A stretch of 64,000 nucleotides of DNA, taken from contig NZ_JAAHIH010000001.1 in the NCBI RefSeq assembly GCF_010671925.1, forward strand, positions 741,053-805,052, read 5' to 3'. The DNA comes from Moorena sp. SIOASIH. Its GTDB lineage: Bacteria > Cyanobacteriota > Cyanobacteriia > Cyanobacteriales > Coleofasciculaceae. Of the stretch, positions 1-64,000 are shown piece by piece. The translations under genes were made by a program, and so were the position numbers. Numbering within the stretch: position 1 is the first letter of the stretch; the number at the start of each line of letters is the position of its first letter. The notes beneath the pieces were generated by a model. It saw nothing but the letters and a program-made list of their open reading frames with translations. It did not search any database and had not been told where the DNA came from.

Positions 1-32
1 CCATAGACAATTCCCAATTTTGGATCCCTGAG

Positions 33-302
33 TTGCAATTGGGTATAGGGCTATGGCTTGGGCAATATCGGGGATTGAATCGGTTGTGGCTACGTTGGTA
101 TGATCAAGATGGGAATTGGATTGCCACTAACGCAGAACGAACCGAACTCGAACGCCAACGAGCTGAACAGGAACGGCAACGAGCCGAACAAGAACGGCAA
201 CGAGCTGAACAAGAACGTCAACAGAAGGAACTGGCTCAACAACGAGCTCAACAACTAGCAGAACGGTTACGACAGATGGGTATTAATCCCGATGAAATTT
301 AA
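33..302 (+). CDS. Hypothetical protein with an (ERQRAEQ)n low-complexity repeat. It begins at a TTG, and the reading frame is open back to the window edge, so it may be 5'-truncated by the window.
   Basis: ORF track. The 21-nt tandem repeat gaacggcaacgagc(t/c)gaacaa encodes ERQRAEQ three times. No stop codon lies in frame upstream to position 3. Confidence 0.3.
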   Translation: MQLGIGLWLGQYRGLNRLWLRWYDQDGNWIATNAERTELERQRAEQERQRAEQERQRAEQERQQKELAQQRAQQLAERLRQMGINPDEI

Positions 303-358
303 CCCCTGTCTGAGTTTTTCTGTAAGCTAATGCGCTACAGATGGTGCTAGTTGAGGTG

Positions 359-1418
<1,060 letters not shown>

Positions 1419-2311
1419 TCGATCCTAGGGATGAAGGTTATTTGGTTATTCCCCATTGACATCCAGTCTCAGATAGGTTACTGGGTTATTCACCTTTGGC
1501 ATCCACTTTAGGGTAGGTTATTTGGTTGGTTATCGGTTAATCAGCTGTAGTATCTCAAAGGTTTTAGCTCCAGAGGTCTCGGTTGTGGGGCTTTGGTTGT
1601 AGGGCTAAAGGGGTCAGAAGCCAGTCTCAACCTTTATAGCATTTGTCATAGTTATCAGATCCATTCAATTTTCTTATCCCGTCTTGATGCAGTCGCTAAA
1701 TACAACAAACCTACCCCTGTCAACTGCTCCCTACTCCCTGCTCCCTGCTCCCTGTTCCCATTAACCCAGGGCGTAAGTACCTGACCAAATTGAGAACTAC
1801 TTTATAATCCTTGACCTAATTGTTTACTTTCGTAAAATGTAGCTTAATATAATTAAGGCTTTATAATACTTGTAAAGGTTAGTCAAGAGCAAAAATTAAC
1901 CTAAAGTTGCGGTCTGTAACGTAATTAATGGCATTGGAATGAGTATCACCGATTCTCATATACCGATTACCCCTTACTAAACTCAGTTACAGCAAAGACT
2001 CCAGGTCAATACAGCAACCAGAGCTTTTTTTGTTCTGCTACTTTGTCAGCACCCCGCTCGCCCATAGACGAGGCCATAACACCAATAGTTAATCCCACAC
2101 CTCCGCAAGCGGGTATAGCACTACGCATTAAAGTTAGGACATTGATACAAGCTCAAAAGCTGTTGTAGTCAACTTTTGCCTCTTGCCCGCCCCCCTTACT
2201 AAGGGGGGTTAGGGGGGATTCCTCTTGCCTTGAGCGTAGCGCTATAAGACCTAGGGCTAATCTTGCCCGAATAGCTAAAAAACTCGGTTAAAAACTTCTA
2301 GGTATACGATT

Positions 2312-2722
2312 ATGAGCGATAGCACTGTGAGCGATAGCACTGCAATCAATGAAAACACTACCGCAGTTCAGCTAGCAGAAGCTCCAGAACAGGAAACCTC
2401 TGCCCTGGATACAATTACCCCTTTACCTGGAAACCGTCCCATTGCTCCTAGTGACCTTAATATTAGTGAAACACAAAGCATAATGGGACATCGACCAATT
2501 GATGCCAGTAATCTCCAGGTATTAGAAACGATGTCTGTAATGGGAGAGCGCCCCATTACCTCTAGCAACATTGAGGTACTCGGTATCATGAAGGTGTCTG
2601 GGGAGCGGCCAATTGCTGCTAGTAATCTTCATCTTGATGAAATAGAGTACATCATGGGCAAGCGTCCCATCGCCCCAAATGATATTGATGCTGATCCACA
2701 GCTGATGGGTTATTTAGATTAA
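2312..2722 (+). CDS. Hypothetical repeat protein with four ~20-aa repeats carrying the motif (I/V)MGxRPI(A/T/D)xSN(L/I).
   Basis: The internal repeats are visible in the translation: IMGHRPIDASNL, VMGERPITSSNI, VSGERPIAASNL, IMGKRPIAPNDI. Confidence 0.5.
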   Translation: MSDSTVSDSTAINENTTAVQLAEAPEQETSALDTITPLPGNRPIAPSDLNISETQSIMGHRPIDASNLQVLETMSVMGERPITSSNIEVLGIMKVSGERPIAASNLHLDEIEYIMGKRPIAPNDIDADPQLMGYLD

Positions 2723-3444
2723 CAAAACTCGCGGAATTCCCCACCGTCTTTCACGGTGTTGAAGTTACCGTAAGGAGAGGGTCGCCTTTATGGTTAGGAG
2801 GCTTGGCTGAAAAGGGTTAAAACTTTTTGATTAAGGCTCCACTCTCTATCGGTTTCGTCTCTTGGATGGATAGCGAGACCATGGAGGCGCGCTTTCCGTT
2901 TGAAGAATTAAATTACGGGGTCGCGCCTCAACTTATGACGATTCGTGCTAAAATAGTATTGGTCGATGACCCGCCTGACTGACTAAAAGGCTACCTTAAA
3001 GGTGTAAAAGTACTAGCAGAGTTCAGGGAAGAGACTTGCCCCAGCTGGTCAGCTATCGCTGTAATTCCAAGGTAAGTCTGTCGTAAAGTTATACGTCGAT
3101 AGAAGGCGGATGTCTGCCTGTGGACGCTGAGTAAGACCAATTCCAGCAGGGGGGCTTTCCAATGGCCGGGTTCCCCGGCCATTGGAAAGCTCATCTGGTT
3201 GAGGCGTCGGCGGACGCGCGCGGGAAGCCCAAAAGACGAATAAGACCGTCCCTGAATTGACCTGAGAGTCGGAAGCCCCAACCTCGGCAAAGCAGGTTGG
3301 GGTACTTCACATTCAATAATCCGTCGCTGTAGCGATCGCTCTGAGCAATTGTTTGTTCCAAAATTCCCCTTTTTCAAAACAGGGGAATTTTGCGCGTTTC
3401 TTAATAATGGAATGATTTGAATAGTTTTGTGGAACGCAATTTTT

Positions 3445-3762
3445 GAATTAAGAATTAAGAATTAAGAATTAAGAATTAAGAATTAAGAATTAAGAATTAA
3501 GAATTAAGAATTAAGAATTAAGAATTAAGAATTAAGAATTAAGAATTAAGAATTAAGAATTAAGAATTAAGAATTAAGAATTAAGAATTAAGAATTAAGA
3601 ATTAAGAATTAAGAATTAAGAATTAAGAATTAAGAATTAAGAATTAAGAATTAAGAATTAAGAATTAAGAATTAAGAATTATGCATTCTGTATTCTGTAT
3701 TCTGCATTCTACATTCTGCATTCTACATTCTGCATTCTTAATTCTAAATTCTACATTCTGAC
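3445..3762. repeat. Long (GAATTAA)n heptamer array of about 34 units, followed by (CATTCTG/CATTCTA)n, ending at the GGCCAAAAGGCCACGCTACGCGAAC core (3781-3805).
   Basis: Read directly from the sequence. Confidence 0.95.
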
Positions 3763-3794
3763 AGACAACCTTAAACCTTGGCCAAAAGGCCACG

Positions 3795-5129
3795 CTACGC
3801 GAACAACATGTGAAGGTGTTCTAAAAAATACTGACGATATAAATTACAACAGAGTGTGACTTGATTTCTGTGAACACTCACCAAACCCATACTCTGTAAC
3901 TTATAGATACTGATTGGATCTAATTCAACTCCCCTATCTGCTGTAACCACGTGTTTAAGAGTAGTAGCTAAATCAGGATTTTCCCTGAGTACACTTAAGT
4001 GTTGCCGCAAATAGTCACTATAAATTCCCGTAGCAGTAGCTGCTTCAGCCAGTAATTGTTCTAGGCTAATATTCTGATAAGCCAAGTGATAGAGAGCAAG
4101 CTGGACTAATCCCGGATGTCCCCCCACCATATCCATCAGTTTCTCAGCAGCTTCACTATTTGACCAATGTAATCTATAAAGCTGCGCTAACTGCTGGATT
4201 TGCTGTTTGTTAAACTCGGGTAACTTAATCGGTAATCCCACATTAAACGGAGATTGGGAAGTTTCCAGAGCAACATAAATTTCTGTCGAGTAAACCACAA
4301 CAACCCGCAGCTTTCGCCACACCGGTAGTTGTTTAGATTCCTCATGCCAAGAGCGCAATAAGGGTAAAAAATCTTTAGCAGTTTGGGTATGCTCAAACAG
4401 GTGATGAACTTCATCCATTGCCAAAACTAGGGGATGGTCTATTTTTTCTAGGATATGTTCTTGTAAGTAACTCATACAGCTGACCTTACTGCCTAGGTCT
4501 TTATCCCAATAGTCATCCAGTTGGTGGGGAAGCTGGAGTTGGTAACTGACGTTAACACATAACCAGCGCAATAGCCGGTCTAAATTGCTTAAAATGGCGG
4601 TTTCGGCTTGGTCAAAATTGAGGTATACTCTGCGATATTGTTTTTCTCTTGCCTGGTCTAATATTCGCAGCAGCAAAGAGGTTTTTCCTGTCTCTTTTGG
4701 TCCTGTAATCCGGAGCAAACTCCCAGGTTGCTGGATGGCTTGATAGCAAAGCTCTTCAATAGGAGGACGCTTTATATAAAGCTGAGATGGTAGGGGAAGT
4801 GCTCCACTGGGAAATTCAGCAATTTGACGTAGGCATTGACGGCGGTAATATTGCTCAATTATCTCTTGATAGTAGGGAGTAATCGGGGTTGTCTCCAGAG
4901 TGTTCCGGAAGTTGGTCTTGGTGATCGCTTTGCCAAAAATGTCTCCCAGTAATCGCCACAACTTATAGGCAGTCTTTCTGAGGTATTCAGGGCCATAGTG
5001 TGCTTCGATCGCCATATCGCTATAGGTTTTTCCTTCCCAGGCTTGGTGCAGTATCCATTCCTGAAGTGGAGTCAACTTGATTTTCTCAACACTTTTGAGG
5101 ATGTCAAGTACCTGATCAATAGTCATCAC
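3795..5129 (-). CDS. AAA-like-domain ATPase with an N-terminal HTH-like region. Walker A is GPKETGKTSLL.
   Basis: P-loop motif present. Overall layout resembles the cyanobacterial 'AAA-like domain' family (recalled as PF14516). The C-terminal KLQSMGLVSV...LYRQYF motif is shared with the ORF at 44210. Confidence 0.6.
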   Translation of the reverse strand: MMTIDQVLDILKSVEKIKLTPLQEWILHQAWEGKTYSDMAIEAHYGPEYLRKTAYKLWRLLGDIFGKAITKTNFRNTLETTPITPYYQEIIEQYYRRQCLRQIAEFPSGALPLPSQLYIKRPPIEELCYQAIQQPGSLLRITGPKETGKTSLLLRILDQAREKQYRRVYLNFDQAETAILSNLDRLLRWLCVNVSYQLQLPHQLDDYWDKDLGSKVSCMSYLQEHILEKIDHPLVLAMDEVHHLFEHTQTAKDFLPLLRSWHEESKQLPVWRKLRVVVVYSTEIYVALETSQSPFNVGLPIKLPEFNKQQIQQLAQLYRLHWSNSEAAEKLMDMVGGHPGLVQLALYHLAYQNISLEQLLAEAATATGIYSDYLRQHLSVLRENPDLATTLKHVVTADRGVELDPISIYKLQSMGLVSVHRNQVTLCCNLYRQYFLEHLHMLFA

Positions 5130-5744
5130 TAACAGTTCCCCAATATCTCAAACGACACTTTAGCGGTTTCTAACAAGGCAGACAATTAATTTAGGTTGAT
5201 TGAGTGATTAAACTGGCTACACTTGCTAATTGACAAATACATACTATTATGTATAGTGCTGACATGCCTATCAAATGGGTGTCTTGGGATAGTTGACAAA
5301 TAACTTATTTAATGGTAATCATTGGTATTTAGGTAGATTTTCTAGGGAATTGGCGGTTAATTGAGTGGGTTAATTGGATAAATTTCCAGCAGATTGGGTC
5401 AATAGTGTAGCCAAATCGTAAAAGCAATTGGCTACATTTTTGTGTTGACGGTAGAGGGTACTATCGCCACAATGCTATATGTTGGTCCAAAAAATAGAGC
5501 TTGTCTGCTAAATACATAGGTCGAGATAAGTCGCTTGGTAGAAATATTGGTGGTTTACTGTTGATGGCTCACTGTTAGCACTCAACGGTAAACGGTCAAG
5601 GACTAATAGTTTAACGACTAATAGTTGATCTTTATTTACTACCATCAATTAATAAGCAGGCAAGTTTTTGGTGTGACTCTAAAAACTATGGAATGGCCAG
5701 GCATTAATTTAAATAATTAAATATAATTTTGCAGATAATTTTGT

Positions 5745-7613
5745 ATGAAAAACCCCTTAATAATTATTTGTATTGATAATGAACCATCAGTTCTCAATAG
5801 CCTGAAAATATCTCTACGTAAGACTCTCGGCCAAGAATATATGATTGAAAATTTGGAAGGGAGTAAAGCGGTTGTAAACTTAGTGGAAGAGTTGCGCAAT
5901 GATGAGTCTGAAGTTGCTTTAGTTTTGGGTGGTGCTGTTATCCCTGATTTAAAAGGGGATGACTTATTAAACATAGCTTATTTTTTCTCTAACCAAACTC
6001 TCAAAATTATGCTGACGGGTGATCTGGATTTGAAAGCTACAGCCAAGGCTATTCGGTATGCAAAGTTATATCGTTACCTAGGGAAGCCTTGTCCATCTGA
6101 AGACCTGAAATTGACAGTCATAGAAGCCATACATAGTTATCTTCTTGAGGAAACACTGAAGGAACAAAATCGCCAACTTCAGGAACTAAATCAGCACTTG
6201 GAAAAAATAATCTGTGATCAAGCAGCACAGATTTCAGAATATACTACAGCACCAGAACAAGCTAATCAAGAGTGGCAGCACCTGAGTGCTATAAACCGTC
6301 AACAAACTGTCCTAGTTGACGAACTGCTAGAGAACCAGTATCAATTGACCCAGTTTCTAGAAAGGATGCCCGTGGGTGTGGCTGTTTTTAATGATAAGGG
6401 GATACTAGAATTCCTCAATTATAAGGCGCGGCAGTTATTAGGCAAGGGAGTCGTGCCATTAACTACAGCTGACCAAATGCCAGAGGTTTATCAACTTTAT
6501 GTTGCCGGAACCAATCAGCTATACTTTGCTGAAAAATTAGTTGCTGTAAAGGCATTAAAAGGTGAAAACGCCACCCTGGATGATCTTGAAATCCACCAAG
6601 GAGACAAAATTATCCCTATAGAAAGTTGGGGAACACCTATCTTTAATGAATTGGGCAACATTGCCTATGCTATCGTAGCCTTTCACGATATCACCCAACG
6701 CAAAAAAGCAGAAGCAGAACACCTACGCTTGATCCAGGAATTCTCGCAAGTCAATCAAGCTTATGAAAGCTTTGTCCCCCATCAGTTTCTCCAGTTATTG
6801 AACAAACCAAGCATTGTCGATGTCCAATTAGGGGATCATGTTCAGCAAGAGATGTCGGTGCTATTTTCCGATATTCGCTCCTTTAGCACCCTATCGGAAA
6901 GTATGACACCCGAGGAAAATTTTGAATTTATCAATACCTATCTTTCTCGTATGGAATCTGCCATCACTGGAAATCATGGCTTTATTGATAAATACATGGG
7001 GGATGGTATTATGGCTCTGTTTAACGAAAGTGCTAATCATGCGGTCAACGCCGGAATTGCTATGCTCAAATCCCTAGCTGACTATAATCAATCTCGGCGA
7101 AGCTCAGGACACCCAGCCATCACCGTTGGGATTGGCATCAATACTGGTTCGTTGATGCTAGGAGCAGTGGGAGGAAAAAATCGGATGGATAGCACTGTCA
7201 TCAGCGATGGGGTCAATTTAGCGTCTCGTTTAGAAGAATTAACCAAACGTTATGGGGTGCCGTTATTAATCACTCACCATACTTATTGGAAGTTAGATAA
7301 TCCCTTAGCGTATGCCATTCGCTTGATTGATCGGGTACCAGTCAAGGGCAAATCCGAAATGGTGACAGTTTATGAAATCTTTGATGCCGATGAACCGCAA
7401 CTGCGAGAGGGTAAGTTAATTACTCGCAGCAAATTTGAACAAGCCTTGGTACTTTATAATCTCCGTTATTTCTCCAAGGCATCAGTTCTGTTTCAGGAAT
7501 GTCTACGCTTGAATCCAGGAGATAGTGTAGCACAAATTTATCTTGGACAATGTCAACTTCATACTCGCCTCTCTGGAGTGACTAAAATCAAGCAACACTT
7601 AAAATATAGTTGA
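5745..7613 (+). CDS. Receiver(REC)-PAS-class III adenylate/guanylate cyclase with a C-terminal TPR-like tail.
   Basis: N-terminal CheY-like fold. Cyclase homology-domain motifs FSDIRSFSTLSE, MGDGIMALF and VNLASRLE are present. A PAS-like segment lies between the two. Confidence 0.8.
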   Translation: MKNPLIIICIDNEPSVLNSLKISLRKTLGQEYMIENLEGSKAVVNLVEELRNDESEVALVLGGAVIPDLKGDDLLNIAYFFSNQTLKIMLTGDLDLKATAKAIRYAKLYRYLGKPCPSEDLKLTVIEAIHSYLLEETLKEQNRQLQELNQHLEKIICDQAAQISEYTTAPEQANQEWQHLSAINRQQTVLVDELLENQYQLTQFLERMPVGVAVFNDKGILEFLNYKARQLLGKGVVPLTTADQMPEVYQLYVAGTNQLYFAEKLVAVKALKGENATLDDLEIHQGDKIIPIESWGTPIFNELGNIAYAIVAFHDITQRKKAEAEHLRLIQEFSQVNQAYESFVPHQFLQLLNKPSIVDVQLGDHVQQEMSVLFSDIRSFSTLSESMTPEENFEFINTYLSRMESAITGNHGFIDKYMGDGIMALFNESANHAVNAGIAMLKSLADYNQSRRSSGHPAITVGIGINTGSLMLGAVGGKNRMDSTVISDGVNLASRLEELTKRYGVPLLITHHTYWKLDNPLAYAIRLIDRVPVKGKSEMVTVYEIFDADEPQLREGKLITRSKFEQALVLYNLRYFSKASVLFQECLRLNPGDSVAQIYLGQCQLHTRLSGVTKIKQHLKYS

Positions 7614-7879
7614 CAAAATTTTGATTTTGATTTATCTTTGATAGCTAACAATACACTGTCGTTTTTGAGTCTGGGCTTGAATTAGACTAAACCCAAGATC
7701 AGGTAAGGCTTTTAGGTAAGCGCGATTGACCTGCATGTCACGCTAAAAGCGATTGGCCGTAGGCCACGCTAAAAGCGAACGCACTTTTTCTAAGAAATGC
7801 GGCTAATACCGCAATCAATTCCATCAGAAGCCCACGCTCAAAACGTAGTGCTAGCCTGGGAGCGTCACCTAACTTGGTA

Positions 7880-8992
7880 TCAATTTAACGATTGACCGTT
7901 GGATGTAGAAGATGCCAATTTTTCCAATTGCTCCTGCTGGTCTTGGCTAATGCAAGATTGAATCAATCCCTCCAAGTCCCCCTCCAGCAAAGGAGCGAGG
8001 GAATAATTTTGACCCAGTCGGTGATCGGTAACCCGATTATCTTTGTAGTTGTAGGTGCGAATTTTCTCAGAACGAGCCCCTGTACCAACTTGGGAACGCC
8101 TCATCGAGGTCACCGCTTCCTGTTGTTCCTGTAACTTGATCTCGTACAGCTTAGCCCGGAGAATTTGCATGGCTCGCTCTCGGTTTTGCAGCTGAGATCG
8201 TTCTTCTGTGCAGAAAATGCGAATTCCTGTAGGCTTGTGGTACAAATCAACTGCCGTTTCCACTTTGTTTACGTTCTGACCACCAGCACCACCAGAACGG
8301 GCTGTAGAAATTTCGATCTCCTTGGGGTCAATATCCACATCCACCTCATCAACTTCCGGCATCACGGCTACCGTTGCTGTTGAGGTGTGAACTCTACCGC
8401 CAGCTTCAGTAACAGGTACTCGTTGCACTCGATGAACCCCAGCTTCAAACTTCAGCTTGCTATAAACTTGGTCTCCCTGAATTTCTAATATCGCCTCTTT
8501 GAACCCTCCCATATCCGCCAGAGACTCACTCAATAACTTTACTCGCCAGTTTTGACTTTCGGAATAGCGTGAATACATCCGTACCAAGTCCCCTGCCCAG
8601 ATACTTGCTTCATCGCCACCAGTTCCTGCCCGAATCTCCAGCATGATATTCTTTTCATCATTCGGGTCTTTGGGCAAAAGTAATATTTTAAGTTCTCTTT
8701 CTAGATGCTCTAGCTTGGTCTGGAGTTCCTCAACTTCCAGAGCTGCCATTTCTTGCAATTCTGGCTCACCAGCCGATTCTTTAAGGATTTGCCTTGCTCC
8801 TGCCAAATCCTCTTGGGTTTTCTTCCAGTTGTCGTAGGTACCAACAACTTCTTCTAGGGAGGAACGAGCTTTTGCCACTCGTTGCAACTCATTGGGGTCA
8901 GTGGCGATATCTGGATCAGCCAGACGCCTTGTTAATTCATGGTAGGTTTGCTCAACAGAGTTTAGTTTTTCCAGCAGGTAGGTTTCAGCCAT
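7880..8992 (-). CDS. prfA: Peptide chain release factor 1.
   Basis: GGQ motif ([15 protein letters not shown]) and the RF1-type PVT tripeptide ([17 protein letters not shown]). Confidence 0.93.
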
Positions 8993-9212
8993 GGTTTATG
9001 CGATCGCTCTCTTGAAATAGCTTCAGACGTTAGGAAGGATGAAGTATAAAGTTATGAATTATGAAGTGGGAAGTATTCAGTGGGAGGTTTAACTCCTAAC
9101 TGTTTATCAAGTTTTTAGTCAACCTTAAGTTAGCCATCGCTAAACCCATTTCATCCTTCATTCCTCCTGGTTTATCTTTTATCCTTCATCCTTCACCCTT
9201 GAACGTTAGTAG

Positions 9213-9461
9213 CTATTTCTTTGTCCCATCAGAGCTAGCTGTAGTTTCTCCACCATCGAGCATCCCATATTTCCGCATAAAGCGTTCAACTCGCCCTTCC
9301 GTATCAATAATTTTCTGGGTTCCTGTGTAGAATGGATGATTACCAGACCAAACATCTACGTGAATTTCTGGCTGAGTTGAGCCAACGGTCATCACAACTT
9401 CCCCGTTGCAATAGACTTTGGCTTCTGGGTACCATTCTGGGTGAATACCTGGTTTTGGCAT
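9213..9461 (-). CDS. rpmE: 50S ribosomal protein L31.
   Basis: Translation begins MPKPGIHPEWYPEAKVYCNGE. Confidence 0.92.
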   Translation of the reverse strand: MPKPGIHPEWYPEAKVYCNGEVVMTVGSTQPEIHVDVWSGNHPFYTGTQKIIDTEGRVERFMRKYGMLDGGETTASSDGTKK

Positions 9462-9535
9462 AGTTCCTCCTTTGCTTCCGATTTTACTATATATTTAGCT
9501 AATTTTCCATTGCTAATTGTTAAATTCTGGTAAGC

Positions 9536-9660
9536 ATATGCGCTACCTCAAGCGCGTCGTTCGCACAGCGTGGCCATTCGCGTAGCGTGGCCAAAGGCCA
9601 AGGCCAAAGCCTGTGCCACGCACGCTACTTGAGTTGCTATCAGCACCTCAGCAGTCAGCT
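9536..9660. repeat. Copy of the dispersed GTTCGCGTAGCGTGGCCAAAGGCC-core composite repeat.
   Basis: The sequence gcgtggccattcgcgtagcgtggccaaaggccaaggccaaagcc is followed by ctatcagc/cagtcagc units. Confidence 0.8.
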
Positions 9661-9896
9661 TTTCAATCCAGTCAAACTTAGGCATTTGGCGAACTATGGC
9701 CAATACATGAGCTATTGTGGACAAACCTCAATCAGCTAATTTATTAGCTTATTTATTGTTGCTTTTAGCTAAAAGTTTATTAGGAATGACTGATAGCTGA
9801 TCGCCAAGGGCTTCATGCTTACAAATTGTTAATTACCATTTTGAATTTTAAACTAGCCATTAGCCATTACCCTTTACTGATAAGAAGCTCGATAAT

Positions 9897-10310
9897 TTAT
9901 CGCTTCGAGTATTGGGGGGCTTTCCGAGCTTTTTTCAAGCCATATTTCTTGCGCTCTTTTGACCGTGGGTCACGAGTCAAGTAGCCTTCTATTTTAAGAG
10001 GTTGGCGGTTTTCTGGGTCTAGTTCACACAAGGCTCTAGCCACCCCTAGACGCACAGCATCAGATTGTCCTGTTAAACCACCACCGTGGGCATTGACTAG
10101 GATATCGTACTCATTTTCCAAACCTAAGGTTTCCAAAGGTGCTTTCAGGCTGGCTAGGTACATGGGGTTAAAGTTAAAGTAAGCGTCCCCTGGACGTTTA
10201 TTAACAATCAACTGACCGCTACCGGGAACCAAACGCACTCTAGCAACTGATGACTTACGACGACCAGTCCCCCAGTAAACAGCGCGACCTGCTTGTTCTT
10301 CTGCTTGCAT
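9897..10310 (-). CDS. rpsI: 30S ribosomal protein S9.
   Basis: Translation contains [14 protein letters not shown] and a C-terminal KR. Confidence 0.93.
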
Positions 10311-10315
10311 TGATT

Positions 10316-10777
10316 TTAGCCTCCTGGAATTGTTTTAATAGTTAGTTCTTGGGGTTGTTGTGCTTGATGGGGATGGCTATTTCCAGTGTAAACTTTCAGC
10401 TTCTTGAAAAGTTGGCGACCCAGAGAGTTTTTAGGTAGCATACCCTTGACAGCTTTCTCGATAATTCTTTCCGGTATACGTGCTTGCAATTGGGCAAAGG
10501 TTTCTGTCTTCATACCCCCAGGACGACCGGAATGGCGGCGGTATAGTTTTTGGTCCCGTTTTCTGCCAGTTACCATAACTTTTTCGGCATTGACAACAAT
10601 CACGAAGTCACCAGTATCCATGTGGGGAGTGTAAGTAGGTTTGTTTTTCCCCCGCAGAATGATGGCTATTTCACTGGCTAGTCGTCCTAGACGCTGGTTG
10701 GTGGCGTCTACAACGTACCACTTTTTTTCGATTGAGTCTTTAGTTGGGATGTGGGTTTTTTCCATCGGTTCAATCAA
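10316..10777 (-). CDS. rplM: 50S ribosomal protein L13.
   Basis: Translation contains [17 protein letters not shown]. Confidence 0.93.
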
Positions 10778-10968
10778 TATCAGGTTTACGGTTGGTTTTA
10801 AAGATTGTTCGCGTAGGGTGGCCTATTGGCCAAGCTTCACAGGTTGTTCTTGCCCAGAGAGCCCTTGTCGGTTAGGTTGACAGCCTAAAACGTTTACTAT
10901 TGACAGATTAAAGGTTTAATGTTATATACCTGTAAAACTAACCTTAAACATAGTTACCCCTGTAACCT

Positions 10969-11805
10969 TCAACCGGTCAATTGAGGTAGTATAAATTTGG
11001 GTTGGGTATCATACCATATTTCTGGGGGGAAGGGGCATTCTGGGTAGCCAACCCGTAGCAAGCACAAGCCTTTGGGTGGGGAAGCGTATTTCACCTTGTC
11101 CCGCTGTTGGTTAACCCAGATGTCAGTAAACTGTTCTGGGGTTAGCTTCCCTATTCCCACTTGTACTAGCATTCCTACCAACAGACGCACCATACCATAT
11201 AGAAATCCGTTAGCTTGGATTTCTATATGAATAAATGGTCCGTTGCGGTAACATTCGGCTGCTTGCACATTTACCCAGGAATGCGATCGCCCCGAGTTGC
11301 TTCGGTGAAAGGCTGCCAAGTGATGCTTACCCAGAAGTGGTTTTAAGGCTGCCTGGATCAGGGATTCATCAAGGGGAGCTTGATAATAGTGCCAACAAAA
11401 GGGTTGCACAAACAAGTTAGGGCAGGCGTCGGTATAGATTGTGTATCGATAACGACGCCAGATGGCACTAAACCGAGCATGCCAGTCTGGTGATACTAAT
11501 GCTGATGCTCGGACTAAGATATCCTCTGGCAGTCTACTATTGAGTAAGGCGGCCCAGCGATGGGCTGGTATGGGACCTGTGGCATTAAAATGAGCGACTT
11601 GGGCAGCAGCGTGAACCCCTGTATCAGTACGACCAGCACCATATAGGGTTATGGCTCGCTGTTGCACGGTGGAGAGAACTGTTTCGATTTCCGACTGAAC
11701 ACTGCGATGCTGGGGTTGTCGCTGCCAGCCATAAAAGTTATTACCCAGGTATTGAATAACCAGGGCAATTCGCTGGATAGCTTTAGCATCCTTGGCAGAC
11801 ATCAT
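10969..11805 (-). CDS. truA: tRNA pseudouridine(38-40) synthase TruA.
   Basis: GAGRTDTGVHAAAQVAHF catalytic-Asp motif. Position between rplQ and rplM matches the cyanobacterial operon. Confidence 0.88.
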   Translation of the reverse strand: MMSAKDAKAIQRIALVIQYLGNNFYGWQRQPQHRSVQSEIETVLSTVQQRAITLYGAGRTDTGVHAAAQVAHFNATGPIPAHRWAALLNSRLPEDILVRASALVSPDWHARFSAIWRRYRYTIYTDACPNLFVQPFCWHYYQAPLDESLIQAALKPLLGKHHLAAFHRSNSGRSHSWVNVQAAECYRNGPFIHIEIQANGFLYGMVRLLVGMLVQVGIGKLTPEQFTDIWVNQQRDKVKYASPPKGLCLLRVGYPECPFPPEIWYDTQPKFILPQLTG

Positions 11806-11863
11806 GGATTAACGATTAACAATTGACATTTTTAATGGTTAATTGCTTTAATAGTTAATTTCC

Positions 11864-12214
11864 TCAGACTAGTTCAATAATAGATATTTCAGCATTATCA
11901 CCACGACGCCGCACCGTGCGCAGAATTCGGGTATATCCGCCGTTGCGATCGCCATATCGCGCTTTCACCTCAGCAAATAGGGAGTGAACTAACTTTTTGT
12001 CGTAGAGATAGGCAATTGCCCTACGTCGGGATGCCAAGGAGCCATCCTTGGCCAGGGTAATCATTCGCTCCACCTCCGAACGAATGGCTTTTGCCCGAGC
12101 TTTAGTGGTAGTGATTCGACCATGACGCAGTAATTCAGTGGTCAGGGATCTCATCAGAGCCCGACGTTGATCTGCTGGCTTGCCCAGTTTTGGCACACGA
12201 CGCCCGTGACGCAT
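11864..12214 (-). CDS. rplQ: 50S ribosomal protein L17.
   Basis: Translation begins [24 protein letters not shown]. Confidence 0.93.
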
Positions 12215-12317
12215 TTTTTAGCTTCCTCCTTTTTTTTGAACAAAATTTGCCTTTATTCCTAGGGTTTAGACTAGCTACTTGCGTGCTTCTCCAGTCCCTT
12301 AAGTTTAATTGTTGTGG

Positions 12318-13262
12318 TTAAGTCTTAGCGGATTTTTCGTGGGGCAGTGTAATTCCTAGACGTCGTTGCAGAGCTTCAATCACTTCTTCAGCCGACTTTT
12401 GACCAAAGTTTTTGATTTCTAGGAGGTCTTCCTGACTATAATCGAGCAAATCGGATACAGAATTTATCTGTGCTCGTTTCAGGCAGTTGTAAGCCCGAAC
12501 CGAGAGTTGCAATTCTTCGATCGGGATTTGGCTGGTCGGATCGTCATCATCACCATAGTCATCTTTAATAGATTCGAGATTAATATCCTTGAGAGGATTG
12601 AACAGATCCACCAGGGTACCAGCCGCTTGAGATAGAGCTTCTTGGGGAGTTATACTACCATTGGTCCAGACCTCTAAAGTTAAGCGATCCTTTTCCAGAG
12701 CACCATCAATGCGAGTATTCTCAACGCTGTAATTTACTTTAGTCACCGGCATGAACACAGAGTCAATCTGGAGGAAATCTACCGCTGTTGATTCATCATG
12801 CCCCCGTTCCACAGAGCGATATCCTGTACCTTTTTCGATGCGGAACTCCATTTCCAGCTTAGCCCCTTCTGCTAAGGTAGCAACATACTGACCTGGAGCA
12901 ATAATTTCCACCTCCGAGGGCAAATCAAACTGAGCAGCTCTCACAGTGGATGGCCCAGTAATCATGACTCGACCTATCTGAGGTTGAGAGGTGTAGCTTT
13001 TGAGGACAACTTCCTTCATATTCAGCATAATTTCCAGGACATCCTCTCTGACTCCCTCAATTGTGGCAAACTCATTGTTTACTCCAGCAATCCGGACAGC
13101 GGTCACTGCTGCCCCTTCTAGGTTGGACAGCAAAACTCGTCTGAGGGCGTTGCCAACCGTTGTGCCTTGACCACGTTCGAGAGGCTCTAGGACAAATCTG
13201 CTATACTGACTTTGGTTCTTCAGTGTTTTGGATTCTACACACTCAATCTGAAACTGCGCCAC
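12318..13262 (-). CDS. rpoA: DNA-directed RNA polymerase alpha subunit.
   Basis: 314 aa. The N-terminal domain and the C-terminal alpha-CTD (LSVRAYNCLKRAQINSVSDLL) are both recognisable. Confidence 0.93.
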   Translation of the reverse strand: MAQFQIECVESKTLKNQSQYSRFVLEPLERGQGTTVGNALRRVLLSNLEGAAVTAVRIAGVNNEFATIEGVREDVLEIMLNMKEVVLKSYTSQPQIGRVMITGPSTVRAAQFDLPSEVEIIAPGQYVATLAEGAKLEMEFRIEKGTGYRSVERGHDESTAVDFLQIDSVFMPVTKVNYSVENTRIDGALEKDRLTLEVWTNGSITPQEALSQAAGTLVDLFNPLKDINLESIKDDYGDDDDPTSQIPIEELQLSVRAYNCLKRAQINSVSDLLDYSQEDLLEIKNFGQKSAEEVIEALQRRLGITLPHEKSAKT

Positions 13263-13405
13263 AGAGTGACCTCCCTCTATTCATAAGACCCCTTTAACCG
13301 AATACAGGTTGAAGGGATAGTAAGCCAAAGGGTAAGGAGTTCCTTATGAACCTCCTCCTTTCAAGCTACTTTCCTTTCAACCTAACGGTCGCAAAAAATA
13401 TACTC

Positions 13406-13798
13406 TTATACTCGACGCCGTTTGGGTGGACGGCAGCCGTTATGAGGAATTGGAGTTACATCCCTGATTAGGGTGATTTCCAGTCCGGCTCCTTGCAGGG
13501 CCCGAATAGCGGTTTCTCGACCTGCTCCTGGTCCACTCACCATCACTTCCACCTGACGCATACCTTGGTCTATGGCTCGTCGGGCAGCACTGTCAGCAGC
13601 GGTCTGAGCAGCGAAGGGAGTTCCTTTTTTTGCCCCCTTAAATCCACTAGAGCCAGCTGAAGCCCAAGAGACTACATCCCCTTTGGTGTCAGAAATGGTA
13701 ACGATAGTATTATTGAACGTAGACTGGATGTATGCTATTCCATTGGGTACATTGCGTTTCTGCTTTTTTGTACCACCTTTTTTAGTTGGTCGCGCCAT
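13406..13798 (-). CDS. rpsK: 30S ribosomal protein S11.
   Basis: Translation contains [16 protein letters not shown]...[16 protein letters not shown]. Confidence 0.93.
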
Positions 13799-13970
13799 GT
13801 CACTTGACTTTACTCTATAGGTGATTGATTATCTTGGGGTTGAGTAACCTGAACAATTTTGTCGAAAGTCTTTTCTCGAAAGTGACTAACAGAAGGTCTC
13901 CTGGCAGTTACTTTTGATGAATGACCAATGACAACAAAGCTGTGGTGGATAGTTGGGCTGACTAGAGCTA

Positions 13971-14354
13971 TTACTTCTTAGCCGGTGCTTTTTTCTTTCC
14001 AGCGATAGTCACTCGTCTACCGCGACGGGTACGGGCATTAGTGCGGGTTCGCTGTCCTCTCACGGGCAGTCCCATGCGATGACGACGTCCGCGATAGGTA
14101 CCAATATCTACTAGGCGCTTGATGTTCATTGACTGCCAGCGCCTTAAATCCCCTTCCACCTGATAATTTTTTTCGACAGCTGCTCTGAGGGCAGCCACCT
14201 CAGCATCGGTCAAATCCTTAACCCTCGTATCTGGGTTAACTCCTGTTGCTGCTAAAATGTCTTTAGACCGCGACAGACCGATTCCATAAATGTAGGTCAG
14301 ACCTATTTCTACACGTTTATCGCGAGGTAGGTCTACACTGGCAATCCGAGCCAC
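13971..14354 (-). CDS. rpsM: 30S ribosomal protein S13.
   Basis: Translation begins [26 protein letters not shown]. Confidence 0.93.
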
Positions 14355-14425
14355 GCTTGGTTCTCCCTTGACTGAAGTTTTGTGCTACAAATTAAATGTA
14401 TGGATTAAGTGTATGGATTTGAGAT

Positions 14426-14539
14426 TTATCCCTGACGCTGTTTGTGCTTGGGATTGGGGCAAATTACCATAACTCGACCGTGGCGTCGAATTACGCGGCA
14501 CTTCTCACACATTTTTCGGACAGATGGTCTAACTTTCAT
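14426..14539 (-). CDS. rpmJ: 50S ribosomal protein L36 (37 aa). It is absent from the ORF track because of its size.
   Basis: Hand translation of the minus strand gives [37 protein letters not shown] followed by a stop, in the expected position between rpsM and infA. Confidence 0.85.
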
Positions 14540-14641
14540 GTCTTTTTTTTTTGCACAGAATGCAGTTGGTTATTATATCTTTTTTTTTGTTGACTTGTCA
14601 AATTTAACTTATTTTTAATAAAACAGAAGTCGCTGCTAGTT

Positions 14642-14866
14642 TTACTTCTTACGCAGGCGGTAGGTAATCCTACCCTTGGTTAAATCGTAGGGGGTTAGTT
14701 CAACTTTGACCCGGTCTCCAGGCAGAATTTTGATGTAATTCCGACGGATTTTACCGGAAATATGAGCTAGGACATTAAAGCCATTGTCCAAGTCAACCCG
14801 GAACATGGCATTCGGCAGGGATTCGGTCACCGTGCCTTCCATTTCAATTAAGTCTTGTTTAGCCAA
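14642..14866 (-). CDS. infA: Translation initiation factor IF-1.
   Basis: Translation contains [24 protein letters not shown]...[11 protein letters not shown]. Confidence 0.93.
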
Positions 14867-15185
14867 AGTGTTTTAACCTCAATACAACTATCCCCCTAGG
14901 TTCTAAATTTTGATTATTTAATTCAGGGAGTCTTAACATATTTTATCAAATCCCAAATTATACCAACTAAATGACTTTGCCACCAAATTTGGAGTAGCGG
15001 GGTGAGGGAAGCATTTTTCCCGTGGGCTAGCTCAAGGCATAGGTGACACCGGTCGAACCATTAAACCATTAGTCTAAGTATTAAGCTAATGGTATTAGGT
15101 AGCTACAAGAGGGTCAGATGATAGCTTCCATGGCGCAGGCAGGGGGGTTTCCGACTGTCTGCTGAACCGGCTTAGCCTCAAACCA

Positions 15186-15749
15186 TTAGCCTAGAACCTG
15201 TTTAATCGACTCTGTGACTTCCTCTAAGGAGAGATCACCATTAATAGATTTTAAAGCTGAGTGTTCTCGGTAAAACTCCACCAAAGGAGCTGTTTGATGG
15301 TTATAGACCTCAAGACGTGTGCGGATAGTTTCCTCATTATCATCTGTACGTCCCTCCTTACGGCCCCTTTCCAATAGTCTGTCGATCAAAACCTGATCTG
15401 GAACTTCCAGGTTGATGGCACCATCCAAAGTTTGGTCAAGCTCCTGCAACAGGTCATTCAAGAAATGGGCTTGGCTGACGTTACGGGGAAAACCGTCTAA
15501 TATCCAACCCTTTTGAGCATCGGGTTGATTTAGGCGATCGCGGATCAGATCTATGAGCAACTCGTCAGGCACCAATTCTCCTTTATCCATATAGGACTGA
15601 GCTTTTTGACCCAGGAGGGTTTGAGCACTTACAGCCCCTCGCAAAATTTCCCCGGTTGAAATGTGAGGAATCCCTAGTTGTTCAGCCACAATTTTGGCTT
15701 GAGTTCCTTTACCTGCTCCTGGAGGTCCTAAAAAGATTAATCTTTTCAT
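15186..15749 (-). CDS. adk: Adenylate kinase.
   Basis: P-loop [15 protein letters not shown]. Length is 187 aa. Confidence 0.92.
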
Positions 15750-15873
15750 GTGTCATGTGTCATGGGTGATGTGTCAGTTGGTTTTTGTCCTAGGCAATGA
15801 ACAAAAACCAACTGACCCGAAAATTTGAGGCTCATCCACCGAAAAAAGCTGCTGCTTCCAAAGCCCAATCATT

Positions 15874-17214
15874 TTACTGCTTGACCATACCTTCGTAACG
15901 CTGGGAAATCACGTAGGTTTGAATTTGCTTGGCTGTATCGATGGCAACCCCGACCAAAATCAGCAAAGATGTGGCACCTAATCCCCTAAATGTGGTTACA
16001 CCAGTGGCGCTTTCGACTGCAGTTGGTACTACAGCTACCAGTCCTAGGAAAATTGCTCCTAATAAGGTCAGTCGGTTCAAAACTCTCTCTATATATTCAC
16101 TCGTAGCCCTTCCTGGTCGAATACCAGGGATACTTGCCCCCATTTTCTTCAAATTCTGGGACATATCTACTGGGTTGATAATCAGGGAGGCGTAGAAGTA
16201 GCTAAAGAACAAAATCAACACTAAATAGACAGCAACATAGACCCAAGGAGTTTGACCATTGGGGTTGAGATAATTGGCAATCTGAATTAGGACTTGATTG
16301 ATTGGGCCTAACAATCCATTGCTATTTTCGCCACTAGTTATGCCAGCTAGAGATGTCGGTAGGATTAAGACGGCTGAAGCAAAGATAATTGGCATCACGC
16401 CACCTTGGTTTAGCCTTAGGGGCAAATAATTTTTCCGCTCCCGGTAAAGGCGCTTACCAACTTGACGTCTGGCAGTAATAATCGGAATGCGTCGGCTGCC
16501 TTCTTGCACAAAGACAATACCGACAATCATGACTAGGAAAACTAACAGCAGCACAATTACCTTACCCACCGTTTCTCTACCACCGGTCTGAGCCAGTTCA
16601 ATGGTTTGACCCAAGGTGCGGGGCAAAACAGCAACAATATTGACAAAAATCAACAGTGAAGCTCCGTTACCAATGCCTCGTTCGGTAATTAACTCTGATA
16701 GCCACATCACGAACATAGAGCCAGCCGTGAGGGCAAGGACAGTTTCAAACACGAAGAATGCGCCTGGTTCAACAGCAAAGCGCTGTGCCCACAAGGATAA
16801 GCCAATACTTTGAATCACAGACCAGCCTAGGGCAACATAACGGGTAATCTGACCGATTTTTCGACGCCCTGCTTCACCTTCATTTTTCTGCAAATTTTCT
16901 AAAGCAGGAATTGCTGCGGTTAGCAGTTGTAGGATAATCGAAGCATTAATATAAGGCAAAATTCCCAAGGCAAAAATCCCTAGGGCGGAAAAACCACCAC
17001 CAGAGAAAAAGTCTAAAAGACCGACAAACGGGCTATTCTGCAGTTCTGCTGAAAATCTGGCTCGATCAATTCCTGGTACAGGAAGAAAGACACCCAAGCG
17101 GGCTAAAATTAACAAACCAACGGTAACAAGCAGCCGACCTCTAAGGCCAGCCGCTTGAGCCATTTGCATAAACGTCTCTTGAGCAGTTGGGGCTTTGTCT
17201 CGACTGACTGTCAT
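15874..17214 (-). CDS. secY: Preprotein translocase subunit SecY.
   Basis: 446-aa polytopic membrane protein lying between rplO and adk, the conserved SecY position. Confidence 0.92.
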   Translation of the reverse strand: MTVSRDKAPTAQETFMQMAQAAGLRGRLLVTVGLLILARLGVFLPVPGIDRARFSAELQNSPFVGLLDFFSGGGFSALGIFALGILPYINASIILQLLTAAIPALENLQKNEGEAGRRKIGQITRYVALGWSVIQSIGLSLWAQRFAVEPGAFFVFETVLALTAGSMFVMWLSELITERGIGNGASLLIFVNIVAVLPRTLGQTIELAQTGGRETVGKVIVLLLVFLVMIVGIVFVQEGSRRIPIITARRQVGKRLYRERKNYLPLRLNQGGVMPIIFASAVLILPTSLAGITSGENSNGLLGPINQVLIQIANYLNPNGQTPWVYVAVYLVLILFFSYFYASLIINPVDMSQNLKKMGASIPGIRPGRATSEYIERVLNRLTLLGAIFLGLVAVVPTAVESATGVTTFRGLGATSLLILVGVAIDTAKQIQTYVISQRYEGMVKQ

Positions 17215-17258
17215 TTAAGGTACCTCTTGAAGATACAGGAGCATAAGGGCTAAAGGGG

Positions 17259-17708
17259 TTACTTAGCTATAACTTCCCAGCTGCCACCAGCCGCCTCGAT
17301 TTTTTGGCGGGCACCACTTGTAAAGGCAGCAGCTTTTATATTGAGTGGCACATTCAGCTCCCCATCACCGAGTAGTTTCAATGGACCATCATTGGTGGTG
17401 ACTAAACCTGTCTCCAACAATGATTCCAAAGTTACCTCAGTATTGGCGGGAAGTGATGCCAACTTACCTACGTTGATTGTAGTGTAATGTTTGGGGTTAA
17501 TGACCGTAAAGTGTTTTAACTTGGGTATACGGCGATATAAGGGCATCTGACCCCCTTCAAAACCAGGTCTTGTCCCTCGACCTGAACGGGATTTTTGACC
17601 ACGCATTCCAAAACCGCAGCTAGCCCCTTGACCAGCAGCAATGCCACGACCTACACGGCGTCGGCGCTTTTTGGAGCCTTGTTTGGGGACTGCATCATTG
17701 ATTCTCAT
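17259..17708 (-). CDS. rplO: 50S ribosomal protein L15. The start is trimmed to MRINDAV; the ORF-track start at 17777 is probably an artefactual extension.
   Basis: Translation contains [28 protein letters not shown]. Confidence 0.88.
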
Positions 17709-17810
17709 CGTTTTTTGTAAGGATAAAAATGTTTTTTTTTGATTGACGGCTGACGCTAAACCGTCAACCTTGAGCATATTACTTTTATTTCTACCTACCT
17801 GGTTTTTAAT

Positions 17811-18332
17811 TTATGCATAGATTTGTTCAAGGGGAATGTCCCGTTCTTGAGCCACCTCTGAAAATGTGCGCAGGGAATCAAGAGAGTTGATTGCTGCTCT
17901 AGCATTATTGAGGGGGTTATTGGAACCAAGCTGTTTAGCTAAGACATTTTTAACTCCAGCTAACTCAAGTACTGTACGGACAGCACCACCAGCAATCACC
18001 CCAGTTCCGGGAGCAGCAGGTCGCATGATCACTTTGGCTCCCACCGCCCTACCTCTAGAGGGGTGAGGAATGGAATTAGTTTTGGTTAAGGGTACATCAA
18101 TGAGTTGCTTTTTGGCATCAGCAACTCCTTTACGGACAGCACCAATTACATCACTGGCTTTGCCTACACCAACTCCCACTTGACCTTTTTCATTCCCTAC
18201 AACTACGATGGCGCGGAAGCTCAATTTTTTGCCCCCTTTGACCACCTTACTAACGCGGCGGATTTGGATAACCCGCTCTTGCCAATTACTTTCTTTTTCT
18301 TTAGAGCGGTTGCTTTTTCTCCGATTTGCCAT
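17811..18332 (-). CDS. rpsE: 30S ribosomal protein S5.
   Basis: Translation contains [22 protein letters not shown]. Confidence 0.93.
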
Positions 18333-18447
18333 AGTTCGCTATAGATTAAATCATGAATGATAGTAAGTAATCAAAGATTAGCTAATTTATCGCTGCTAAT
18401 TCTTAACTAATTGCAATTGTCAGTTTTCAATTTTTAATTAGCATTTA

Positions 18448-18810
18448 CTAAAAATCTAGCCCTGCTTCACGAGCAGCTTCTGCTAAAGCTTTGACACGAC
18501 CATGATATAGGTAGCCCCCACGGTCAAAGACCACTTTCTTGAGACCTTTTTCTAGTGCTCGCTGGGCCACCAACTGACCCACTTTAGCTGAGGCTTCACA
18601 AGTGGCTCCAGATTTGAGTTCAGATCTCAGAGCTGGTTCTAACGTTGAAGCTGCCACTATGGTATGTTGCTGATTGTCATCGATAACTTGCACATAAATG
18701 TGCTCATTAGAGCGAAATACAGCTAATCTTGGGCGTTCAGCAGTACCACTGACTTTCCGGCGTACCCGCCTATGTCTGTGTCGTATAGATTCTTTTCGAG
18801 TAAGTTTCAT
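18448..18810 (-). CDS. rplR: 50S ribosomal protein L18.
   Basis: Translation contains [18 protein letters not shown]. Confidence 0.92.
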
Positions 18811-18813
18811 AGT

Positions 18814-19353
18814 TTACTTCTTACCTGCTTTACCAGCTTTACGTCTGACTATTTCACCGGCATATCGAATGCCTTTACCTTTATAGACTTCTGGGGGTCG
18901 AACTGCACGAATTTTTGCAGCTGTGTTGCCTACAACTTCTTTGTTGATGCCACTGACAATCACGTTGGTGTTGTTTTCAACTTTGACTTCAATCCCCTCA
19001 GGAGGAACGATCTCCACTGGCTGGCTGTAACCAACGTTTAAAATTAGATTTCGACCTTTCACTTGAGCTCGATAACCGACTCCCTGAATATCCAAACGTT
19101 TTTCAAACCCTTTGGAGACTCCCTCAATCATGTTGGCAACGAGAGTGCGAGACAAACCATGACTTTCACGGGCGGTTCGGGTTTCTTCGCGCCGGGAAAC
19201 CTGTACAGTTTCATCGACTTGCTCAGCTTTAATTGTATCTGGCAAAACCCACTCCAGTTCACCTTTGGAACCTTTGACCTTAACCTGTTGACCGTCTATT
19301 GTTACAGTAACTTTACTGGGAATTGGTATAGGGCGCTTGCCAATACGTGACAT
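18814..19353 (-). CDS. rplF: 50S ribosomal protein L6.
   Basis: Translation begins [28 protein letters not shown]. Confidence 0.93.
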
Positions 19354-19624
19354 AAAATAATCCTCCTAACTAAAGAAGTATGAACTATGAAGTATGAAGT
19401 ATGAAGTATGAAGTATGAACCATGTCATGAATTGGTTAATCAGCTAATCCGATCAATCCTAGGTTGTTATCGGACCGTTGGGTATACACTAAGCTGGTAA
19501 TTGCTCTAACTAAGGCTCTAAGCTACAGGGGCTTTCAGCTGATAGCTGGCAAGCCTAGATTTTTAAGTAGCGCGTCAGCTGACGGCTCTTAGTATATCCT
19601 TCATCCTTCATGCTTCATCGTTGT

Positions 19625-20026
19625 TTACCATACGTAACACAGAACTTCACCACCAATTCCCCGACGCCTTGCTTCCCGGTCGGTCATGATGCCATTAGAA
19701 GTAGAGATAATAGCAATGCCAATCCCTCCTAAGACTCTTGGCAGTTCTTTACGGTTGGAGTAAACTCGCAATCCCGGTTTACTCACCCGCTTCAGGGCTC
19801 TGATAATTGGTTTGCGATTGTTGCCCTTGTATTTTAGGGAAACAACTAAGTATCTTTTGACCCCTTCGCCTGCTTCCTCAAAATCAGTAATAAAGCCTTC
19901 TTCTTTGAGTACTTGGGCAATCGCCCGGGTCATTTTAGTTGATTGTACATTTGTTGTTTGATGCCGAACCAAGCAGGCATTTCTAATGCGGGTCAGCATA
20001 TCTGCAATTGTGTCGTTTGCCGGCAT
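19625..20026 (-). CDS. rpsH: 30S ribosomal protein S8.
   Basis: Translation contains [13 protein letters not shown]. Confidence 0.93.
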
Positions 20027-20049
20027 TGTTCCTTCCTATGATTACAGGC

Positions 20050-20595
20050 TTATTTCTCCCGGAAAGGCATTCCCATCTCTTTGAGTAAGGCGCGACCTTC
20101 TTCGTCAGTGTTGGCAGTGGTGACTATGGTAATATCCATACCACGAATCTGATCGATGCTGTCGTAGTCTACTTCTGGAAAAATGAGTTGCTCTCGCACC
20201 CCAAGAGTGTAGTTACCACGACCGTCAAAGCTTCTAGGGCTAAGACCCCGAAAGTCCCGAATTCTTGGTAGGGCTAAGTTAATTAGCCGCTCTAGAAAGG
20301 AGTACATACGCTCTGAACGGAGGGTAACCGTGACACCAACAGGCATTCCAGCACGGATTTTAAAACCCGCGATCGCTTGTTTTGCTCGTGTGACCACCGG
20401 TTTTTGACCGGTGATGATCGCAATTTCGCTTACCGACGATTCCAGAGCCTTGGCATTTTGAGATGCCTCTCCTAATCCTCGGTTAAGACTAACTTTGACT
20501 AATTTCGGTACTTGATGAATGTTTTTGTAACCGAATTGCTCTTTTAATTTGGGGACTATTGTTTCCTGGTATAGGATTTTTAACCCTTTTGTCAT
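20050..20595 (-). CDS. rplE: 50S ribosomal protein L5.
   Basis: Translation contains [22 protein letters not shown]. Confidence 0.93.
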
Positions 20596-20747
20596 AGTTT
20601 TTTTCCTTTGATTTCCCTGGGCTTGGTCAGGGCAATTGTCATTAGTTATTAGTCATTGGTGCTCATTAGCCATTAGTAACTGCCAAGAGTAATTTTTTTG
20701 TTACTTTTTTGATTACTGAGGACTAAGGATTAAGGACTAGGGACTAA

Positions 20748-21110
20748 TTAGTCAATAATCTCACCAGTTTTTTTGAGCATCCGCACCTTACGACCCTCAT
20801 CGGTAAAGGTATAGCAGATGCGGCTGGCAATTTTTTCTTTATTCGAGTAAAGCATAACGTTGGAGCTATGGATTGGAGCTTCAAACGTAGCAATTTGACC
20901 TTTCTCACCTTCCTGTTGAGGCTTGACATGCTTAGTTTTGACGTTAACTCCTTTGACTACTACCTTGCTAATTTTGGGTAGCGTCCGCAAGATTTCTCCA
21001 ATTTTGCCTTTATCTCGACCGGCAATCACTTGTACCGTGTCGCCCTTTTTAACGTGCATTTTGTAGCGTAATGGGGTATCTTTTTGTGCCTTCTTGCGTT
21101 TACTTGCCAT
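20748..21110 (-). CDS. rplX: 50S ribosomal protein L24.
   Basis: Translation contains [23 protein letters not shown]. There is a 1-nt ATGA overlap with rplN. Confidence 0.9.
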
Positions 21111-21478
21111 CAGAGCACCTCCGGAGCAAGGGATATAATTTTTGTGAAGTTTTTCTCTCGCAGTTCCCGCGCTACAGGACCAAAAACCCGGGTACCTCTG
21201 GGATTGCCATCTGCGTTTATGATTACTGCTGCGTTGTCATCAAAGCGAATACTCATACCGCTTTCCCGACGTAGGCCCTTGCGGGTGCGCACAATCACAG
21301 CCCTAACTACATCTGACTTTTTGACCCCCATATTTGGAATGGCATCTTTGACCACACCAATAATTACATCACCCACACCACCGTAGCGCCGATTTCCAGC
21401 ACCAATAACGCGGATGCACATTATTTTTCTGGCTCCACTGTTGTCAGCAACATTTAGGTAGCTCTCTTGTTGAATCAT
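21110..21478 (-). CDS. rplN: 50S ribosomal protein L14.
   Basis: Translation begins [24 protein letters not shown]. Confidence 0.94.
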
Positions 21479-21629
21479 CAGTGTTCCTCCTCTAATAGAG
21501 TAATCAGTTATGAGTTAAACGAGTTATGAGTTAAATATTCCTAAGTTTCCAATTCCGAAAGGATTTTCTTCGGAGAGCTCACGCACATTGGTAGGTCGTG
21601 GAAAACCCACATCGACTAAGGTTAACTCG

Positions 21630-21878
21630 CTATTTTGAGGAACTACTGACGATTTCAGCAACCATCCAGCGTTTGGTACGACTCAGTGGTCGTGTTTCTC
21701 TAATCCGAACGCGATCGCCTTCTTTACATTTATTTTCCTCATCATGAGCTTTGTATCGCTTGGTACGCACAACAATTTTGCCGTACTTTGGGTGGGGAGA
21801 CCTATTTTCAATAGCCACCACCACAGTTTTGTCCATTTTGTCGCTGACCACCAGGCCAACTCTCTCTTTTGCTGCCAT
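21630..21878 (-). CDS. rpsQ: 30S ribosomal protein S17.
   Basis: Translation contains [17 protein letters not shown]. Confidence 0.92.
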
Positions 21879-21886
21879 AATCTTTC

Positions 21887-22171
21887 CTATTCGTCTGATT
21901 CTGATTGTGGGGTATCACTTTGTTCTGATTGTGGGGTATCACTTTGTGAGGTATCTGTTGATTCTTTTTGTTTAGCGAGTTGGCGTTCTCGTTCTACTGT
22001 CATTAGCTGAGCGATTCGGTGCTTAAGATGCTTAAACTGGTGAGGTTTTTCTAAGCGTTTGGTTGCCTTTTGCAGGCGCAAGTCAAACAACTGACGCTTA
22101 GCTGCTAAAATTTCCTGCTCTAGTTCGGCATCGCTCAGGCTTCTAGCATCTTCTATCTTGGGCAGAGCCAT
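21887..22171 (-). CDS. rpmC: 50S ribosomal protein L29 with a C-terminal acidic extension created by a 24-nt tandem duplication.
   Basis: The L29 core is [22 protein letters not shown]. The tail ...[20 protein letters not shown] is encoded by the direct repeat ttctgattgtggggtatcactttg x2 at 21896-21943. Confidence 0.85.
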
Positions 22172-22174
22172 AGC

Positions 22175-22594
22175 TTATACCTTTTCCCCTTCACGAGAAA
22201 TGAACTTCAATTTAATGGGAAATTTGTTAGCAGCCAGACGCATGGCTTCTCGAGCCACCTCTTCGCTTACCCCAGCGATTTCATAGATAATCCGACCGGG
22301 TTTAACTACTGCTACCCAAAACTCTGGGGAACCTTTTCCAGAACCCATACGAGTTTCTGCTGGACGCATGGTGACTGGTTTATCTGGGAAAATTCGAATC
22401 CAGATTTTGCCACCACGACGAACGTAGCGGGTCATTGCCCGACGACCTGCTTCGATTTGGCGGGAGGTAATCCAAGCTGGTTCTGTGGCTTGCAGGGCAT
22501 AATCACCAAAGTTAATGGTACTGCCACGAGTGGCCATACCCTTCATTCTTCCCCGGTGCTGTTTGCGAAATTTTGTTCTTTTTGGACTTAACAT
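22175..22594 (-). CDS. rplP: 50S ribosomal protein L16. The start is trimmed to [15 protein letters not shown].
   Basis: L16 N-terminal signature. The ORF-track start at 22639 adds 15 non-conserved residues. Confidence 0.88.
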
Positions 22595-22679
22595 AATTTG
22601 TTCTTTGTTAATTGAAAATCGAAAACTGAAAACTGACAATTAACAAGCAAGCAATTTTAAAATGACTAGTTACTAATGA

Positions 22680-23405
22680 CTAGTCATTTGACCGGTCTTC
22701 AAACTGCTGGCGGCGTTTTGGCTGACGGCGACGAGGTTGAGCTGTATTAGGGGTAGGCTTTTCTTCTTGACCGGGAATCACTTCCCCTTTGAACACCCAA
22801 ACTTTAATGCCCAAAATTCCATAAATGGTTTGAGCCGTTTTGTAGGAATAGTCAATATTTGCCCGGAGGGTATGGAGGGGAACTCGTCCTTCACGAGTCC
22901 ACTCGGTTCGGGCAATTTCAGCTCCATTTAACCGACCACCTACCTGAACTTTAATGCCTTGGACATCAGCCCGCTGAGCCCGCTGAATTGCTTGACGAAC
23001 CACTCGTCTGAAGGAAACTCGGCGCTCTAGCTGTTGGGCAATGTACTCTGCAATTAGGGTAGCATCTGCATCCACCCGCGATACTTCTACAACGTTGATG
23101 CGAATTTGACGACTGTTGTGCAGGGCTTTTTGCAGACCGACACGCAAAGACTCAATGCCACTGCCACCACGACCAACAACTACCCCAGGTCGAGCTGTAT
23201 GAATTTCTAAATCAATCTGGTCAGCTTTGCGCTCAATCCGGATGTCGGAAATTCCAGCATTATTGAGGTTTTTCTCAACATATTGTCTGATTTGGTAGTC
23301 TTCCTGCAACAGAAGCGGATAACGCTTTGAGTCGGCAAACCAGCGAGAGCGATGCTCTTGCGTGATACCTAGCCGAAAACCAATTGGATGTATTTTCTGT
23401 CCCAC
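22680..23405 (-). CDS. rpsC: 30S ribosomal protein S3.
   Basis: Translation begins [24 protein letters not shown]. Confidence 0.94.
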
Positions 23406-23481
23406 TGTTCTTTTCTTTCCCTATTATCGAGCCATAGCGGTATTAGTGTTTGCCCTTGGTAATTCTCAATTAACTCACTAA

Positions 23482-23841
23482 CTAATCATCTACTTCTGGA
23501 GAAACAGCCACTGTGATATGACAGGTTGGCTTGCGAATCTGATAAGCACGGCCTTGAGCCCTTGGTCGATATCGCTTCAAGCTTGGTCCCATATCCGCAA
23601 AAGCTTTAGTGATGTATAAGCTAGCCGGGTCAATACCTGAATTGTGTTCAGCATTGGCAACAGCGGAGCGTAGTACTTTCAATACTGGTTGGCAAGCCCG
23701 GTAGGGCATGAATTCCAGAATAATCAGAGCTTCCCGATAGGAACGCCCCCGAATTTGGTCAAGTACTCGCCTGACCTTACTTGGAGACATTCGAATGTAG
23801 CGTGCGATCGCTTTAGTTTCTGCTGTAGTGTCTATCGCCAT
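23482..23841 (-). CDS. rplV: 50S ribosomal protein L22.
   Basis: Translation contains [25 protein letters not shown]. Confidence 0.92.
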
Positions 23842-23891
23842 CGTTCCATCATTTGCTTTCTTTATAGCTACTAACTACTGAACTAATCACT

Positions 23892-24167
23892 TTAACGACG
23901 GGCCTTACCATCCTTAACATGTCCCCGAAATGTTCGAGTCGGGGCAAATTCGCCCAGCTTATGACCTACCATCTGCTCATTGATAAAAACTGGTACATGT
24001 GTCCGCCCGTTATGAACGGCAATGGTGTGACCTACCATCTGCGGCACAATGGTTGAGGCTCTTGACCAGGTTTTAATCACCTGTTTTTGGCCTTTAGCAT
24101 TCAAGGTTTCAATCTTAGTCAGAAGACTATCGGCTATAAAAGGACCTTTTTTTAATGAACGACCCAT
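23892..24167 (-). CDS. rpsS: 30S ribosomal protein S19.
   Basis: Translation begins [16 protein letters not shown] and contains [10 protein letters not shown]. Confidence 0.94.
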
Positions 24168-24278
24168 AATTCAACGCTCGTTAGTTTTTAGTTGTTAGTT
24201 GGTAGTTAATAGTTGCTAGTTTGTAGTTAGTAGTTGCTAGTTACAACGTTTAACCTGCTAACTTTAACATTCAACTCC

Positions 24279-33830: not shown

Positions 33831-34700
33831 ATGAATCGTGATGAATTCCTAAAACGCTACGAAGCCGGTGAAAGAGATTTTTCTGGTGTTAATTTGAAAA
33901 AAGCTAACTTGAAAAGTACTAATATCAAGGGTGTTTGTCTAAATTCTGCGCACTTGAGTAATGCTGATTTAGAGGAAGCCACTTGGGATGATGTGGATCT
34001 AAGTCATGCTAACTTGAGGAATGCTTACCTATATGAAACCACTATCGAAAATTCCAACCTCACTAAGGCTAACTTGAGTCATCTAGTAGCATCTGAATCA
34101 ACCTTGGAAAACTGCGACTTTAGTGGTACTGATCTGAGCTATGCTGATTTATCTGTAATCTATATGGCTGGTAGTAACCTCAGGGATGCCAATTTCAGTT
34201 ATGCTACCTTATGTGAGGTTTACGTAGGTGATTCTGACCTGAGCAATGCTAACCTCAGTTATGCCCGTATGCTAGGGGTTGATGGGTGGAAAAAAGCTGA
34301 CCTGAGTAGTATAAATTTTACTAAAGCTATCTATACATCATGCACTGAGTTTCCGACTGGATTTAACCCATCAAAAGCAGGAGCAATCTTTATTTGTGCA
34401 GAGGCTGACTTAAGCGGTTTGGACTTGAAAAATATCAACCTTGGTTATGAGGAAATGTCTGGCGCTAACCTTAGTCATGCTAATTTGAGTGGTGCAAGAC
34501 TGTATAATAGTGACTTGAGGGGCGCAAACCTAAGTTATGCCAATTTAGAAGGTGTTGACTTTCATGATGCTGATTTGAGTGAGGCTAATTTTAGCCATGC
34601 TAATCTTAAAAAGGCTAAATTAGCTAAGGCTGAATTAAATGATGCCATTTTCTGTAACACTATTATGCCTAATGGTAGGATTAGGAATGATAATTGTTAG
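33831..34700 (+). CDS. Pentapeptide-repeat protein.
   Basis: Runs of A(N/D)LSxANLxGA pentapeptides throughout. Confidence 0.85.
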   Translation: MNRDEFLKRYEAGERDFSGVNLKKANLKSTNIKGVCLNSAHLSNADLEEATWDDVDLSHANLRNAYLYETTIENSNLTKANLSHLVASESTLENCDFSGTDLSYADLSVIYMAGSNLRDANFSYATLCEVYVGDSDLSNANLSYARMLGVDGWKKADLSSINFTKAIYTSCTEFPTGFNPSKAGAIFICAEADLSGLDLKNINLGYEEMSGANLSHANLSGARLYNSDLRGANLSYANLEGVDFHDADLSEANFSHANLKKAKLAKAELNDAIFCNTIMPNGRIRNDNC

Positions 34701-34864
34701 CTAGATCAATACCTTCAACCATCAGGAGTTTTCCATCAAAAGCGGCTCTTCCGGCTTTGCGGTGATAAGGCAAGCTTATATCACGTAATTCCGCCAGTTC
34801 CAGCCACGTTGATTTTCGATTTTGTGCCTTTTGATACGTTTTCAACCACAGATCCGGAAGAGCC

Positions 34865-35995
34865 TCAAAAGCTACATACTTCCAGGCAATCGAGTATATA
34901 TCTAGCCGCATCTACAAATACCATATCCAGATACTGAAACTGATCCGGATGCAGCTGGGAGCGCAACTCATCCCAAGCCTGTTCATCCTCAATATCTTCA
35001 TGCCTAAATCCTGCCTCCAGCACTGCTGTATACCTGGAATCAATCCCCAGATGCTTAGCCACTATGTGTAAATAGTCCTGCTCAGTAGGGTCAATTTCTC
35101 CATCCGCCGCTGACATATCATAGGCAAAGCACAACAGGAGTAGCTTCTCAGCATCGCTTAGAGGCTTAGTCAAAGTTAACCATTCGGGGCAATTAGACCC
35201 AGTAGGGTTCCGCTGAACTTGCCGAAGCAGAAGTCCGATTAAGAACGGTCCCAATTGACGCAAATCATCCTCTTCGGGAGGCGTTAAGCGGTCAATGGTT
35301 TTTGCCAGCAGCTGTCTTTCTTCTTCTACCACTTGACCATCCGCCAACATCACTTCCAAGGAAATAGTCACCAAGGCTACCAAAAAAATCATGGTTGGTG
35401 TAATATCTAACAGACTCAGTTGCCTTCCCACAAGATGGGACAAGTATTCAACAACTTGCTGATTTACCAGTCGGATACCTAGAGCCTCAAACTGTTCTGG
35501 TTGCAGCTTTGATTGGAACTCTTCCCAAACAGACTGATCTGGGAAGTCCTCACCCTTGAACCAAGCTTCCAGCACCATTGGGTAGCGCGAGTCAATCCCT
35601 AAGGAATTTGAGGCTAGCTGTAAATACTGGCTTTCATTGGGGTCAATCGTCCCATCCACCGCTGACATGGCATAGCAAAAGTTAAGGAGCAAAATTCGCT
35701 CTGACTCAGACAGGGAGGTGGTTAGCTTCAACCACTGCTGAGGATTTTGATAAACCGGATTCTTCTCTAGTCCAGAAAGCAAACCCTGCACGAATTGACG
35801 GACATCCCTCTGGGGGGGGACTAATCGCTCAATGGTTTTCTCTAGTAGCTGCTTCTCTTCGTCCTGTACAACCCCATCAGCATACATGACTCCCATCCCA
35901 AGGGTTACTAGGGCAGCTAAAAACCTCACAGGCGGTGTTATATCGTCTTGAGTGAGGTTTCGTCCGCTTAGGCTAGACAAAAGTTCAATAGTCAT
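34865..35995 (-). CDS. Tandem TerB-like (tellurite-resistance TerB/DjlA-N fold) domain protein.
   Basis: Two internally duplicated halves, each with a hydrophobic segment followed by ADGxV/xxEExxLL and MSA(V/A)DG(T/E)IDP(N/T)E(S/Q)(Q/D)YL motifs. Confidence 0.55.
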   Translation of the reverse strand: MTIELLSSLSGRNLTQDDITPPVRFLAALVTLGMGVMYADGVVQDEEKQLLEKTIERLVPPQRDVRQFVQGLLSGLEKNPVYQNPQQWLKLTTSLSESERILLLNFCYAMSAVDGTIDPNESQYLQLASNSLGIDSRYPMVLEAWFKGEDFPDQSVWEEFQSKLQPEQFEALGIRLVNQQVVEYLSHLVGRQLSLLDITPTMIFLVALVTISLEVMLADGQVVEEERQLLAKTIDRLTPPEEDDLRQLGPFLIGLLLRQVQRNPTGSNCPEWLTLTKPLSDAEKLLLLCFAYDMSAADGEIDPTEQDYLHIVAKHLGIDSRYTAVLEAGFRHEDIEDEQAWDELRSQLHPDQFQYLDMVFVDAARYILDCLEVCSF

Positions 35996-36120
35996 TTTTT
36001 AGTTAATCCGACGGAAAGCCCCGCGCTGTAATCTTCGATTCAGCTTCGGGATGATAGTCGGGTCGGGGTTTAAGCAATTCAATACTTATTATTTGACTTT
36101 TATTATGTTAAAATAATAAC

Positions 36121-37389
36121 ATGAGTTTAACAATGAACTACACTTACCGTATTTATCCTTCGGCTGCTCAACAAGAATTAATGTTGAGATGGTTAGAAAC
36201 TTGTAGACGACTGTATAACCGTTGCCTACGAGACTTAAAAGACTGGATCAATAGCAGAAAGTGTCAAGTAGATCGTTGCTCCATTGACCGGGAATATATC
36301 ATGTCTGCTGATATTCCTTTCCCGGGTTACATGGAACAGAAGAGACAGTTAACCCAATGGAAGAAAACCGACCCTCAACTCAAGGCTGTACATTCTCAGG
36401 TGACACAAGATGTGGTTAAGAGATTGCATAACTCTTGGGAAGCATTTAAACAGAGAGGGCATGGTTTCCCAAGGTTTAAAAAGTACGGTCGTTATCAATC
36501 CTTTTTGTTTCCTCAGTTTCAGAAGTCACCCTTTGTCGGCAATCAAATTAAACTCCCGATGATTGGGTGGGTCAAGATTAACTTACATCGATATATCCCG
36601 ACGGGCTTCAGGGTTAAAGGGGTCAGAGTGGTTTCAAGATGTCGAGGGACAAAATGGTTTGTTGTTATTACTATCCAAGCCGATGTATCTGTTCCTGATA
36701 CTCCGTCCTACGGTAGAGCTATTGGGGTGGATGTTGGGTTAAATGACTTTTTGGCAACATCAGATGGCTTGAGAATTCCTAGATCCAAGTTTTTTGTAGA
36801 CTTACAAAGCGAGCTTAAATTGCTGCAACGTAGAGCATCCAGAAAACAGAAAGGGTCTAAAAATTGGGAGAAAGCACAAATTAAAGTTTCACGATTACAC
36901 CACAAAATTGACAACACTCGCTCCGATTGGCAATTCAAAGTCGCTCATGCTCTTTGTGATCAAGCCGACTCTATTTTTGTAGAAGATATTGATTACCGAG
37001 TCATGGCAAAAGGGTTTCTTGGGAAGCATTCCCTAGATGCAAGTTTTGGTCAATTCAGAGAGTTATTGAAATGGGTCTGTTGGAAAAGAGGGAAATTTTT
37101 GGCCACAGTAGACCATCGGGGAACCTCTAAACAATGTCCTAAATGTGGGGCCGAGTGGGATAACAACCTGTCAATCCGTTGGCATACTTGCACAGAATGT
37201 GGATATTCCAATAACCGAGATGTTGCTAGCGCAGAAGTGATTCGTAATCGTGGAATTGAAAAGTACCCAAGGACAATTGGGGAAAGGAAACCGCCTGCTA
37301 TTGGCGTACTGTCGGGGATTTTCAATCTAGATAAGTGCTACGCAGGAATTCCCAATTGTGAGATTGGGAAGCCCGCGCTGTACTCGTAG
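36121..37389 (+). CDS. tnpB: TnpB (OrfB_IS605) RNA-guided endonuclease-family protein with an intact RuvC triad and Zn ribbon.
   Basis: Candidate RuvC triad residues sit in GVDVGL (Asp), FVEDIDY (Glu) and NRDVASAEVIRNRG (Asp). Zn ribbon is CPKCG...CTECG. The N-terminus YTYRIYPSAAQ is TnpB-typical. Confidence 0.85.
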   Translation: MSLTMNYTYRIYPSAAQQELMLRWLETCRRLYNRCLRDLKDWINSRKCQVDRCSIDREYIMSADIPFPGYMEQKRQLTQWKKTDPQLKAVHSQVTQDVVKRLHNSWEAFKQRGHGFPRFKKYGRYQSFLFPQFQKSPFVGNQIKLPMIGWVKINLHRYIPTGFRVKGVRVVSRCRGTKWFVVITIQADVSVPDTPSYGRAIGVDVGLNDFLATSDGLRIPRSKFFVDLQSELKLLQRRASRKQKGSKNWEKAQIKVSRLHHKIDNTRSDWQFKVAHALCDQADSIFVEDIDYRVMAKGFLGKHSLDASFGQFRELLKWVCWKRGKFLATVDHRGTSKQCPKCGAEWDNNLSIRWHTCTECGYSNNRDVASAEVIRNRGIEKYPRTIGERKPPAIGVLSGIFNLDKCYAGIPNCEIGKPALYS

Positions 37390-37505
37390 AGTCAGCGTCG
37401 GGAGGATGTCACGTTTTGATATCAGTGAGTGGGATCACATCTCAAGGGAACCTGGTTAAGGCAATGGTTATGGGATCATCCATTGTAAGTTGGCTTAAGG
37501 CTTTT

Positions 37506-37545
37506 GTAATGCGATTAGCCCGAAGGGCGTTGGCTAGCGAACGCA
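37506..37545. repeat. 40-bp palindromic unit GTAATGCGATTAGCCCGAAGGGCGTTGGCTAGCGAACGCA, copy 1.
   Basis: Exact direct repeat of 37603-37642. Its inverse copy is at 27606-27642. Confidence 0.85.
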
Positions 37546-37602
37546 TCTTGATCACGTTGGTTTAGCAAATAGTGATGGGATCATGAAGAAGTTCAGACGG
37601 TA

Positions 37603-37642
37603 GTAATGCGATTAGCCCGAAGGGCGTTGGCTAGCGAACGCA
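37603..37642. repeat. 40-bp palindromic unit, copy 2.
   Basis: Identical to 37506-37545. The two copies are separated by a 57-nt spacer. Confidence 0.85.
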
Positions 37643-38221
37643 ACCAAGCTTCAGGGAGTAAAGGAGGGATCCCATGCATCATGCCTGCATAACCATTTTT
37701 GAATTCAAAATGCCAAATTCAAAATTCAAAATGAATAGCTTTATAATTTTGATTTTTTGACACCCAATACAAGCAAATTAATTCATTAATGTGGTATTTT
37801 TTGTAAGTATTCAGAATAATGCTTACAATTTAATTTCTATTAAGCTGGCTTCTTTGGGGTTAATTCTAAGAATTCTGTCACTGTACCAACTTTCCAACCG
37901 TTGGCTTCTAGTTGTGCTTTTTTTCCTAGCTCCATCCCACTAGACCTCTCCAAAAACTTTAGACATCTCCAATAATCTCTAATCGAGTCACAGCAATCAA
38001 ACTAAGCGGGTCAACAACTTATTGATGAAACCACCAGTGCTTTAGATAACCGCACCCAAAGCATTTTTTTAGTACAGTAGAGAACCTTTGAGTAACTGCT
38101 TAATTAGGAAGGGTTATTTGCCAATTTGATGGCTCGACAAATGGCTTAGAAAATTAATTATGAAACCATGAACTATCGCTTTTGGGGCAAATCATACCTT
38201 AATTCAGCAACACCAAATTTC

Positions 38222-40972
38222 TCAATTGCGCAGAATCAACCGTTGCCGATGAACATGCAACAAACTAAACTCCCGCTGCGCCACCTGGTCCAACATATAA
38301 ATAATATGCTCTGGTCGCAACATGGTGCCATCATTCAAACAACTCCCGACATACCGCAAAACCACCCCAGATTCCGCAACCTCCTCTTCACCATCTTTAG
38401 GTCTTTGGGATTCCATCAACTCGAAGTCAAATAAGCGATCGCATAAATTCACCAACTGCTTCTTACCCGACTTCGTAAACCGTTCCCACCAAATTTCCTT
38501 ACTACCCTTAATCGCTTCAATCCAACCCTGCCAGTCTTCCCAAGACACCGATGACATTACCTCAACTCGAATCAAATACTCCGCCTTTTCCAACAGCTGA
38601 GTTCCAGCAGGTTCCTTCAAATCCACTCCCTCAACCCCATACACCGGAATCTCTTCAGGCAACTCAGACACCAGCCTTTCCCTAAACTCCTCAACTGGCA
38701 TTTTCTCAGTTAACTCAAACTCCACAATCTCCCCACTACTAGAGGCTCCCAAGGGCAAAGCATTAGCAATCATAATCCGAGCATTAGCCCGAAACCCCCC
38801 ACTATAGCGAATTGGTAGTGACGCTCGTCTTACTGCTCTCTCAAACAGACTTGCCAAATCCAGATGACCCAACAAGGTCATATCCCCCAACTTCCCAAAC
38901 CAAACCCGCAGCCGCTGATCCTTATTAGTATTGGGTTTAAAGTGACCAGCAAATTGCGGAATCTGCGGCGGGTCAATCACCACATTATGACCAAAATCAA
39001 TCCCACACACACCACAGTGAGAACACCCATCAAAGGAACAATCCGGTACTGTTGCTGCATCTAACGCCCGTTGTAAATCTTCCTTGAGCCAATTCTTATC
39101 AATTCCCGTATCAATATGATCCCAAGGCAAGGGAGCATCAAGGGCGTTAAGGGTTGTTCGCGTAGCGTGGCCTTTTGGCCAAGGTTGAAGGGTTGAAGGT
39201 TGAAGGTTATTTGGTTGAAGGTTATTTGGTTGAAGGTTAGACGGTTGCTCTGAACTTTCAACATTCAACCTTCCAACTTGCAACTCTTCTACACCCGCCA
39301 TCACATTCCATTCGCCACTTTCTACTTGGCGATATTTCCAGGTCAGACCTGATGAAGCGATCGCATTTTCCCAAGCAGCAAATGCCCGATCCAAGCTTTC
39401 CATCCAGGCATCCATCCCTGCCCCCAATTCCCAAGCACGGCGCACCACCGCACTTAAGCGTCTGTCACCCCGTCCGACAAAATCTTCCATGGCCGAAATC
39501 CGAACATCGGTGTAATTAACCTTCACCCCCCTGATCTGACCAAATACTTGTTTGAGCAATTCCTGCTTGCGTTTAAACTCCGAAGTCGATACGGAATGCC
39601 ACTGGAATGGGGTGTGAGGTTTTGGGGTAAAATTAGAAACAGTTATGTTAAACTTAAGGGTTTTTCTGCCTTTAGCACGGCACTCCTGCTGCAACCAACG
39701 CACCGTTTCCGCAATCCCCAACACATCCGCATCCGTTTCACCGGGCAAACCAATCATAAAATAGAGCTTGACTTTCTCCCAGCCTTGCTCAAATGCCGTC
39801 TTTACTCCCCTGAGCAGTTCTTCATTAGTCAGTCCCTTATTAACAATATCCCGCATCCGCTGAGTTCCTGCTTCTGGGGCAAAGGTCAAGCCACTCTGCC
39901 GATTTCCCCCTAGGATATTGGCAATATTTTCATCAAAGCGGTCTACCCGCTGACTCGGTAGGGACAAGGAAATATTCTGATCCTTAAGACGATTTTTGAT
40001 TTCCATCCCCACCGCTGGTAGAGCCAGGTAATCGGAACAACTCAGGGATAGAAGGGAAAACTCGTTATACCCTGTAGCACGCATCCCTTGTTCAATAGCT
40101 TCCACCACTTTTTCTGGTTCCACATCCCGCGCTGGTCGAGTCAGCATCCCAGGTTGGCAGAACCGACAACCGCGAGTACAGCCCCGCCGCACTTCGATCT
40201 TGAGTCGGTCATGAACCGTTTGGATATAGGGTACTAGTCCAATAGCATAGGCAGGCATCGGTGTAGCCACACGCCGCAAAATCCGCTTCGGCACATCAGG
40301 GCGGTTGGGTTTAACTGAGCCATCCTCAGTCATATCATAGAATTGGGGGACATACACCCCTGGTATCTGAGCCAAATCCAGGAGTAACGCTTCTCGACTT
40401 AAGCCAGCTGCTTTGCCTTCTTCGATTACTAAGCCAATCTCTGGCAACAATTCTTCCCCATCGCCAAGATCAACAAAATCTAAGAAATCAGCATAGGGTT
40501 CAGGATTCGATGTAGCCGTTTGTCCACCTGCAAAAATTAGGGGGATTTCCGATATATCAAACTCAGCACGGTCTTTCCAGGTAAGGGGAATTCCTGCCAA
40601 ATCCAACATTTCCAAGATGTTGGTTGCCCCTAATTCATAGCTAAGGCTAAAGCCAATAATATCGAAATCTGTCAGAGGTCGCCGATTCTCGACAGCAAAC
40701 AGAGGGGTTTGAGTGGAACGCAATTTAGCTGCCAAGTCTGGCGCAGGTAGATAGGCGCGATCGCATAACTGCCTAGGTTGACAATTCAATATATTGTAGA
40801 GGATGATATGGCCTAAGTTAGAAGCGCCCACTTCATAGATTTCTGGATAAGTCAATACCCAGCGTACCTCAGCTTCTTCCCAAGGTTTATGGACTGCTCC
40901 CAACTCGTTACCTAAGTAACGGGCTGGTCTGTTGATGTCTGCTGTTAGTATTTCCTCTACACTGATTCCCAT
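38222..40972 (-). CDS. B12-binding/radical-SAM protein fused to a C-terminal DUF2344-like domain. I recall this as the TIGR03960/TIGR03936 type. It carries an in-frame repeat-element insertion.
   Basis: Radical-SAM cysteine triad CTRGCRFC. 916 aa. The internal segment ...SSEQPSNLQPNNLQPNNLQPSTLQPWPKGHATRTTLNA is encoded by a heptamer array plus the GGCCAAAAGGCCACGCTACGCGAAC core. Confidence 0.7.
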   Translation of the reverse strand: MGISVEEILTADINRPARYLGNELGAVHKPWEEAEVRWVLTYPEIYEVGASNLGHIILYNILNCQPRQLCDRAYLPAPDLAAKLRSTQTPLFAVENRRPLTDFDIIGFSLSYELGATNILEMLDLAGIPLTWKDRAEFDISEIPLIFAGGQTATSNPEPYADFLDFVDLGDGEELLPEIGLVIEEGKAAGLSREALLLDLAQIPGVYVPQFYDMTEDGSVKPNRPDVPKRILRRVATPMPAYAIGLVPYIQTVHDRLKIEVRRGCTRGCRFCQPGMLTRPARDVEPEKVVEAIEQGMRATGYNEFSLLSLSCSDYLALPAVGMEIKNRLKDQNISLSLPSQRVDRFDENIANILGGNRQSGLTFAPEAGTQRMRDIVNKGLTNEELLRGVKTAFEQGWEKVKLYFMIGLPGETDADVLGIAETVRWLQQECRAKGRKTLKFNITVSNFTPKPHTPFQWHSVSTSEFKRKQELLKQVFGQIRGVKVNYTDVRISAMEDFVGRGDRRLSAVVRRAWELGAGMDAWMESLDRAFAAWENAIASSGLTWKYRQVESGEWNVMAGVEELQVGRLNVESSEQPSNLQPNNLQPNNLQPSTLQPWPKGHATRTTLNALDAPLPWDHIDTGIDKNWLKEDLQRALDAATVPDCSFDGCSHCGVCGIDFGHNVVIDPPQIPQFAGHFKPNTNKDQRLRVWFGKLGDMTLLGHLDLASLFERAVRRASLPIRYSGGFRANARIMIANALPLGASSSGEIVEFELTEKMPVEEFRERLVSELPEEIPVYGVEGVDLKEPAGTQLLEKAEYLIRVEVMSSVSWEDWQGWIEAIKGSKEIWWERFTKSGKKQLVNLCDRLFDFELMESQRPKDGEEEVAESGVVLRYVGSCLNDGTMLRPEHIIYMLDQVAQREFSLLHVHRQRLILRN
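39155..39245. repeat. Composite repeat (core GTTCGCGTAGCGTGGCCTTTTGGCC plus a (GGTTGAA/GGTTATTTGGTTGAA)n array) lying inside the radical-SAM CDS.
   Basis: Read directly from the sequence. It is in frame with no stop codon. Confidence 0.9.
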
Positions 40973-41220
40973 AGAAAATTTATTACTGCTTTGAATGCAG
41001 TTAACCCTGATCCACCATTCATTTTATCAGTACTCAGGGTAGATATCGGGTTGGGTGAAGGTGGATGAAGTGAGGGAGATAAGAACCACCAGACTTCTTG
41101 ACTGGTATTTCCCTATCTCCTCCCATCATCATCGCTGTAAGCACTTAATCTTCCTTAGATTTCCTATTATTTTGCTGCACTCAGAGCCATTGAGTTAGCT
41201 TCCCAACCTACTCCAACCTC

Positions 41221-41568
41221 CTAGAGGGCTGTAGCAAAAGCCTCATGGCTCTCAAAAATCTCAAACACCCCATCTAATTTAGTTAGCTCCAGCATAATGC
41301 GAATTGAAGGAGCTACGGAGCAAAGACCAAAGCGCCTCTCTAGAGTTCTTGCTAGCTTCAGGGCATGAATTAAAGCCATTAAGCCAGCACTGTCGAGAGA
41401 CTCTAACTGATGCATATCAACCAACAAAGCTGAATCCTCAGCAGCCACCACAGCTTCTGTCAACTGACTTTTAAACTCAATTGCATTAGAAGCGTTAATA
41501 TGACCGGAAGGTTGAATAATTCTTAATTTTGCACTTAGGGTCGCCTGTGTCATGAGTAGACTCCTCAC
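41221..41568 (-). CDS. STAS-domain anti-sigma-factor antagonist (SpoIIAA-like).
   Basis: 115 aa. LDSAGLMALIHALK-type STAS motif, with a conserved Ser/Asp region DSAG. Confidence 0.7.
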   Translation of the reverse strand: MRSLLMTQATLSAKLRIIQPSGHINASNAIEFKSQLTEAVVAAEDSALLVDMHQLESLDSAGLMALIHALKLARTLERRFGLCSVAPSIRIMLELTKLDGVFEIFESHEAFATAL

Positions 41569-42243
41569 TTGGTCAAATCCAATAAAATTTTCTAGAGAAT
41601 ATATTGAAGATAGTATGGAATTTTGCTAATTCCATACCACTTCTGAGATACTTTGCCGAATCTTTACAGATGGCTAATGGTTTTTGAAATCTTCATAAAA
41701 CTTACCATCAAAATGTATCATATATTACTTTATTTCAAGTTAAGTAATTTATTTTTCATTTCCGATGGTCTAAGTGGCTAAGAGCATGGCTCAGTTGATG
41801 CCTATAAGTAGTGATTAAATTTTAATAATTTTTGTTACGTTAACTAAATAGAGCTGTCCTGACATAGAAATATAATACTTTTTGTTATAGGCTTGAGCCA
41901 AATGTTTAGCCAAAGAGAAGTATAACGTTAACTAGGGTGTAGAGGCAAGTAGTACTAAGCAGTATGTCCTTATAACTGCCTTAGGTGCGCTCTTACCATT
42001 AAGAATTAAATTCGCCACGGGTGGCACCTAAACTTCAATACCTCTAACCCTTGAAACGGCATAGCTTCTTCCGTTCAGGTTAAGCTTTCTGAGTTAAGTC
42101 CAAAAGGCTGATAATATATATGTAACAGAGTACCAATCCACCTCATCAGTGATTTAGATCACATACCAATAAGATAAAGATCACTATAGTGGCTAGTAAC
42201 TTCAGAAGACAATAAATTTATATGGAATTTTGGGTAAGTAATT

Positions 42244-42438
42244 GTGAAAACTACCTTTGTTATTCGTCAACTAGTAGAAAAAGCCCTCTATATTAGGCAG
42301 TTGACTCCTGATATAGAGAATGCAATTAACTACGAACTAACTCAAACTGGTTACATCTCTGATGTGGATTACGAAGCACTGGAATTATTAATGTCTGAGA
42401 TGGATGCTGGTCGTGTACAGCTAGTTCCGAGTCACTAG
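42244..42438 (+). CDS. Hypothetical small protein, 64 aa.
   Basis: ORF only. It follows a long AT-rich spacer. Confidence 0.25.
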   Translation: MKTTFVIRQLVEKALYIRQLTPDIENAINYELTQTGYISDVDYEALELLMSEMDAGRVQLVPSH

Positions 42439-42471
42439 AAAAAGTGGTTATAAACTAAGGCTAGACCAGCT

Positions 42472-42540
42472 CGGAGGCTTGGTAACTAGTCCATGACTTT
42501 TAGCCATGACTTTTAGCCATGACTTTTAGCCATGACTTTC
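42472..42540. repeat. (CCATGACTTTTAG)x4 tandem 13-mer.
   Basis: Read directly from the sequence. Confidence 0.9.
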
Positions 42541-42691
42541 AAGGTTGGGGCAAGCTCTAACAGCTACATGTGGCAAAACCCCTACAACTTTAGTTTACTC
42601 TCCTAAGGGGTCTGACTTGCTACTGCTTGAGTCGTGATCAGATCACCATGGAGTTGGCAAAGTCCTATTACCGATTAACCATTAACAACAC

Positions 42692-43087
42692 TTAAAACTT
42701 TTCAGGATAAGCTTGCCAAACTGCACAGATAAAATAACTTAGTTGCTGGCGAGCATCAGGGTCACTTTCTACATTGACATCAGGGTCATCTAACCGAAGC
42801 AAGAGGGGAATTACTTCAGTGTCTAAGGCTAGTCGTAATAAACTCGCTGGCCAAAGTAAATCCGGTCCAGAGCGTAGGTCGTAAAGAGTAAGCTGTTCAG
42901 GGAGTTCCACTGGCACAGGCTCTTGACTATGCAAGGTGACCAATATCATAGAACGCACCCAACACATTTGTCGCGATGACACAAATTCGATCACTTCAGC
43001 GTATAAACGAGTATTGTCATGCTCTAAGCAAATAATCTGATGAGGCTGGAACTCGTAAACCAAACTCCTTGATACGTCTTTATTCAC
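42692..43087 (-). CDS. Hypothetical protein, 131 aa.
   Basis: ORF only. Confidence 0.4.
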   Translation of the reverse strand: MNKDVSRSLVYEFQPHQIICLEHDNTRLYAEVIEFVSSRQMCWVRSMILVTLHSQEPVPVELPEQLTLYDLRSGPDLLWPASLLRLALDTEVIPLLLRLDDPDVNVESDPDARQQLSYFICAVWQAYPEKF

Positions 43088-43733
43088 CAGGCATCAATTC
43101 CTAAATTGAGTCATTGCGATATAATATACTGTTCATATTACCAGTTTGGTTAACGGTGCTATTAGACCCAGATTTGGCATGACTGCAAGTCAGAGGCTGT
43201 CTCACGTAAGAAACAAAGGTTTCGTCTCCGGGATGAAGCGGCATAGCAGTTTTAACCCCAGTCAAGTATAATAGATATAGGTTGAAATTGGCCAAGGCAC
43301 TCTTAGCTCCGGAGAAAACGGCTAGGCCAGTAGGTTAGTATCGGCGAGTGATACGTAAATCGGAGCAATGTTGAAGAATCAAGAATCAAGAATCAAGAAT
43401 TCAGAAATACCAATTCTAAATTCTAAATTCTCAATTCTTAATTCTCAATGGGGTCGTCCGGGAATTGACTCGGTTGTAGAAGCTACGGGTTTCCGTAGAG
43501 TAAGCAGACCTAGAGGTTCAGCCCTTAACCCTTAGGCTCAATTAATTGGGAGTCTAAGGGCGTTAGTTAGCTAGGGCTACTGAAAACCAACGCGCCTGTT
43601 GCCTGGGCGAAAGCCCCCGTGCTATGCCTGGCGGCAGGCTACGCCAACAGCCCGGGGTAAGCTTACTGCTCATCTTTGCTATGATGTATTAATTCAACTT
43701 AGTCTCAATAGATTGAATACCATAGCATAGATT

Positions 43734-44078
43734 ATGAAAGTCCAAGTATCGGTCGTTTTTACCAATCCCGTGGATTTCGTTAATTTTTCTCATCAGGCAC
43801 TGCCTCGATTTTGCGTCGATCTACCTTTTAAACCTCGCGCTATCCCAGTTGAAGAACTGTTGCCCAACATCCCTATGATTAATAGCAATTTAGACGATTG
43901 GACAACAGACCTGCCCTTCGAGCAAATAGAATACAAGGAAGAAGGAGCAGAGGAATATGCCAAAATGGTAGTAGTAGTGGGAATCCCACAGGATGATATG
44001 CCCTTGTTTGAAGATGTAGTTAAGTCGTATGGGGGAAAGGTTATGCCATCAGAGGGGTTGGATGTAATGGACCTGTAG
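43734..44078 (+). CDS. Hypothetical protein, 114 aa.
   Basis: ORF preceded by a GC-rich structured leader at 43450-43700. Confidence 0.4.
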   Translation: MKVQVSVVFTNPVDFVNFSHQALPRFCVDLPFKPRAIPVEELLPNIPMINSNLDDWTTDLPFEQIEYKEEGAEEYAKMVVVVGIPQDDMPLFEDVVKSYGGKVMPSEGLDVMDL

Positions 44079-44209
44079 TCGAAACCCCATGTCTTACCGA
44101 TAACCTGGCTTGTAGGTCATAGAAATTCCTTGTTAATCTTGATCCAAAATTCAAGACTATCACAAAATATGTTTGAAGGAAAAATAGTCTGGAATACACA
44201 AGGAATGAA

Positions 44210-45403
44210 ATGACCTCTAAGCAGGATAAACCTGAGGTGGCTAAAATCCTCGAACCATTCAAACCCGCATTGGCGGAACATCTGATCAACCCTGATGTTA
44301 TCTTAGACGAGGTACTGGCATGGACTGGCTCTCAGCCTTTTTTGACCCAGAAGCTTTGTCAAGTTATCCTTGACTCTAAATCTCCCATCCCTGTTGGTGA
44401 GGAAGCTCTCAAAGTCGAAGAACTCGTCAAAACTCACTTCGTTGAAAATTGGGAAACTCAGGAAGCCGCTGAACTTCTGCAAGATATTCGTAGTTTCTTG
44501 CTCGAAGAACAATTCCTGCGGCTGTATCAGAAAATTTTGCAGGGAGCCATGATGGCAAATGACAGTTGGGAACAAAAAGTCTTGCTCAACTCCGGTGTGG
44601 TGATTAACCAGGGGGGAAATTTAAAAGTTTCTAACCGTATTTATGAGGCTGTTTTTAATCCCAGCTGGGTAGCTCAAGAGTTAGCACAGTTGACCAGTAC
44701 AGACTATTGGCTGGCATCTGAGTTGACCACAGACGCTACTGATCAAGCCATCGCCATGGCTTTTCCTAACCTACCAATTACCCCAGTTACTCAAGACCAA
44801 GATCTAACAACTGACGAGCCCAAACACCCAGATCTAACAACTGATGAGCCCAAACACCCAGATCTGACAACTGACGAGCCCAACCAATCAACTGTAGTAC
44901 CTTTAGAGCCAGACCAAGCCACAACCTTGGCTACCTCATCAGCTAGCAGAATCCCATCACCCATTAGTTTTTGGGGTGGCTTGATCGCCTTGTTTCTAGT
45001 CATTACCTTTGGTGTATTTCAGTGTACTAGTGCTAGAAGAGCAGACGATCAACTAAAAAACCTTGCTCCTCAGGACATATGCAGACGCCAATTTACTACC
45101 AGAAAAGAACAAATAGAGCAACTTAGAAAGATAAAGAGTCAAAATAAGGCTTTTCCCAAGCTATGTCAGTCAATGTTAGATCAATTGCAGTTTTCCTATG
45201 CTATAGAAGAGCTCGCTAGTCAAGGTGAATTCAAGCAAGCTACTATAAATCTTTGTCAAGTATCAGAGCGTTACTACCAGTTTAAACAAAAATCTCTTCC
45301 ACGTTTTTTCCGTCGATGGGATAGGAATAATGAGAATTATGCTAATTGGTTGAAAAACTATCTAATAAAATATGATTGTCCAGCTGCTAAATATTTGGGG
45401 TAA
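44210..45403 (+). CDS. Hypothetical membrane-anchored protein. Its N-terminal ~160 aa resemble the C-terminal module of AAA-like-domain proteins. It also has three DLTTDEPKHP tandem decapeptides and one TM helix.
   Basis: VLLNSGVVINQGGNLKVSNRIYEAVF is comparable to KLQSMGLVSVHRNQVTLCCNLYRQYF in the ORF at 3795-5129. A 30-nt x3 direct repeat lies at 44797-44886. The hydrophobic stretch is FWGGLIALFLVITFGVF. Confidence 0.5.
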   Translation: MTSKQDKPEVAKILEPFKPALAEHLINPDVILDEVLAWTGSQPFLTQKLCQVILDSKSPIPVGEEALKVEELVKTHFVENWETQEAAELLQDIRSFLLEEQFLRLYQKILQGAMMANDSWEQKVLLNSGVVINQGGNLKVSNRIYEAVFNPSWVAQELAQLTSTDYWLASELTTDATDQAIAMAFPNLPITPVTQDQDLTTDEPKHPDLTTDEPKHPDLTTDEPNQSTVVPLEPDQATTLATSSASRIPSPISFWGGLIALFLVITFGVFQCTSARRADDQLKNLAPQDICRRQFTTRKEQIEQLRKIKSQNKAFPKLCQSMLDQLQFSYAIEELASQGEFKQATINLCQVSERYYQFKQKSLPRFFRRWDRNNENYANWLKNYLIKYDCPAAKYLG

Positions 45404-45589
45404 TCAATTGTTAAATTGTTAAATCAGTAGCAGTGGAAACAGGGAACAGGGAACAGGGAACAGGGAACAGGGAACAGTAAATGTATGTAGTGATTTTTAG
45501 GAAATAGTTAAATAGTATTTATTCAATCAATAAAACTTTATTTTATTTCAGGCTTTTTAAGACTTAGCTATTTACTGATAATCAAGATT

Positions 45590-47167
45590 CTAAGGATTAT
45601 AAAAAACTCCATCGCTACCACTGATTTCTTCTTCCAAAGATACCCTGATTCCTCGACGAGCAATTTCAAAAATAGTTAAGATAAATTCTCCCAATTGAAA
45701 ATATTGGTTTTGACGGTATTGTTTCCTATGGCCTTGTTTGCCACTAATCCGATCATTGATCTGGCTTGCATAATATAAAATTAGGCTCACTAATAGCCAA
45801 CCTAATAAACTCAATAGAGCTGTTACAATGATAATAATCAGCCAGCCTAAAAACTGACACAACACTTGTAGTAATGGATCGTCATATACATCAAGTTCCG
45901 AGTACAACAGAGAACTATTGCTACTAAAGATTCCTAAGGCAATCGTTCCCCAAAATCCACAGAAAAGGTGAACAGGAACCGAACCTACGGGGTCATCAAT
46001 TTTCCAAACTTGTAGAAAATATTCGCCCAAAAGGACAAAAATACCGCTGATCGAGCCAATTATAAATGCACTTCTGATATCTACAAAAGCAGCTGAGGCT
46101 GTAATTCCCACCAACCCACCTAAAATGCCATTGATAATTGAGGCTAGACTGGGTTTTCCCAGGATAATTGGACTAAAAAATACGCTGGATATTCCACCAG
46201 CTGCTGCTGCCATCATGGTAGTTGTGATGGTATTGGCTACATAATCGAGATCCTTTGCTGAGCCACCATTAAAACCAAACCAGCCCAGCCAAAGAATTAA
46301 GCAGCCTAAGGTGGCTAAACCCAGATTATCCGCAGAGAACTTTTCAGTTTCGAGACCTTCATATCTATCTGTTCTTAAATTGTAGCCAAAACGACCTTGT
46401 CGTGGCTTTAGTAGCCAAGCCCCTACCAAGCCAGCCATACCACCAACACTATGGACTACAGTTGAACCCGCAAAATCATGAAATTTTAGCGCCTTGGCTA
46501 GCCAACCATAGTGTCCCCAAACCCAGTGACCGGTTACGGGATAGATAAAACCAACCAGGAAAAAACTAAATAGGAGAAATGCCCAGAATTTTACCCGTTC
46601 AGCAACAGCTCCTGAAACAATAGTCGCTGCAGTTCCAGCAAAGACTAACTGAAATAAAAATAGAGCAGCAAAGGAGCGATTAGACCAATCTTGATTGAGA
46701 CAATTAAATCCTGATTCTGGAAAACCAAGATTTCCAAATTGGGGAAAGGGAAGATTAAAAAACAACCCCTTTTGACCCACTAAACTTAAACTAGTATTTT
46801 CTCCTGGAACACAACTGTAAGTGATGCCATCACCAAACATTAAGCCAAAGCCAATTAGCCAAAATGCTAAGGCTGATATACAGAAAACTATTAAATTTTT
46901 AGCCAAGACATTAGTCGCATTTCTCCGTCTACATAACCCGGCTTCTAACATGGCAAAGCCAGCATTCATAAAAAAGACTAGAAAAGATGAAACTAACAAC
47001 CAGATAGTAGACAGGTTAGTGAAATTATTCGTGTTACTATCTTGTGCTGCTGCTACACCAACCCATCCCAGCAGGATGGTAATAGCCAAAGATAGGCAGA
47101 AGTACCAACGGCTCGGTACCGAGGTGATTTGGTGTTTTAATCTCTTGTACTTATGTCGAGACATCAA
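45590..47167 (-). CDS. amt: Ammonium transporter (Amt family).
   Basis: Translation contains FVFFMNAGFAMLEAGL...and ...LGWFGFNGGS. About 11 TM helices. Confidence 0.88.
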   Translation of the reverse strand: MMSRHKYKRLKHQITSVPSRWYFCLSLAITILLGWVGVAAAQDSNTNNFTNLSTIWLLVSSFLVFFMNAGFAMLEAGLCRRRNATNVLAKNLIVFCISALAFWLIGFGLMFGDGITYSCVPGENTSLSLVGQKGLFFNLPFPQFGNLGFPESGFNCLNQDWSNRSFAALFLFQLVFAGTAATIVSGAVAERVKFWAFLLFSFFLVGFIYPVTGHWVWGHYGWLAKALKFHDFAGSTVVHSVGGMAGLVGAWLLKPRQGRFGYNLRTDRYEGLETEKFSADNLGLATLGCLILWLGWFGFNGGSAKDLDYVANTITTTMMAAAAGGISSVFFSPIILGKPSLASIINGILGGLVGITASAAFVDIRSAFIIGSISGIFVLLGEYFLQVWKIDDPVGSVPVHLFCGFWGTIALGIFSSNSSLLYSELDVYDDPLLQVLCQFLGWLIIIIVTALLSLLGWLLVSLILYYASQINDRISGKQGHRKQYRQNQYFQLGEFILTIFEIARRGIRVSLEEEISGSDGVFYNP

Positions 47168-47325
47168 AGCAAGCTTTCTAGTTTTACAATCGGAGTGTAT
47201 ATCTAACTGGTAAGTAGGTGGACATAATTAAATCACACTATTAAATAACACTGTTAATTGACACTATATTATGTTTCGTTACATCATTAACTGCTTACAT
47301 CCGAGCCTTATAAAAGGACAGAGAT

Positions 47326-49383
47326 TTACGCGAACCTGTTCACAGCAGAAGCTGAGCCATCTTCTAGCTTTGAGTTAAAAGCAAGCTGAGCCTCTGAGTT
47401 CGCTAGTTCTTGAAAATGAATAACTTCTTTACGGGGATCAGCATGACTGACTTTAACGTGTAAGCGATCGCCTAATTGAACCGAACGCTGGAAACGCATG
47501 GGCAATTCTAGACCTAACTCTTCTAGGAGAATGTTGCCTTTATTCTCGTTTTCTCGCCACCAACTGAGTACTAATACTTGCCAAACCTGATTCGGGTTAC
47601 GCCGCAAATATTCCAATCCCCAATATTTGTTGGTATCACGTTCTACTTCACTAGCGTCCTTAGCTGTTCTGGTTACACTCTGCATCGTTTCGAGCAAATG
47701 TTCAGCTTCAAACGGTAGGGGGTCACCCCGTAGATGAGCTTTCAGCTGGAAATGAGTCATTAAGTCAGTGTAGCGGCGGATGGGAGAGGTTACCTGGGTG
47801 TAAGTTTCCAAAGCCAAACTAGCGTGGCGTGTTGGGGTAATGCTCATTTCACTTCTAGGCATACACCGACGCATGGCACAGAACCGCACTGGACCCGCTG
47901 GCAATAGCAGCAGTTCTTCTTGGGAGGGAAGTTCTGGCTGGGGTTGTCCTCGGAATGGTAGGGGAATTTGGTGCAGTTGACCATAGCGTCCAGCCACTTC
48001 ACCTGCCAGAATCATCATTTCTGCCACCATTTGCCGTGATGGTGAATCTTCTAACACCTCAATGGTAATTTGGTCATCATTTCCCACCTTGATTACCGAC
48101 TCTGGCATATGGATGCTAATTGCCCCTTGAGACTTGCGCCACTTTTGCCGACGCACAGCCAAGTTAGCGATCGCAAACAGTTCTGTTTCTGCCTGTACCC
48201 CTAACTGCAACATTTCATCTACATCTTCATAAGTCAGGCGATAGGTGGGTTTAATCAAGCTGGGGTGAATCTGATAGTCATAGATTGCACCATCTTCATC
48301 CAAGATCACGCCAAAACTGAGTGCGCCACAGACTTGACCTTGAACCAAACTCATTGGACCAGTTGCCAGTTCCGATGGGAACATGGGAATCATGCCCGTG
48401 GGTAGATATATGGTGGTACTACGCCGTCGTGCTTCTAGGTCAAGATTATCCCCTGGCATTACCAAGCGGGTTGGGTCAGCGATGTGAATCCACAGACGCT
48501 GAGTGCCATCCTCTAGATCTTCTATACTCAACCCATCATCTATTTCTTGGGTACTTTCATCATCTATGGTGTAGAGTTTCAGATGAGTTAAATCCAAGCG
48601 ATCTGAATCTGGGTCAGTAGGAGGATTTACCAGGTATTGCTGGGTCAATTCAAGTACCTCACGACGAAATTGAGTTGGGATTTTATGACGCAGCAAGTAC
48701 TTCTGGTGAGGACGCCACAAACCCAGATTTACCAACAAATCGAAGGCATTTTCTGGATTTTGATGGCGTTTTAGTGCTTCCAGAGTTTCCTGAACTGCAC
48801 GAGAGGGTTTATCTGGTTCACTAACGAACCGTTCTAGAGCATCAAAGCGAGTGCGATCGCTATCAAGCCACTCTACTTGCTCACCCCCTAGCTTTTGCTG
48901 TACTCGCTTCAAAAATTCTTCTTGTTCCTGGTGCTTTGATTGAGCCGCTGCCAGTTGATGCTTGATTTCAGCCACCATGCTAGCGGAGCGGGGTTCATAG
49001 GTTTGTGCCTTTTGTTTAAAATAGATTTTGTCTTCAAAGAGAATACAGTGTGCAGCATAGCACTGGGGTGGACTTTGCTCAGAAAATAATAACTGTGCCA
49101 TGTCAGCACAGGTAACCGCCTCTCCTTCTTCCACCAGTAATTCCCAGGCTAATTCTAAGCTATCTGGGTCTAGATACGGTTGTACTCGAGCAAGAAACTC
49201 TGGTATTTGTGATGGCTTATAAGTAGAATCCGCCACTGTGTAGGTGACTTGTCGAGGATGGAGCTTGTGCAGTTTCCCCCGTTGATCCAAAGCAATCAAG
49301 TGGTTCTTGCCCTCTGGACGATCGACAACGGCGAGATGGCGTTCTCCTTGTAAGCGAAATTCGATTAGTGTTCCCTTTTCCAC
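47326..49383 (-). CDS. RNase II/RNase R-family 3'-5' exoribonuclease (RNB domain).
   Basis: RNB motif YTIDDESTQEIDDGLS. Length is 685 aa. Confidence 0.85.
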   Translation of the reverse strand: MEKGTLIEFRLQGERHLAVVDRPEGKNHLIALDQRGKLHKLHPRQVTYTVADSTYKPSQIPEFLARVQPYLDPDSLELAWELLVEEGEAVTCADMAQLLFSEQSPPQCYAAHCILFEDKIYFKQKAQTYEPRSASMVAEIKHQLAAAQSKHQEQEEFLKRVQQKLGGEQVEWLDSDRTRFDALERFVSEPDKPSRAVQETLEALKRHQNPENAFDLLVNLGLWRPHQKYLLRHKIPTQFRREVLELTQQYLVNPPTDPDSDRLDLTHLKLYTIDDESTQEIDDGLSIEDLEDGTQRLWIHIADPTRLVMPGDNLDLEARRRSTTIYLPTGMIPMFPSELATGPMSLVQGQVCGALSFGVILDEDGAIYDYQIHPSLIKPTYRLTYEDVDEMLQLGVQAETELFAIANLAVRRQKWRKSQGAISIHMPESVIKVGNDDQITIEVLEDSPSRQMVAEMMILAGEVAGRYGQLHQIPLPFRGQPQPELPSQEELLLLPAGPVRFCAMRRCMPRSEMSITPTRHASLALETYTQVTSPIRRYTDLMTHFQLKAHLRGDPLPFEAEHLLETMQSVTRTAKDASEVERDTNKYWGLEYLRRNPNQVWQVLVLSWWRENENKGNILLEELGLELPMRFQRSVQLGDRLHVKVSHADPRKEVIHFQELANSEAQLAFNSKLEDGSASAVNRFA

Positions 49384-49726
49384 CAGTTCTGATAACCCGG
49401 GTAGCGTTTACCAAATCCACCTCCCCCCAGTCTATCCTGTGTTGTTGAGATACCCAACTCGGCAGAGGGGATCAAGTCTAAAGTCTGAAGTCTGAAGTCT
49501 GAAGTTGTCAGTGGTCAGTGTAACTCCTGGTTGGGTCGCAAGTTTTTAGTTAACCATGTCTTGATGCAGAGCGCGAGTGGGGGAATTCCCCGTGAGGCCA
49601 CTGCATCGCGCGCCTCAGCCATCGATCACCCCATTTCATCCTTCATACTTCATCCTTCATCCTTCTTATTTGATATTTCATTCTTCACACGGGAAATATC
49701 CCAGAGGAAGACCGTGATTGTTCACC

Positions 49727-49942
49727 TTAACCTTCTTTATTAATATAGGGTAGCAAAGCCAAGAATCTTGCTCGCTTAATGGCTGTGGTTAACTTTCGTT
49801 GTTGTTGAGTCGTTAGATTAGTAATGCGGCGCGGTAGGATTTTTCCCCGTTCAGTGATGAACTTGCGCAGCAACTCAACATCTTTATAGTCGATCGGTTC
49901 ATCGGGTTTGATCGGAGAGAGACGTTTACGAAAGTAAGTCAT
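49727..49942 (-). CDS. rpsR: 30S ribosomal protein S18.
   Basis: Translation contains [42 protein letters not shown]. Confidence 0.92.
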
Positions 49943-50084
49943 GATTCGTTTTGATTGGTTATTGGTTATTTTGGTTATGGGTTACTGGTTACTGATTATA
50001 GTCATTTGTTCTTTGTTCCTTGTTCTTTGTCAATAGTCCATTTTCCATTAAAAAATTCAATTCACAAATGACCAAGGACCAAAT

Positions 50085-50279
50085 CTACTTGATTTCTTTG
50101 TGAATTGTGTGCTTGTTGCAATGGGGGCAAAATTTCTTCAGTTCCAGACGTGATGATGTGTTACGGCGATTCTTCCTAGTGGTATAGCGGGAAACACCAG
50201 CCGAACGCTTATTGGAGTTACTGCGACATTCCGTACATTCTAGGGTAATAACGATTCGGACACCTTTCTTACTTGCCAT
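50085..50279 (-). CDS. rpmG: 50S ribosomal protein L33.
   Basis: Translation contains [34 protein letters not shown]...[12 protein letters not shown]. Confidence 0.92.
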
Positions 50280-50352
50280 AGTTTTTTTTCTAAGAACTCA
50301 AATATTACAATTAAACACAATTTACTATTATCTCATGGGATGCCCCAGTCTA

Positions 50353-50568
50353 TCAAGTAGATCCAAAATTTCTCAAGTCTCGGGAAAAACCTCCTATTGT
50401 TCCAGACCCAAAACGACTCTCGGCAGACAGGGAGATGTCGGGATCTAGGTTCTGGAACTCTGTTTCAGTCAGATAACCACCAATCGTAAACGCACTGGCT
50501 CCAAAGGGAGTAAAAGCTAGTCCTAGTGCTGACACTCCCAAACTTAATAGTAAATTACGAGTCATCAT
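50353..50568 (-). CDS. Hypothetical small secreted protein, 71 aa.
   Basis: N-terminal signal-peptide-like segment MMTRNLLLSLGVSALGLAFTPFGASA. Confidence 0.3.
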   Translation of the reverse strand: MMTRNLLLSLGVSALGLAFTPFGASAFTIGGYLTETEFQNLDPDISLSAESRFGSGTIGGFSRDLRNFGST

Positions 50569-51166
50569 TATTTCTCTTGCCTATATGGAGTATTGCTTGT
50601 TATTGCAGTAACAACTGATCAAAGTATCCAGACTGAGTGTTTGCGTTCCCGTAGCGGCTCTGAAAGAGCATCGCGTTTGCTTTCTATCGCGTAGCGTGAC
50701 CTTTTGGGCAAAGCCCGACGCTGCGCGAACGGTCAATCCCACAGCTGCTCCGTTGAAGTATCCGATTCAGCAACTATAGCGCTAATTAAAGATTAAGCGG
50801 CTCATAACTATAGCGCTAGTTTATATAACTTCAGTCCAATTAATTCACTATCGAAAATTTCAACAATTTTGGAGATGATAGGATGCTCCTGATCAGCCGC
50901 TTTGGATCAGCATTCCCTGTAGCCCTGGTTAATCTGAATTAACAAAACTTTACATCAATGGCTACCACCTATAGGTGTATAATAACTAAAATTATTCTTT
51001 CGACAAGGAATAATAGTCTCAAGCCATTATCAATCAAACTGATTAGCTGTTACTAGGTTAATCAAAACTAGGTTAATTAATACTAGGTTAATCCATGGCA
51101 AGAAATTGATTAACCTTAAGTGCCTAAGTAAAATCACCCGACCCAGGAGCAGGAGAAACCATTGCC

Positions 51167-54100
51167 ATGGCATTAGATGTCTTGAAACGCTATAACACTC
51201 AGTTATGGTTAGCCCTATGCTTAGCCATTAGTGGAGCGTACGCATTTCCCATAAACCAAGCTAATGCTCAGATTACTCCTGATACCACTTTGCCCACGGG
51301 CGAAAGGTCGGAGCTAGACCTGGGCTCTGGTGAGGTAAATGGGAAAATTGTTGATCTAATTAAAGGAGGAGCAATCCGGGATATCAACTTGTTCCACAGT
51401 TTTTTAGAATTTAATGTTGAAAATGGGCAAAGGGTTTATTTTGCTAATCCAGCTGGGATTGAAAATATTCTGTCTCGGGTAACTGGTGCTAATCCCTCTA
51501 ATATTCTTGGAACCTTGGGTGTCGATGGTGGAGCGAATTTGTTCTTGATTAATCCCAATGGGATTTTCTTTGGGGATAAAGCCAAGCTGGATGTATCTGG
51601 TTCATTTGTGGGCACCACTGCTGATGGGATTGGCTTTGGCAATCAAGGAGTGTTTAGTGCTTCTAATCCAGAGCCTCCTTCGCCATTGCTGACGGTTAAT
51701 CCTAATGTGTTTTTCTTTAATCAAATTCCCGGTAATATTACCAGTCAAGCTAACTTGGAGAAGCTGGCGGTTGATAACCTATTGTTACTTGGTGGTGATG
51801 TTGAGGTTAAAGATAGTAAGATTAGCACCAATCAAGGTGGGAATATTCTGTTAGCGGGATTGGGCGCACCAGGACAAGTAGCATTAACTAGAGACGGTGA
51901 CAAGCTGGGTTTAGGTTTTCCGGATGGCGTCAATAAAGGGAATGTTGTAATTACCAATAGCGCTATAGAAACTTTCGTAGCCAAAGATAGTAATGTTGAT
52001 GGTGGTGAGATTAGGATTATTGCTGATTCTTTGGAAGTAGAAAACTCCGAAAATAAGACAGACCGGGGAATTTTTACTAAAACTGAGAATAATGGTCAGA
52101 AAAGTGGTGATATTAGTATCAGTGCTGATAACTCAGTATTAATTAAGTCTACTGCTAGAGAAAAACGCCAGGGAATCTTTACTACAACAGAGCAAGAAGG
52201 TGGAGAAGGCGGAAAAATCACTATCGATACTGGCTCGTTGACAGTAGAGACGGCTGAAATAGAGCAGGGAATCTTCACCACAACTAAGGGAAATGGTCAG
52301 AAAGGGGGTGATATTATCATCACCGCTGATGACTCAGTTTCTATTATTGCTTCTAATACCGGAAATCAGCATGGAATCTTTACCTTAACAACTAATGCAA
52401 ACGAAGGTGAACTAAAAGGTGGACCAGGAGGAAGCATTCAAATTACTGCTGGCTCCCTGGTGATCGAATCTAGGAGACAAAACCCGGGAATTTCGGCAAT
52501 AACAGGGGGAGATGGTGATAGCGGCAGCATTACCATAGATGTGACTGGGGATGTACTCCTGAAAAGGCAGGGTACCATTAAAACAGAACAACGTAATTCC
52601 AAAACAAAGGGCAGTGTCGGGAATATTTCATTAAAGGTCAATGGCAATGTTACCCTGGCTGATTACAGCAGAATTAAGAGCCAAAATAGCGGTAAGGGAA
52701 CTGGGGGAAAAGTTACGATCTTGGCTGGTGGAGCAGTTGAGGTTAAATACGATAGCAAAATTGAGAGTATCGCTCAAAAAGAAGCTGAAGGAAATAGCGG
52801 GAGCATTGAGATCGAAGCTGATTCCCTATTGCTTGATGCTCGCAAAGATCCCAGCAATCCTGAATCGGAAAGAGGTCTAGTCCAAATTACGACTAAGACC
52901 GAGTCAAAAACTACCGGTGATGGCGGTGACATAAACATCCGTGTTGGGTCCCTGACGATGATTGGACCAAATAAATCCGGTTCTAGTGGTATAACTGCTA
53001 ATACATCAGGAGATGGAAGCGCGGGCAAGATCACAATCATAGTTGAAGGAGACTTCATTATGAAAGATCGAGCCAAAATTGAAGCTAAATCCGAAAAGGG
53101 AGCTACAGGCAATGGTAACGACATAATAATTGAAGCTGGATCACTTTTCTTAAGCAATAGAAGCTTTATCACTACTGAGGCTAGGCCGAACAGTAAGGGA
53201 AATCCGGGAAATATCACGATAACGGCTAAGGATAAGATTGAGCTTAACAACAGCGACATCGAAGCTCTGGTACGTGCTGGAGCGGGAAACCCAGAAACAG
53301 CCAAAAACACTCCAGGAGGCGTTGGCAACATTACCATTACAGCTCGCTCTTTATCTCTTAAAAATGGAGGTAAATTAGAAGCTTTTACTCAGGGCAAACT
53401 CCCAGCAGGTAATATTACAGTCAATGCCACCGATTTTGTGGAAGTTTCTGGAAAAAACGCCAATCGCATAGTTACCGAAACTAGACTAGGAGCTCAGAGT
53501 GTTGGGGACAATGAGCCTAAGGGAGGAAAGATAAATATCACAACTGGTAAATTAACCGTATCAAATGATTCATTTATAAGCACTCGCAGCATCGGTAAAT
53601 TTCAAGGCGGTGAAATCGAAATCAAGGCTAAGGAAGTAGAGGTCACGGAAGGGGGAAAAATTATTTCTACTGCCTTGAATAGTAGTCCCTTTGAGATAGT
53701 AGGCATCACGGAAGGGGGAGAACTTGAGACTAAACCCTTAAGTGAGGATAATGGAGATCCTGGCAATGCTGGCACAATTACGATTAATGCTTCAGAGCAA
53801 GTTATTGTCAGTGGTAGTGCTCCCGACTCCTCCTCAGAACGTATTGCTATTATCAATAATATTCTGGAATCACAAAAGAGGCAACTGGATAACGAAGATA
53901 ATAAACTAAACAGAGAAAACCGTAAACTCATCAAAAAGCTGGATGAACTCCAGGAAAACCAGAATCAACTAACGGAAGCAGACATCAAAAACCTGGAAGA
54001 AGAGATAGAAGAAATTGAGCAAAAAATCCAAGACATAGAAATAAGAAAAAATGAGATAAAACTGGAGATATCCAATGCAGTACTTGTGAGATTTGATGAT

Positions 54101-55174
54101 GACCCTGATAGCATGATTTCGGTGGCAGCCAGGGGAGGTAGCCAGGCGGGAGACTTGACAGTAACAACCGAAAACCTAACTGTCGAAGATGGAACCAAAA
54201 TCTCAGTAAGCGCTGTTCCATTAACTCAGAATGGTTTTCCAGAAACCGATGTGGATGAGAGCGAGTTAGGAGTAGCTGGCACACTAAGCATTAAGGCTGA
54301 GTCTCTAACCCTAGACAACGGCCAACTTGTAGCTGCTACTGGCAAACAAACCAACAACGAACAAGCAGCAACTATCGAAATCAATGTACCGGGAGTGATT
54401 ATACTCGATAACAACAGCCTAATTTTGGCTAGCGCTATAGGTGATGCCAATGGTGGAAATATCGACATTTCTGGTGGAGTATTAGTAGCGCTGCCTCTAA
54501 CTAATGATGACAAAGGTAGCGATATATTTGCTAATGCTCAGCAAGGGGATGGTGGAAAAATTAACATCACCCTGCAAGGCTTATTCAATATGAAGGTACT
54601 CGAAGATACCAGTGCCTTTATCGACTCATCTGGAAATATAATCGAATCCTTAGCTTTTGAGAATAATGATAGTGAAATAGCAGCTCTGAGCTTGAGCAGT
54701 GGTGAATCTGGGACTGTGACCAGGGATATTACCGGCTCAGCACAGGATCCTGAGAACTTACCAACATCACTAGTTGACCCTTCAGCATTAATTGTTGCCA
54801 ACTGTGCCAGTAGTGGAAAAGCAGCGGTAGATGAACTGGGTGAATTCATTATTACTGGACGAGGTGGCTTACCCCCGAGTCCCCTAGACCCAATGAATAG
54901 CCAGTCTGTATGGGTAGATTTGAGAATCCTTGATCCTCAACAAGAGAACATCGAAGAAGCTACGTCTACTCCTACCCCTGAGGTCAGTTACTTGCCCATG
55001 AGAGGGAAACGCCGCACTGCCGAGACTCCTACTCCTGCTCGTCCGAAGAAAATTGTGGAAGCTCAGGGTTGGACTGTTGGGGAGGATGGTACAATTATCC
55101 TGACGGCTCAACCGAATCATGTTACTCCTAAGAGTAATTGGTATATTCCTAGGTCTTGTGGTAGCAAGGGTTGA
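51167..55174 (+). CDS. Two-partner-secretion (TPS, filamentous-haemagglutinin N-terminal) domain exoprotein with a parallel beta-helix repeat body and an internal coiled-coil segment. 1335 aa.
   Basis: Signal peptide present. TPS domain reads GKIVDLIKGGAIRDINLFHSFLEFNV...NILSRVTGANPSNILGTL...ANLFLINPNGIFFG. Beta-helix units GxIxITA...L recur dozens of times. A coiled coil spans aa ~900-960 (ESQKRQLDNEDNKLNRENRKLIKKLDELQENQNQL...). Confidence 0.85.
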   Translation: MALDVLKRYNTQLWLALCLAISGAYAFPINQANAQITPDTTLPTGERSELDLGSGEVNGKIVDLIKGGAIRDINLFHSFLEFNVENGQRVYFANPAGIENILSRVTGANPSNILGTLGVDGGANLFLINPNGIFFGDKAKLDVSGSFVGTTADGIGFGNQGVFSASNPEPPSPLLTVNPNVFFFNQIPGNITSQANLEKLAVDNLLLLGGDVEVKDSKISTNQGGNILLAGLGAPGQVALTRDGDKLGLGFPDGVNKGNVVITNSAIETFVAKDSNVDGGEIRIIADSLEVENSENKTDRGIFTKTENNGQKSGDISISADNSVLIKSTAREKRQGIFTTTEQEGGEGGKITIDTGSLTVETAEIEQGIFTTTKGNGQKGGDIIITADDSVSIIASNTGNQHGIFTLTTNANEGELKGGPGGSIQITAGSLVIESRRQNPGISAITGGDGDSGSITIDVTGDVLLKRQGTIKTEQRNSKTKGSVGNISLKVNGNVTLADYSRIKSQNSGKGTGGKVTILAGGAVEVKYDSKIESIAQKEAEGNSGSIEIEADSLLLDARKDPSNPESERGLVQITTKTESKTTGDGGDINIRVGSLTMIGPNKSGSSGITANTSGDGSAGKITIIVEGDFIMKDRAKIEAKSEKGATGNGNDIIIEAGSLFLSNRSFITTEARPNSKGNPGNITITAKDKIELNNSDIEALVRAGAGNPETAKNTPGGVGNITITARSLSLKNGGKLEAFTQGKLPAGNITVNATDFVEVSGKNANRIVTETRLGAQSVGDNEPKGGKINITTGKLTVSNDSFISTRSIGKFQGGEIEIKAKEVEVTEGGKIISTALNSSPFEIVGITEGGELETKPLSEDNGDPGNAGTITINASEQVIVSGSAPDSSSERIAIINNILESQKRQLDNEDNKLNRENRKLIKKLDELQENQNQLTEADIKNLEEEIEEIEQKIQDIEIRKNEIKLEISNAVLVRFDDDPDSMISVAARGGSQAGDLTVTTENLTVEDGTKISVSAVPLTQNGFPETDVDESELGVAGTLSIKAESLTLDNGQLVAATGKQTNNEQAATIEINVPGVIILDNNSLILASAIGDANGGNIDISGGVLVALPLTNDDKGSDIFANAQQGDGGKINITLQGLFNMKVLEDTSAFIDSSGNIIESLAFENNDSEIAALSLSSGESGTVTRDITGSAQDPENLPTSLVDPSALIVANCASSGKAAVDELGEFIITGRGGLPPSPLDPMNSQSVWVDLRILDPQQENIEEATSTPTPEVSYLPMRGKRRTAETPTPARPKKIVEAQGWTVGEDGTIILTAQPNHVTPKSNWYIPRSCGSKG

Positions 55175-55608
55175 AGCAGTTGACCAAAAATTTTGGGTTT
55201 CAAGCCCCGTCCTTCGTTCGACGGCTTTTAAGTAAAGTGTGATAGAATAAACATGTAGCCTAGTACAGGCAGGATTCGTCGGTACTGCCAATTTCAAACA
55301 ACGACGTAAAGCGATACTAGTACACGAGGAGCGTGCATACCTCGCCAAAACCCATGGATCTGCCACAGATACCGAAACCCCAGTAAAATAACCTTTTAAA
55401 ACTAAACGTACCGTGGGGCACACGGGAACGGGGGAGACCCAACGCTTAGGGAGATAAGCCCACGCTCGTTTAGTTAAATTAGGCTCGATATGCGCGTTTT
55501 TAAACGGGTATTTGGCTTAAGTACTGCCTTTGCTGGATAACTAATTTTAAGGCGTGTCGTAGAACTAAGAATCCCCGCTCTTATAGGGCGGGGAGTGTCA
55601 AAGTGATA

Positions 55609-55759
55609 CACGCTATGTATGCGATCGCGTGGGTGCAGTATTAGGACTTACGCAAATCCCTCAATTTAACGCTACCTGTAGGGTGGGCAAGGTTTTGCCC
55701 ACCCTACCCATGGATTATGTGCGTAAGTCCTGAGTATATGCGATCGCATACATAGCGTG
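55609..55759. repeat. ~150-nt nested palindrome with three concentric stems. The outer arms carry HIP1 GCGATCGC.
   Basis: Three stem pairs: CACGCTATGTATGCGATCGC with GCGATCGCATACATAGCGTG; AGGACTTACGCA with TGCGTAAGTCCT; GTAGGGTGGGCAA-GGTT-TTGCCCACCCTAC. Confidence 0.85.
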
Positions 55760-55911
55760 TATGATGTTAGTCTAGTTATCCTGGTAGTGCAGCCAATATG
55801 CCTGCACTACGGTTCACAACTGATTTACAATTGCTATAGTGATTGTTGCGATTTTTGAAACCCTTGGACTTGGATTCACCTTGGATTTGAGATAAGGGCT
55901 AATAATTCGGT

Positions 55912-56526
55912 ATGATAGACGGTTTAGCAAGATTCCGATACAGGACTATTACATATAGTTGCTGTGTAAGGTGCAGATTTGTTTCCAAATGCCTATTGAT
56001 TCTGGTCGGCTTACTGAGCTGCTGGTATCTACTGGGAACACCATCAGCATTAGCAAGTTTCGATGATGACAGCTATGATGGTAATATTTTTGCTCTGTAT
56101 GCTGGGAATGGCTCTATAGTCCCACCACGAATTACCTTAGAAGATTCTTTGCGCAGGAAAAAGCCAGCTTTGTTGGTGTTCTACGTAGATGACAGTAGGG
56201 ATTGCAAGCTATATTCTGTCACTATCTCTAAGTTACAGGGGCCTTATGGTAGGGCCGCGAGTTTTATTCCAGTCAACATCGACACTTTGTTACCCGAGGC
56301 TACCTATACACCGACAGAAGCGGGATACTACTACCAAGATTTAATTCCCCAGACAGTACTGATTGACCAAAAGGCAGAGGTAGTACTCAATGAAATTGGA
56401 CAAGTTGCTTATGAACAGATAGATGATGTGTTTCGGGAAGTGTTTAACTTACTGCCCCGTTCAGAATCTGTAGAGTTAAAGCTGCGCACTGTCAATGATA
56501 TTAATGCTCAGTTAACATCAGAGTGA
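55912..56526 (+). CDS. Hypothetical membrane-anchored protein, possibly a thioredoxin-like fold without CxxC.
   Basis: N-terminal hydrophobic anchor. No catalytic motif seen. The family assignment is tentative. Confidence 0.4.
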   Translation: MIDGLARFRYRTITYSCCVRCRFVSKCLLILVGLLSCWYLLGTPSALASFDDDSYDGNIFALYAGNGSIVPPRITLEDSLRRKKPALLVFYVDDSRDCKLYSVTISKLQGPYGRAASFIPVNIDTLLPEATYTPTEAGYYYQDLIPQTVLIDQKAEVVLNEIGQVAYEQIDDVFREVFNLLPRSESVELKLRTVNDINAQLTSE

Positions 56527-56681
56527 TTTAATTTGGCTACTGGTTAGACATCCATCCGATGAAACTCCCACAACTTAACATGAAGACAATTGTTTTAGTC
56601 ATGAGTGAACTGCAATTGCCGTTTACCCTATTTTTTGGTCACGTTTACGGGTTAAGCTATTTGTAAGTACAGTTAACATCC

Positions 56682-57296
56682 GTGCTGATGTCCAAGGTTT
56701 ACAGCACACAGGAGCTAATCAAAATTTTGGCTCAAGAGCGTCGTTCGTGCATGAATGGGCAACGTCTTAATCTGGCAGCTTCGGTGTCTGGTAACCCTGT
56801 GATTGATCGCTTTCTGAAACCGGAGGGAATTCAAAAGTTCAGTGCTTATAACGACTTTAAAGCCGCAGTTCACAGCTACCAACGGCAACACCAAGTTTCA
56901 GGCATTATTTGGCGGGAACTGACTATGAAAGGAAAGACTCTACGTTATCCTGCTATTGACGAGCAGTTAGCCGCCCTAGAGAGTGACCTGAAAATCCTGA
57001 AAGCTGCCAAAGCTGACCTCTTAGAGTTTTGGCATAGAGGCATCCAAGGTATGGACTTATACCTAAGTATTAATTTTGGTAGAGACTATCAAAAAATTAT
57101 GCCCAATGATGTACAAGAGGTCGCCCATAAAACGGAATGGGCAAATCTCTATGAATATAAGAATTACAACTTTTGGGAAATTATATTGCAGCTAGGTTGG
57201 GGGAAACCTGAGGAAGCATCCTATAAACGGGGATGGCCGACATCAGGAAGTGAGTACATTCATGCAGTTAATCCAGGCAAGCGCCCAATTTGTTGA
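56682..57296 (+). CDS. Hypothetical protein, 204 aa.
   Basis: ORF only. Confidence 0.4.
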   Translation: MLMSKVYSTQELIKILAQERRSCMNGQRLNLAASVSGNPVIDRFLKPEGIQKFSAYNDFKAAVHSYQRQHQVSGIIWRELTMKGKTLRYPAIDEQLAALESDLKILKAAKADLLEFWHRGIQGMDLYLSINFGRDYQKIMPNDVQEVAHKTEWANLYEYKNYNFWEIILQLGWGKPEEASYKRGWPTSGSEYIHAVNPGKRPIC

Positions 57297-57367
57297 CCGC
57301 TATCGCCAGGTCGATGGGTTGTGGGGTGCATAAAGCAGTATTATAAATAAACGAGGAGCGGTCAAAC

Positions 57368-57601
57368 ATGAAGGAACAAACTATTAATCAAGTTATTGAT
57401 CAACAAATAGAAGAATTGGACTATTCAATTCGACAGGAATTAACCAAGCTTGGCAATCAAGCCGCAAAGATGGGTTTAATTGGGGGACATGGTTATTACT
57501 TAGGAAGGTACGAAATTCTATGCAAAGGTCAAATATTCACCCTTTCACCAGAAGAAGCTTACTCTTACCTAAAAAAATTGGTAGCACAACACCAAAGGTA
57601 A
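57368..57601 (+). CDS. Hypothetical small protein, 77 aa.
   Basis: ORF only. Confidence 0.3.
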   Translation: MKEQTINQVIDQQIEELDYSIRQELTKLGNQAAKMGLIGGHGYYLGRYEILCKGQIFTLSPEEAYSYLKKLVAQHQR

Positions 57602-57674
57602 TTGGGAAACTATGAATTGTGAAGGATGAAGTGTGAAGGATGAGTTTTCATAATTCATCCTTCATCCTTTGGGA

Positions 57675-58547
57675 TTACCAGCGTGCCTGGGAACCAGACC
57701 AAATGTGTTCTACTGATTTACCATAAACCATAGGTTCATCCTCAAAGGTAAGAGCAGTGTAACCATTGGGTTCAACAGACCACATTGGCCAATACTCATT
57801 GCCCAACTCACCAGCCTTAAATAGCACTTGATCTGGATTAGCTTGACTCCAGCCTAGCAACAGTGCGTTAGTATAATGGATGCGCTCAGGAGCCAAGGTG
57901 GTCACCGTATTTTGGTTGCGATCCCAAATTACTGCGTAATCAGAACCATCTGACGTATTAAAAAAACCTTCAAATTGCCGCCCTAGAAGGCGATCGCTTG
58001 ACTCTGTCCAAGACACGGGAATCAGAATAGCGATTGCGCCGCTTAATTGATCATCATTATGATGGTTAGCTAAGGGAGAAGATGCAGTGATGATGCGCAA
58101 GTGTCCAGTCTGCAAATTTTCTAGAAACATCACACTACTGATGCGGCTGCGGTACAGTTCTGGCTGTGCTTGTAGTTGAATGCGACTATAGGCAGCATAC
58201 TTGCCATCGGGAGACACTAGTGATTGGCTGCGATAGTACCTAAACCCAAAACTCTGATTAGCAACCAGTTCAGCGTGGGTTTCCAAGACCCAATTCCAAG
58301 GAATAGGATAAGGGCTATTGAGTGGGTCACTCTGAACGTATGGTTCGGTTAGATCAGGTTTGATAGCTCCTGTTACTTCCCTTAAAGGCTGGGAAGATAG
58401 CACCGATGATTGACTGGCTACTAAGGATTCATTAGCCTTGGCTTTATCGACATATAGGCTAGATGTTATCAACATCAAAGTTGCTAACAAGAGTCCTAGT
58501 GGTTGATTTTTAAGCCATCCTGATAAACTCAATTGCCTTTTCAACAT
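57675..58547 (-). CDS. Hypothetical secreted protein, 290 aa.
   Basis: Signal peptide MLKRQLSLSGWLKNQPLGLLLATLMLITSSLYVDKAKA. Confidence 0.45.
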   Translation of the reverse strand: MLKRQLSLSGWLKNQPLGLLLATLMLITSSLYVDKAKANESLVASQSSVLSSQPLREVTGAIKPDLTEPYVQSDPLNSPYPIPWNWVLETHAELVANQSFGFRYYRSQSLVSPDGKYAAYSRIQLQAQPELYRSRISSVMFLENLQTGHLRIITASSPLANHHNDDQLSGAIAILIPVSWTESSDRLLGRQFEGFFNTSDGSDYAVIWDRNQNTVTTLAPERIHYTNALLLGWSQANPDQVLFKAGELGNEYWPMWSVEPNGYTALTFEDEPMVYGKSVEHIWSGSQARW

Positions 58548-59017
58548 TGATTAGTCTTTCAGTTACTAATTAGCGTTTCTAGTTAGAGGAGCAACCCCAA
58601 GAAACTAGAATATAGTTCCTTAAATTTAGGTGTAAAAGGTTAAAAAGTGATCAACTACCCCGTCCGAACCTGCATTACGAACGGGTTTTTTTACACTCAG
58701 TCAGTTGTCTAAACCCTCGAATATCAAGCTACCGAAGGCAGACAAAGAAAATAAGCCAGGGAAAAATAAAAAATTAACACTGAACCTTCCCCTAAGAGGT
58801 CTTGGCTGAAGTGGGTAGCCCTCACACAAAAGTTGTCAGGCTTGACATTGGAATTAACTGGTTGGTTTGGAGGTTTTAGTGTTATGATAGCCATTTGGAA
58901 TTCAACCTGGTTTTTTTGAATTCTTCTATAATGTAAAATACCTGCGCTTGACCCCTAACGGAGTACAATTGGAGCATCCTGCCTCATTATGTTGAAGGAG
59001 ATCTAACAAAATTCGGT

Positions 59018-59881
59018 GTGACTCAACCCGCTACTTCCAACACCAATACCAGACCTGAAACCTCAATAAGTATACTGAACTGCCTACTAATCTTAATTTT
59101 CAGGCTACTACTGCTAGGCGTAGGGAGTGGCTTGGCCGTGATATTTGGCATTGTTGTTGCCAATGGTTACCCTAACCCGAATCCAGAAAAACCCCTGATC
59201 TTAAAATTACTGGAGCATCTGGATAACAAGCGAGAATCAGCGTTTTTCAATTTTAGTTCAATTCGGGAACCAACGGAAGCCAATCTACTAAAACAATTGA
59301 CACCGGTTCAAAGAGTCCAGGTCAAAGCTCAGCTAAGTGATTTAGACAAGCGACTGAAGAGATTGAGTGAGGACGTGACAATGTTGGAAACTCAATTGGG
59401 AACCTCGGGAGGGAATGAATCTCTTGAAAGGCGCATCCAAGGGATCACTTTGCTTCTGAAGGAACCATCGACTCCAAGTAGCAATGCTCCATTAGTTGGT
59501 AATAGCAATGGCAATCGACTAGCTGCCTCGGCTGCCGACAAGTTGAAAGTCACGTTGCCCAGTGATATTTTATTTCAGGAAAGAAACAGTAAGTTACGTC
59601 CAGAAGCAGGTTTGATCCTAGACAAAATTGTCACAGATTTGCAAGCCTATCCCAGTAGTACAATCCGAATTGCTATCCACACCGACAACCCCCGCGAAGC
59701 CAAAGAGAATCGAAACCTTTCATTTGAGCGTGCCAAAGCAGTTCAGCAGTATCTTAGTAGCGCTTTAGACGATTCATACCGTTGGCTGATTATTGGCTAC
59801 GGAGAAACTCGTCCTCTGGTAGCTAATGATACTGAGGTTAATCAGCAACGCAATCGTAGGGTGGAAATTGCTGTGGATTAG
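59018..59881 (+). CDS. OmpA/MotB-domain protein with an N-terminal TM anchor and a coiled-coil linker.
   Basis: C-terminal OmpA-like motif FERAKAVQQYLSS...GYGETRPLVANDTEVNQQRNRRVEIAV. Confidence 0.7.
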   Translation: MTQPATSNTNTRPETSISILNCLLILIFRLLLLGVGSGLAVIFGIVVANGYPNPNPEKPLILKLLEHLDNKRESAFFNFSSIREPTEANLLKQLTPVQRVQVKAQLSDLDKRLKRLSEDVTMLETQLGTSGGNESLERRIQGITLLLKEPSTPSSNAPLVGNSNGNRLAASAADKLKVTLPSDILFQERNSKLRPEAGLILDKIVTDLQAYPSSTIRIAIHTDNPREAKENRNLSFERAKAVQQYLSSALDDSYRWLIIGYGETRPLVANDTEVNQQRNRRVEIAVD

Positions 59882-59894
59882 TCATTAGTTATAA

Positions 59895-60147
59895 GGTTAG
59901 AAGGTTATTTGGTTGAAAGTTATTTGGTTGTTTCCCTTGGGCGTCCCTTGTAGGGTAGGTTGAAGATTAGAGCCTTAACAACTCAAATCTGGATGTATAA
60001 CCAGCTAACTTTCAACCAGCTAACCTTCAACCAGCTAACCTTCAACCAGCTAACCTTGGCCAAAAGGCCACGCGTGCGCGTTCAACCAGCTAACCTTCAA
60101 CCAGCTAACCTTCAACCAGCTAACCTTCAACCAGCTAACCTTCAACC
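59895..60147. repeat. Composite repeat: (GGTTATTTGGTTGAA)n, then (CCAGCTAACCTTCAA)n, then the core GGCCAAAAGGCCACGCGTGCGCGTTC (60057-60086), then (CCAGCTAACCTTCAA)n. It sits immediately upstream of fmt.
   Basis: Read directly from the sequence. It is the inverse orientation of the copy at 39155-39245. Confidence 0.9.
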
Positions 60148-60170
60148 CATTAGTTATTGGTAATTTCTAG

Positions 60171-61172
60171 ATGCGAGTTGTATTCTTTGGTACTCCCCAA
60201 TTTGCTCTACCTTGTTTGGAAGGTTTGTTGAACCATCCTGAATTTGAGGTGGTGGGTGTGGTGACTCAGCCAGATAAGCGTCGAGGACGTGGTAACCAGC
60301 TGATTCCTTCCCCAGTGAAATCAATAGCATTAGCACATCAACTACCAGTTTGGCAACCGCAGCGCCTGAAAAAGCATAGGGAAACCCTAACTCAGCTAAG
60401 GCAGGTAAAGGCTGATGCTTTTGTCGTGGTTGCCTATGGGCAGATTCTCTCCCAAGAGATTTTGGATATGCCTACGGGAGGTTGTATCAATGTACATGGC
60501 TCAATTTTGCCTAAGTATAGGGGAGCAGCTCCGATCCAGTGGTGTCTTTATAATGGTGAAGCCCAAACGGGCATCACAACGATGTTGATGGATGCTGGAA
60601 TGGATACTGGAGCAATGCTCTTGAAAGCATATACACCAATTAGACTATTGGATAATGCCGAGGATTTGGCACAAACTCTGAGCAATTTGGGAGCTGATTT
60701 GCTGATTGAAACCCTCCTCAAGCAAGAGTTACAGGACATCCAACCAATTCCTCAAGATGACTCATTGGCTACCTATGCACCACTGATTCAAAAGTCAGAT
60801 TATGGCCTAGATTGGTCACGCTCTAACTTGGAGTTACACAATCAGATCCGGGGATTTTTCCCAAACTGTGTCACCTCATTTCGGGGTAAATCTCTGAAAA
60901 TCAGTGCCACTGTTCCCTTAGATTCGGCTTACTTATCCGAGTTGCCTTCACAGTTAAAAATGCGATCGCAGGAGTGGTCTAATCTTGATGTTGGTTCAGG
61001 TCGTCCTGGAGAAGTTGTCAAGATTGCCAAGGCAATCGGTCCAATTATTCAAACTGGAAATGGACTGTTGTTGTTGCAGCAAGTGCAATTAGCTGGCAAA
61101 CGTGCTCAATCTGCTTGGGATTTTGCCAATGGTATGCGTTTAGAAGTAGGAGAAGTTCTAGGTAATCCTTAG
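60171..61172 (+). CDS. fmt: Methionyl-tRNA formyltransferase.
   Basis: Translation contains [19 protein letters not shown] and [16 protein letters not shown]. Confidence 0.9.
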
Positions 61173-61556
61173 TTAGTTAGTTCCGGTTTTCAAGGGTTCG
61201 TAAAAGCGGCAAGAATCACAGGGTCCGTCTGGATTGACTGCACAACGAATCAATTCAGAGTGAGCATTGAAATAACAGCTGGCATCCCCAATCACCCAAC
61301 GCCCCTGGAGCAGGCTTTTTTCACTAGGGTGTCCAAAAGACTGCACATACAGAGCAATTTTATGCAAACGATAGCGCCCTGACTTAAGACAGTAGCGGTG
61401 GCGGCGCTCTAAAACTGTGTAGGTTTTACCTTTAAAGTCGAGATAGTTACCGGGTTGAGGTATCCAATCCAGTTGAACATTGCCAATGGTCTGACGTGGG
61501 TGGGTCAAAATTAACTCTGTCGGTAGAGAATCAGGCTCCATAGTGCTTATTGTCAT
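61173..61556 (-). CDS. Hypothetical Cys-containing protein, 127 aa.
   Basis: ORF convergent with fmt. A CDSC motif lies near the C-terminus. Confidence 0.4.
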   Translation of the reverse strand: MTISTMEPDSLPTELILTHPRQTIGNVQLDWIPQPGNYLDFKGKTYTVLERRHRYCLKSGRYRLHKIALYVQSFGHPSEKSLLQGRWVIGDASCYFNAHSELIRCAVNPDGPCDSCRFYEPLKTGTN

Positions 61557-61559
61557 TCA

Positions 61560-63290
61560 CGCTACAGTTGAATGGTATCGCAGGCTGTGGGCTGACTATC
61601 TAGCCCAACAGAATTCTACATAGAATTGTCCGGTTAAGTACAACATACTGCCGCTCTTCTTGAAGACTGGATTGATCAACGAAGTGATTAACCGGAGTTG
61701 ATATTACCCATAGTGACTACTCCCACATCAAATCAAAGATTATGATGTGGGCTTCTCAGATTTACAAATGAGACTTGCTGCTCGACGGCATCTTGTGCCA
61801 ATTTACCACAGCCATTGAGCGGCAGTCCAACCGCCAATAATCCACGATTTAAAATGTTGATGCCACTGTTCCAGTCCCTGTCAATTTTGACCTTACAACT
61901 GGAACAGTGATGAACGCGATTACTTAAACTTTTTTCAACTAATGAGCCACAATTAGAACACTCAATACTTGTTCCCCGTGGATTAACTTCCTGGACTAAC
62001 AAACCGCGTCTTACCGCTACTGCTTGTAATATCTCCAGGAATGCGCCCCAGGCTGCATCATGTATTGATTTAGCTAGTTTAGTTCTTGCGAGTCCTTTGA
62101 TATTTAAATTTTCGTGAGCATAATGGTCGTATTTACTGCATAACCAATGAGCAACTTGATAATGAAATTCTTTTCGGCAACGGGTTAAATGAAGATGCAA
62201 TAAAGCCACTTTCTTTTTGGCTTTTTCCCAGTTTTTAGACCCCTTGACACGGCGCGACATTACTTGTTGAGCTAAAGCCAATTTGTTTTGAGCCTTACGA
62301 TAAAACTGAGGAATAGGGATAGCTTCACCGTCTGAGGTGGTTAAAAATTTTTCTAAGCCAACGTCGATACCGACAGCAGATCTAACCGAATCCACAGGTA
62401 ACAGCTCAGGTACGGTATCATCTTTCATGGAAATGCAACAATACCAACCATTAGCCTTTTTGACGACAGTACACTGTTTAAGAGTAAATCCATCTGGTAT
62501 TGGTCTATGCATGACCACAGGTATTTGACCAATGCGACTGAGCAATAGAAAGCCATCTTTTAGATGCGCCCCCGCACGCGGGCTGTTCACACGTGGAAAC
62601 ACGAATGACCTTAATTGACCTTGTTTCTTGAAGCGAGGTCTTCCCCCGCGTAACCCATGCTTCACCGGCTTCCGCCATCTATCCCATGCTTTGTTGAGCC
62701 GTTGTAGGTTAACCTGCTGAGTTTCTGCGTAGATTTGTTTGTAATCAGGGAATAGCCGTTTAGTTTCCTTGAGAGCTGCCTGTTGGGTGTAATAGTTGAC
62801 CGCTTCTGGAATAACACCTATCGGCTCACTAATCAAGCTACATCTATCAATCGGTGAGCGAGTCCGATGGAGCCAATCAAGTCGTTGCCCTAGAGCATAG
62901 TTCCAGTGACGACGCAACAATTCGAGCCACCTTTCCATGATGGCTATCTGTTCGGGACTTGGTTTGATTCTGTAGCAGTACGTTAATATCACTATGCTAT
63001 TGTACCACTTACGTTCGCACCTCAAGCAGCGTCGGCTCTGCCGAAAGCGTGGCCGTAGGCCAATCGCGCAGGGTGACCTGCATATCAATCTTCTGTTTAG
63101 AACTTCCAGACGCTGTCGGGCAATTCCCCGGAGACGAAACCTTAGACAGGCTCGCCTTTATAAGCGACAGTCTGTGAGTCATAAGTTTAAGTTATATGAA
63201 ATAAGGCGAGCCTGTCTTACGGTAACTTCGTTCCCCGTTAAATGGGAGATTATAACGGGAGACCCCTTGCCCGTTTAGTTGGGTAATTAT
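61560..63290 (-). mobile_element. Second IS200/IS605-family TnpB-only element. The left end carries a subterminal hairpin at ~63142-63220. Boundaries are approximate.
   Basis: TnpB ORF plus a 15-bp inverted repeat AGACAGGCTCGCCTT/AAGGCGAGCCTGTCT upstream of the ORF. Confidence 0.5.
61733..62992 (-). CDS. tnpB: TnpB (OrfB_IS605)-family protein with an intact RuvC triad. The likely GTG start gives M/V-ILTYCYRIKPSPEQ; the ORF-track start at 63088 is probably an extension.
   Basis: Candidate RuvC triad residues sit in AVGIDVGL (Asp), AHENLNIKG (Glu) and DRDWNSGINILNRG (Asp). Zn ribbon is CSNCG...CSSCK. Confidence 0.8.
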   Translation of the reverse strand: MILTYCYRIKPSPEQIAIMERWLELLRRHWNYALGQRLDWLHRTRSPIDRCSLISEPIGVIPEAVNYYTQQAALKETKRLFPDYKQIYAETQQVNLQRLNKAWDRWRKPVKHGLRGGRPRFKKQGQLRSFVFPRVNSPRAGAHLKDGFLLLSRIGQIPVVMHRPIPDGFTLKQCTVVKKANGWYCCISMKDDTVPELLPVDSVRSAVGIDVGLEKFLTTSDGEAIPIPQFYRKAQNKLALAQQVMSRRVKGSKNWEKAKKKVALLHLHLTRCRKEFHYQVAHWLCSKYDHYAHENLNIKGLARTKLAKSIHDAAWGAFLEILQAVAVRRGLLVQEVNPRGTSIECSNCGSLVEKSLSNRVHHCSSCKVKIDRDWNSGINILNRGLLAVGLPLNGCGKLAQDAVEQQVSFVNLRSPHHNL

Positions 63291-63852
63291 TGGTCATTGA
63301 GCAAAAAATGTCTTAAATTCGTGATTGGGGTGCATAAAGTTGGGAATTTAGCAAGTTAATTCTGTAGTCAGCTTAAAAGACTGTCAGATTAAAAGACTAT
63401 CGTTTCTGTTCTCTTCGTTTCATTAGCAGTTTCTACTTGTTTGCCCAAAACCCCATGACAGCAGTTAGTCCTGTGGTGTGAAATTCATCCAATGTTGAAC
63501 CAAAAGCCCAGGCTACCAACGTTGTAACATCCTTGAGTTGCAATGTCGGTGGCTTGGGTGTAGAACTGGTGGAGCTGTTCATGAACCATTATCAATTCAC
63601 CAACTGGCATTGTCTGTCAAGGGCTTGAAAAATTTTCCAGCTATACCCCCATCAACAATGCATTTACAACAAAGTATGAACATCTCTGGTATTTCACTTA
63701 GGACGCTTCGCACTTGCTTGGCCTCAGGGCTATTTTCAAGTCAGAAACCCATGGGCGTTTCGCCGACACCAAAGGAATGAAAATCTCTGTTCTCTATTCC
63801 CTATTCCCTATATTCAGATTAGCTTAATGCACTATATTCGTGTTTTAGACAT

Positions 63853-64000
63853 ATGAAGTTACTGTTTGGTCGCCGCTCATCTTCTGTTGTCGAGCCTACT
63901 CAGGAAAAAACTTCAGGTTTGGGAACATTCGGTGGGGTCTATACTCCGTCGATTCTGACCATCCTGGGGGTTATTATGTACCTGCGCTTTGGTTGGGTAC
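63853..64000 (+). CDS. N-terminus of an APC-superfamily (SLC12/cation-chloride-cotransporter-like) permease. It is 3'-truncated by the window.
   Basis: Hand translation gives MKLLFGRRSSSVVEPTQEKTSGLGTFGGVYTPSILTILGVIMYLRFGWV. The GTFxGVxxPxxLxIxGVIMYLRxGW signature is typical of this family. Confidence 0.55.
   Translation, partial: MKLLFGRRSSSVVEPTQEKTSGLGTFGGVYTPSILTILGVIMYLRFGWV

Follow-up and report, generated by a model that had tools for sequence, protein, structure and literature searches.

A TnpB-only IS200/IS605-type element adjoining host intergenic repeats with small modules at HIP1 sites in Moorena

The window, by which we mean the whole stretch of 64,000 nucleotides of Moorena sp. 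SIOASIH DNA that was analysed, carries a TnpB-only element of the IS200/IS605 type at 36003..37412 (1410 nt), delimited by blastn comparison with its relatives and by empty sites. This and all features below lie on the plus strand unless stated otherwise. The element is preceded, on the host side of its left junction, by TTAG (35999..36002), the putative TAM and left cleavage/target site. It comprises a left end (36003..36120) with a subterminal hairpin at 36020-36055 that is kept in relatives, a full-length tnpB ORF of 422 aa (36121..37389), and a right-end subterminal hairpin (37372..37402; helix 6, covarying in 6/8 pairs). It lies just upstream of a TerB-family gene, 7 nt from the start codon. 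Past its right end, and outside the element, host intergenic DNA holds two diverged tandem units of ~95 nt each (37450..37646, no strand assigned). Promoter and terminator consensus scans of 35900-37800 gave counts at chance level.

The tnpB product matched the Pfam domains OrfB_IS605 (PF01385, 1.4e-19), Cas12f1-like_TNB (PF07282, 2.1e-16) and HTH_OrfB_IS605 (PF12323, 5.5e-11), all three above the curated cut-offs. By phmmer alignment to the solved structures of ISDra2 TnpB (8h1j, 8bf8/8exa; E = 1e-30), its RuvC triad D204/E288/D367 is intact: the three residues pair with D193, E280 and D363 of chain 8h1j_A, which in native ISDra2 numbering are D191, E278 and D361 and which we take to be the catalytic residues. 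The Zn ribbon (C339/C342 and C357/C360) is intact as well. A first-pass annotation, made from the letters alone, had described a TnpB-only IS200/IS605 element with intact RuvC and Zn ribbon, and the Pfam domains and the ISDra2 alignment bear this out. The motifs that it named are all present, GVDVGL with D204, FVEDIDY with E288, NRDVAS with D367, CPKCG at 339 and CTECG at 357. The ORF is complete in length relative to its relatives, whose protein matches stop variably, from residue 379 to 422. An exact look-up of the TnpB and TerB proteins of the window in an assembly index returned no identical record.

To place the ends of the element we relied on blastn against 80 cyanobacterial loci, where similarity begins at ~35996-36003 and stops at 37412. 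On the right, the HSPs of ~58 independent related loci stop at 37412-37417, and their flanks are unrelated directly beyond GTCAC, a pentamer that closes 59/59 aligned sequences. The terminus ...GGGAGGATGTCAC is thus reached at 37412, with the invariant TCAC at 37409-37412, only 23 nt past the tnpB stop codon, and this codon (TAG, 37387-37389) itself sits in the loop of the right-end hairpin. On the left, TTAG is invariant directly 5′ of the element in at least 17 related loci with otherwise unrelated flanks. Three other Moorena genomes carry an empty site, in which TTAG is followed immediately by GTTTTGATATC..., and the alignments of these sites (L081, L094 and L095) agree with the element boundaries. 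M. producens JHB (L081) aligns to 35900-36005 and to 37413-38314 with nothing in between, and its intergenic region measures 808 nt versus 2226 nt in the window (1410 + 816). M. bouillonii PNG and L094 share the junction of JHB. The element is absent from the PAL genome too, but so is the greater part of the flank next to it. With four other Moorena genomes lacking it, the insertion is specific to this lineage; it is no fixed host gene. No base is duplicated at the empty sites (TTAG/GTTTTGAT), and the element has neither a target-site duplication nor terminal inverted repeats. Because JHB reads TTAGTTA, the left junction is uncertain by up to 3 nt; and since ~25 nt of TTAG-containing heptamer repeats at the JHB site are absent from the window, the exact ancestral target is reconstructed and not observed. 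The conservation of TTAG, together with the empty sites, suggests that it serves as the TAM of the element. No report of a TnpB paired with a TTAG TAM was found in the literature searched. The closest relatives in a collection of species-representative genomes are only ~81% identical to the element in DNA. IS200/IS605 elements abound in these Moorena genomes.

The annotation had also remarked on the missing tnpA partner, and indeed the boundaries leave room only for tnpB within the 1410-nt element. None of 17 other ORFs of the window, a non-exhaustive set, matched Y1_Tnp, and the window holds a single copy of this TnpB subfamily. Any Y1 TnpA that moves this element would need to be encoded at another place in the genome and work in trans. 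Possible handles for such an enzyme are, by analogy, the matching subterminal hairpins: the segments at 36020-36055 and 37372-37407 form a 36-nt direct repeat that is 83% identical, the hairpin has the arms AGCCCGCGCTG...CAGCGTCGGGA, and its stem covaries across 57 distinct sequences.

Covariation and invariance delineate an omega-RNA (reRNA)-like scaffold of 151 nt at 37262..37412, which takes in the 3′ tail of tnpB together with the right-end hairpin and has its last base in common with the element. All the invariant columns of the 59-sequence alignment (29/29) lie within 37271-37412. RNAalifold gave 34-35 pairs, with compensatory changes in 25/35, distributed over helices at 37266-37281, 37294-37298/37342-37346, 37310-37320/37324-37333, 37351-37357/37362-37368 and 37372-37380/37393-37402. 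In the alignment 95.9% of cells are paired versus at most 49% when the partners are slid, and 0/500 shuffles reached the observed values. Since many of the conserved pairs are G-U, the structure is specific to the sense strand. The covariance model built on it (R1, 164 bits for the scaffold) matched only 37262-37412, the 3′ end of a second tnpB (61713-61823) and the left-end hairpin, where 36020-36050 corresponds to model positions 111-141. Rfam 15, searched over the whole window at the gathering score, has no family for the scaffold, and at E <= 1 the sole match within 35900-37800 was NEAT1_2 (17.7 bits), a chance match. Of the omega-RNA in the first-pass annotation, what survives is an omega-RNA-like structure where tnpB ends; in the repeats downstream, 37413-37700, the model found no match.

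By the known architecture of TnpB/omega-RNA systems, the guide would begin at 37413, right at the element end, and not past the repeat-rich stretch where it had been sought; it would consist of the first 16-20 nt of host DNA (GTTTTGATATCAGTGAGTGG, 37413..37432). A genomic target had been considered possible for it, and no second match to the sequence from 37413 onward was found within the window. What it does match is the vacant site: TTAG plus guide occurs in JHB and in M. bouillonii, with 1 mismatch in 20 in each. The likely target is the vacant allele of the element's own insertion site and no distant locus of the genome, and the homing model predicts a guide that matches the vacant donor site (10.1101/2023.03.14.532601; PMC10690162).

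The DNA downstream of the element drew attention by its repeats. Two tandem units, A at 37450-37549 and B at 37555-37646 (repeat families D1 and D2), share 73% identity over their whole length, rising to 100% across a HIP1 site and the block inserted in it. JHB, M. bouillonii and L094 have both units and, at this place, no TnpB element. The repeat-rich flank is host intergenic DNA with orthologues in these genomes, and nothing from 37413 onward belongs to the element. Tandem Repeats Finder missed the ~95-nt units because they are too diverged, and reported only an AATTCAA array at 37702-37732. The two identical 40-mers noted earlier are indeed there, at 37506-37545 and 37603-37642, 57 nt apart, where zero such matches are expected by chance. 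Their description as palindromic holds in so far as they contain nested imperfect inverted repeats (TGCG..CGCA, TAGCC..GGCTA, GCCC..GGGC), but they fold like shuffled sequences (z = +0.34 and -1.05), and we rejected the 40-mer as a strong palindrome or terminator, its stability being no greater than that of shuffles. Of the reiterated GGGATCA(C/T) motifs, three are exact GGGATCA (37431, 37472 and 37577), while the fourth is GGGATCC, another motif. Window-wide, GGGATCA is not enriched (11 found versus 7.4 +/- 2.7 expected), and the local cluster is unlikely by a Poisson estimate (~1e-3). Two of the three, however, occupy equivalent positions of the two diverged tandem units, and conservation is lacking at the GGGATCA positions, where the orthologous DNA of other Moorena reads GCGATCA, GCAATCA or GGAATCA. 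A putative MITE bounded by the 10-bp ends AATGGTTATG (~37462) and CATAACCATT (~37688) was discarded, since in the sister genomes all of this stretch is host DNA in synteny.

The 40-mers are identical because an identical 26-nt hairpin module (TAGCCCGAAGGGCGTTGGCTAGCGAA) fills both HIP1 sites, at 37516..37541 within the site GCGAT/CGC of unit A and at 37613..37638 within the second HIP1 site, in unit B. The module consists of a core of 21 nt, whose ends are TAGCC and GGCTA, followed by GCGAA. HIP1 is a palindromic octamer of cyanobacteria, and in the orthologues the unit A site is a plain HIP1 GCGATCGC in JHB, M. bouillonii PNG and L094. The unit B site is a plain GCGATCGC in JHB and is occupied in M. 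bouillonii PNG and L094 by a module 100% identical to ours. Taking site A before site B, JHB is therefore empty/empty, M. bouillonii PNG and L094 are empty/filled, and the window is filled/filled. Further copies between HIP1 halves lie at 27607-27640, at 7749-7782 (a variant) and in loci L063, L090 and L005; at 27607-27640 the orthologues in other Moorena are filled too, by a variant module. HIP1 itself occurs at 21 sites in the window versus ~1 expected. An exact search of the 80 loci for the 34-mer returned none, and a mismatch-tolerant scan of the same loci returned one copy, in L063. The 21-nt core had 0 matches in a metagenome scan. A degenerate pattern, GCGATTAGCC N8-14 GGCTAGCGA, gave 8 metagenome matches without HIP1 context, which we judged to be chance.

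Taken together, the region very probably consists of two unrelated things that happen to adjoin: a TnpB-only element at 36003-37412 and host intergenic DNA with HIP1 modules. The first-pass annotation had instead let the right end reach ~37660, with the GGGATCA motifs and the 40-bp units inside the omega-RNA and the guide past 37660. The stretch does hold local repeats, and 37200-37700 folds somewhat better than shuffles (z = -3.3); this score is largely explained by the true scaffold, 37262-37412, which lies within the folded segment. Judged by the ~58 related loci and the three empty sites, the right end lies at 37412 and not in the repeats of 37400-37660, three Moorena genomes have the whole of 37413-37700 without any TnpB element, the scaffold model finds nothing in the repeat stretch, and the 40-mer is present also 10 kb from any tnpB. 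The annotation itself had named conserved ends well upstream of 37506 as what would turn the 40-bp repeats into unrelated flank, and the end does lie upstream, at 37412. As the element stops 23 bases after the gene, the repeat-rich stretch is host DNA and not its right end, and we give the extended right end practically no credence. As for the element on its own, we regard it as an ordinary, well-formed, non-autonomous TnpB/omega-RNA element. In a Moorena-like cyanobacterium, it inserted 3′ of TTAG into the intergenic region that precedes the TerB-family gene. A transcript running across the right end would supply the scaffold with ~16-20 nt of flank as guide, the TnpB-omega-RNA complex would cut any vacant copy of its own site (TTAG plus guide), and repair from the filled sister chromosome would restore the element, amounting to homing or retention. 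Transcription, processing (including that of the 5′ end), guide length, cleavage, TAM function and mobilisation in trans are steps that we infer. That the element is instead an immobile relic, or a domesticated TnpB such as a TldR-like RNA-guided regulator with no working homing nuclease, seems improbable to us. No tnpA was found nearby, the subfamily has a single copy in the window, and with the TerB start codon 7 nt away a regulatory effect is conceivable; against this stand the intact RuvC triad and Zn ribbon, an ORF of full length compared with relatives, two intact ends with an intact scaffold of 164 bits, and an insertion restricted to this lineage and absent from four other Moorena. Published TldR proteins, as far as the available part of the source describes them, have lost the catalytic residues (PMC10705468).

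Regarding the modules, their presence and absence could reflect insertion or precise excision, which the sequences do not formally separate, and gene conversion between the tandem units may have produced the second copy in the window. Tentatively, Moorena may possess in this 26-nt block an ultra-small mobile element that is active at present and inserts precisely into the centre of HIP1. Its single short hairpin, its specific target and the lack of a clear duplication would fit a single-strand 'peel-and-paste' chemistry of the HUH/Y1 type, such as IS200/IS605 elements use, as would its right end GCGAA, which mimics the target GCGAT. A still less likely account does without a mini-element: the 26-nt block would have been present before an old tandem duplication, from which the 40-mers stem, and would later have been deleted at both sites in JHB and at one in M. 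bouillonii. The units are clearly homologous tandem copies, and the direct repeat GCGA(T/A) around the 21-nt core could mediate deletion by slippage. Yet every loss must then have restored a perfect GCGATCGC, three times over, and the block is 100% identical between units whose rest is only ~60% identical, as it is across species whose flanks are 84-87% identical. Moreover, unrelated loci hold this module or variants of it between the two halves of HIP1, and SDR5 is on record as inserting precisely inside HIP1 (PMC4390886).

For the TnpB element itself little changes with these results, which add mapped ends, an empty site and a probable TTAG TAM. The 151-nt scaffold, supported by covariation and absent from Rfam, might serve as the seed of an RNA family or mark a compact nuclease candidate. 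More instructive is the negative outcome, namely that striking repeats next to a transposon were host DNA, a matter settled by the sister genomes. The HIP1 mini-insert is a modest side finding, its modules being polymorphic among Moorena genomes. They would extend SDR5-type mini-elements past the Nostocaceae, until now taken to be their limit (PMC5861425), and they touch on an old problem, namely what it is that acts on HIP1. If the block is truly an active mini-element of Moorena, it would make it possible to ask by experiment why HIP1 is recognised or cut.

Among known systems, the element compares best with those of the ISDra2/IS608 type, with which it has in common the TnpB domain order, the D/E/D triad and the Zn ribbon, a subterminal hairpin at each end, a mode of insertion that duplicates nothing and places the element 3′ of a fixed short motif, and, as predicted here, a structured RNA over the 3′ end of tnpB with host flank as guide. 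It differs from ISDra2 in having no tnpA, as in the TnpB-only (IS1341-like) subgroup, and in its probable TAM, TTAG, the TAM of ISDra2 being TTGAT; the two TnpB proteins are only distantly related (the phmmer E-value given above). Its scaffold belongs to no Rfam family. The modules, for their part, recall REP/REPIN elements, which are likewise short intergenic repeats that form hairpins and may move in single-stranded form. REP/REPIN elements are mobilised by RAYT transposases (TnpA-like, Y1). REPINs differ, however, in being longer paired units tied to a RAYT gene, whereas the analysis here came upon neither a RAYT nor a TnpA gene, and REP elements do not target HIP1; the resemblance is a lead only, drawn by analogy. 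SDR5 and related small dispersed repeats of the Nostocaceae are reportedly the subject of Elhai et al. 2008 (Genome Res 18:1484). SDR5 sits precisely inside HIP1 (PMC4390886; 10.64898/2026.06.24.733823) and is described as 21 nt long (10.64898/2026.06.24.733823), and SDR-like repeats are stated to have been found nowhere outside the Nostocaceae (PMC5861425). Compared by such descriptions only, the Moorena module is alike in being a module of ~20 nt with a small hairpin placed precisely in HIP1, and it differs in its host, a member of the Coleofasciculaceae and not of the Nostocaceae, and in its net insert of 26 nt instead of 21 nt. Like SDR5-type mobile repeats it shows presence and absence at orthologous sites, and in their sequence behaviour the modules resemble very small mobile repeats of this type.

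The extent of the element was set by its relatives. We collected 80 loci with TnpB homologues from species-representative cyanobacterial genomes (54-86% amino-acid identity, the best being from Moorena and Lyngbya) and compared window 35700-38100 with them by blastn. HSPs of the closest relatives started at 35994-35999, and HSPs of about 58 loci ended at 37412-37417. At the junctions the right terminus was uniform, ...GGGAG(N1-3)GTCAC followed at once by unrelated sequence, and falls in the window at 37412, 23 nt past the tnpB stop codon; on the left the conserved sequence opens with (C/T)TA(A/C)(C/T)CCG, and TTAG stands invariantly before it in at least 17 loci whose flanks are otherwise unrelated. 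The left neighbour of the element, a TerB-family protein gene (34865..35995, minus strand), has a 96% identical orthologue in Moorena producens JHB, where its spacing to the radical-SAM/DUF2344 gene is 808 nt versus 2226 nt in the window. JHB can be aligned to 35900-36005 and 37413-38314, with no similarity between these. Its junction reads CATTTT-TTAG-TTAGGTATTAGGGATTAGGTA-TTAG|GTTTTGATATCACTGAGTGGGATCAC, that of the window CATTTT-TTAG|[element]|GTTTTGATATCAGTGAGTGGGATCAC, and a JHB-like empty junction is found also in M. bouillonii PNG5-198 and a second Moorena assembly; PAL-8-15-08-1 lacks the element together with most of the adjoining flank. Termini and empty sites together define an element of 1410 nt at 36003-37412, which is lineage-specific and landed 3′ of TTAG without target duplication. 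The first-pass annotation had placed the right end in the repeat-rich flank, naming a conserved end well upstream of 37506 as evidence to the contrary; both relatives and empty sites stop the element at 37412.

Because the JHB sequence is TTAGTTA, the left junction can be placed only to within 3 nt; the ancestral target sequence is reconstructed rather than directly observed, as the copy number of the TTAG-containing heptamer array varies between Moorena genomes. This array, TTAGGTA/TTAGGGA, is the insertion site (about 5969-5995 of the JHB locus; window 35996-36002) and provides five TTAG motifs in JHB and one in the window. Another heptamer array, GGTAATA/GGGTAAT, lies at about 27850-27910. 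Such STRR-like arrays may act as TAM or target-site arrays for this element family. The TerB start codon is at 35995-35993 (ATG, minus strand) and the left end of the element lies 7 nt upstream (35993-36003), so that the native upstream region (the 808 nt of JHB) is shifted by 1.4 kb, and TerB transcription must now start in, or pass through, the element.

Both ends share a 36-nt segment (36020-36055 and 37372-37407, 83% identical) that folds into a stem with a T bulge and a small hairpin within; at the right end the hairpin loop contains the tnpB stop codon. In an alignment of 59 elements over their final 220 nt, all 29 invariant columns fell within 37271-37412, protein matches of the relatives ended variably (residues 379 to 422), and five relatives (L027, L042, L052, L072 and L075) carried insertions of ~45-50 nt in this conserved 3′ stretch, which together argue for conservation at the nucleic-acid and not the protein level. 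RNAalifold predicted five helices with 35 pairs in total, and compensatory changes occur at 25 of these pairs. In this structure 95.9% of the cells were paired, versus 28-49% with partners slid by 1-3 columns; 291 cells were changed on both sides, versus 84 ± 8 in shuffles, and on each of five measures of the pair counts 0 of 500 shuffles reached the observed value. Since some pair positions are mostly G-U (e.g., 41 of 57 and 55 of 57), the fold is specific to the sense strand. Of these helices only the terminal hairpin can be tied to a known function in transposition, through its analogy to the hairpins that TnpA binds in IS608 and ISDra2; for the four helices upstream of it, RNA is the best explanation.

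A covariance model of 151 positions, built from 49 of the aligned sequences, gave three matches: the scaffold at 37262-37412 (164 bits, this sequence itself being in the seed alignment), the 3′ end of a second TnpB gene (37.5% identical) at 61713-61823 on the minus strand (49 bits, E = 5e-13) and the left-end hairpin at 36020-36050 (18 bits). It had no match in 37413-37700, and Rfam 15 held no family matching the scaffold. The omega-RNA proposed at first pass is supported, but at 37262-37412, inside and just past tnpB, and not in the repeat-rich flank. The insertions in the five relatives, which are of different lineages, comprise three distinct palindromes sharing one point of the alignment, between 37301 and 37302 in the loop flanked by CTGCTAT and TGGCG. 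They resemble small hairpin elements that have landed in one scaffold loop again and again, or were tolerated there, and would change the C-terminal tail of TnpB as well.

The tnpB ORF (36121..37389, plus strand) encodes 422 aa, in which all three TnpB-typical Pfam domains scored above curated cut-offs: HTH_OrfB_IS605 (residues 1-47), OrfB_IS605 (192-296) and Cas12f1-like_TNB (309-374). Phmmer against PDB sequences matched ISDra2 TnpB (8h1j; 8bf8/8ex9/8exa) over residues 7-377 at E = 1e-30. D204 (GVDVGL), E288 (FVEDID) and D367 (NRD) pair with D193, E280 and D363 of 8h1j_A, numbered as native ISDra2 plus 2, and so with native D191, E278 and D361, the RuvC catalytic residues of ISDra2 TnpB; the Zn ribbon C339/C342 and C357/C360 (CxxC...CxxC) aligns to CHDC...CPNC. 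The identification as TnpB is right, and the earlier RuvC and ribbon calls are therefore correct. The lack of a tnpA partner was likewise borne out, as no Y1 TnpA was detected within the element or among the window ORFs scanned.

The analysis shows a nuclease gene that is intact, the two ends of the element, a scaffold that covaries and ends exactly at the right end, an invariant TTAG on the target side and vacant sites in sister genomes. Under the established TnpB model (10.1101/2023.03.14.532601; PMC10690162), the RNA would extend past the right end by ~16-20 nt of flank (GTTTTGATATCAGTGAGTGG, 37413-37432); this guide would direct TnpB to TTAG-adjacent copies of GTTTTGATATCAGTGAGTGG, its target being the vacant allele of the element's own insertion site. 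A guide-matching vacant site is present in JHB and in M. bouillonii, with one mismatch each, and the guide has no second match within the window. Cleavage of the vacant site and recombinational repair from the filled chromosome would then retain the element, while mobilisation would require a Y1 TnpA acting in trans. We infer the flank-derived guide and the own-site target by analogy with that model; the element itself is of an ordinary, well-known kind.

Another TnpB-only element, from a different subfamily, occupies 61713-63088 (minus strand). Its ORF (61733..63088, 451 aa) has OrfB_IS605, TNB and HTH domains and neighbours a DUF6464 ORF, not TnpA; its right end (61713-61823) is shorter, omega-RNA-like, without the 42-nt domain at the centre of the scaffold model, and ends in GGAGTAGTCAC. 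The JHB locus holds two OMEGA-type genes (7354-8634 and 11263-12720): a 426-aa RRXRR+HNH protein (IscB-like domain set) is encoded between TerB and a pentapeptide-repeat gene, an interval of only 165 nt in the window, and a 485-aa TNB-domain (TnpB-like) gene adjoins a truncated vault-protein gene, intact in the window (879 aa). In this neighbourhood Moorena genomes differ strongly in their OMEGA-type elements. The 879-aa ORF (30681-33320, minus strand) encodes a bacterial homologue of the major vault protein and adjoins the ribosomal-protein cluster; its Moorena orthologues have Vault, Vault_2/3/4 and MVP_shoulder domains.

Window 37413-38314, which includes the repeat-rich flank, shares 87% identity with intergenic DNA of JHB and is therefore host sequence, unrelated to the element. 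It contains two old tandem units, A (37450-37549) and B (37555-37646), 73% identical overall and about 60% outside a common block. Of the repeats first reported here, the two identical 40-mers, with 57 nt between them, are present, but they are only imperfect palindromes and fold no better than shuffled sequence. The reiterated GGGATCA(C/T) comes down to three GGGATCA copies in 37431-37583, two of them at homologous positions of the tandem units; all these repeats lie outside the element, orthologous DNA of other Moorena does not keep the motif, and the window is not enriched in it (11 versus 7.4 expected).

Each tandem unit in JHB has a plain HIP1 octamer, GTAATGCGATCGCA, where both units of the window read GTAATGCGAT-TAGCCCGAAGGGCGTTGGCTAGCGAA-CGCA, a 26-nt insertion that accounts for the identical 40-mers. 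Both sites are empty in JHB and filled in the window; in M. bouillonii PNG and the second Moorena assembly A is empty and B filled. The insert is 100% identical in all occupied sites, with flanks 84-87% identical. At individual sites a precise deletion may be responsible, or gene conversion of one tandem unit by the other. The module has the general form GCGAT-[about 21 nt with a 4-5-bp hairpin]-GCGA(A/T)CGC. An exact third copy lies at 27607-27640 (minus strand), 10 kb from any tnpB, and further HIP1-embedded sites include 7749-7782 (plus strand), a variant, TGGCCGTAGGCCACGCTAAAA, and Moorena loci L063 (5660-5699), L005 (about 2164) and L090 (4724-4757); the module or variants occur also in two Nostocales loci. 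HIP1 sites number 21 in the window versus about 1 expected. At the orthologous 27607 site of other Moorena a different variant, TAGCCCGAAGGGCTACGCTAC, fills the same position. A related module, TGGCCAAAAGGCCACGCTACGCGAAC, at about 39150-39185 (minus strand) lies in frame inside the radical-SAM/DUF2344 gene (38222..40972), translates to WPKGHATRT and adjoins a region of 15-nt NLQP(N/S/T) tandem repeats; in JHB the orthologue has ~13 extra NLQP repeats there and no module (953 versus 916 aa).

The 26-nt module within HIP1, which is polymorphic across Moorena genomes, is a real if modest side finding. Moorena belongs to the Coleofasciculaceae, and PMC5861425 reports that SDR-like repeats were not found outside Nostocaceae. 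SDR5 is described, in papers citing it, as a 21-nt module of heterocystous cyanobacteria (PMC4390886; 10.64898/2026.06.24.733823); by those descriptions it sits precisely inside HIP1. The Moorena module matches this, and we call it SDR5-like and not SDR5.

Follow-up and report, generated by a model that had tools for sequence, protein, structure and literature searches.

In-frame and probably tolerated insertion of a 24-nt SDR-like element in a radical-SAM gene of Moorena

The window studied here (the whole 64,000-nt stretch of DNA that was analysed) carries on its reverse strand a 916-aa ORF whose product is 100% identical to a protein of Moorena sp. SIOASIH and scores above the curated cut-offs for both TIGR03960 (599.9 bits versus 462.3) and TIGR03936 (183.9 versus 71.9). 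A PDB sequence search with this protein only returned a match to the generic rSAM core, and nothing useful was found in the literature on DUF2344/TIGR03960. The gene, the repeats that it contains, and the related copies found elsewhere in the window are as follows:

38222..40972, − strand: host gene, 916-aa ORF, B12-binding radical-SAM (TIGR03960) fused to TIGR03936/DUF2344 according to Pfam and NCBIfam
39149..39156, − strand: CAACCCTT, the part of the split array unit that lies on the 3' side of the element
39155..39274, − strand: repeat-encoded segment, residues 567-606, the sole long disordered stretch of the predicted structure
39157..39180, − strand: 24-nt element GGCCAAAAGGCCACGCTACGCGAA, i.e., GGCC-AAAA-GGCC-A-CGC-TAC-GCG-AA, with exact dispersed copies
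39181..39247, − strand: 15-nt tandem array CAACCNNNTAACCTT / CAACCTTCAACCCTT, 4.5 units, encoding (QPxNL)n, TRF period 15
39253..39277, − strand: GTTGGAAGGTTGAATGTTGAAAGTT, a short inverted array of this same repeat, which encodes VGRLNVES
3780..3803, + strand: second exact 24-mer, downstream of heptamer arrays
10808..10831, − strand: diverged copy (loop AATA, G15C), between a 153-aa ORF (10316..10777, −) and a 278-aa ORF (10969..11805, −)
60058..60082, + strand: 25-nt variant GGCCAAAAGGCC-ACGCG-TG-CGCGT-T, within a non-coding array of 15-nt period (59999..60147), again at CCTT^CAACC

The sequence-only reading of this DNA had proposed that a repeat element lies in frame inside the radical-SAM ORF, and this is indeed the case: the exact 24-mer at 39157..39180, extended to the 25-mer GGCCAAAAGGCCACGCTACGCGAAC at 39156..39180 (− strand), gives (W)PKGHATR(T) when translated in its frame 3, in the context ..QPSTLQP-W-PKGHATR-T-TLNALD... 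It interrupts an array whose unit is made of a 7-mer and an 8-mer, CAACCTT+CAACCCTT; deleting the 24 nt regenerates the unit CAACCTT|CAACCCTT, as in the SIO3G5 allele. What had been described as a heptamer array has in fact a period of 15 nt, and it is this period (7+8) that keeps the array in frame. The same array carries the target of the element, AACCTT^CAACC, with four unoccupied AACCTTCAACC sites within 39181..39247, and its copy number goes from 2 to about 20 units in Moorena alleles. Heptamer arrays are abundant in the genome.

The insert had been placed between the radical-SAM and DUF2344 halves of the protein, at a domain boundary; it splits the TIGR03960 model instead. The match to this model comes in two blocks (aa 7-548 on model positions 2-547, and aa 612-658 on positions 555-600 of 605), and the repeat-derived segment lies within it, about 80 aa ahead of DUF2344, which begins at aa 687. 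An AlphaFold model built with 60 close homologues only (pLDDT 52) was superseded by an AlphaFold2 model using a 117-sequence alignment (mean pLDDT 91, pTM 0.91), in which pLDDT falls below 50 only at residues 547-552, 567-606, and 862-866. According to this model, the insertion site is a predicted disordered loop within the TIGR03960 domain. The loop is 8-12 aa long in 107 distant homologues and 17-122 aa in cyanobacteria, with 67 aa here and 33-122 aa within Moorena (measured from WKY to LPWD). The expectation of a lineage-specific segment is borne out: among the 116 cyanobacterial orthologues compared, the element-encoded peptide is confined to those of Moorena.

Length polymorphism at this site is strong. 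We collected 15 Moorena alleles of the host protein, of 882-971 aa, and the window ORF exceeds the shortest one by 34 aa, in agreement with the addition of “roughly 35 residues” that had been suggested. The hypervariable segment measures 90, 177, 183, 192, 237, 246, 303, 342, 348, or 357 nt; all length differences between the alleles read as DNA (n = 10) are divisible by 3, and all 15 alleles keep the frame. A neighbour-joining tree of the allele flanks (PAL row left out) is star-like, with 1.8-3.2% divergence, and the alleles are about 97-98% identical in these flanks. As the codons flanking the insert show a dN/dS of 0.13-0.20 (host gene versus 9 alleles), the radical-SAM gene is functional. 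Between a tolerated insertion and a recent disruption that happens to stay in frame, the open alleles, the indels in multiples of 3, and the dN/dS values thus favour the former, without its proposed location at the domain boundary. We also considered a phase-variation switch and rejected it, frameshifting alleles being absent.

One has to keep in mind that the source is a MAG, and that short tandem repeats are prone to assembly errors, so that a copy number can be misassembled and an element or array misplaced. An artefact of this kind is nevertheless hardly credible: the element is found in this gene in independent assemblies, including isolates (M. bouillonii PNG; P0013, on an 8.2-Mb contig), several MAGs, and metagenomes; the allele P0004 is present on 6 contigs and P0011 on 8; and all alleles are open.

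It could also be argued that the loop is a selected part of the enzyme, a tunable spacer or interaction segment whose polymorphism is adaptive rather than neutral; the conserved frame in 15 of 15 alleles and the expanded repeat-derived loops found at the same position in other cyanobacterial lineages would both fit such a role. We consider it quite improbable, since the sequence, the length, and the frame of the element vary among alleles that are nearly identical elsewhere, the segment is predicted to be disordered, a loop of 8-12 aa suffices in distant homologues, and the same element is present in unrelated proteins.

The alleles differ by the presence or absence of the element at three distinct sites, where it occurs in either orientation and, taken together, in three reading frames; the insertion point is always AACCTT^CAACC, without target duplication. 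Three classes of insertion can be described. In the first one (the window and LAGH14), the element enters in the middle of an array unit and gives W-PKGHATR-T. In the second one, it lies at a unit junction and gives GQKATLRE, in one to five copies. In the third one, the element is reversed and sits at GGTTG^AAGG, a site that some alleles have in an exactly empty form; the GGTTG^AA site (between 39266 and 39265) is empty in the window and is occupied by a reverse-oriented element (FAKRGQKA) in five further alleles. When filled, this site reads GGAAGGTTG[TTCGCGAAGCGTGGCCAAAAGGCC]AAGGTTG in P0013 and P0012, whereas P0010 has GGAAGGTTGAAGGTTG. The 24-mer is open in five of its six frames, the single in-frame stop being a TAG on the reverse strand, and the reverse-oriented copies have AAG in place of this TAG. 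The filled and empty sites differ by exactly 24 nt, and the polymorphism of the alleles would reflect insertion. With three independent classes of insertion and empty sites that match exactly, this series of 15 alleles delimits the unit of a very small cyanobacterial repeat, identifies its target, and shows that the target is not duplicated.

Besides the copy at 39156..39180, the 25-mer occurs in the window at 3780 (+, exact) and at 10807 (−, 2 mismatches), i.e., 3 copies versus 0 expected (100 shuffles). Read on the reverse strand, the copy at 3780..3803 provides the final codons, F-A-stop (TAG), of the AAA_35 ORF 3795..5129 (−). The diverged copy separates ORFs 10316..10777 and 10969..11805, which we take to be rplM and truA judging from their sequence alone; the array of the 25-nt variant lies upstream of a 333-aa ORF (60171..61172, +), presumably fmt on the same grounds. 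Two adjacent hairpins, GGCC-N4-GGCC and CGC-TAC-GCG, make up the predicted fold of the 24-nt element (−6.5 kcal/mol, z = −2.7). This two-hairpin fold is predicted in every element variant. Covariation is thin, stem 1 being the self-complementary GGCC and stem 2 nearly invariant; we found one clean compensatory pair in hairpin 2 (CGC/GCG to CCC/GGG), and the 25-nt variant has an alternative 5-bp stem. A covariation set built from fuzzy matches (up to 4 substitutions) was dropped, as it was polluted by half-elements such as GGTCACGCTACGCGAA.

Such a fold, predicted to be stable relative to shuffled sequence, raises the question of a role in RNA or DNA, with an mRNA hairpin acting on stability or ribosome pausing, or a protein-binding site, and translation being incidental. 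Roles of this kind are known for REPs (PMC3733652), and some copies do lie between co-oriented genes, as seen above for the putative rplM and truA. We nonetheless hold it to be improbable as the main explanation: intragenic copies occur in both orientations, no Rfam family matches anywhere in the 64-kb window, and a T run of the terminator type is absent after the element.

We then scanned 185,579 species genomes, picking loci by the exact 24-mer. The scan gave at least 120 loci, 119 of them in Moorena (5 species), and all named matches among those listed are Moorena; in PLSDB plasmids, there was no cyanobacterial match to the element. At least 185 copies with the exact pattern are present in the 119 Moorena loci listed. 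Among these listed copies, the AACCTT | CAACC flanks are well conserved (positions −1 and −2 are T in 99% and 93%, positions −3 and −4 are C in 87% and 88%, and position +1 is C in 80%), and the commonest copy-to-copy spacing is 39 nt. A second context is provided by TGACC-TT^T-GGTCACGCTACGCGA elements located between GCGAT and CGC (GCGAT..CGC), the copy lying inside their loop. All six frames of the element are found inside open frames of at least 400 codons; such long open frames hold 42 of 204 copies of the 24-nt form versus 0 of 18 of the 25-nt variant, in loci chosen by the exact 24-mer. Translated repeats of this type had been considered unusual. Within Moorena, in-frame translation of the element is not: at least 12 further host reading frames carry it. 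Translated repeats were also known already from the RPEs of Rickettsia (PMC10969869, PMC3733652). The other hosts include a CurM-like PKS, NRPS, ChlH/CobN, a CheA-like kinase, CHAT/TPR proteins, a STAND NTPase, and TnpB.

These data also allow us to weigh a purely passive spread, in which ectopic recombination, gene conversion, or template switching among the many near-identical CAACCTT-type arrays, followed by local slippage, would account for all copies. Most of the listed copies are indeed flanked by AACCTT/CAACC within arrays of this kind, units like CAACCAGCTAACCTT recur at unlinked loci, and the runs of copies spaced every 39 nt (P0012 with 5 copies, L092 with 10, and L022 with 12) are a real local amplification of array plus element. 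However, some copies sit in unique, non-array sequence (L011, L074, and L117), so that array-to-array homology is not the sole route; array-free copies are found in genes for TPR proteins and TnpB, as well as in a 1242-codon open frame that carries no annotation, some copies occupy the loop of a related hairpin element, and the reverse-oriented insertion has an exact 24-nt empty counterpart and no more than some 9 nt of repeat on either flank. We judge passive spread alone to be rather unlikely.

Our preferred reading, to which we give a probability of roughly 80%, is that the locus represents the tolerated insertion of a very small SDR-like mobile element, a discrete 24-nt insertion unit dispersed in Moorena and landing at AACCTT^CAACC. 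The small dispersed repeats SDR1-8 of Nostoc punctiforme and its relatives are reportedly 21-27 nt long. The Moorena element resembles them by its size class (24 nt), its high copy number, and its predicted hairpin-based structure; it is a discrete repeated unit, often lying within tandem arrays of the heptamer type or inside a related element, and is found near HIP1-like GCGAT..CGC contexts. For both, mobility is argued from presence/absence at orthologous sites, here with exact 24-nt filled and empty sites among alleles, and a transposase is known for neither. It differs by its host, Moorena being a non-heterocystous marine filament, and by its sequence, the comparison with SDRs being by description only. 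It also goes beyond them, with a defined target and an allelic series of in-frame insertions in one conserved enzyme. SDRs, from the work of Elhai et al. 2008 (Genome Res 18:1484) cited in PMC3116915 and PMC5861425, were not reported outside Nostocaceae (PMC5861425); SDR-like elements would thus extend to Moorena, a genus studied for its natural products, with the element in frame in PKS/NRPS linkers.

Other families share some of these features. The RPEs of Rickettsia are selfish palindromic repeats, translated in frame in unrelated functional genes and apparently tolerated at the protein surface (PMC10969869, PMC3733652). In-frame insertion into functional genes is common to both; unlike RPEs, which are about 100-150 bp long and encode a conserved peptide of 30-50 aa, the Moorena element has 24 nt (8 aa), uses six frames, and rides a variable array, and we rejected membership in this family on the basis of its size and the lack of a single conserved peptide. 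REPs are short high-copy hairpin repeats, some of them within genes (PMC3733652), and REP/REPIN, which are mobilised by RAYT tyrosine transposases, likewise compare with the Moorena element as short hairpin repeats of high copy number; on the reverse strand of the latter, a GTAG lies 3 nt from the hairpin (TTCGCGTAGCGTGGCC..). Unlike REPINs, it is a single unit with no inverted REP pair, and about one-fifth of the sampled copies fall within long open frames. We found no RAYT gene with the element on its flanks; the only Y1 transposase seen adjoining it belongs to an ordinary tnpA-tnpB IS, which has the element at just one of its sides. A MITE (70-300 bp, terminal inverted repeats, duplication) was also rejected, as the element has 24 nt, no terminal inverted repeats, and no target-site duplication. 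The array itself, (QPxNL)n, resembles the coding VNTR/STRR heptamers of filamentous cyanobacteria in being a variable-number array of heptamer-like units; unlike them, its 15-nt period keeps the frame at any copy number, and it serves as a landing site for a dispersed element.

The insertion of an SDR-like element would proceed as follows. CAACCTT-type repeats fill a surface loop of the radical-SAM protein as a 15-nt in-frame, variable-number array; the element would enter at AACCTT^CAACC, the junction of these 7/8-nt tandem repeats, without target duplication, each insertion adding 8 residues. No frameshift would result, given its length of 24 nt and the lack of stop codons in five of its six frames. 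The array and the 39-nt array-plus-element unit would then grow or shrink by slippage or unequal exchange, and the protein would tolerate these changes because the loop is disordered and free of length constraint. The 24-nt length and the 15-nt array period may in this way let selfish DNA persist inside essential-looking genes.

As for the movement itself, it probably follows a hairpin-recognising, target-specific, and duplication-free route, and our leading guess is single-stranded DNA moved in trans by an HUH (Y1) transposase of the IS200/IS605 type. Like IS200/IS605, the element has hairpins at its ends and inserts 3' of a fixed short sequence (CCTT) without target duplication. IS200/IS605 elements, with tnpA and tnpB or tnpB alone, are present in Moorena, one of them 830 nt from the host gene. 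Known derivatives are far longer, with guide sequences separate from the hairpins; indeed, we know of none as short as 24 nt, a length that leaves no room for guide sequences. One may go further and speculate that the 24-mer is the smallest transposable unit yet described, a single-stranded DNA substrate with two hairpins that an HUH transposase of Moorena (IS200/IS605 type) would carry in trans to CCTT^C sites, its length of 8 codons with five open frames being shaped for colonising coding sequence. We regard this as doubtful; if true, it would mean an ongoing diversity of linker lengths across the proteome, including natural-product megasynthases (CurM-like ST-TE linker).

The ends of the TnpB element of the window (36000-36120 and 37390-37440) bear no resemblance to the 24-mer. 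A lead towards an HUH enzyme comes from L089, where the element lies 6 nt past the stop codon of an IS200/IS605 tnpA; in JHB, the copy of this IS carries a pair of 25-nt variants at the corresponding end. This association, seen at two loci, could equally well come from the IS targeting these repeats. Lastly, a further case of presence/absence is that of one TnpA, with an 8-aa insert that is missing from six homologues.

The repeat lies in a fusion gene on the minus strand:

38222..40972 (-), host gene, a 916-aa radical-SAM/DUF2344 fusion
39157..39180 (-), 24-nt double-hairpin element within the gene

From 39149 to 39277, the minus strand reads GTTGGAAGGTTGAATGTTGAAAGTT-CAGAG-(CAACCGTCTAACCTT)(CAACCAAATAACCTT)x2(CAACCTTCAACCCTT)CAACCTT-[GGCCAAAAGGCCACGCTACGCGAA]-CAACCCTT-AACGCC and is translated as ..EELQVGRLNVESSEQPSNLQPNNLQPNNLQPSTLQPWPKGHATRTTLNALDAPLPWDHID.. 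within a single 916-codon ORF, in line with the sequence-only reading of a composite repeat inserted without breaking the frame. Its core, a 25-mer, is indeed dispersed, with three window occurrences (at most two mismatches) against 0 expected; a fourth copy, a 25-nt variant at 60058, sits in another 15-nt array. The array had been taken for one of heptamers; its period according to Tandem Repeats Finder is 15 rather than 7, each unit combining a heptamer with an octamer, and this composition holds the array in frame.

The host protein, 100% identical to a Moorena (Moorea) sp. SIOASIH protein, scores above the curated thresholds of two models, TIGR03960 (B12-binding radical SAM) and TIGR03936 (Pfam DUF2344). 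TIGR03960 matches in two blocks, positions 2-547 against aa 7-548 and positions 555-600 against aa 612-658, and DUF2344 starts only at aa 687; the repeat thus interrupts the radical-SAM family model in its C-terminal part rather than separating the two halves of the fusion, as first proposed. In the AlphaFold2 model (diverse 117-sequence alignment; mean pLDDT 91, pTM 0.91), the sole long low-confidence stretch, residues 567-606, is exactly the repeat-encoded part, i.e., VGRLNVES followed by the array and the element; this predicted disorder would explain how the protein tolerates the insert. The same loop carries other translated repeats in orthologues P0017, P0035, P0048 and P0102, and P0022, P0037, P0045 and P0053 (filamentous cyanobacteria); fillers include (SGVRSQE)n, 21 nt or three heptamers, in other cyanobacterial lineages, and VGAGLADNV..QNPP, which resembles the translation of a hairpin or MITE-type element. 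Repeat DNA of various kinds appears to collect in this loop, as in a general sink. A Foldseek search against the PDB likens the N-terminal half of the model to the B12-radical-SAM MgmA and the RNA methylthiotransferase MiaB, and the DUF2344 half to the pseudouridine synthases TruA/Pus1 (E = 6e-7, TM 0.56 on target), hints from modelled structure that the fusion enzyme may have an RNA substrate.

Length polymorphism at the site is extensive, as the 15 Moorena orthologues range from 882 to 971 aa and every length difference falls in the repeat segment. In the window allele and nine others compared as DNA, the segment bounded by the GEWNV and PLP codons measures 90, 177, 183, 192 (window), 237, 246, 303, 342, 348 or 357 nt, divisible by three in every allele read; across the 860 flanking codons, nucleotide identity to the window allele is 96.7-97.9%, and dN/dS of 0.13-0.20 shows purifying selection on the host gene in each strain compared. 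Between the two options offered earlier, a tolerated insertion or a recent disruption, these values speak for the former. Among 116 cyanobacterial orthologues, the WKY-to-LPWD stretch spans 17-122 aa without conserved sequence, and element-encoded peptides are found only in Moorena proteins; a homologous linker in unrelated cyanobacteria, which would have refuted the sequence-only reading, was absent from this set, and the segment is therefore lineage-specific. Three relatives at about 77% identity have the QPxNL repeats encoded by the array and lack the element, and 107 distant homologues (33-39% identity) have only 8-12 aa in this stretch.

Removing GGCCAAAAGGCCACGCTACGCGAA from the window allele leaves CAACCTT|CAACCCTT, the exact unit of the closely related element-free SIO3G5 allele. 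Three insertion classes can be distinguished across alleles:

Class 1, mid-unit, CCT T^CA ACC: encodes W-PKGHATR-T; window and three metagenome alleles, the latter with a diverged copy, GGCCAAAAGGCCACCCTACGGGAA
Class 2, unit junction, CTT^CAA: encodes GQKATLRE, or GLSATLRE with loop TTTC; one copy in SIO2I5, one in P0009, four in M. bouillonii and five in SIO4A1 (tandem 39-nt, 15+24, units)
Class 3, reverse orientation, GGTTG^AAGGTT: encodes FAKRGQKA; five alleles, in a short inverted array upstream

The class 3 target is the reverse complement of that in classes 1 and 2, and its exact empty site, GGAAGGTTGAAGGTTG, exists in other alleles; no target duplication was seen in any of the three classes among the alleles compared. 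The element is a discrete unit with exact boundaries and a specific target, present in some alleles, missing from others, and amplified locally as a 39-nt composite. It can be read through in five frames; the remaining frame reads F-A-stop, whose TAG is altered to AAG in class 3 copies. Elsewhere in the window, this same frame of a copy at 3780..3803 (+) provides an AAA_35 ATPase gene (444 aa; 3795..5129, -) with its final two codons and its actual TAG stop (..MLFA*); the copy follows directly on 34 perfect GAATTAA and 12 ATTCTGC heptamers (3445-3760).

A genome scan with the pattern GGCC-N4-GGCC-ACGCTACGCGAA, in which each of 185,579 species was represented by a single genome, returned at least 120 loci; among the matches listed, 119 are from Moorena (five species), with at least 185 copies, and one from Micromonospora is a chance match. 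In this same set of listed matches, AACCTT precedes the element on its 5' side (T at -1 in 99%) and CAACC follows it on the 3' side (C at +1 in 80%), neighbouring copies are most often 39 nt apart, and the first-hairpin loop is AAAA (at least 83 copies), TTTC, TTTG, TTTT, AATA, TATT or TATG. Across these copies (at least 185, loci L009-L128), the loops include the reverse-complement pairs AAAA/TTTT and AATA/TATT, which suggests that the loop may invert inside its perfectly palindromic stem. When the translation of the composite repeat was searched against proteins, the 20 matches were all named Moorena, and the element was not found on any cyanobacterial plasmid in PLSDB; judging from the matches listed, it is likely absent outside Moorena.

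Translated repeat insertions had been called unusual; for this element within Moorena they are not, other Pfam-confirmed hosts carrying it too, and the radical-SAM gene is not a special case:

CurM-like PKS (KS-AT-KR-ACP-ST-TE), M. producens 3L, L083:3-5648: at aa 1574 of the open frame, in the linker between sulfotransferase (ST) and thioesterase (TE), after a (QPSNL)n run, read in frame as GQKATLRE
NRPS, locus L024: element in reverse orientation
Mg-chelatase H / CobN: between DUF3479 and the CobN domain
CheA-like hybrid kinases: one or three copies between Hpt and HATPase_c
CHAT/TPR and TPR proteins: in frame
STAND NTPase: ten tandem copies
TnpB: in frame

Each of the six frames is found translated somewhere among host open frames. 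At the sampled loci, open frames 300 codons long or longer contain 42 of 204 24-nt copies and 0 of 18 25-nt variants, a contrast that is only suggestive given the biased sampling. Some in-gene insertions sit in unique, array-free sequence, arguing against array-to-array recombination as the sole route of spread.

Folding predictions for the element as single-stranded DNA give two hairpins side by side, GGCC-N4-GGCC and CGC-TAC-GCG (-6.5 kcal/mol, z = -2.7). Three variants keep this predicted layout: CCC-TAC-GGG from metagenomes, in which two changes compensate each other, the 25-nt form with ACGCG-TG-CGCGT, and the form with a TTC loop; variation is too limited for a statistical covariation test. 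A fuzzy-match covariation survey was discarded, its matches being contaminated by half-elements.

Insertion would, we infer, follow a route that recognises the hairpins and a short 5' target. IS200/IS605 HUH transposases, which Moorena possesses, characteristically insert 3' of a fixed tetranucleotide without duplication. In the tnpA-tnpB element of L089 (tnpA at 5060..5551, -; tnpB divergent), a 24-mer lies 6 nt past the tnpA stop, and in the JHB copy of the same IS (L129 2501..3080) the corresponding end bears a GGTTGAA array with two 25-nt variants; such tnpA genes with 24-mers or 25-nt variants just after the stop thus occur in two Moorena species. The L089 TnpA also has an in-frame 8-aa insert, RQSRRCAN, absent from six homologues, which derives from a degenerate relative of the element. 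The association is equally compatible with the IS targeting these repeats, and the element is far smaller than any known IS200/IS605 substrate; a role of HUH transposases in its movement is a lead only. Near the host gene itself, 830 nt from its 3' end, lies a TnpB gene without tnpA (36121..37389, +; OrfB_IS605 / Cas12f-like TNB), whose two flanks have in common a motif resembling a hairpin, aagcccCGCGCTGTA..; neither this motif nor the ends of the TnpB element are related to the 24-mer. A TnpB gene also neighbours the host gene in the LAGH14 allele.

The closest known kind is the small dispersed repeats (SDR) of Nostoc, reported by Elhai et al. in 2008. The element is a codon-compatible, very small mobile repeat in a new lineage, Moorena. 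No SDR is reported outside Nostocaceae in what PMC5861425 summarises of Elhai et al. 2008. Translated selfish repeats are known from Rickettsia palindromic elements (PMC10969869, PMC3733652), and REPs within genes have been catalogued (PMC3733652); they are not new in principle, and the Moorena locus is a well-resolved example. Its allelic series and defined target, together with the megasynthase-linker copies, make the movement of such elements directly testable.

The M. bouillonii PNG allele (L097) also has, in frame in the same loop, a member of another 24-nt family, CCCTACGGGAACGCCAAAGGCGAA (PYGNAKGE), whose hairpin types come in opposite order to the first and which recurs in many loci beside the first family. 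A further small hairpin repeat, GCGATTAGCCCGAAGGGCGTTGGCTAGCGAACGC, is present twice in the window (37508..37550 and 37608..37648) and looks like an insertion inside a HIP1-like GCGAT|CGC site; similar GCGAT-TGACCTTTGGTCACGCTACGCGAT-CGC elements carry the 24-mer in their loop at other loci. Finally, GTTCGCGCAGCGTCGGGCTTTGCCCAAAAGGTCACGCTACGCGA at 50670..50740 (-) consists of half-elements of the 24-mer family, in inverted repeat around a GGGC/GCCC hairpin.

Follow-up and report, generated by a model that had tools for sequence, protein, structure and literature searches.

The window analysed here, a 64-kb stretch of the 1,717,335-bp (1.72-Mb) contig of Moorena sp. SIOASIH, carries a gene for a large TpsA protein whose elements are collected in the table. 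The reading frame is real and intact, its product being identical to NEO35430.1 of this strain and already annotated as a filamentous-haemagglutinin-type protein. It begins with a predicted Sec signal peptide showing a basic n-region, a hydrophobic core (LWLALCLAISGAYAF) and the residues A-N-A preceding Q35, with cleavage predicted after A34; Q35, I36 and D39 of the predicted mature N-terminus are invariant in a 16-sequence alignment. The genes that come after it, coding for an slr1796-type thylakoid factor and conserved hypothetical proteins, are common to the orthologous locus.

Table. Features of the TpsA gene and its flanks (window coordinates)
Feature	Residues	Coordinates	Strand	Basis
Candidate operator/promoter element, ~50-115 nt upstream of the ATG		51051..51116	+	repeat search, TRF
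TpsA gene, ATG start	1335 aa + stop	51167..55174	+	ORF
Sec signal peptide (predicted)	1-34	51167..51268	+	read by eye from the sequence
TPS domain	34-282	51266..52012	+	PF05860, TIGR01901
Beta-helix shaft, part 1	283-885	52013..53821	+	AF2, Foldseek
Variable cassette, including the hairpin	~779-1000	53500..54166	+	blastn, protein alignment, mosaic identity profile
Helical hairpin (two-helix coiled coil)	886-930 and 937-973	53822..54085	+	AF2, Foldseek
Beta-helix shaft, part 2	983-1175	54113..54691	+	AF2, pLDDT mostly >90
Conserved family tail, predicted mostly disordered	1190-1335 (146 aa)	54734..55171	+	phmmer, AF2
Cys1213	1213	54803..54805	+	invariant in alignments A2 and A3
Tail motif 1, TGRGGLPP	1230-1237	54854..54877	+	alignments
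Tail motif 2, EAQGW...G...LTA	1298-1314	55058..55108	+	alignment, AF2
Cys1331, five residues from the C-terminus	1331	55157..55159	+	alignments
Terminator-like hairpin, 33 nt past the stop codon		55207..55224	+	consensus scan alone (weak evidence)

A sequence-only reading of this DNA had placed a TpsA protein here, with an N-terminal TPS domain followed by a beta-helical body, and both parts of that description are borne out. The TPS domain matches PF05860 (E=2.5e-43; 149 bits, the cut-off being 33.5) over model positions 1-250 of 252 and, between residues 76 and 152, TIGR01901 (E=5.5e-27), the motifs ANPSNILG and NPNGIFFG quoted in that reading being located at residues 108-115 and 128-135, respectively. 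The AlphaFold2 model of residues 34-900 (mf0acbfd2909e) is all-beta, with a mean pLDDT of 86.5 and a pTM of 0.85, and its top fold matches in the PDB (Foldseek) are all TpsA proteins, namely EtpA (9e-11), HxuA (1e-8), FHA (1rwr), HMW1 (2odl) and HpmA; a sequence search of the PDB with the whole protein retrieved no match, even at E<=10. By its TPS domain and modelled fold the product is a member of a large family of secreted cyanobacterial surface fibres built on a beta-helix, and we infer an adhesive or surface role for it. This multigene TpsA family, with 2,938 full-length matches among 8,000 scored candidates, is confined to cyanobacteria as far as the named sources go. It is common in filamentous species, including bloom-formers, mat-formers and symbionts. 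Literature searches with the tail motifs, cyanobacterial TPS and CHAT plus TPS found no published characterisation of the tail-bearing family.

The coiled coil that had been said to interrupt the beta-helix at residues ~900-960 is present in the AlphaFold2 model, but it is slightly longer than proposed, extending over residues 886-973 as two helices with pLDDT values of 85-93 (model m55974c4e679e). Foldseek with the hairpin-and-tail model returned only generic antiparallel helical hairpins (e.g. those of MacA and ING4), none significant; since all fold matches were of this kind, we read the modelled insert as an antiparallel helical hairpin. Pfam gave only sub-threshold generic coiled-coil families for this region. 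The hairpin was recognized by a Gly/Pro-free stretch in 9 of 120 homologues and, from the alignments, in P0020 as well, all of them from Moorena, and among the homologues compared it appears to be a variable cassette restricted to this genus. In the orthologue at the same locus of Moorena sp. SIO4A5 the hairpin is absent and an unrelated, shorter stretch of 89 aa replaces the whole cassette; blastn of the window against locus L010 is collinear at 90-98% on both sides of the cassette interval, without a match across it. Of the features flagged beforehand, the hairpin insert alone seems to be peculiar to the genus.

The gene could be a silent or decaying extra copy, whose main use is to supply variable cassettes that recombine into the expression locus linked to TpsB: it lies at a synteny break with respect to M. 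producens 3L, with TnpB genes close by, and is mosaic, residues 801-900 finding their best matches in paralogues at other loci and residues 779-1000 being wholly different from the same-locus orthologue. We regard this as quite improbable, given an uninterrupted frame of 1335 aa that keeps signal peptide, TPS domain and tail, a dN/dS of 0.15 for the TPS domain against the orthologue, an upstream element common to other full-length copies and the conservation of the locus in a second species. The low dN/dS and the same locus arrangement in Moorena sp. SIO4A5 point instead to a functional gene. The dN/dS of the tail against the orthologue, 0.74, is uninformative because of its few substitutions.

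The gene had been described as an orphan, with no TpsB partner within 4 kb upstream or 9 kb downstream. This absence extends to the full 64 kb, where tblastn with one Moorena TpsB and two CHAT proteins found neither (best E=0.1) and where Pfam detected no ShlB or POTRA domains in 20 of the larger ORFs. The orphan reading itself did not survive the genome search for a transporter that had been recommended with it, as the same contig encodes a ShlB/FhaC-type TpsB, NEO34880.1 (P0243; 654 aa), which belongs to the 90%-identity cluster of P0127, a protein with POTRA_2, ShlB and Omp85 domains, and which stands five accession numbers from the TpsA paralogue NEO34885.1 (P0013). The accession numbers of the window gene (NEO35430) and of the neighbouring RNase II gene (NEO35426) indicate that accessions follow contig order, and by this order we estimate that NEO34880.1 lies ~550 genes from NEO35430; further TpsB genes may be present in SIOASIH. 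The window protein is 86% identical to P0013 in the TPS domain (96% to the orthologue P0002) and 85.5% in the tail, with merely 59% identity in the body. Certain TpsBs secrete more than one TpsA (reviewed in PMC5422565), and, judging from TPS-domain similarity and accession order, NEO35430.1 most likely uses NEO34880.1 in trans.

Separation of TpsA from TpsB is the rule in this cyanobacterial family, a TpsB being encoded within 10 kb in 9 of the 43 related loci with full flanks. A TPR-CHAT gene is a neighbour in 26 of these 43 loci and neither partner occurs in 14, for which reason the neighbourhood link is a statistical one. In M. producens 3L the homologue, 68% identical overall, is followed 3.4 kb downstream by a TpsB gene and then by TPR-CHAT and CHAT genes. 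Each of the 12 TPR-CHAT proteins examined begins with a basic and then a hydrophobic stretch, which is consistent with export; the 15 cluster members listed include none from SIOASIH. The window gene is best described as a dispersed paralogue. It has an upstream region of its own, where the candidate operator/promoter element consists of TACTAGGTTAATC in three direct copies at 15-nt spacing (51051-51093) and of one more in inverted orientation (51105-51116). The element also precedes the L010 orthologue and the second TpsA of L011, is partial in L009 and does not precede those copies that are linked to TpsB in L001 and L011.

The C-terminus had by implication been taken for an oddity of this protein. 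It is, on the contrary, a family signature: the tail matches 2,489 representative protein clusters (phmmer, E<=1e-3), always at the extreme C-terminus and, where the sources are named, throughout in cyanobacteria, with motifs invariant across genera. The sequence-only reading had named a directly adjacent tpsB together with a conserved cyanobacterial TPS tail as evidence that would count against it; the conserved tail was found, the adjacent tpsB was not. T1230 to P1236 of the first motif are invariant in the 16-sequence alignment and near-invariant in a further one, and in the second motif E1298 to W1302, G1308 and L1312 to A1314 are invariant in the former. The AlphaFold2 model gives the tail pLDDT values below 50 except for a small hairpin at residues 1301-1313, within motif 2, which holds the only predicted strands of the tail; the low pLDDT may reflect a fold forming only with a partner. 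Searches for known relatives of the tail yielded no Pfam match and, even with a tail profile, no PDB match at E<=10. The Pfam families DUF5791 and DUF2594 (PF19104 and PF10769), reported in some homologues, were rejected as tail domains and are taken as spurious because they are placed in the central repeats and have no significant stretch. Cysteine occurs just twice in the mature protein, as Cys1213 and Cys1331, both in the tail and bracketing both motifs; the same bracket is found in 67 of the 67 homologues with both motifs, 60 of which lack any further cysteine beyond residue 45. Among ten tail-bearing proteins sampled, seven have a TPS domain and the remainder are mostly fragments. A tail existing as a TPS-independent module was considered and rejected, the matches lacking a TPS domain being mostly N-terminally truncated metagenome fragments.

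CdiA shares with the window protein a TPS domain, a long beta-helix and a large size. As no known family was matched by the C-terminus of the window protein, its last 110 aa might be taken for a new toxin domain of a contact-dependent inhibition system. We give this hardly any credence and rejected it: CdiA toxin ends are polymorphic, whereas this C-terminus is conserved across genera and modelled as disordered; neither a VENN or other pre-toxin motif nor a Fil_haemagg or PT-VENN Pfam match was found; and an immunity-like small ORF, sought downstream, has no plausible candidate in 55175-55911, which holds only ORFs of 45 aa or less before the gene for the slr1796-type factor. The earlier statement that the C-terminus does not resemble a known toxin is upheld.

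We consider it probable that the gene product is a beta-helical surface fibre (type Vb) that is exported by Sec and depends on TpsB, being secreted through a TpsB acting in trans and provided with a cysteine-hook-like tail and CHAT processing. After removal of the signal peptide behind A34, the TPS domain would dock onto the POTRA domains of TpsB and the beta-helix would fold outside the cell, the two-helix hairpin (~45 and 37 residues) projecting sideways. The disordered tail would remain in the periplasm, where a Cys1213-Cys1331 disulfide would close a loop holding both motifs; this loop could serve as a stopper resembling the 'cysteine hook' of CdrA and as a docking or cleavage site for periplasmic TPR-CHAT cysteine proteases, the commonest neighbours of the family. 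A cut by CHAT at TGR/GG in the tail is our guess. The tail might otherwise be secreted with the protein and act outside, for instance in anchoring the fibre to the outer membrane, the S-layer or the sheath, or in directing its sorting by some other machine; the role of TPR-CHAT would then be unrelated or regulatory. Some sources label tail-bearing proteins 'S-layer family protein', the short predicted beta-hairpin could extend another sheet and the 14 loci with neither TpsB nor CHAT nearby would be accommodated. Nonetheless, we find an outside-acting tail rather unlikely, since FhaB and CdrA, TpsA proteins of known topology, keep their C-terminal end periplasmic, the tail is essentially limited to TPS-domain proteins, and a cysteine pair around a disordered stretch in an otherwise cysteine-free protein is easier to reconcile with a stopper than with a binding domain.

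On the reading of a retained tail, it is tempting to speculate, if only tentatively, on a distinct cyanobacterial three-part system, in which a caspase-like protease of the TPR-CHAT type acts in the periplasm alongside TpsA and TpsB and the tail plugs the transporter until a cut at an invariant motif, e.g. TGR/GGLP, lets the fibre be released or remodelled, while several dispersed paralogues share one transporter and swap surface cassettes, including the Moorena hairpin, perhaps under phage, grazer or kin-recognition pressure. The tail and the exported CHAT neighbour provide a concrete, testable model for the holding and shedding of fibres at the cell surface. CHAT proteases are best known from HetF and the CRISPR-associated Craspase, and they would gain a periplasmic substrate if the model is true. 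A phage-resistant mutant of Nostoc 7120 carries a mutation in a protein with an FHA N-terminal domain, which hints at a role of such fibres in phage adsorption (PMC10811720). By itself the window gene matters little, as its flagged features are normal for the family; it is an unremarkable representative of a so far uncharacterised two-partner secretion variant, and it is the family that deserves more interest.

Among known systems, the solved full-length TpsA beta-helices of EtpA (enterotoxigenic E. coli) and HxuA (Haemophilus) are the best structural matches to residues 34-900, yet with merely 12-14% sequence identity, and neither is matched by the hairpin-and-tail model. From CdiA the window protein differs in having no pre-toxin motif, polymorphic toxin end or immunity gene. 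FhaB of the FhaB/FhaC pair of Bordetella has the same signal peptide, NPNG-type TPS domain and beta-helix shaft, the FHA secretion domain (1rwr) being a fold match, and a similar layout of its end, where a region rich in proline precedes a conserved extreme C-terminus kept in the periplasm; with motif 1, a proline-rich linker and motif 2, the window tail looks like the FhaB end in miniature. Unlike the 146-aa tail, the FhaB prodomain is large (a ~370-kDa preproprotein against ~250 kDa for mature FHA), mature FHA has a globular C-terminal domain, no Fil_haemagg repeats are found by Pfam in the window protein, and fhaB adjoins fhaC whereas the tpsB considered here is far off. CdrA of the CdrA/CdrB system of Pseudomonas aeruginosa is likewise a TpsA fibre, with a C-terminal retention module whose 'cysteine hook' holds it in the TpsB pore until the periplasmic cysteine protease LapG cuts it loose. 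The tail differs in having no detected sequence similarity to any solved or Pfam-described module and in its motifs, TGRGGLP and EAQGW, with no TAAG; the family differs in its caspase-like TPR-CHAT in place of LapG, with no LapD or c-di-GMP link seen. Comparable to the CdrA module is the two-cysteine C-terminal tail, which co-occurs across the family with genes for exported CHAT cysteine proteases, retention and cleavage being proposed by analogy; if true, the model would carry the logic of CdrA/LapG and FhaB to a new protease class.

Every criterion of sequence and structure that was tested assigns the protein encoded by the window gene to the two-partner-secretion passengers (TpsA). Its N-terminus would correspond to a Sec signal peptide ending in A-N-A just before Q35, a residue invariant among homologues, and Pfam and NCBIfam recognised the secretion (TPS) and haemagglutination domains listed in the table below. 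The AlphaFold2 model of aa 34-900, computed from 54 homologues, was all-beta (mean pLDDT 86.5, pTM 0.85), its best PDB matches being exclusively TpsA proteins: EtpA, HxuA, the FHA secretion domain, HMW1 and HpmA. A second model, spanning aa 860-1335, contained two helices followed by resumption of the beta-helix, with the C-terminal 146 aa below pLDDT 50 save for a small hairpin. The sequence-only reading of this protein as a TPS domain and a beta-helix with a helical insert was accurate.

Because the only fold matches of the second model were generic antiparallel helical hairpins, the two helices are read as a predicted hairpin. Among the 120 best homologues, only 9 had a long, charge-rich insert free of Gly and Pro at this position; all 9 came from Moorena, and alignments identified a further carrier, protein P0020. 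The copies range from 52 to 112 residues and share only 35-43% identity with the window hairpin, for which Pfam and fold searches retrieved no specific relative. The insert is most aptly regarded as a helical projection of the TpsA shaft that is specific to its lineage and evolves fast, the simplest reading being that it would act as a surface-exposed variable determinant. To our knowledge, no described TpsA carries such a helical insert.

The absence of a transporter partner (TpsB), noticed earlier around the gene, extends to the entire 64 kb: a Moorena TpsB used as tblastn query gave a best E=6, and neither ShlB nor POTRA domains were found in the 20 larger ORFs scanned. The gene is nonetheless not the orphan it had been called, since the same 1,717,335-bp SIOASIH contig also encodes the TpsB NEO34880.1 (P0243). 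In M. producens 3L, a POTRA_2/ShlB/Omp85 gene lies 3.4 kb downstream of the homologue P0010 (68% identity overall, hairpin present), and beyond it come a gene for a TPR-CHAT protein (CHAT being a caspase-like cysteine protease family) and a second CHAT gene. This TpsB is 93% identical to P0127, whose 90%-identity cluster includes NEO34880.1. SIOASIH accessions appear to follow gene order, as RNase II (NEO35426) and TpsA (NEO35430) do in the window, which would place NEO34880.1 some 550 genes from the window gene; a TpsA paralogue, NEO34885.1 (P0013), is five accession numbers away from this TpsB. The window protein and this paralogue are 86% identical in the TPS domain and 85.5% in the C-terminal tail, and only 59% in the body; such conserved ends around a divergent middle would be expected of paralogues exported by a common route. 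For certain TpsBs, more than one TpsA substrate is known (PMC5422565). We consider it quite probable that the window protein reaches the outside by way of a TpsB whose gene lies elsewhere.

With each species represented by a single genome, 80 cyanobacterial TpsA loci were retrieved, 43 of them with at least 8 kb on either side. The commonest TpsA neighbour at these 43 was a TPR-CHAT protein with a putative N-terminal export signal, present at 26 loci (13 directly downstream on the same strand), as against 9 with TpsB within 10 kb; both occurred together at 6 loci and neither at 14. Separation of TpsA from TpsB is therefore normal in this family, and further Moorena copies likewise have no TpsB nearby (L009). 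The N-termini of all 12 TPR-CHAT proteins inspected are basic and then hydrophobic, which suggests that these proteins may be exported or membrane-anchored; no literature on their pairing with TpsA was found. Between 50 and 115 nt upstream of the window gene lies a triple direct repeat of TACTAGGTTAATC with 15-nt spacing, plus an inverted copy. This element is common to several other dispersed TpsA copies, including the second copy of M. producens JHB with its AGGTTAAT repeats, and missing from TpsB-linked ones, suggesting that it could mark a separate regulatory class.

The tail (aa 1190-1335) matched 2,489 representative clusters among 1.84 billion proteins (E<=1e-3), at the extreme C-terminus in every case. 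Seven of 10 sampled full-length matches carried a TPS domain, most of the rest being truncated fragments, and all named sources were cyanobacteria. Nostoc punctiforme and Anabaena PCC 7120 also have homologues. Cys1213 and Cys1331 are the only cysteines of the mature protein; a cysteine pair brackets both tail motifs in 67 of 67 homologues carrying both, and 60 of these have no additional cysteine past residue 45. No Pfam family or solved structure matched the tail, even by profile search. The earlier remark that the C-terminus resembles no known toxin holds; what had looked like an oddity is a family signature.

As to its history, the locus is collinear with M. producens 3L at 95-98% identity over Amt, RNase II, S18 and L33, synteny breaking off around 50393, directly ahead of the TpsA gene, which has no counterpart at this position in 3L. 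Similarity to the TpsA gene of two related loci (L001 and L002) begins at 51122. Moorena sp. SIO4A5 shares the window arrangement (L33, TpsA and the same three downstream ORFs) and is collinear at 90-98% except over a short gap and the stretch encoding aa 779-1000, hairpin included, where its orthologue has an unrelated 89 aa. In 300-nt steps the window gene was closest mostly to this orthologue, and aa 801-900 to TpsB-linked paralogues of other strains; the gene is therefore a mosaic. The dN/dS against the SIO4A5 orthologue (0.15 in the TPS domain, 0.56-0.74 in the body) shows a gene that is maintained and whose shaft is evolving quickly. Relatives of the two TnpB genes of the window adjoin TpsA genes in SIO4A5 and JHB, and in M. 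producens 3L they occupy the interval from RNase II to Amt. The remaining features of the window are collected in the same table.

Coordinates of features (window positions, residues of the window TpsA, or positions in related loci where named)
Feature	Position	Strand	Description
TpsA gene (NEO35430.1)	51167..55174	+	ATG start, 1335 aa
TPS secretion domain	aa 34-282		full-length, E=2.5e-43 (Pfam)
NPXG haemagglutination domain	aa 76-152		NCBIfam
Helices of insert	aa 886-930; aa 937-973		pLDDT 85-93
Resumed beta-helix	aa 983-1175		pLDDT above 90
Small hairpin in tail	aa 1301-1313
Tail cysteine	Cys1213		invariant or near-invariant in alignments
F-x-x-TGRGGLP-x-x-P	aa 1227-1239		invariant or near-invariant in alignments
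Proline-rich linker			variable in alignments; motif starts 38-77 residues apart
EAQGW; G; LTA	aa 1298-1302; 1308; 1312-1314		invariant or near-invariant in alignments
Tail cysteine	Cys1331		invariant or near-invariant in alignments
Synteny with M. producens 3L	43001-50393
Collinearity with SIO4A5	49000-57611		except 50393-50698 (short gap) and 53500-54166
TPR-CHAT genes near TpsA, examples	L019 13109-15715; L053 15529-18228
Tandem TpsA paralogues, JHB	L011 10001-20503		1388 aa and 1205 aa; TnpB-like and resolvase genes between
TnpB/IS605 OrfB-type genes	36121..37389; 61733..63088	+; -	OrfB_IS605 and Cas12f1-like TNB domains
Homologue of eukaryotic Major Vault Protein (NEO35415.1)	30681..33320	-	879 aa; Vault repeats, MVP shoulder, Vault_2/3/4, E down to 4.5e-68; NCBI label 'colicin uptake protein'
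Pentapeptide-repeat protein	33831..34700		near vault homologue
TerB-domain protein	34865..35995		near vault homologue
Tandem array	59999..60147		15-nt unit AACCAGCTAACCTTC, 9.3 copies, OmpA-like gene to fmt spacer; similar arrays (about 80% identical) in several other Moorena loci compared
Heptanucleotide repeats	49474..49505; 49635..49687		AAGTCTG x4.6; TTCATAC x7.6; RNase II-S18 spacer
Conserved Moorena ORF	44210..45403	+	397 aa, unmatched in Pfam and NCBIfam; similarly sized and placed counterparts in L003-L008 (397 aa)
Conserved Moorena ORF	56682..57296	+	204 aa, unmatched in Pfam and NCBIfam; similarly sized and placed counterpart in L010 (202 aa)
AAA_35 ATPase	3795..5129	-	E=1.4e-144; adjoins next entry
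622-aa protein	5745..7613	+	adenylate/guanylate cyclase domain, weak response-regulator receiver match

The searchable literature yielded nothing on this cyanobacterial family, on its tail or on the CHAT linkage, the only functional hint coming from a phage-resistant Nostoc 7120 mutant that bears a mutation affecting an FHA-domain protein (PMC10811720). A CdiA identity was rejected, as the window protein lacks a pre-toxin motif, its end is not variable and no immunity gene accompanies it. We propose that, after Sec export and removal of the signal peptide, the distant TpsB would recognise the TPS domain and the beta-helix would be extruded and folded, hairpin included; the tail, closed by a putative disulfide, might then be arrested in the periplasm, tethering the fibre, and exported TPR-CHAT cysteine proteases could release or remodel it. 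We regard this tail and CHAT mechanism as tentative and rather less likely than not. Of two precedents, one is CdrA, which is cleaved at TAAG by the periplasmic LapG, and it is CdrA or FhaB that the window protein would most resemble in its mode of action. It differs from CdrA and FhaB in tail motifs, protease family and dispersed gene organisation. We consider the gene an unremarkable representative of a variant, so far uncharacterised, of a known system.

Follow-up and report, generated by a model that had tools for sequence, protein, structure and literature searches.

A nested palindrome in Moorena intergenic DNA very probably consists of a 91-bp MITE with ISPlag1-clade ends within a local hairpin

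The window analyzed here (the whole stretch of DNA, 64,000 nucleotides from Moorena sp. SIOASIH) contains a three-layered palindrome in the spacer between two genes. The upstream 1335-aa ORF has its stop at 55174 and the next ORF starts from 55912, as reported in a first-pass annotation made from the sequence alone. That annotation called the upstream gene a TPS gene; the basis for this label is the ortholog in a related Moorena contig (L007), which carries PF05860. The product of the downstream ORF (55912-56526) shares 94-97% identity with Moorena proteins and is a thylakoid-membrane photosystem I accumulation factor. The exoprotein gene has a terminator-like hairpin at 55207-55224, and the downstream gene has promoter-like sites at 55813-55840 and 55887-55916. 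The spacer was also said to hold a CCCCGC/GCGGGG hairpin, which is indeed located at 55572-55594 and has 10-nt arms that are 90% complementary; this hairpin is also kept in L008, L009, and L011 with another loop.

Orthologous loci from 18 assemblies were compared. Upstream of the photosystem I factor gene, conservation starts at about window position 55769 in all loci compared, with the promoter-like sites inside the conserved block, and further upstream the sequence differs between strains. The region from rpsR to the photosystem I factor gene is a strain-variable island (window, L001-L011, and L135-L141). A complete TPS-domain exoprotein gene (51167-55174, 1335 aa) is called in the window and L007 only; L008, L009, and L011 match the window back to 55100, inside the 3' end of this gene, and in L135-L139 rpsR is followed directly by the spacer with nothing between. 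The island holds a resolvase gene in L007 and L140 and IS fragments in L001 and L002. L007 also carries, between DUF6464 and amino-acid permease genes, a gene for a 448-aa OrfB_IS605/Cas12f-like (TnpB-type) protein (L007:15930-17276) that is missing from the other alleles. At the point corresponding to window 55418, a palindromic insertion of ~106 nt is present in the spacer of L008 (701-816), L009 (614-729), and L011 (700-815). This insertion is a member of a further multi-copy repeat family of Moorena, about 105 nt long; L001-L006 hold copies that are 70-80% identical, and the window holds one at 2773-2845.

The palindrome had been described as three concentric perfect stems of 20, 12, and 13 bp. 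All three are present, but the perfect outer stem is 23 bp long and not 20. The 12-bp perfect core of the middle stem was found as described and extends to 15 nt with one mismatch, and the inner stem is a perfect 13 bp around a GGTT loop. HIP1 is the highly iterated palindrome of cyanobacteria (GCGATCGC), and the HIP1 sites attributed to the outer stem occur one per arm, at its inner end. The layers are as follows:

55606-55628, plus strand: outer left arm, ATACACGCTATGTAT followed by HIP1; 23 nt, 100% complementary to the right arm
55740-55762, minus strand: outer right arm, HIP1 followed by ATACATAGCGTGTAT
55643-55657 and 55717-55731: middle arms, 15 nt with one mismatch; the perfect core AGGACTTACGCA is 12 nt
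55678-55690 and 55695-55707: inner arms, 13 nt, perfect, loop GGTT
55621-55628, unstranded: HIP1 octamer GCGATCGC
55740-55747, unstranded: HIP1 octamer GCGATCGC

HIP1 is frequent in this DNA, with 21 sites in the window against 0.29 expected (about 70-fold excess). When the 171-nt segment 55600-55770 was folded as RNA, its energy was -95.6 kcal/mol, compared with -46.7 +/- 4.1 kcal/mol for shuffled sequences (z = -12.0), and 0 out of 200 shuffles were as good; the structure is thus far beyond the shuffles. The minus strand of the same segment folds with z = -12.6, and the DNA fold is -54.4 kcal/mol (z = -11.6).

The middle and inner stems are one 91-bp MITE with ISPlag1-clade ends. MITEs of IS families are well known, and this one has neither coding capacity nor a transposase gene. 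Its features and those of its insertion target are:

55642-55732, unstranded: MITE with ISPlag1-clade (IS701 family) ends, 91 bp; ends TAGGACTTACGCA...TGCGTAAGTCCTG
55642-55654, plus strand: left terminal inverted repeat TAGGACTTACGCA, left arm of the middle stem
55720-55732, minus strand: right terminal inverted repeat (reverse complement CAGGACTTACGCA), right arm of the middle stem
55637-55641, unstranded: target-site duplication AGTAT, left copy
55733-55737, unstranded: target-site duplication AGTAT, right copy
55678-55707, unstranded: central hairpin GTAGGGTGGGCAA-GGTT-TTGCCCACCCTAC, 30 nt, 13-bp stem, GTAG...CTAC
55620-55641, plus strand: HIP1-led unit TGCGATCGCGTGGGTGCAGTAT(A), the insertion target; tandem 23-mer pair in L007

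The insertion can be read directly from the related allele. Removal of 55642-55737 from the window leaves the 31-mer GCGATCGCGTGGGTGCAGTATATGCGATCGC, which is intact at L007:9727, and L007 reads ...TGCGATCGCGTGGGTGCAGTATATGCGATCGC... without interruption where the window has the MITE. Since this deletion restores the L007 31-mer, the window holds a 91-bp insertion flanked by duplicated AGTAT, and filled and empty sites are seen between close relatives (window and L007). A 91 out of 91 identical copy is found in Moorena bouillonii PNG5-198 (L040:6764-6854), in opposite orientation at an unrelated locus. No second copy was found elsewhere in the 64-kb window or in the ~266 kb of Moorena DNA examined; an ISPlag1-like transposase gene gave no tblastn match in the same DNA, and no Moorena plasmid match to such a transposase was found. 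The insertion is polymorphic within Moorena, and it therefore marks recent transposition beside the variable exoprotein island.

ISPlag1 of Planktothrix agardhii is a 1306-bp IS of the IS701 group with one 337-aa transposase (Christiansen et al., 2008, PMC2464740), and its 29-bp terminal inverted repeat is CAGGACTTACGCAAGCACGCTATATATAG (PMC2464740; the IS701 assignment also in PMC9366434). At its ends the MITE carries 13 nt (YAGGACTTACGCA) that match the terminal repeats of ISPlag1 and of its full-length relatives. Identity is complete over these 13 nt (ISPlag1 itself has CAGGACTTACGCA), and beyond nucleotide 13 the resemblance to the 29-bp repeat is loose. Both Y variants, TAGGAC and CAGGAC, occur across the ISPlag1 clade, and the window MITE has one at each end. 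Since these ends are common to the clade, the window element was identified as a MITE of that clade. A full ISPlag1 copy, annotated as 'IS701-like element ISPlag1 family transposase', is present on a Planktothrix plasmid (L134:2501-3806) without recognizable target duplication. There are >7000 homologues of the ISPlag1 transposase, among which no Moorena protein could be picked out. The following full-length relatives all end YAGGACTTACGCA...TGCGTAAGTCCTR, and the 5-bp target duplications among them have the same length as that at the window MITE (amino acid identities are to the ISPlag1 transposase):

Tatlockia relative: 77% identity; flanks incomplete
Merismopedia relative: 69% identity; target duplication CTGCC
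Paraburkholderia relative: 57.6% identity; target duplication ACCTC
Acinetobacter relative: 47.5% identity; target duplication AAGGT (one-base ambiguity)

Bacterial MITEs, including Nezha and the MaeMITEs, are likewise short and non-coding and share terminal inverted repeats with an IS; as here, direct repeats flank them, sites are filled or empty depending on the relative, and a strong hairpin is predicted (PMC3184786). The length of Nezha is about 130-170 bp (PMC3184786), with a 10-bp direct repeat in one copy (PMC6042816), and the MaeMITEs are 176-429 bp. Identity with Nezha was rejected, the window element (91 bp with a 5-bp duplication) being set apart by the published size and repeat length. 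It differs from Nezha and the MaeMITEs in that its end sequence occurs in several phyla.

A genome scan with one genome per species for GGACTTACGCA-N38-68-TGCGTAAGTCC detected at least 120 loci. This number is a lower bound and the N38-68 gap range stops the length distribution at 94 nt, so that neither the copy numbers nor the peak at 90-94 nt are unbiased. Among the matches listed, 94 loci are cyanobacterial (Nostoc, Trichodesmium, Okeania, Coleofasciculus, Calothrix, and others), nine are from Poribacteria, seven from Betaproteobacteria, and five from Chloroflexota, with one each from Rhizobium, Daviesbacteria, and Sericytochromatia. Identical 5-nt direct repeats flank 79 out of 129 copies among the matches listed, and 98 out of 129 when up to one mismatch is allowed. 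These repeats are AT-rich and lie exactly outside YA-GGAC...GTCC-TR; at other independent offsets or lengths, direct repeats were seen in just 0-14 of the same 129 copies. The interiors of the listed elements form many unrelated subfamilies and the common part is the ends. Some other genomes hold several near-identical copies (for example Nostoc P12537, Trichodesmium MAG_R02, and a Comamonadaceae MAG). The occurrence of the same 13-nt ends on full-length IS in distant hosts explains the cross-phylum spread of the short elements.

The smallest family members (L055, L093, L106, and L109) are 64 bp, consisting of two 13-nt ends and a G+C-rich hairpin of ~38 nt, with four copies in one Comamonadaceae MAG; their size suggests that mobility needs very little beyond the ends. 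No full-length IS was found beside unpaired arms among the matches listed (at least 120 loci), where a frameshifted copy in L123 is the sole remnant of an IS. An ORF in L073 was considered as a candidate transposase and rejected, as it codes for a GGDEF/GAF protein. In viral contigs the middle-arm pattern gave one match, an unrelated 68-bp element. No description of a mini-element family with the 13-nt terminus of the ISPlag1 clade was found in the literature searched.

The inner stem is a GTAG...CTAC hairpin carried as cargo by one MITE subfamily. When the window MITE is aligned with its relatives (Okeania, Coleofasciculaceae, and other cyanobacteria), homology is seen in the arms and the central hairpins differ in sequence, starting with GTAG and ending with CTAC throughout. 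The window hairpin GTAGGGTGGGCA...TGCCCACCCTAC is also found inside two other family members, L099 and L120. As a 12-bp stem with loops of 1-8 nt, GTAGGGTGGGCA/TGCCCACCCTAC forms solitary hairpins in at least 120 metagenome contigs (L142-L261): the matches listed comprise 126 hairpins with unrelated flanks in contigs of 33-71% G+C, none of them between both MITE ends and four adjoining one end. The solitary hairpin looks like a very widely shared REP type of the GTAG-tagged kind. GTAG-tagged REPs have been reported in Cyanobacteria, Chloroflexi, the PVC group, and Proteobacteria (Di Nocera et al., 2013, PMC3733652); some of their families are shared by distant organisms, and in Anabaena variabilis some lie within longer palindromes (PMC3733652). 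The inner hairpin agrees with their definition (a stem-loop of 20-40 bp that bears GTAG at one end; PMC3733652), and, unlike them, it sits within a MITE. The high copy number of a REP was not seen within the 64-kb window, which has two GTAG...CTAC hairpins with a stem of at least 9 bp and the inner-hairpin sequence once. With one other GTAG hairpin in the window, the inner stem arrived as MITE cargo and not from a local REP population. The other hairpin, GTAGTGCAGCCAATATGCCTGCACTAC at 55784-55810, lies just upstream of a promoter-like site and is kept with few substitutions in most Moorena alleles examined (3' half only in L138 and L139). Viral contigs gave 0 matches to the inner hairpin.

The outer stem has a different history. 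In L007 the same outer flanks (agtgata...tgatgttag) are found, the HIP1-led 23-mer TGCGATCGCGTGGGTGCAGTATA occurs twice in tandem, and the arms are non-complementary; L140 has a diverged but colinear version of the outer module without HIP1. The outer left arm of the window can be aligned to the left flank of L007. The 15 nt past the second HIP1 (ATACATAGCGTGTAT) substitute, at equal length, for GTGGGTGCAGTATAT of L007, and ATACATAGCGTGTAT is exactly reverse-complementary to the 15 nt preceding the first HIP1. The 15-nt tracts outside each HIP1 are complementary in the window strain only. A further 76 nt of L007 and L140 are missing from the window, between the short direct repeats TTAGTC and TAAGTC. 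L008, L009, and L011 are without the block 55602-55768 and have 11 other nucleotides in its place, which indicates a deletion or replacement allele and not an empty site. As judged from these alleles, the outer stem appears to be local spacer DNA and is not evidently mobile.

One could take the whole 157-nt structure (55606-55762) as a single MITE or two nested MITEs, the 23-bp HIP1-containing arms (ACACGCTATGTATGCGATCGC) being the terminal repeats. The arms are indeed perfect 23-bp inverted repeats and the block is missing from L008, L009, and L011, but the 11 replacement nucleotides there leave no clean empty site, and 55602-55768 was rejected as a clean insertion given these nucleotides in L011 and the old spacer DNA seen in L007 and L140. 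The flanks and the inner HIP1 unit kept by L007, together with the colinearity of L140, argue that the outer module is spacer DNA rather than an insertion. No direct repeat flanks 55606 and 55762. The arm was not found again in the window, the other Moorena loci examined, or viral contigs (where the HIP1 unit also gave 0 matches), and a blastn search of PLSDB, in which all 171 nt of the structure served as the query, found nothing. A near-match, AGGACTAACGCA, in L001, L003, and L004 has no partner arm and is probably due to chance. What such a reading can still draw on is a likeness between the distal half of the arm, CACGCTATGTAT, and the subterminal box of ISPlag1-family ends, a weak lead: up to two mismatches in 12 nt were seen at 10 out of 301 ISPlag1-family ends vs 0 out of 277 controls, and a local alignment to the ISPlag1 left end was equaled or exceeded by 3 out of 300 shuffles. 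We consider a single MITE or a nested pair spanning the entire structure highly improbable, though the outer module might be a relic of an ISPlag1-related element. The first-pass proposal of a MITE thus stands for the middle and inner stems (ISPlag1-type ends, 5-bp duplication, empty site, and identical copy elsewhere) and falls for the ~150 nt as a whole, where the outer stem would be local spacer with no flanking duplication or other copy found. The ISPlag1 left end contains CACGCTATGTAT and the motif GCGATCGCATAC in the order seen in the window (55609-55620 and 55748-55759 vs L134:2515-2555).

Quasi-palindrome templated mutation is a strand-switch model, and the window resembles it in that an equal-length 15-nt tract is replaced by the reverse complement of the partner tract (window vs L007). 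For the outer palindrome we favor a 15-nt templated strand-switch that would have taken place at the self-complementary HIP1 pair. The reverse direction, in which direct-repeat slippage made the tandem 23-mer of L007, would fit equally with what are effectively two alleles (window and L007). The loop of the outer stem lies between the two HIP1 octamers; HIP1 alone leaves the complementarity of the 15-nt tracts unexplained. In 3 out of 104 copies among the matches listed, the MITE has a HIP1 site on either side at a distance of up to 35 nt, vs about 0.05 expected:

L058:1600-1690: HIP1-flanked copy
L122:1613-1706: HIP1-flanked copy
Window 55642-55732: HIP1-flanked copy

The MITE of L058 has a direct copy of GCGATCGCTCGCG on each side, and this 22-nt unit parallels the 23-nt HIP1-led unit of the window and L007. 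Inverted repeats of 9 bp or more flank 6 out of 129 copies among the matches listed, vs about 1.6 expected.

The first-pass annotation also offered a small structured RNA as a reading of the palindrome, that is, an sRNA or UTR element that functions via its nested helices. Extreme fold stability on both strands and the central hairpins of the subfamily, which vary in sequence yet remain paired, count in its favor. Rfam, covariation, and the positions of the downstream promoter-like sites are all against it. Neither the whole window nor 55100-56000 gave any Rfam match at gathering score or at E<=10. In 11 aligned relatives the terminal helix of 12-13 nt is invariant with zero covariation, a compensatory change is seen in 1 out of 18 predicted pairs, and the interior aligns to no common structure; across the family the interiors are unrelated between subfamilies. 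The MITE is missing at orthologous loci of close relatives, the gene signals lie outside the structure (55813-55840 and 55887-55916 downstream of the MITE, and 55207-55224 upstream), and the target duplications point to DNA-level behavior. A functional RNA is accordingly given very little credence. The earlier remark that the structure is too elaborate for a simple terminator was fair: no terminator-like site was called inside 55600-55770, and no T-run follows any stem. The latter also speaks against co-option by the host, in which the structure would serve, for example, to block or insulate transcription between the exoprotein and photosystem I factor genes, or as a cruciform or a protein-binding site. 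Its position between convergent signals (terminator-like upstream and promoter-like downstream) would suit this role, and MITEs and REPs have been reported to affect neighboring genes (PMC3733652), but the structure is missing from close relatives that share the downstream gene and the promoter block. The core of the hairpin, GGTGGGCA...TGCCCACC, is similar to the low-affinity HetR consensus that PMC7476756 quotes; its half-site spacing is 5 nt off that consensus. The inner hairpin was rejected as a HetR site since the spacing differs and the hairpin is also found in high-G+C contigs atypical of cyanobacteria. We regard a host role of this kind as quite unlikely, if somewhat less so than an RNA.

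The overall explanation that we hold to be very probable is a MITE within a local hairpin, with an outer stem that was not brought by the MITE. An ISPlag1-clade DDE transposase acting in trans would recognize the 13-bp ends and excise or copy the element, and such mobilization in trans by an ISPlag1-like transposase would have taken place in Moorena. The MITE would then have inserted at a staggered 5-bp cut in AT-rich DNA, duplicating AGTAT, and the insertion would have fallen in the loop between the two HIP1 octamers, which were 15 nt apart before its arrival. The MITE ends and the central hairpin would in this way have become stacked within the local 23-bp stem. We concluded that the nested palindrome is a composite, an accidental stack of three palindromic layers of differing origin and not one element.

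A broader reading takes the YAGGACTTACGCA-ended elements as one cross-phylum MITE superfamily with constraint on the 13-bp ends alone, swappable GTAG-tagged REP-like hairpins as cargo, and a preference for inserting into tandem or palindromic units bounded by HIP1, in which the outer palindrome came from a HIP1 strand-switch. The hints behind it are the differing central hairpins between homologous copies, the free-standing stem in contigs of 33-71% G+C, HIP1 on both MITE sides, the flanking inverted repeats, and the 15-nt replacement between the window and L007. Taken as a whole this reading is speculative and on balance doubtful; if it is true, HIP1 pairs would nucleate templated palindrome formation.

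The palindrome is ordinary mobile-DNA debris and not a designed RNA. It provides a worked example of how eye-catching nested palindromes can arise in cyanobacterial intergenic DNA by a MITE dropping into a pre-existing hairpin, and in annotation such nested palindromes should be treated as mobile DNA and masked, not put forward as RNAs. From cyanobacteria to Acinetobacter and Paraburkholderia, members of the ISPlag1 clade share a conserved 13-nt terminus, by which abundant mini-elements of ~60-120 bp are defined in several phyla.

Follow-up and report, generated by a model that had tools for sequence, protein, structure and literature searches.

A tnpA-deleted IS605-type insertion sequence in Moorena, with a conspicuous hairpin that probably belongs to a nested palindromic repeat

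Is the most conspicuous hairpin upstream of a tnpB gene also the structure by which the transposon is recognised? This question is raised by a locus in the window, that is, the whole 64-kb stretch of Moorena sp. SIOASIH DNA that was analysed. A first-pass annotation had described there a TnpB element spanning 61560-63290, and had taken a 15-bp perfect inverted repeat upstream of the gene for the left end presented to TnpA in trans. The evidence on the boundaries of the element comes from about 24 insertions in Moorena genomes and one orthologous site that is free of the insertion sequence (IS). In our judgement it is highly probable that the locus is an IS605-family IS, which has lost tnpA and keeps an intact tnpB, and that the 15-bp hairpin is the core of a separate palindromic repeat, termed H here, which lies outside the recognition machinery.

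The complete IS occupies 61713..63277 on the minus strand (1565 bp), and is a tnpA-deleted derivative of an IS605-type element within the IS200/IS605 family. In BLAST comparisons with 23 Moorena copies, similarity breaks off near 63282 and near 61712, and multiple alignments of the Moorena copies show a sharp drop of similarity at both element ends. At the IS-free orthologous site of Moorena sp. SIO3H5 (L030), the sequence from 63278 upward is joined directly to that from 61712 downward. This site was reached by homology search from the neighbouring proteins fmt and DUF6464, for which an exact-sequence look-up returned no record. The boundaries are accurate to about ±2 nt, since AC is the final dinucleotide of the 5' flank (..CAAC) as well as of the right end (..TCAC). 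The span first proposed contains the whole element, overshooting it on the right, where 61560-61712 is host DNA, and slightly on the left, where the element ends at 63277. As in IS605/IS608-type elements, insertion is strand-specific and 3' of a short conserved motif, with neither terminal inverted repeats (subterminal hairpins of like structure are found at both ends instead) nor a target duplication, as judged against the empty site, which differs by a few bases at the junction.

The host flank CCAAC (63278..63282, minus strand) adjoins the left end on its 5' side, and is the predicted left cleavage and target site of TnpA as well as the predicted TAM of TnpB. The motif C(C/T/G)AA(C/T) was found 0-1 nt from the conserved left-end start TAAAC in 24/24 insertions, and the sequence beyond it differs. 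The right flanks differ in every insertion, and therefore the element has been inserted many times. That CCAAC would act as a TAM is suggested by the known workings of the family. This predicted TAM is C-rich, whereas those of IS605/IS608-type elements are T-rich. When a plasmid collection was searched, only a distant Nostoc TnpB was matched.

The tnpB coding sequence (61733..62992, minus strand) extends from a GTG start to the TGA stop at 61735-61733 and encodes 419 aa. Its product matches the Pfam families OrfB_IS605 (PF01385, E = 4.6e-21), Cas12f1-like_TNB (PF07282, E = 3.9e-17) and HTH_OrfB_IS605 (PF12323, E = 1.9e-08), and the ISDra2 TnpB structures (8exa, 8bf8, 8h1j) match it across the same range (E = 7e-31). 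The motifs AVGIDVGL, AHENLNIKG, DRDWNS and CSNC...CSSC are all found, and fall at the corresponding RuvC and zinc-ribbon positions when aligned with a TnpB-like chain of solved structure. The proposal of a TnpB with RuvC and zinc-ribbon motifs is borne out by these domains and alignments, and the RuvC D-E-D and the zinc ribbon, which the protein shares with ISDra2 TnpB, are intact. A nuclease-dead TnpB derivative was also considered and was rejected, since the D-E-D motifs are intact. The maximal ORF around tnpB extends over 61733..63088 (minus strand). The choice of the GTG at 62992 as the true start, made from the sequence alone, agrees with the comparison: HTH_OrfB_IS605 begins there, an ATG is aligned with it in at least 11 paralogues, and no conservation of a coding kind extends upstream of it. 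The accompanying remark that the annotated start lies too far upstream does not apply to the NCBI protein at the locus (P0121, Moorena sp. SIOASIH), which already has 419 aa, with 100% identity and coverage. The TnpB is 38% identical to the first TnpB of the window (36121..37389), from which it had been separated, correctly, as a different and distantly related lineage.

Between the left end and tnpB, a Y1_Tnp gene (PF01797, 3.4e-41) is present in the relatives L008, L010, L002, L012, L021 and L037-39. In the full-length relatives this tnpA encodes 155-162 aa on the strand opposite to tnpB, with HIH as the HUH motif and the Tyr in YFVASCGG. The combination of a Y1 HUH tnpA with tnpB is like that of IS608 (Helicobacter pylori) and ISDra2 (Deinococcus), and the family is assigned to the IS605 type because some relatives carry the divergent Y1 tnpA. 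Unlike in IS605/IS608-type elements, however, tnpA and tnpB of the relatives are divergent, and the C-terminus of TnpA is encoded across the left-end hairpin. The window copy has no tnpA of its own, of which only the last codons are left, and none was found within the 64-kb window. The interval that holds the Y1 transposase gene in full-length relatives is represented by a spacer (62993..63116, minus strand). It contains small GC-rich dispersed repeats (GGCCACGCTT..., GCCGACGCTG...GCGAACG) together with the last 30 nt or so of tnpA and the conserved intergenic stretch that separates tnpA from tnpB. About 400 bp of tnpA are gone and the copy is non-autonomous. The earlier designation as IS1341-like fits the gene content, with tnpB as the sole gene between IS200/IS605-type ends and TnpA needed in trans. 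It does not fit the ancestry: the family is of the IS605 type, and the window copy, in which the remnant of tnpA and the intergenic region are still present, arose recently within a two-gene family by internal deletion and does not represent a separate tnpB-only lineage. The intergenic stretch also contains TACAAT, 6 nt upstream of GTG 62992, which may be a promoter element; a promoter and terminator scan of the locus gave nothing above background, and the consensus scan did not call it.

Which structures, then, mark the ends of the element? The true left-end structure is a long hairpin of about 70 nt, consisting of an outer stem, an internal loop and an inner hairpin with a bulged T. The outer stem is formed by the 5' arm CGGGCAA (63267..63273, minus strand) and the 3' arm TTGCCCG (63117..63123, minus strand), as indicated by covariation and folds. 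It is 100% paired in 18 copies, with GC/AU/CG at one position and CG/UA/UG at another. The subterminal left-end hairpin (IPL; 63232..63261, minus strand) is composed of CTCCCGTTA, the bulged T, AATC, a loop, (G)ATT and TAACGGG(AG), with its foot 16 nt from the left boundary. It is kept in all copies, with compensatory changes from AATC/GATT to ACCC/GGGT, and the left end of L011, which lacks H, folds as predicted. Over the left end, 95.7% of the cells are paired, and 18 double-change cells were counted vs 5.5 in shuffles, none of 500 shuffles reaching 18; slid pairings, used as controls, are only 38-50% paired.

The subterminal right-end hairpin (IPR; 61722..61751, minus strand) is composed of CCCACATCA, a bulged T, AATC, TTT, GATT and TGATGTGGG. 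The distance between its foot and the right boundary is 9 nt, the tnpB stop codon is in its loop, and it is invariant except for a compensatory change from C-G to U-A in 5 copies. The two hairpins are alike, each having a 9-bp stem, the bulged T and the AATC/GATT top, and in L008 the loop of the left-end hairpin is identical to that of the right-end one. In IS608, the hairpins lie 19 nt (left) and 10 nt (right) from the cleavage points and contain an extrahelical T (PMC3201880). The window hairpins, with their unpaired T at 16 and 9 nt, are comparable. A pairing between guide and cleavage sequences in the manner of IS608 is not claimed here: TCAC/GAAG at the right end parallels TCAA/GAAT of IS608, but the corresponding left-end pairing (CAAC with GGGT or GGGG) is unconvincing. 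The left end departs from the IS605/IS608 type in that a longer structure, with an extra 7-bp outer stem, surrounds the hairpin; the window copy departs further, having no tnpA and a foreign palindromic insert in its left end. In its left-end hairpin, the upper stem is altered from G to C at 63244 and the insert has cost the hairpin its two basal pairs, and therefore the window copy may no longer be mobilisable.

The first-pass annotation had suggested that an omega-RNA be sought in 61560-61800. It cannot lie in 61560-61712, because that stretch is host DNA common to the IS-free orthologue. The candidate omega-RNA scaffold is located at about 61713..61876 on the minus strand, where it covers the last part of tnpB and reaches as far as the right boundary. 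Third-codon-position conservation is 0.89-0.95 in this region vs 0.62-0.80 elsewhere in tnpB, and such conservation of the 3' end at the nucleotide level is expected for an omega-RNA, as in IS605/IS608-type elements. The consensus fold of the candidate, derived from close paralogues only, has five pairs with compensatory changes. No omega-RNA family was matched by Rfam over the whole window at gathering thresholds, and at permissive E-values over 61500-63400 the sole hit was a plant-miRNA-like one in the long hairpin, attributable to chance (E = 0.048). The host DNA 3' of the right end (61693..61712, minus strand; TATGGGTAATATCAACTCCG) is the putative guide, whose sequence differs in every insertion and is present in L030. 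By analogy with the known workings of the family, it would be transcribed as the guide of the omega-RNA.

The window element and its TnpB are members of the known IS605-type kind, and a corresponding mechanism can be proposed. TnpA from an autonomous copy elsewhere in the genome would act in trans on the window element, excise the top strand as a circle and reinsert it 3' of CCAAC. TnpB, loaded with an omega-RNA made of at least the last 165 nt of the element plus about 16-20 nt of flank, would cut the emptied site of CCAAC and flank, and recombination would then restore the element. For users of the window TnpB, the predictions are CCAAC as the TAM, 61713 as the right end, and the scaffold interval given above.

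What, then, is the 15-bp repeat? The repeat is exact as first described, with AGACAGGCTCGCCTT at 63144-63158 and its complement at 63203-63217, 100% complementary over 15 nt with 44 nt between the arms, and it lies 152-225 nt upstream of GTG 62992. Only 0.05 occurrences would be expected in shuffles, even when two mismatches are allowed, and among perfect inverted repeats of 15 bp or more whose arms are no further than 120 nt apart, the 64-kb window contains just one besides it. The region also folds far better than shuffles (z = -4.9 to -5.6). The left boundary is at 63277 and not inside 63000-63140, where it would have left the hairpin outside the element, and therefore the hairpin is inside the IS. 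It is part, however, of the nested palindromic element H (63130..63233, minus strand; 104 nt), which interrupts the internal loop of the left-end structure on the 3' strand, and H, the left-end hairpin and the outer stem form a three-way junction in the predicted fold.

H is an optional and dispersed small palindromic repeat family. It is present in 6 and missing from 18 of the 24 distinct insertions. For example, it is absent from the sister copies L001 (the closest relative, 96% identical), L005 and L008, and from all copies with tnpA, where its site is TnpA coding sequence. Copies of the H family were found at four unrelated loci (L023:114-216, window 2758-2862, L031:4807(-) and L037:4670(-)), and H thus occurs in five independent contexts in the roughly 380 kb examined. 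The termini are conserved between copies (GAAGTTACCGTAAG ... GGTTTCGTCTCC), and the inner arms vary yet stay complementary. The flanks of H at different loci have only G-runs in common. Between ISs whose tnpB genes share 77-79% identity, the H copies share 96-97%. When H is excised in silico, the empty sequence is not exactly restored, being one A short, and the left-end junctions exist in two variants, GGGTTAGAAG and GGGGAACGAAG. Consequently, either a single insertion of H followed by exchange of left ends between IS copies, or repeated site-specific insertion, may account for its distribution. Exact and gapped patterns of the H repeat found no match in metagenome and viral-contig collections.

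Could H nevertheless serve the IS? One alternative is that the IS has recruited it as a functional RNA or DNA structure, for example as a leader that governs tnpB expression, as a block to read-through transcription coming from the flank, or as a modulator of the access of TnpA to the left end. It lies on the strand of tnpB, in the interval from the left end to the start of the gene, its co-varying arms indicate that the hairpin is maintained, and the outer stem of the left end is not disrupted by it. However, most IS copies are without H, the complementarity of its arms is also kept in copies far from any IS, and H contains no terminator-like T run. We therefore regard co-option as unlikely.

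Alternatively, H might be an ancestral part of the left end that has repeatedly been deleted, with no insertion involved. The H-bearing left ends all share the odd junction that is one A short, which fits a single origin, and presence and absence among sister copies could be explained by loss as well. The copies with tnpA, on the other hand, presumably represent the ancestral architecture, and the site of H is occupied there by uninterrupted coding sequence for the TnpA C-terminus, whose reading frame an H of about 103-104 nt would break. The family members at four unrelated loci, and a similarity of H between ISs far greater than that of their tnpB genes, also argue against this reading, which is quite unlikely in our view.

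The original proposal, that the 15-bp hairpin is the subterminal imperfect palindrome of the left end bound by TnpA in trans, can be judged in the same way. In its favour, the hairpin falls within the element at a distance of 60-130 nt from the left boundary, its strand is the right one and its fold is very stable. But it belongs to a segment that 18 of the 24 insertions do without, every TnpA-encoding copy among them. Nor does it have a right-end counterpart: the single hairpin at that end is the one with the bulged T, and its match on the left is 63261-63232, a form that both ends conserve down to the unpaired T and the top. A perfect 15-bp stem with a 44-nt loop is, moreover, unlike the imperfect palindromes of the IS608 type (PMC3201880), and the repeat also occurs at loci without an IS. 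The proposal is thus very improbable, and a conspicuous perfect hairpin near a TnpB gene need not be the recognition structure of the transposon. It was the comparison of copies that moved the boundaries and gave the true left and right hairpins, the target motif and the likely guide region. As for an IS607-type element mobilised by a serine recombinase, which TnpB proteins alone do not separate from IS200/IS605 and which the missing transposase gene of the window copy would permit, it is barely conceivable and was rejected, since the full-length paralogues encode Y1_Tnp (PF01797) and no serine recombinase, and the subterminal hairpins, the missing terminal inverted repeats and the conserved 5' target motif also speak against it.

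As a separate palindromic repeat, H can be likened, by their general description, to MITEs, REP doublets or REPINs and the small repeats of filamentous cyanobacteria. Like these, H is about 100 nt long and forms a single long hairpin. The conserved and imperfectly inverted termini, the co-varying arms, the intergenic dispersal and the polymorphism between related loci are as described for MITEs and REPINs, and the nesting inside other mobile elements is as described for the cyanobacterial repeats. In contrast to MITEs and REPINs as so described, no target-site duplication can be defined for H, its arms are not REP-like palindromes, and it is known from the five contexts listed above.

H may be mobile. 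In L002, L006 and L012, a different palindrome, of 45 nt, occupies the position of H and is cleanly inserted in frame. It is conceivable, though we give it a small chance, that H and this unrelated palindrome are small hairpin elements which insert into hairpins of single-stranded DNA, IS605 left ends among them, preferably at the foot or in the internal loop, through a new structure-dependent mobilisation mechanism. If so, such elements would parasitise the transposon's own recognition structure, possibly crippling or tuning its mobilisation, and the conserved termini and strictly co-varying arms of H would be marks of that mechanism. For cyanobacterial genome dynamics, it is of modest interest that one internal-loop site of the left end has received two palindromic mini-elements unrelated to each other, and that the H family changes its arm sequence while keeping complementarity; both observations are anecdotal at the present scale of about 380 kb. 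Elsewhere in the window, the stretch 43190-43232 shares the right end of H and is at least a partial match to it.

The minus-strand interval 61733-63088 is occupied by a single long ORF in an ORF scan of the window, in which all three TnpB Pfam domains (OrfB_IS605, Cas12f1-like_TNB and HTH_OrfB_IS605) are found. The product matches the solved ISDra2 TnpB structures (E=7e-31), and in the alignment to the best-matching chain, GIDVGL, AHENLN, DRDWNS and the CxxC...CxxC ribbon coincide with its RuvC and zinc-ribbon positions. The identification as TnpB in the first-pass annotation is therefore borne out, as is its distant relationship to the first TnpB of the window (36121-37389), with 38% identity. 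The start that it proposed, GTG 62992, also stands, because the same alignment column is ATG in many paralogues, the paralogue indels upstream are of non-coding type, with lengths that are not multiples of three, and the Pfam N-terminal HTH model begins there. However, the claim that the annotated start is too far upstream fails, since the public annotation uses this GTG already: in a protein search, the NCBI protein of Moorena sp. SIOASIH (P0121, 419 aa) showed 100% identity to the product from GTG 62992 with 100% coverage.

The boundaries were determined with 23 close copies from Moorena genomes, obtained by a genome-collection scan (individual loci are denoted by L numbers). Based on BLAST of the locus against all copies, similarity ends at ~63282 on the left and ~61712 on the right. 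In the alignment, the right boundary is abrupt after ...GATGTGGGAGTAGTCAC at 61713, just 20 nt past the stop codon, and the right flanks are different in each insertion; the left end of all copies starts with TAAACGGGCAAGGGGTCTCCC, with a CCAAC-like motif 5' of the start and unrelated DNA further out. In Moorena sp. SIO3H5, the orthologous intergenic region between permease and DUF6464 lacks the element; its alignment with the window runs as far as 63278 and resumes at 61712. Consequently, the element spans 63277..61713 (1565 bp), with an ambiguity of ±2 nt because the flank (..CAAC) and the right end (..TCAC) both end in AC, and also because a few junction bases are different in the SIO3H5 orthologue. 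The left boundary thus lies outside 63000-63140, and the 15-bp hairpin noted previously is inside the IS. Likewise, 61560-61712 is host DNA and cannot hold an omega-RNA scaffold.

In the copies whose left region is long (L008, L010, L002, L012, L021 and L037-39), the opposite strand between the left end and tnpB codes for a protein of 155-170 aa, which carries the HUH motif and the catalytic tyrosine and matches Pfam Y1_Tnp (3.4e-41). Therefore, the family is IS605-type, and the window copy arose from it by internal deletion, with ~30 nt from the 3' end of tnpA and the sequence between tnpA and tnpB retained; its plus-strand ORF 62994-63278 finishes in ...IITGDPLPV, as TnpA does. The tnpA gene is frameshifted in L004 and L006 and truncated in L015 and L017, and none was found elsewhere in the 64-kb window. 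Membership of IS607 is ruled out by the Y1_Tnp TnpA of the relatives. The TnpA reading frame crosses the whole left-end hairpin in this family, and the base that completes its stop (plus-strand TAG, 63276-63278) is the final one of the CCAAC target in the flank, so that the same DNA encodes the transposase C-terminus and the recognition structure. We also observed one insertion of this IS family, L032:9366-11938 (same site in L033 and L034), by which a T2SSE/PilT-like ATPase gene is broken into two pieces, of 314 and 249 aa.

Comparison of the copies shows a long hairpin at the left end, with an outer stem, a G-rich internal loop and an inner hairpin. The 7-bp outer stem (minus strand, CGGGCAA 63273-63267 / TTGCCCG 63123-63117) is 100% paired, with GC, AU and CG all seen at one position, and the inner hairpin (minus strand, 63261-63232) consists of CTCCCGTTA, a bulged T, AATC, the loop, GATT and TAACGGGAG. 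After variable inserts were taken out, 95.7% of the cells are paired (38-50% with the partners slid), and four pairs have two-sided changes, amounting to 18 such cells versus 5.5 in shuffles, a count reached by 0/500 shuffles. The insert-free copy L011 folds exactly into this structure. The right-end hairpin (minus strand, 61751-61722) has the same design (CCCACATCA, bulged T, AATC, TTT, GATT, TGATGTGGG), holds the tnpB stop codon within its loop, and shows a compensatory C-G to U-A change in five copies. The distance from hairpin foot to cleavage point is 16 nt on the left and 9 nt on the right, against 19 and 10 nt in IS608, whose hairpins also contain an extrahelical T (PMC3201880). Hence the textbook end arrangement is that of the bulged-T hairpins, not the 15-bp repeat. 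In the window copy, position 63244 of the left-end hairpin is changed from G to C, and an insert has removed two of the basal pairs; consequently, this copy may be impaired.

No Rfam match for an omega-RNA was obtained. The last 164 nt of the element have a consensus structure with five pairs showing two-sided changes, in a loop of which the 24-nt insertion of some copies sits, and third-codon-position conservation, 0.62-0.80 over most of tnpB, reaches 0.89 and 0.95 in its two final windows of 90 nt. Both features fit a predicted omega-RNA scaffold overlapping the tnpB 3' end and ending at 61713, for which the guide would be 61712-61693. By analogy with IS608, ISDra2 and the Geobacillus elements (see PMC3201880 and PMC8612924), TnpA in trans would excise the element and reinsert it as single-stranded DNA 3' of CCAAC, and TnpB with the omega-RNA would cut the emptied site, favouring retention of the element. 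A TnpB element of this sort is not unusual for a TnpB-rich cyanobacterium; the nested palindromic repeats are the sole mildly novel aspect.

The perfect 15-bp inverted repeat (arms 63144-63158 / 63203-63217, 44 nt apart) is real, being far beyond chance with a fold z of about -5. In the first-pass annotation the TnpB was thus correctly recognised, while the hairpin was misassigned as a left-end hairpin for TnpA: it is the core of a 104-nt palindromic segment, H (63233-63130), by which the internal loop of the left end is broken on its 3' strand. H is present in 6/24 distinct insertions (the window, L003, L007 with its orthologues L035/L036, L009, L020 and L022) and missing from 18/24, including L001, whose protein is 96% identical to that of the window copy, and all tnpA+ copies, where the H site is unbroken TnpA coding sequence. 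The predicted fold with H is a three-way junction with the outer left-end stem still closed.

The similarity of H does not follow that of the IS: the identities of H versus tnpB are 96% versus 79% (window-L003), 97% versus 77% (L009-L022) and 86.5% versus 92% (window-L022). Judged from these comparisons, H has its own history, separate from the IS. With H taken out, the site has one A fewer than an empty site, and two junction variants occur; therefore, a single H insertion followed by left-end exchange between IS copies and repeated site-specific insertion of H are equally possible. In L007, H has ACAGTTGAGCC as its left inner arm, near-complementary to its own right arm; L035/L036, the same insertion in other strains, have the mismatched ACAGGCTCGCC there, a difference suggestive of compensatory change in place or of conversion between arms.

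Unrelated loci also carry members of the H family: L023:114-216 (within another repeat), window 2758-2862 (plus strand, intergenic, just 3' of ORF 2312-2722), L031:4807(-) and L037:4670(-). All share the termini GAAGTTACCGTAAG ... GGTTTCGTCTC(C/T), and the inner arms vary yet stay complementary (ACAGGCTCGCC/GGCGAGCCTGT, AATAGGGTCGCC/GGCGACCCTATT, AAGAGTGGAGCC/GGCTCCACTCTT). In the 2758-2862 copy the left inner arm resembles the L031 subtype and the right inner arm the L037 subtype, so that they are only ~11/15 complementary. The L037 copy (4532-4670, minus strand) reaches ~150 nt owing to an additional palindrome, GGTGCG ACCCGTGGCGAATTTAATTCGCCGACGG AAAG CGCACC, nested within the loop. At window 43190-43232 (plus strand), ...GGCTGTCTCACGTAAGAAACAAAGGTTTCGTCTCC followed by GGG is an exact match to the H right end over 17 nt, but upstream of it no left arm can be recognised; this may be a solo H arm or a degraded one.

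A different 45-nt palindrome (ACGGGGCGTATAAAGTGCGGACGCAGGTTCCGCACACAGCCCCTT) is located at the H position in L002 (972-1016), L006 (2477-2521) and L012 (2506-2550). Its removal restores the empty sequence exactly, as for a clean insertion, and it keeps the tnpA reading frame, so that the TnpA tail is longer by 15 residues and the ORF stays unbroken in L002 and L012. The sequence GGGAGACCCCTTGCCC of L001 looks like a remnant of it. In addition, very small GC-rich repeats (core GCCGACGCT[G/A]CGCGAACG, also GGCCACGCTT...) are dispersed in both orientations, at 63005-63064, 444-470, 9558-9599 and 50714-50731 in the window, near 4114-4163 in L003/L005/L011/L016/L017, and near the tnpB 3' end in L002/L006/L008/L009/L010/L015/L017. 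Those inside tnpB are 24-nt in-frame insertions, one of which splits the RuvC-III motif between KID and RDWN; others are in tnpA (L010), the left-end spacer and elsewhere in the window. Finally, a long heptanucleotide tandem array (AGAATTA)n faces an inverted imperfect array at window 3605-3759, and long arrays of (GGGAGTA)n, (GGGGAGAT)n and (CCCGATT)n adjoin the truncated IS copies of L015/L017 at ~2470-2650.
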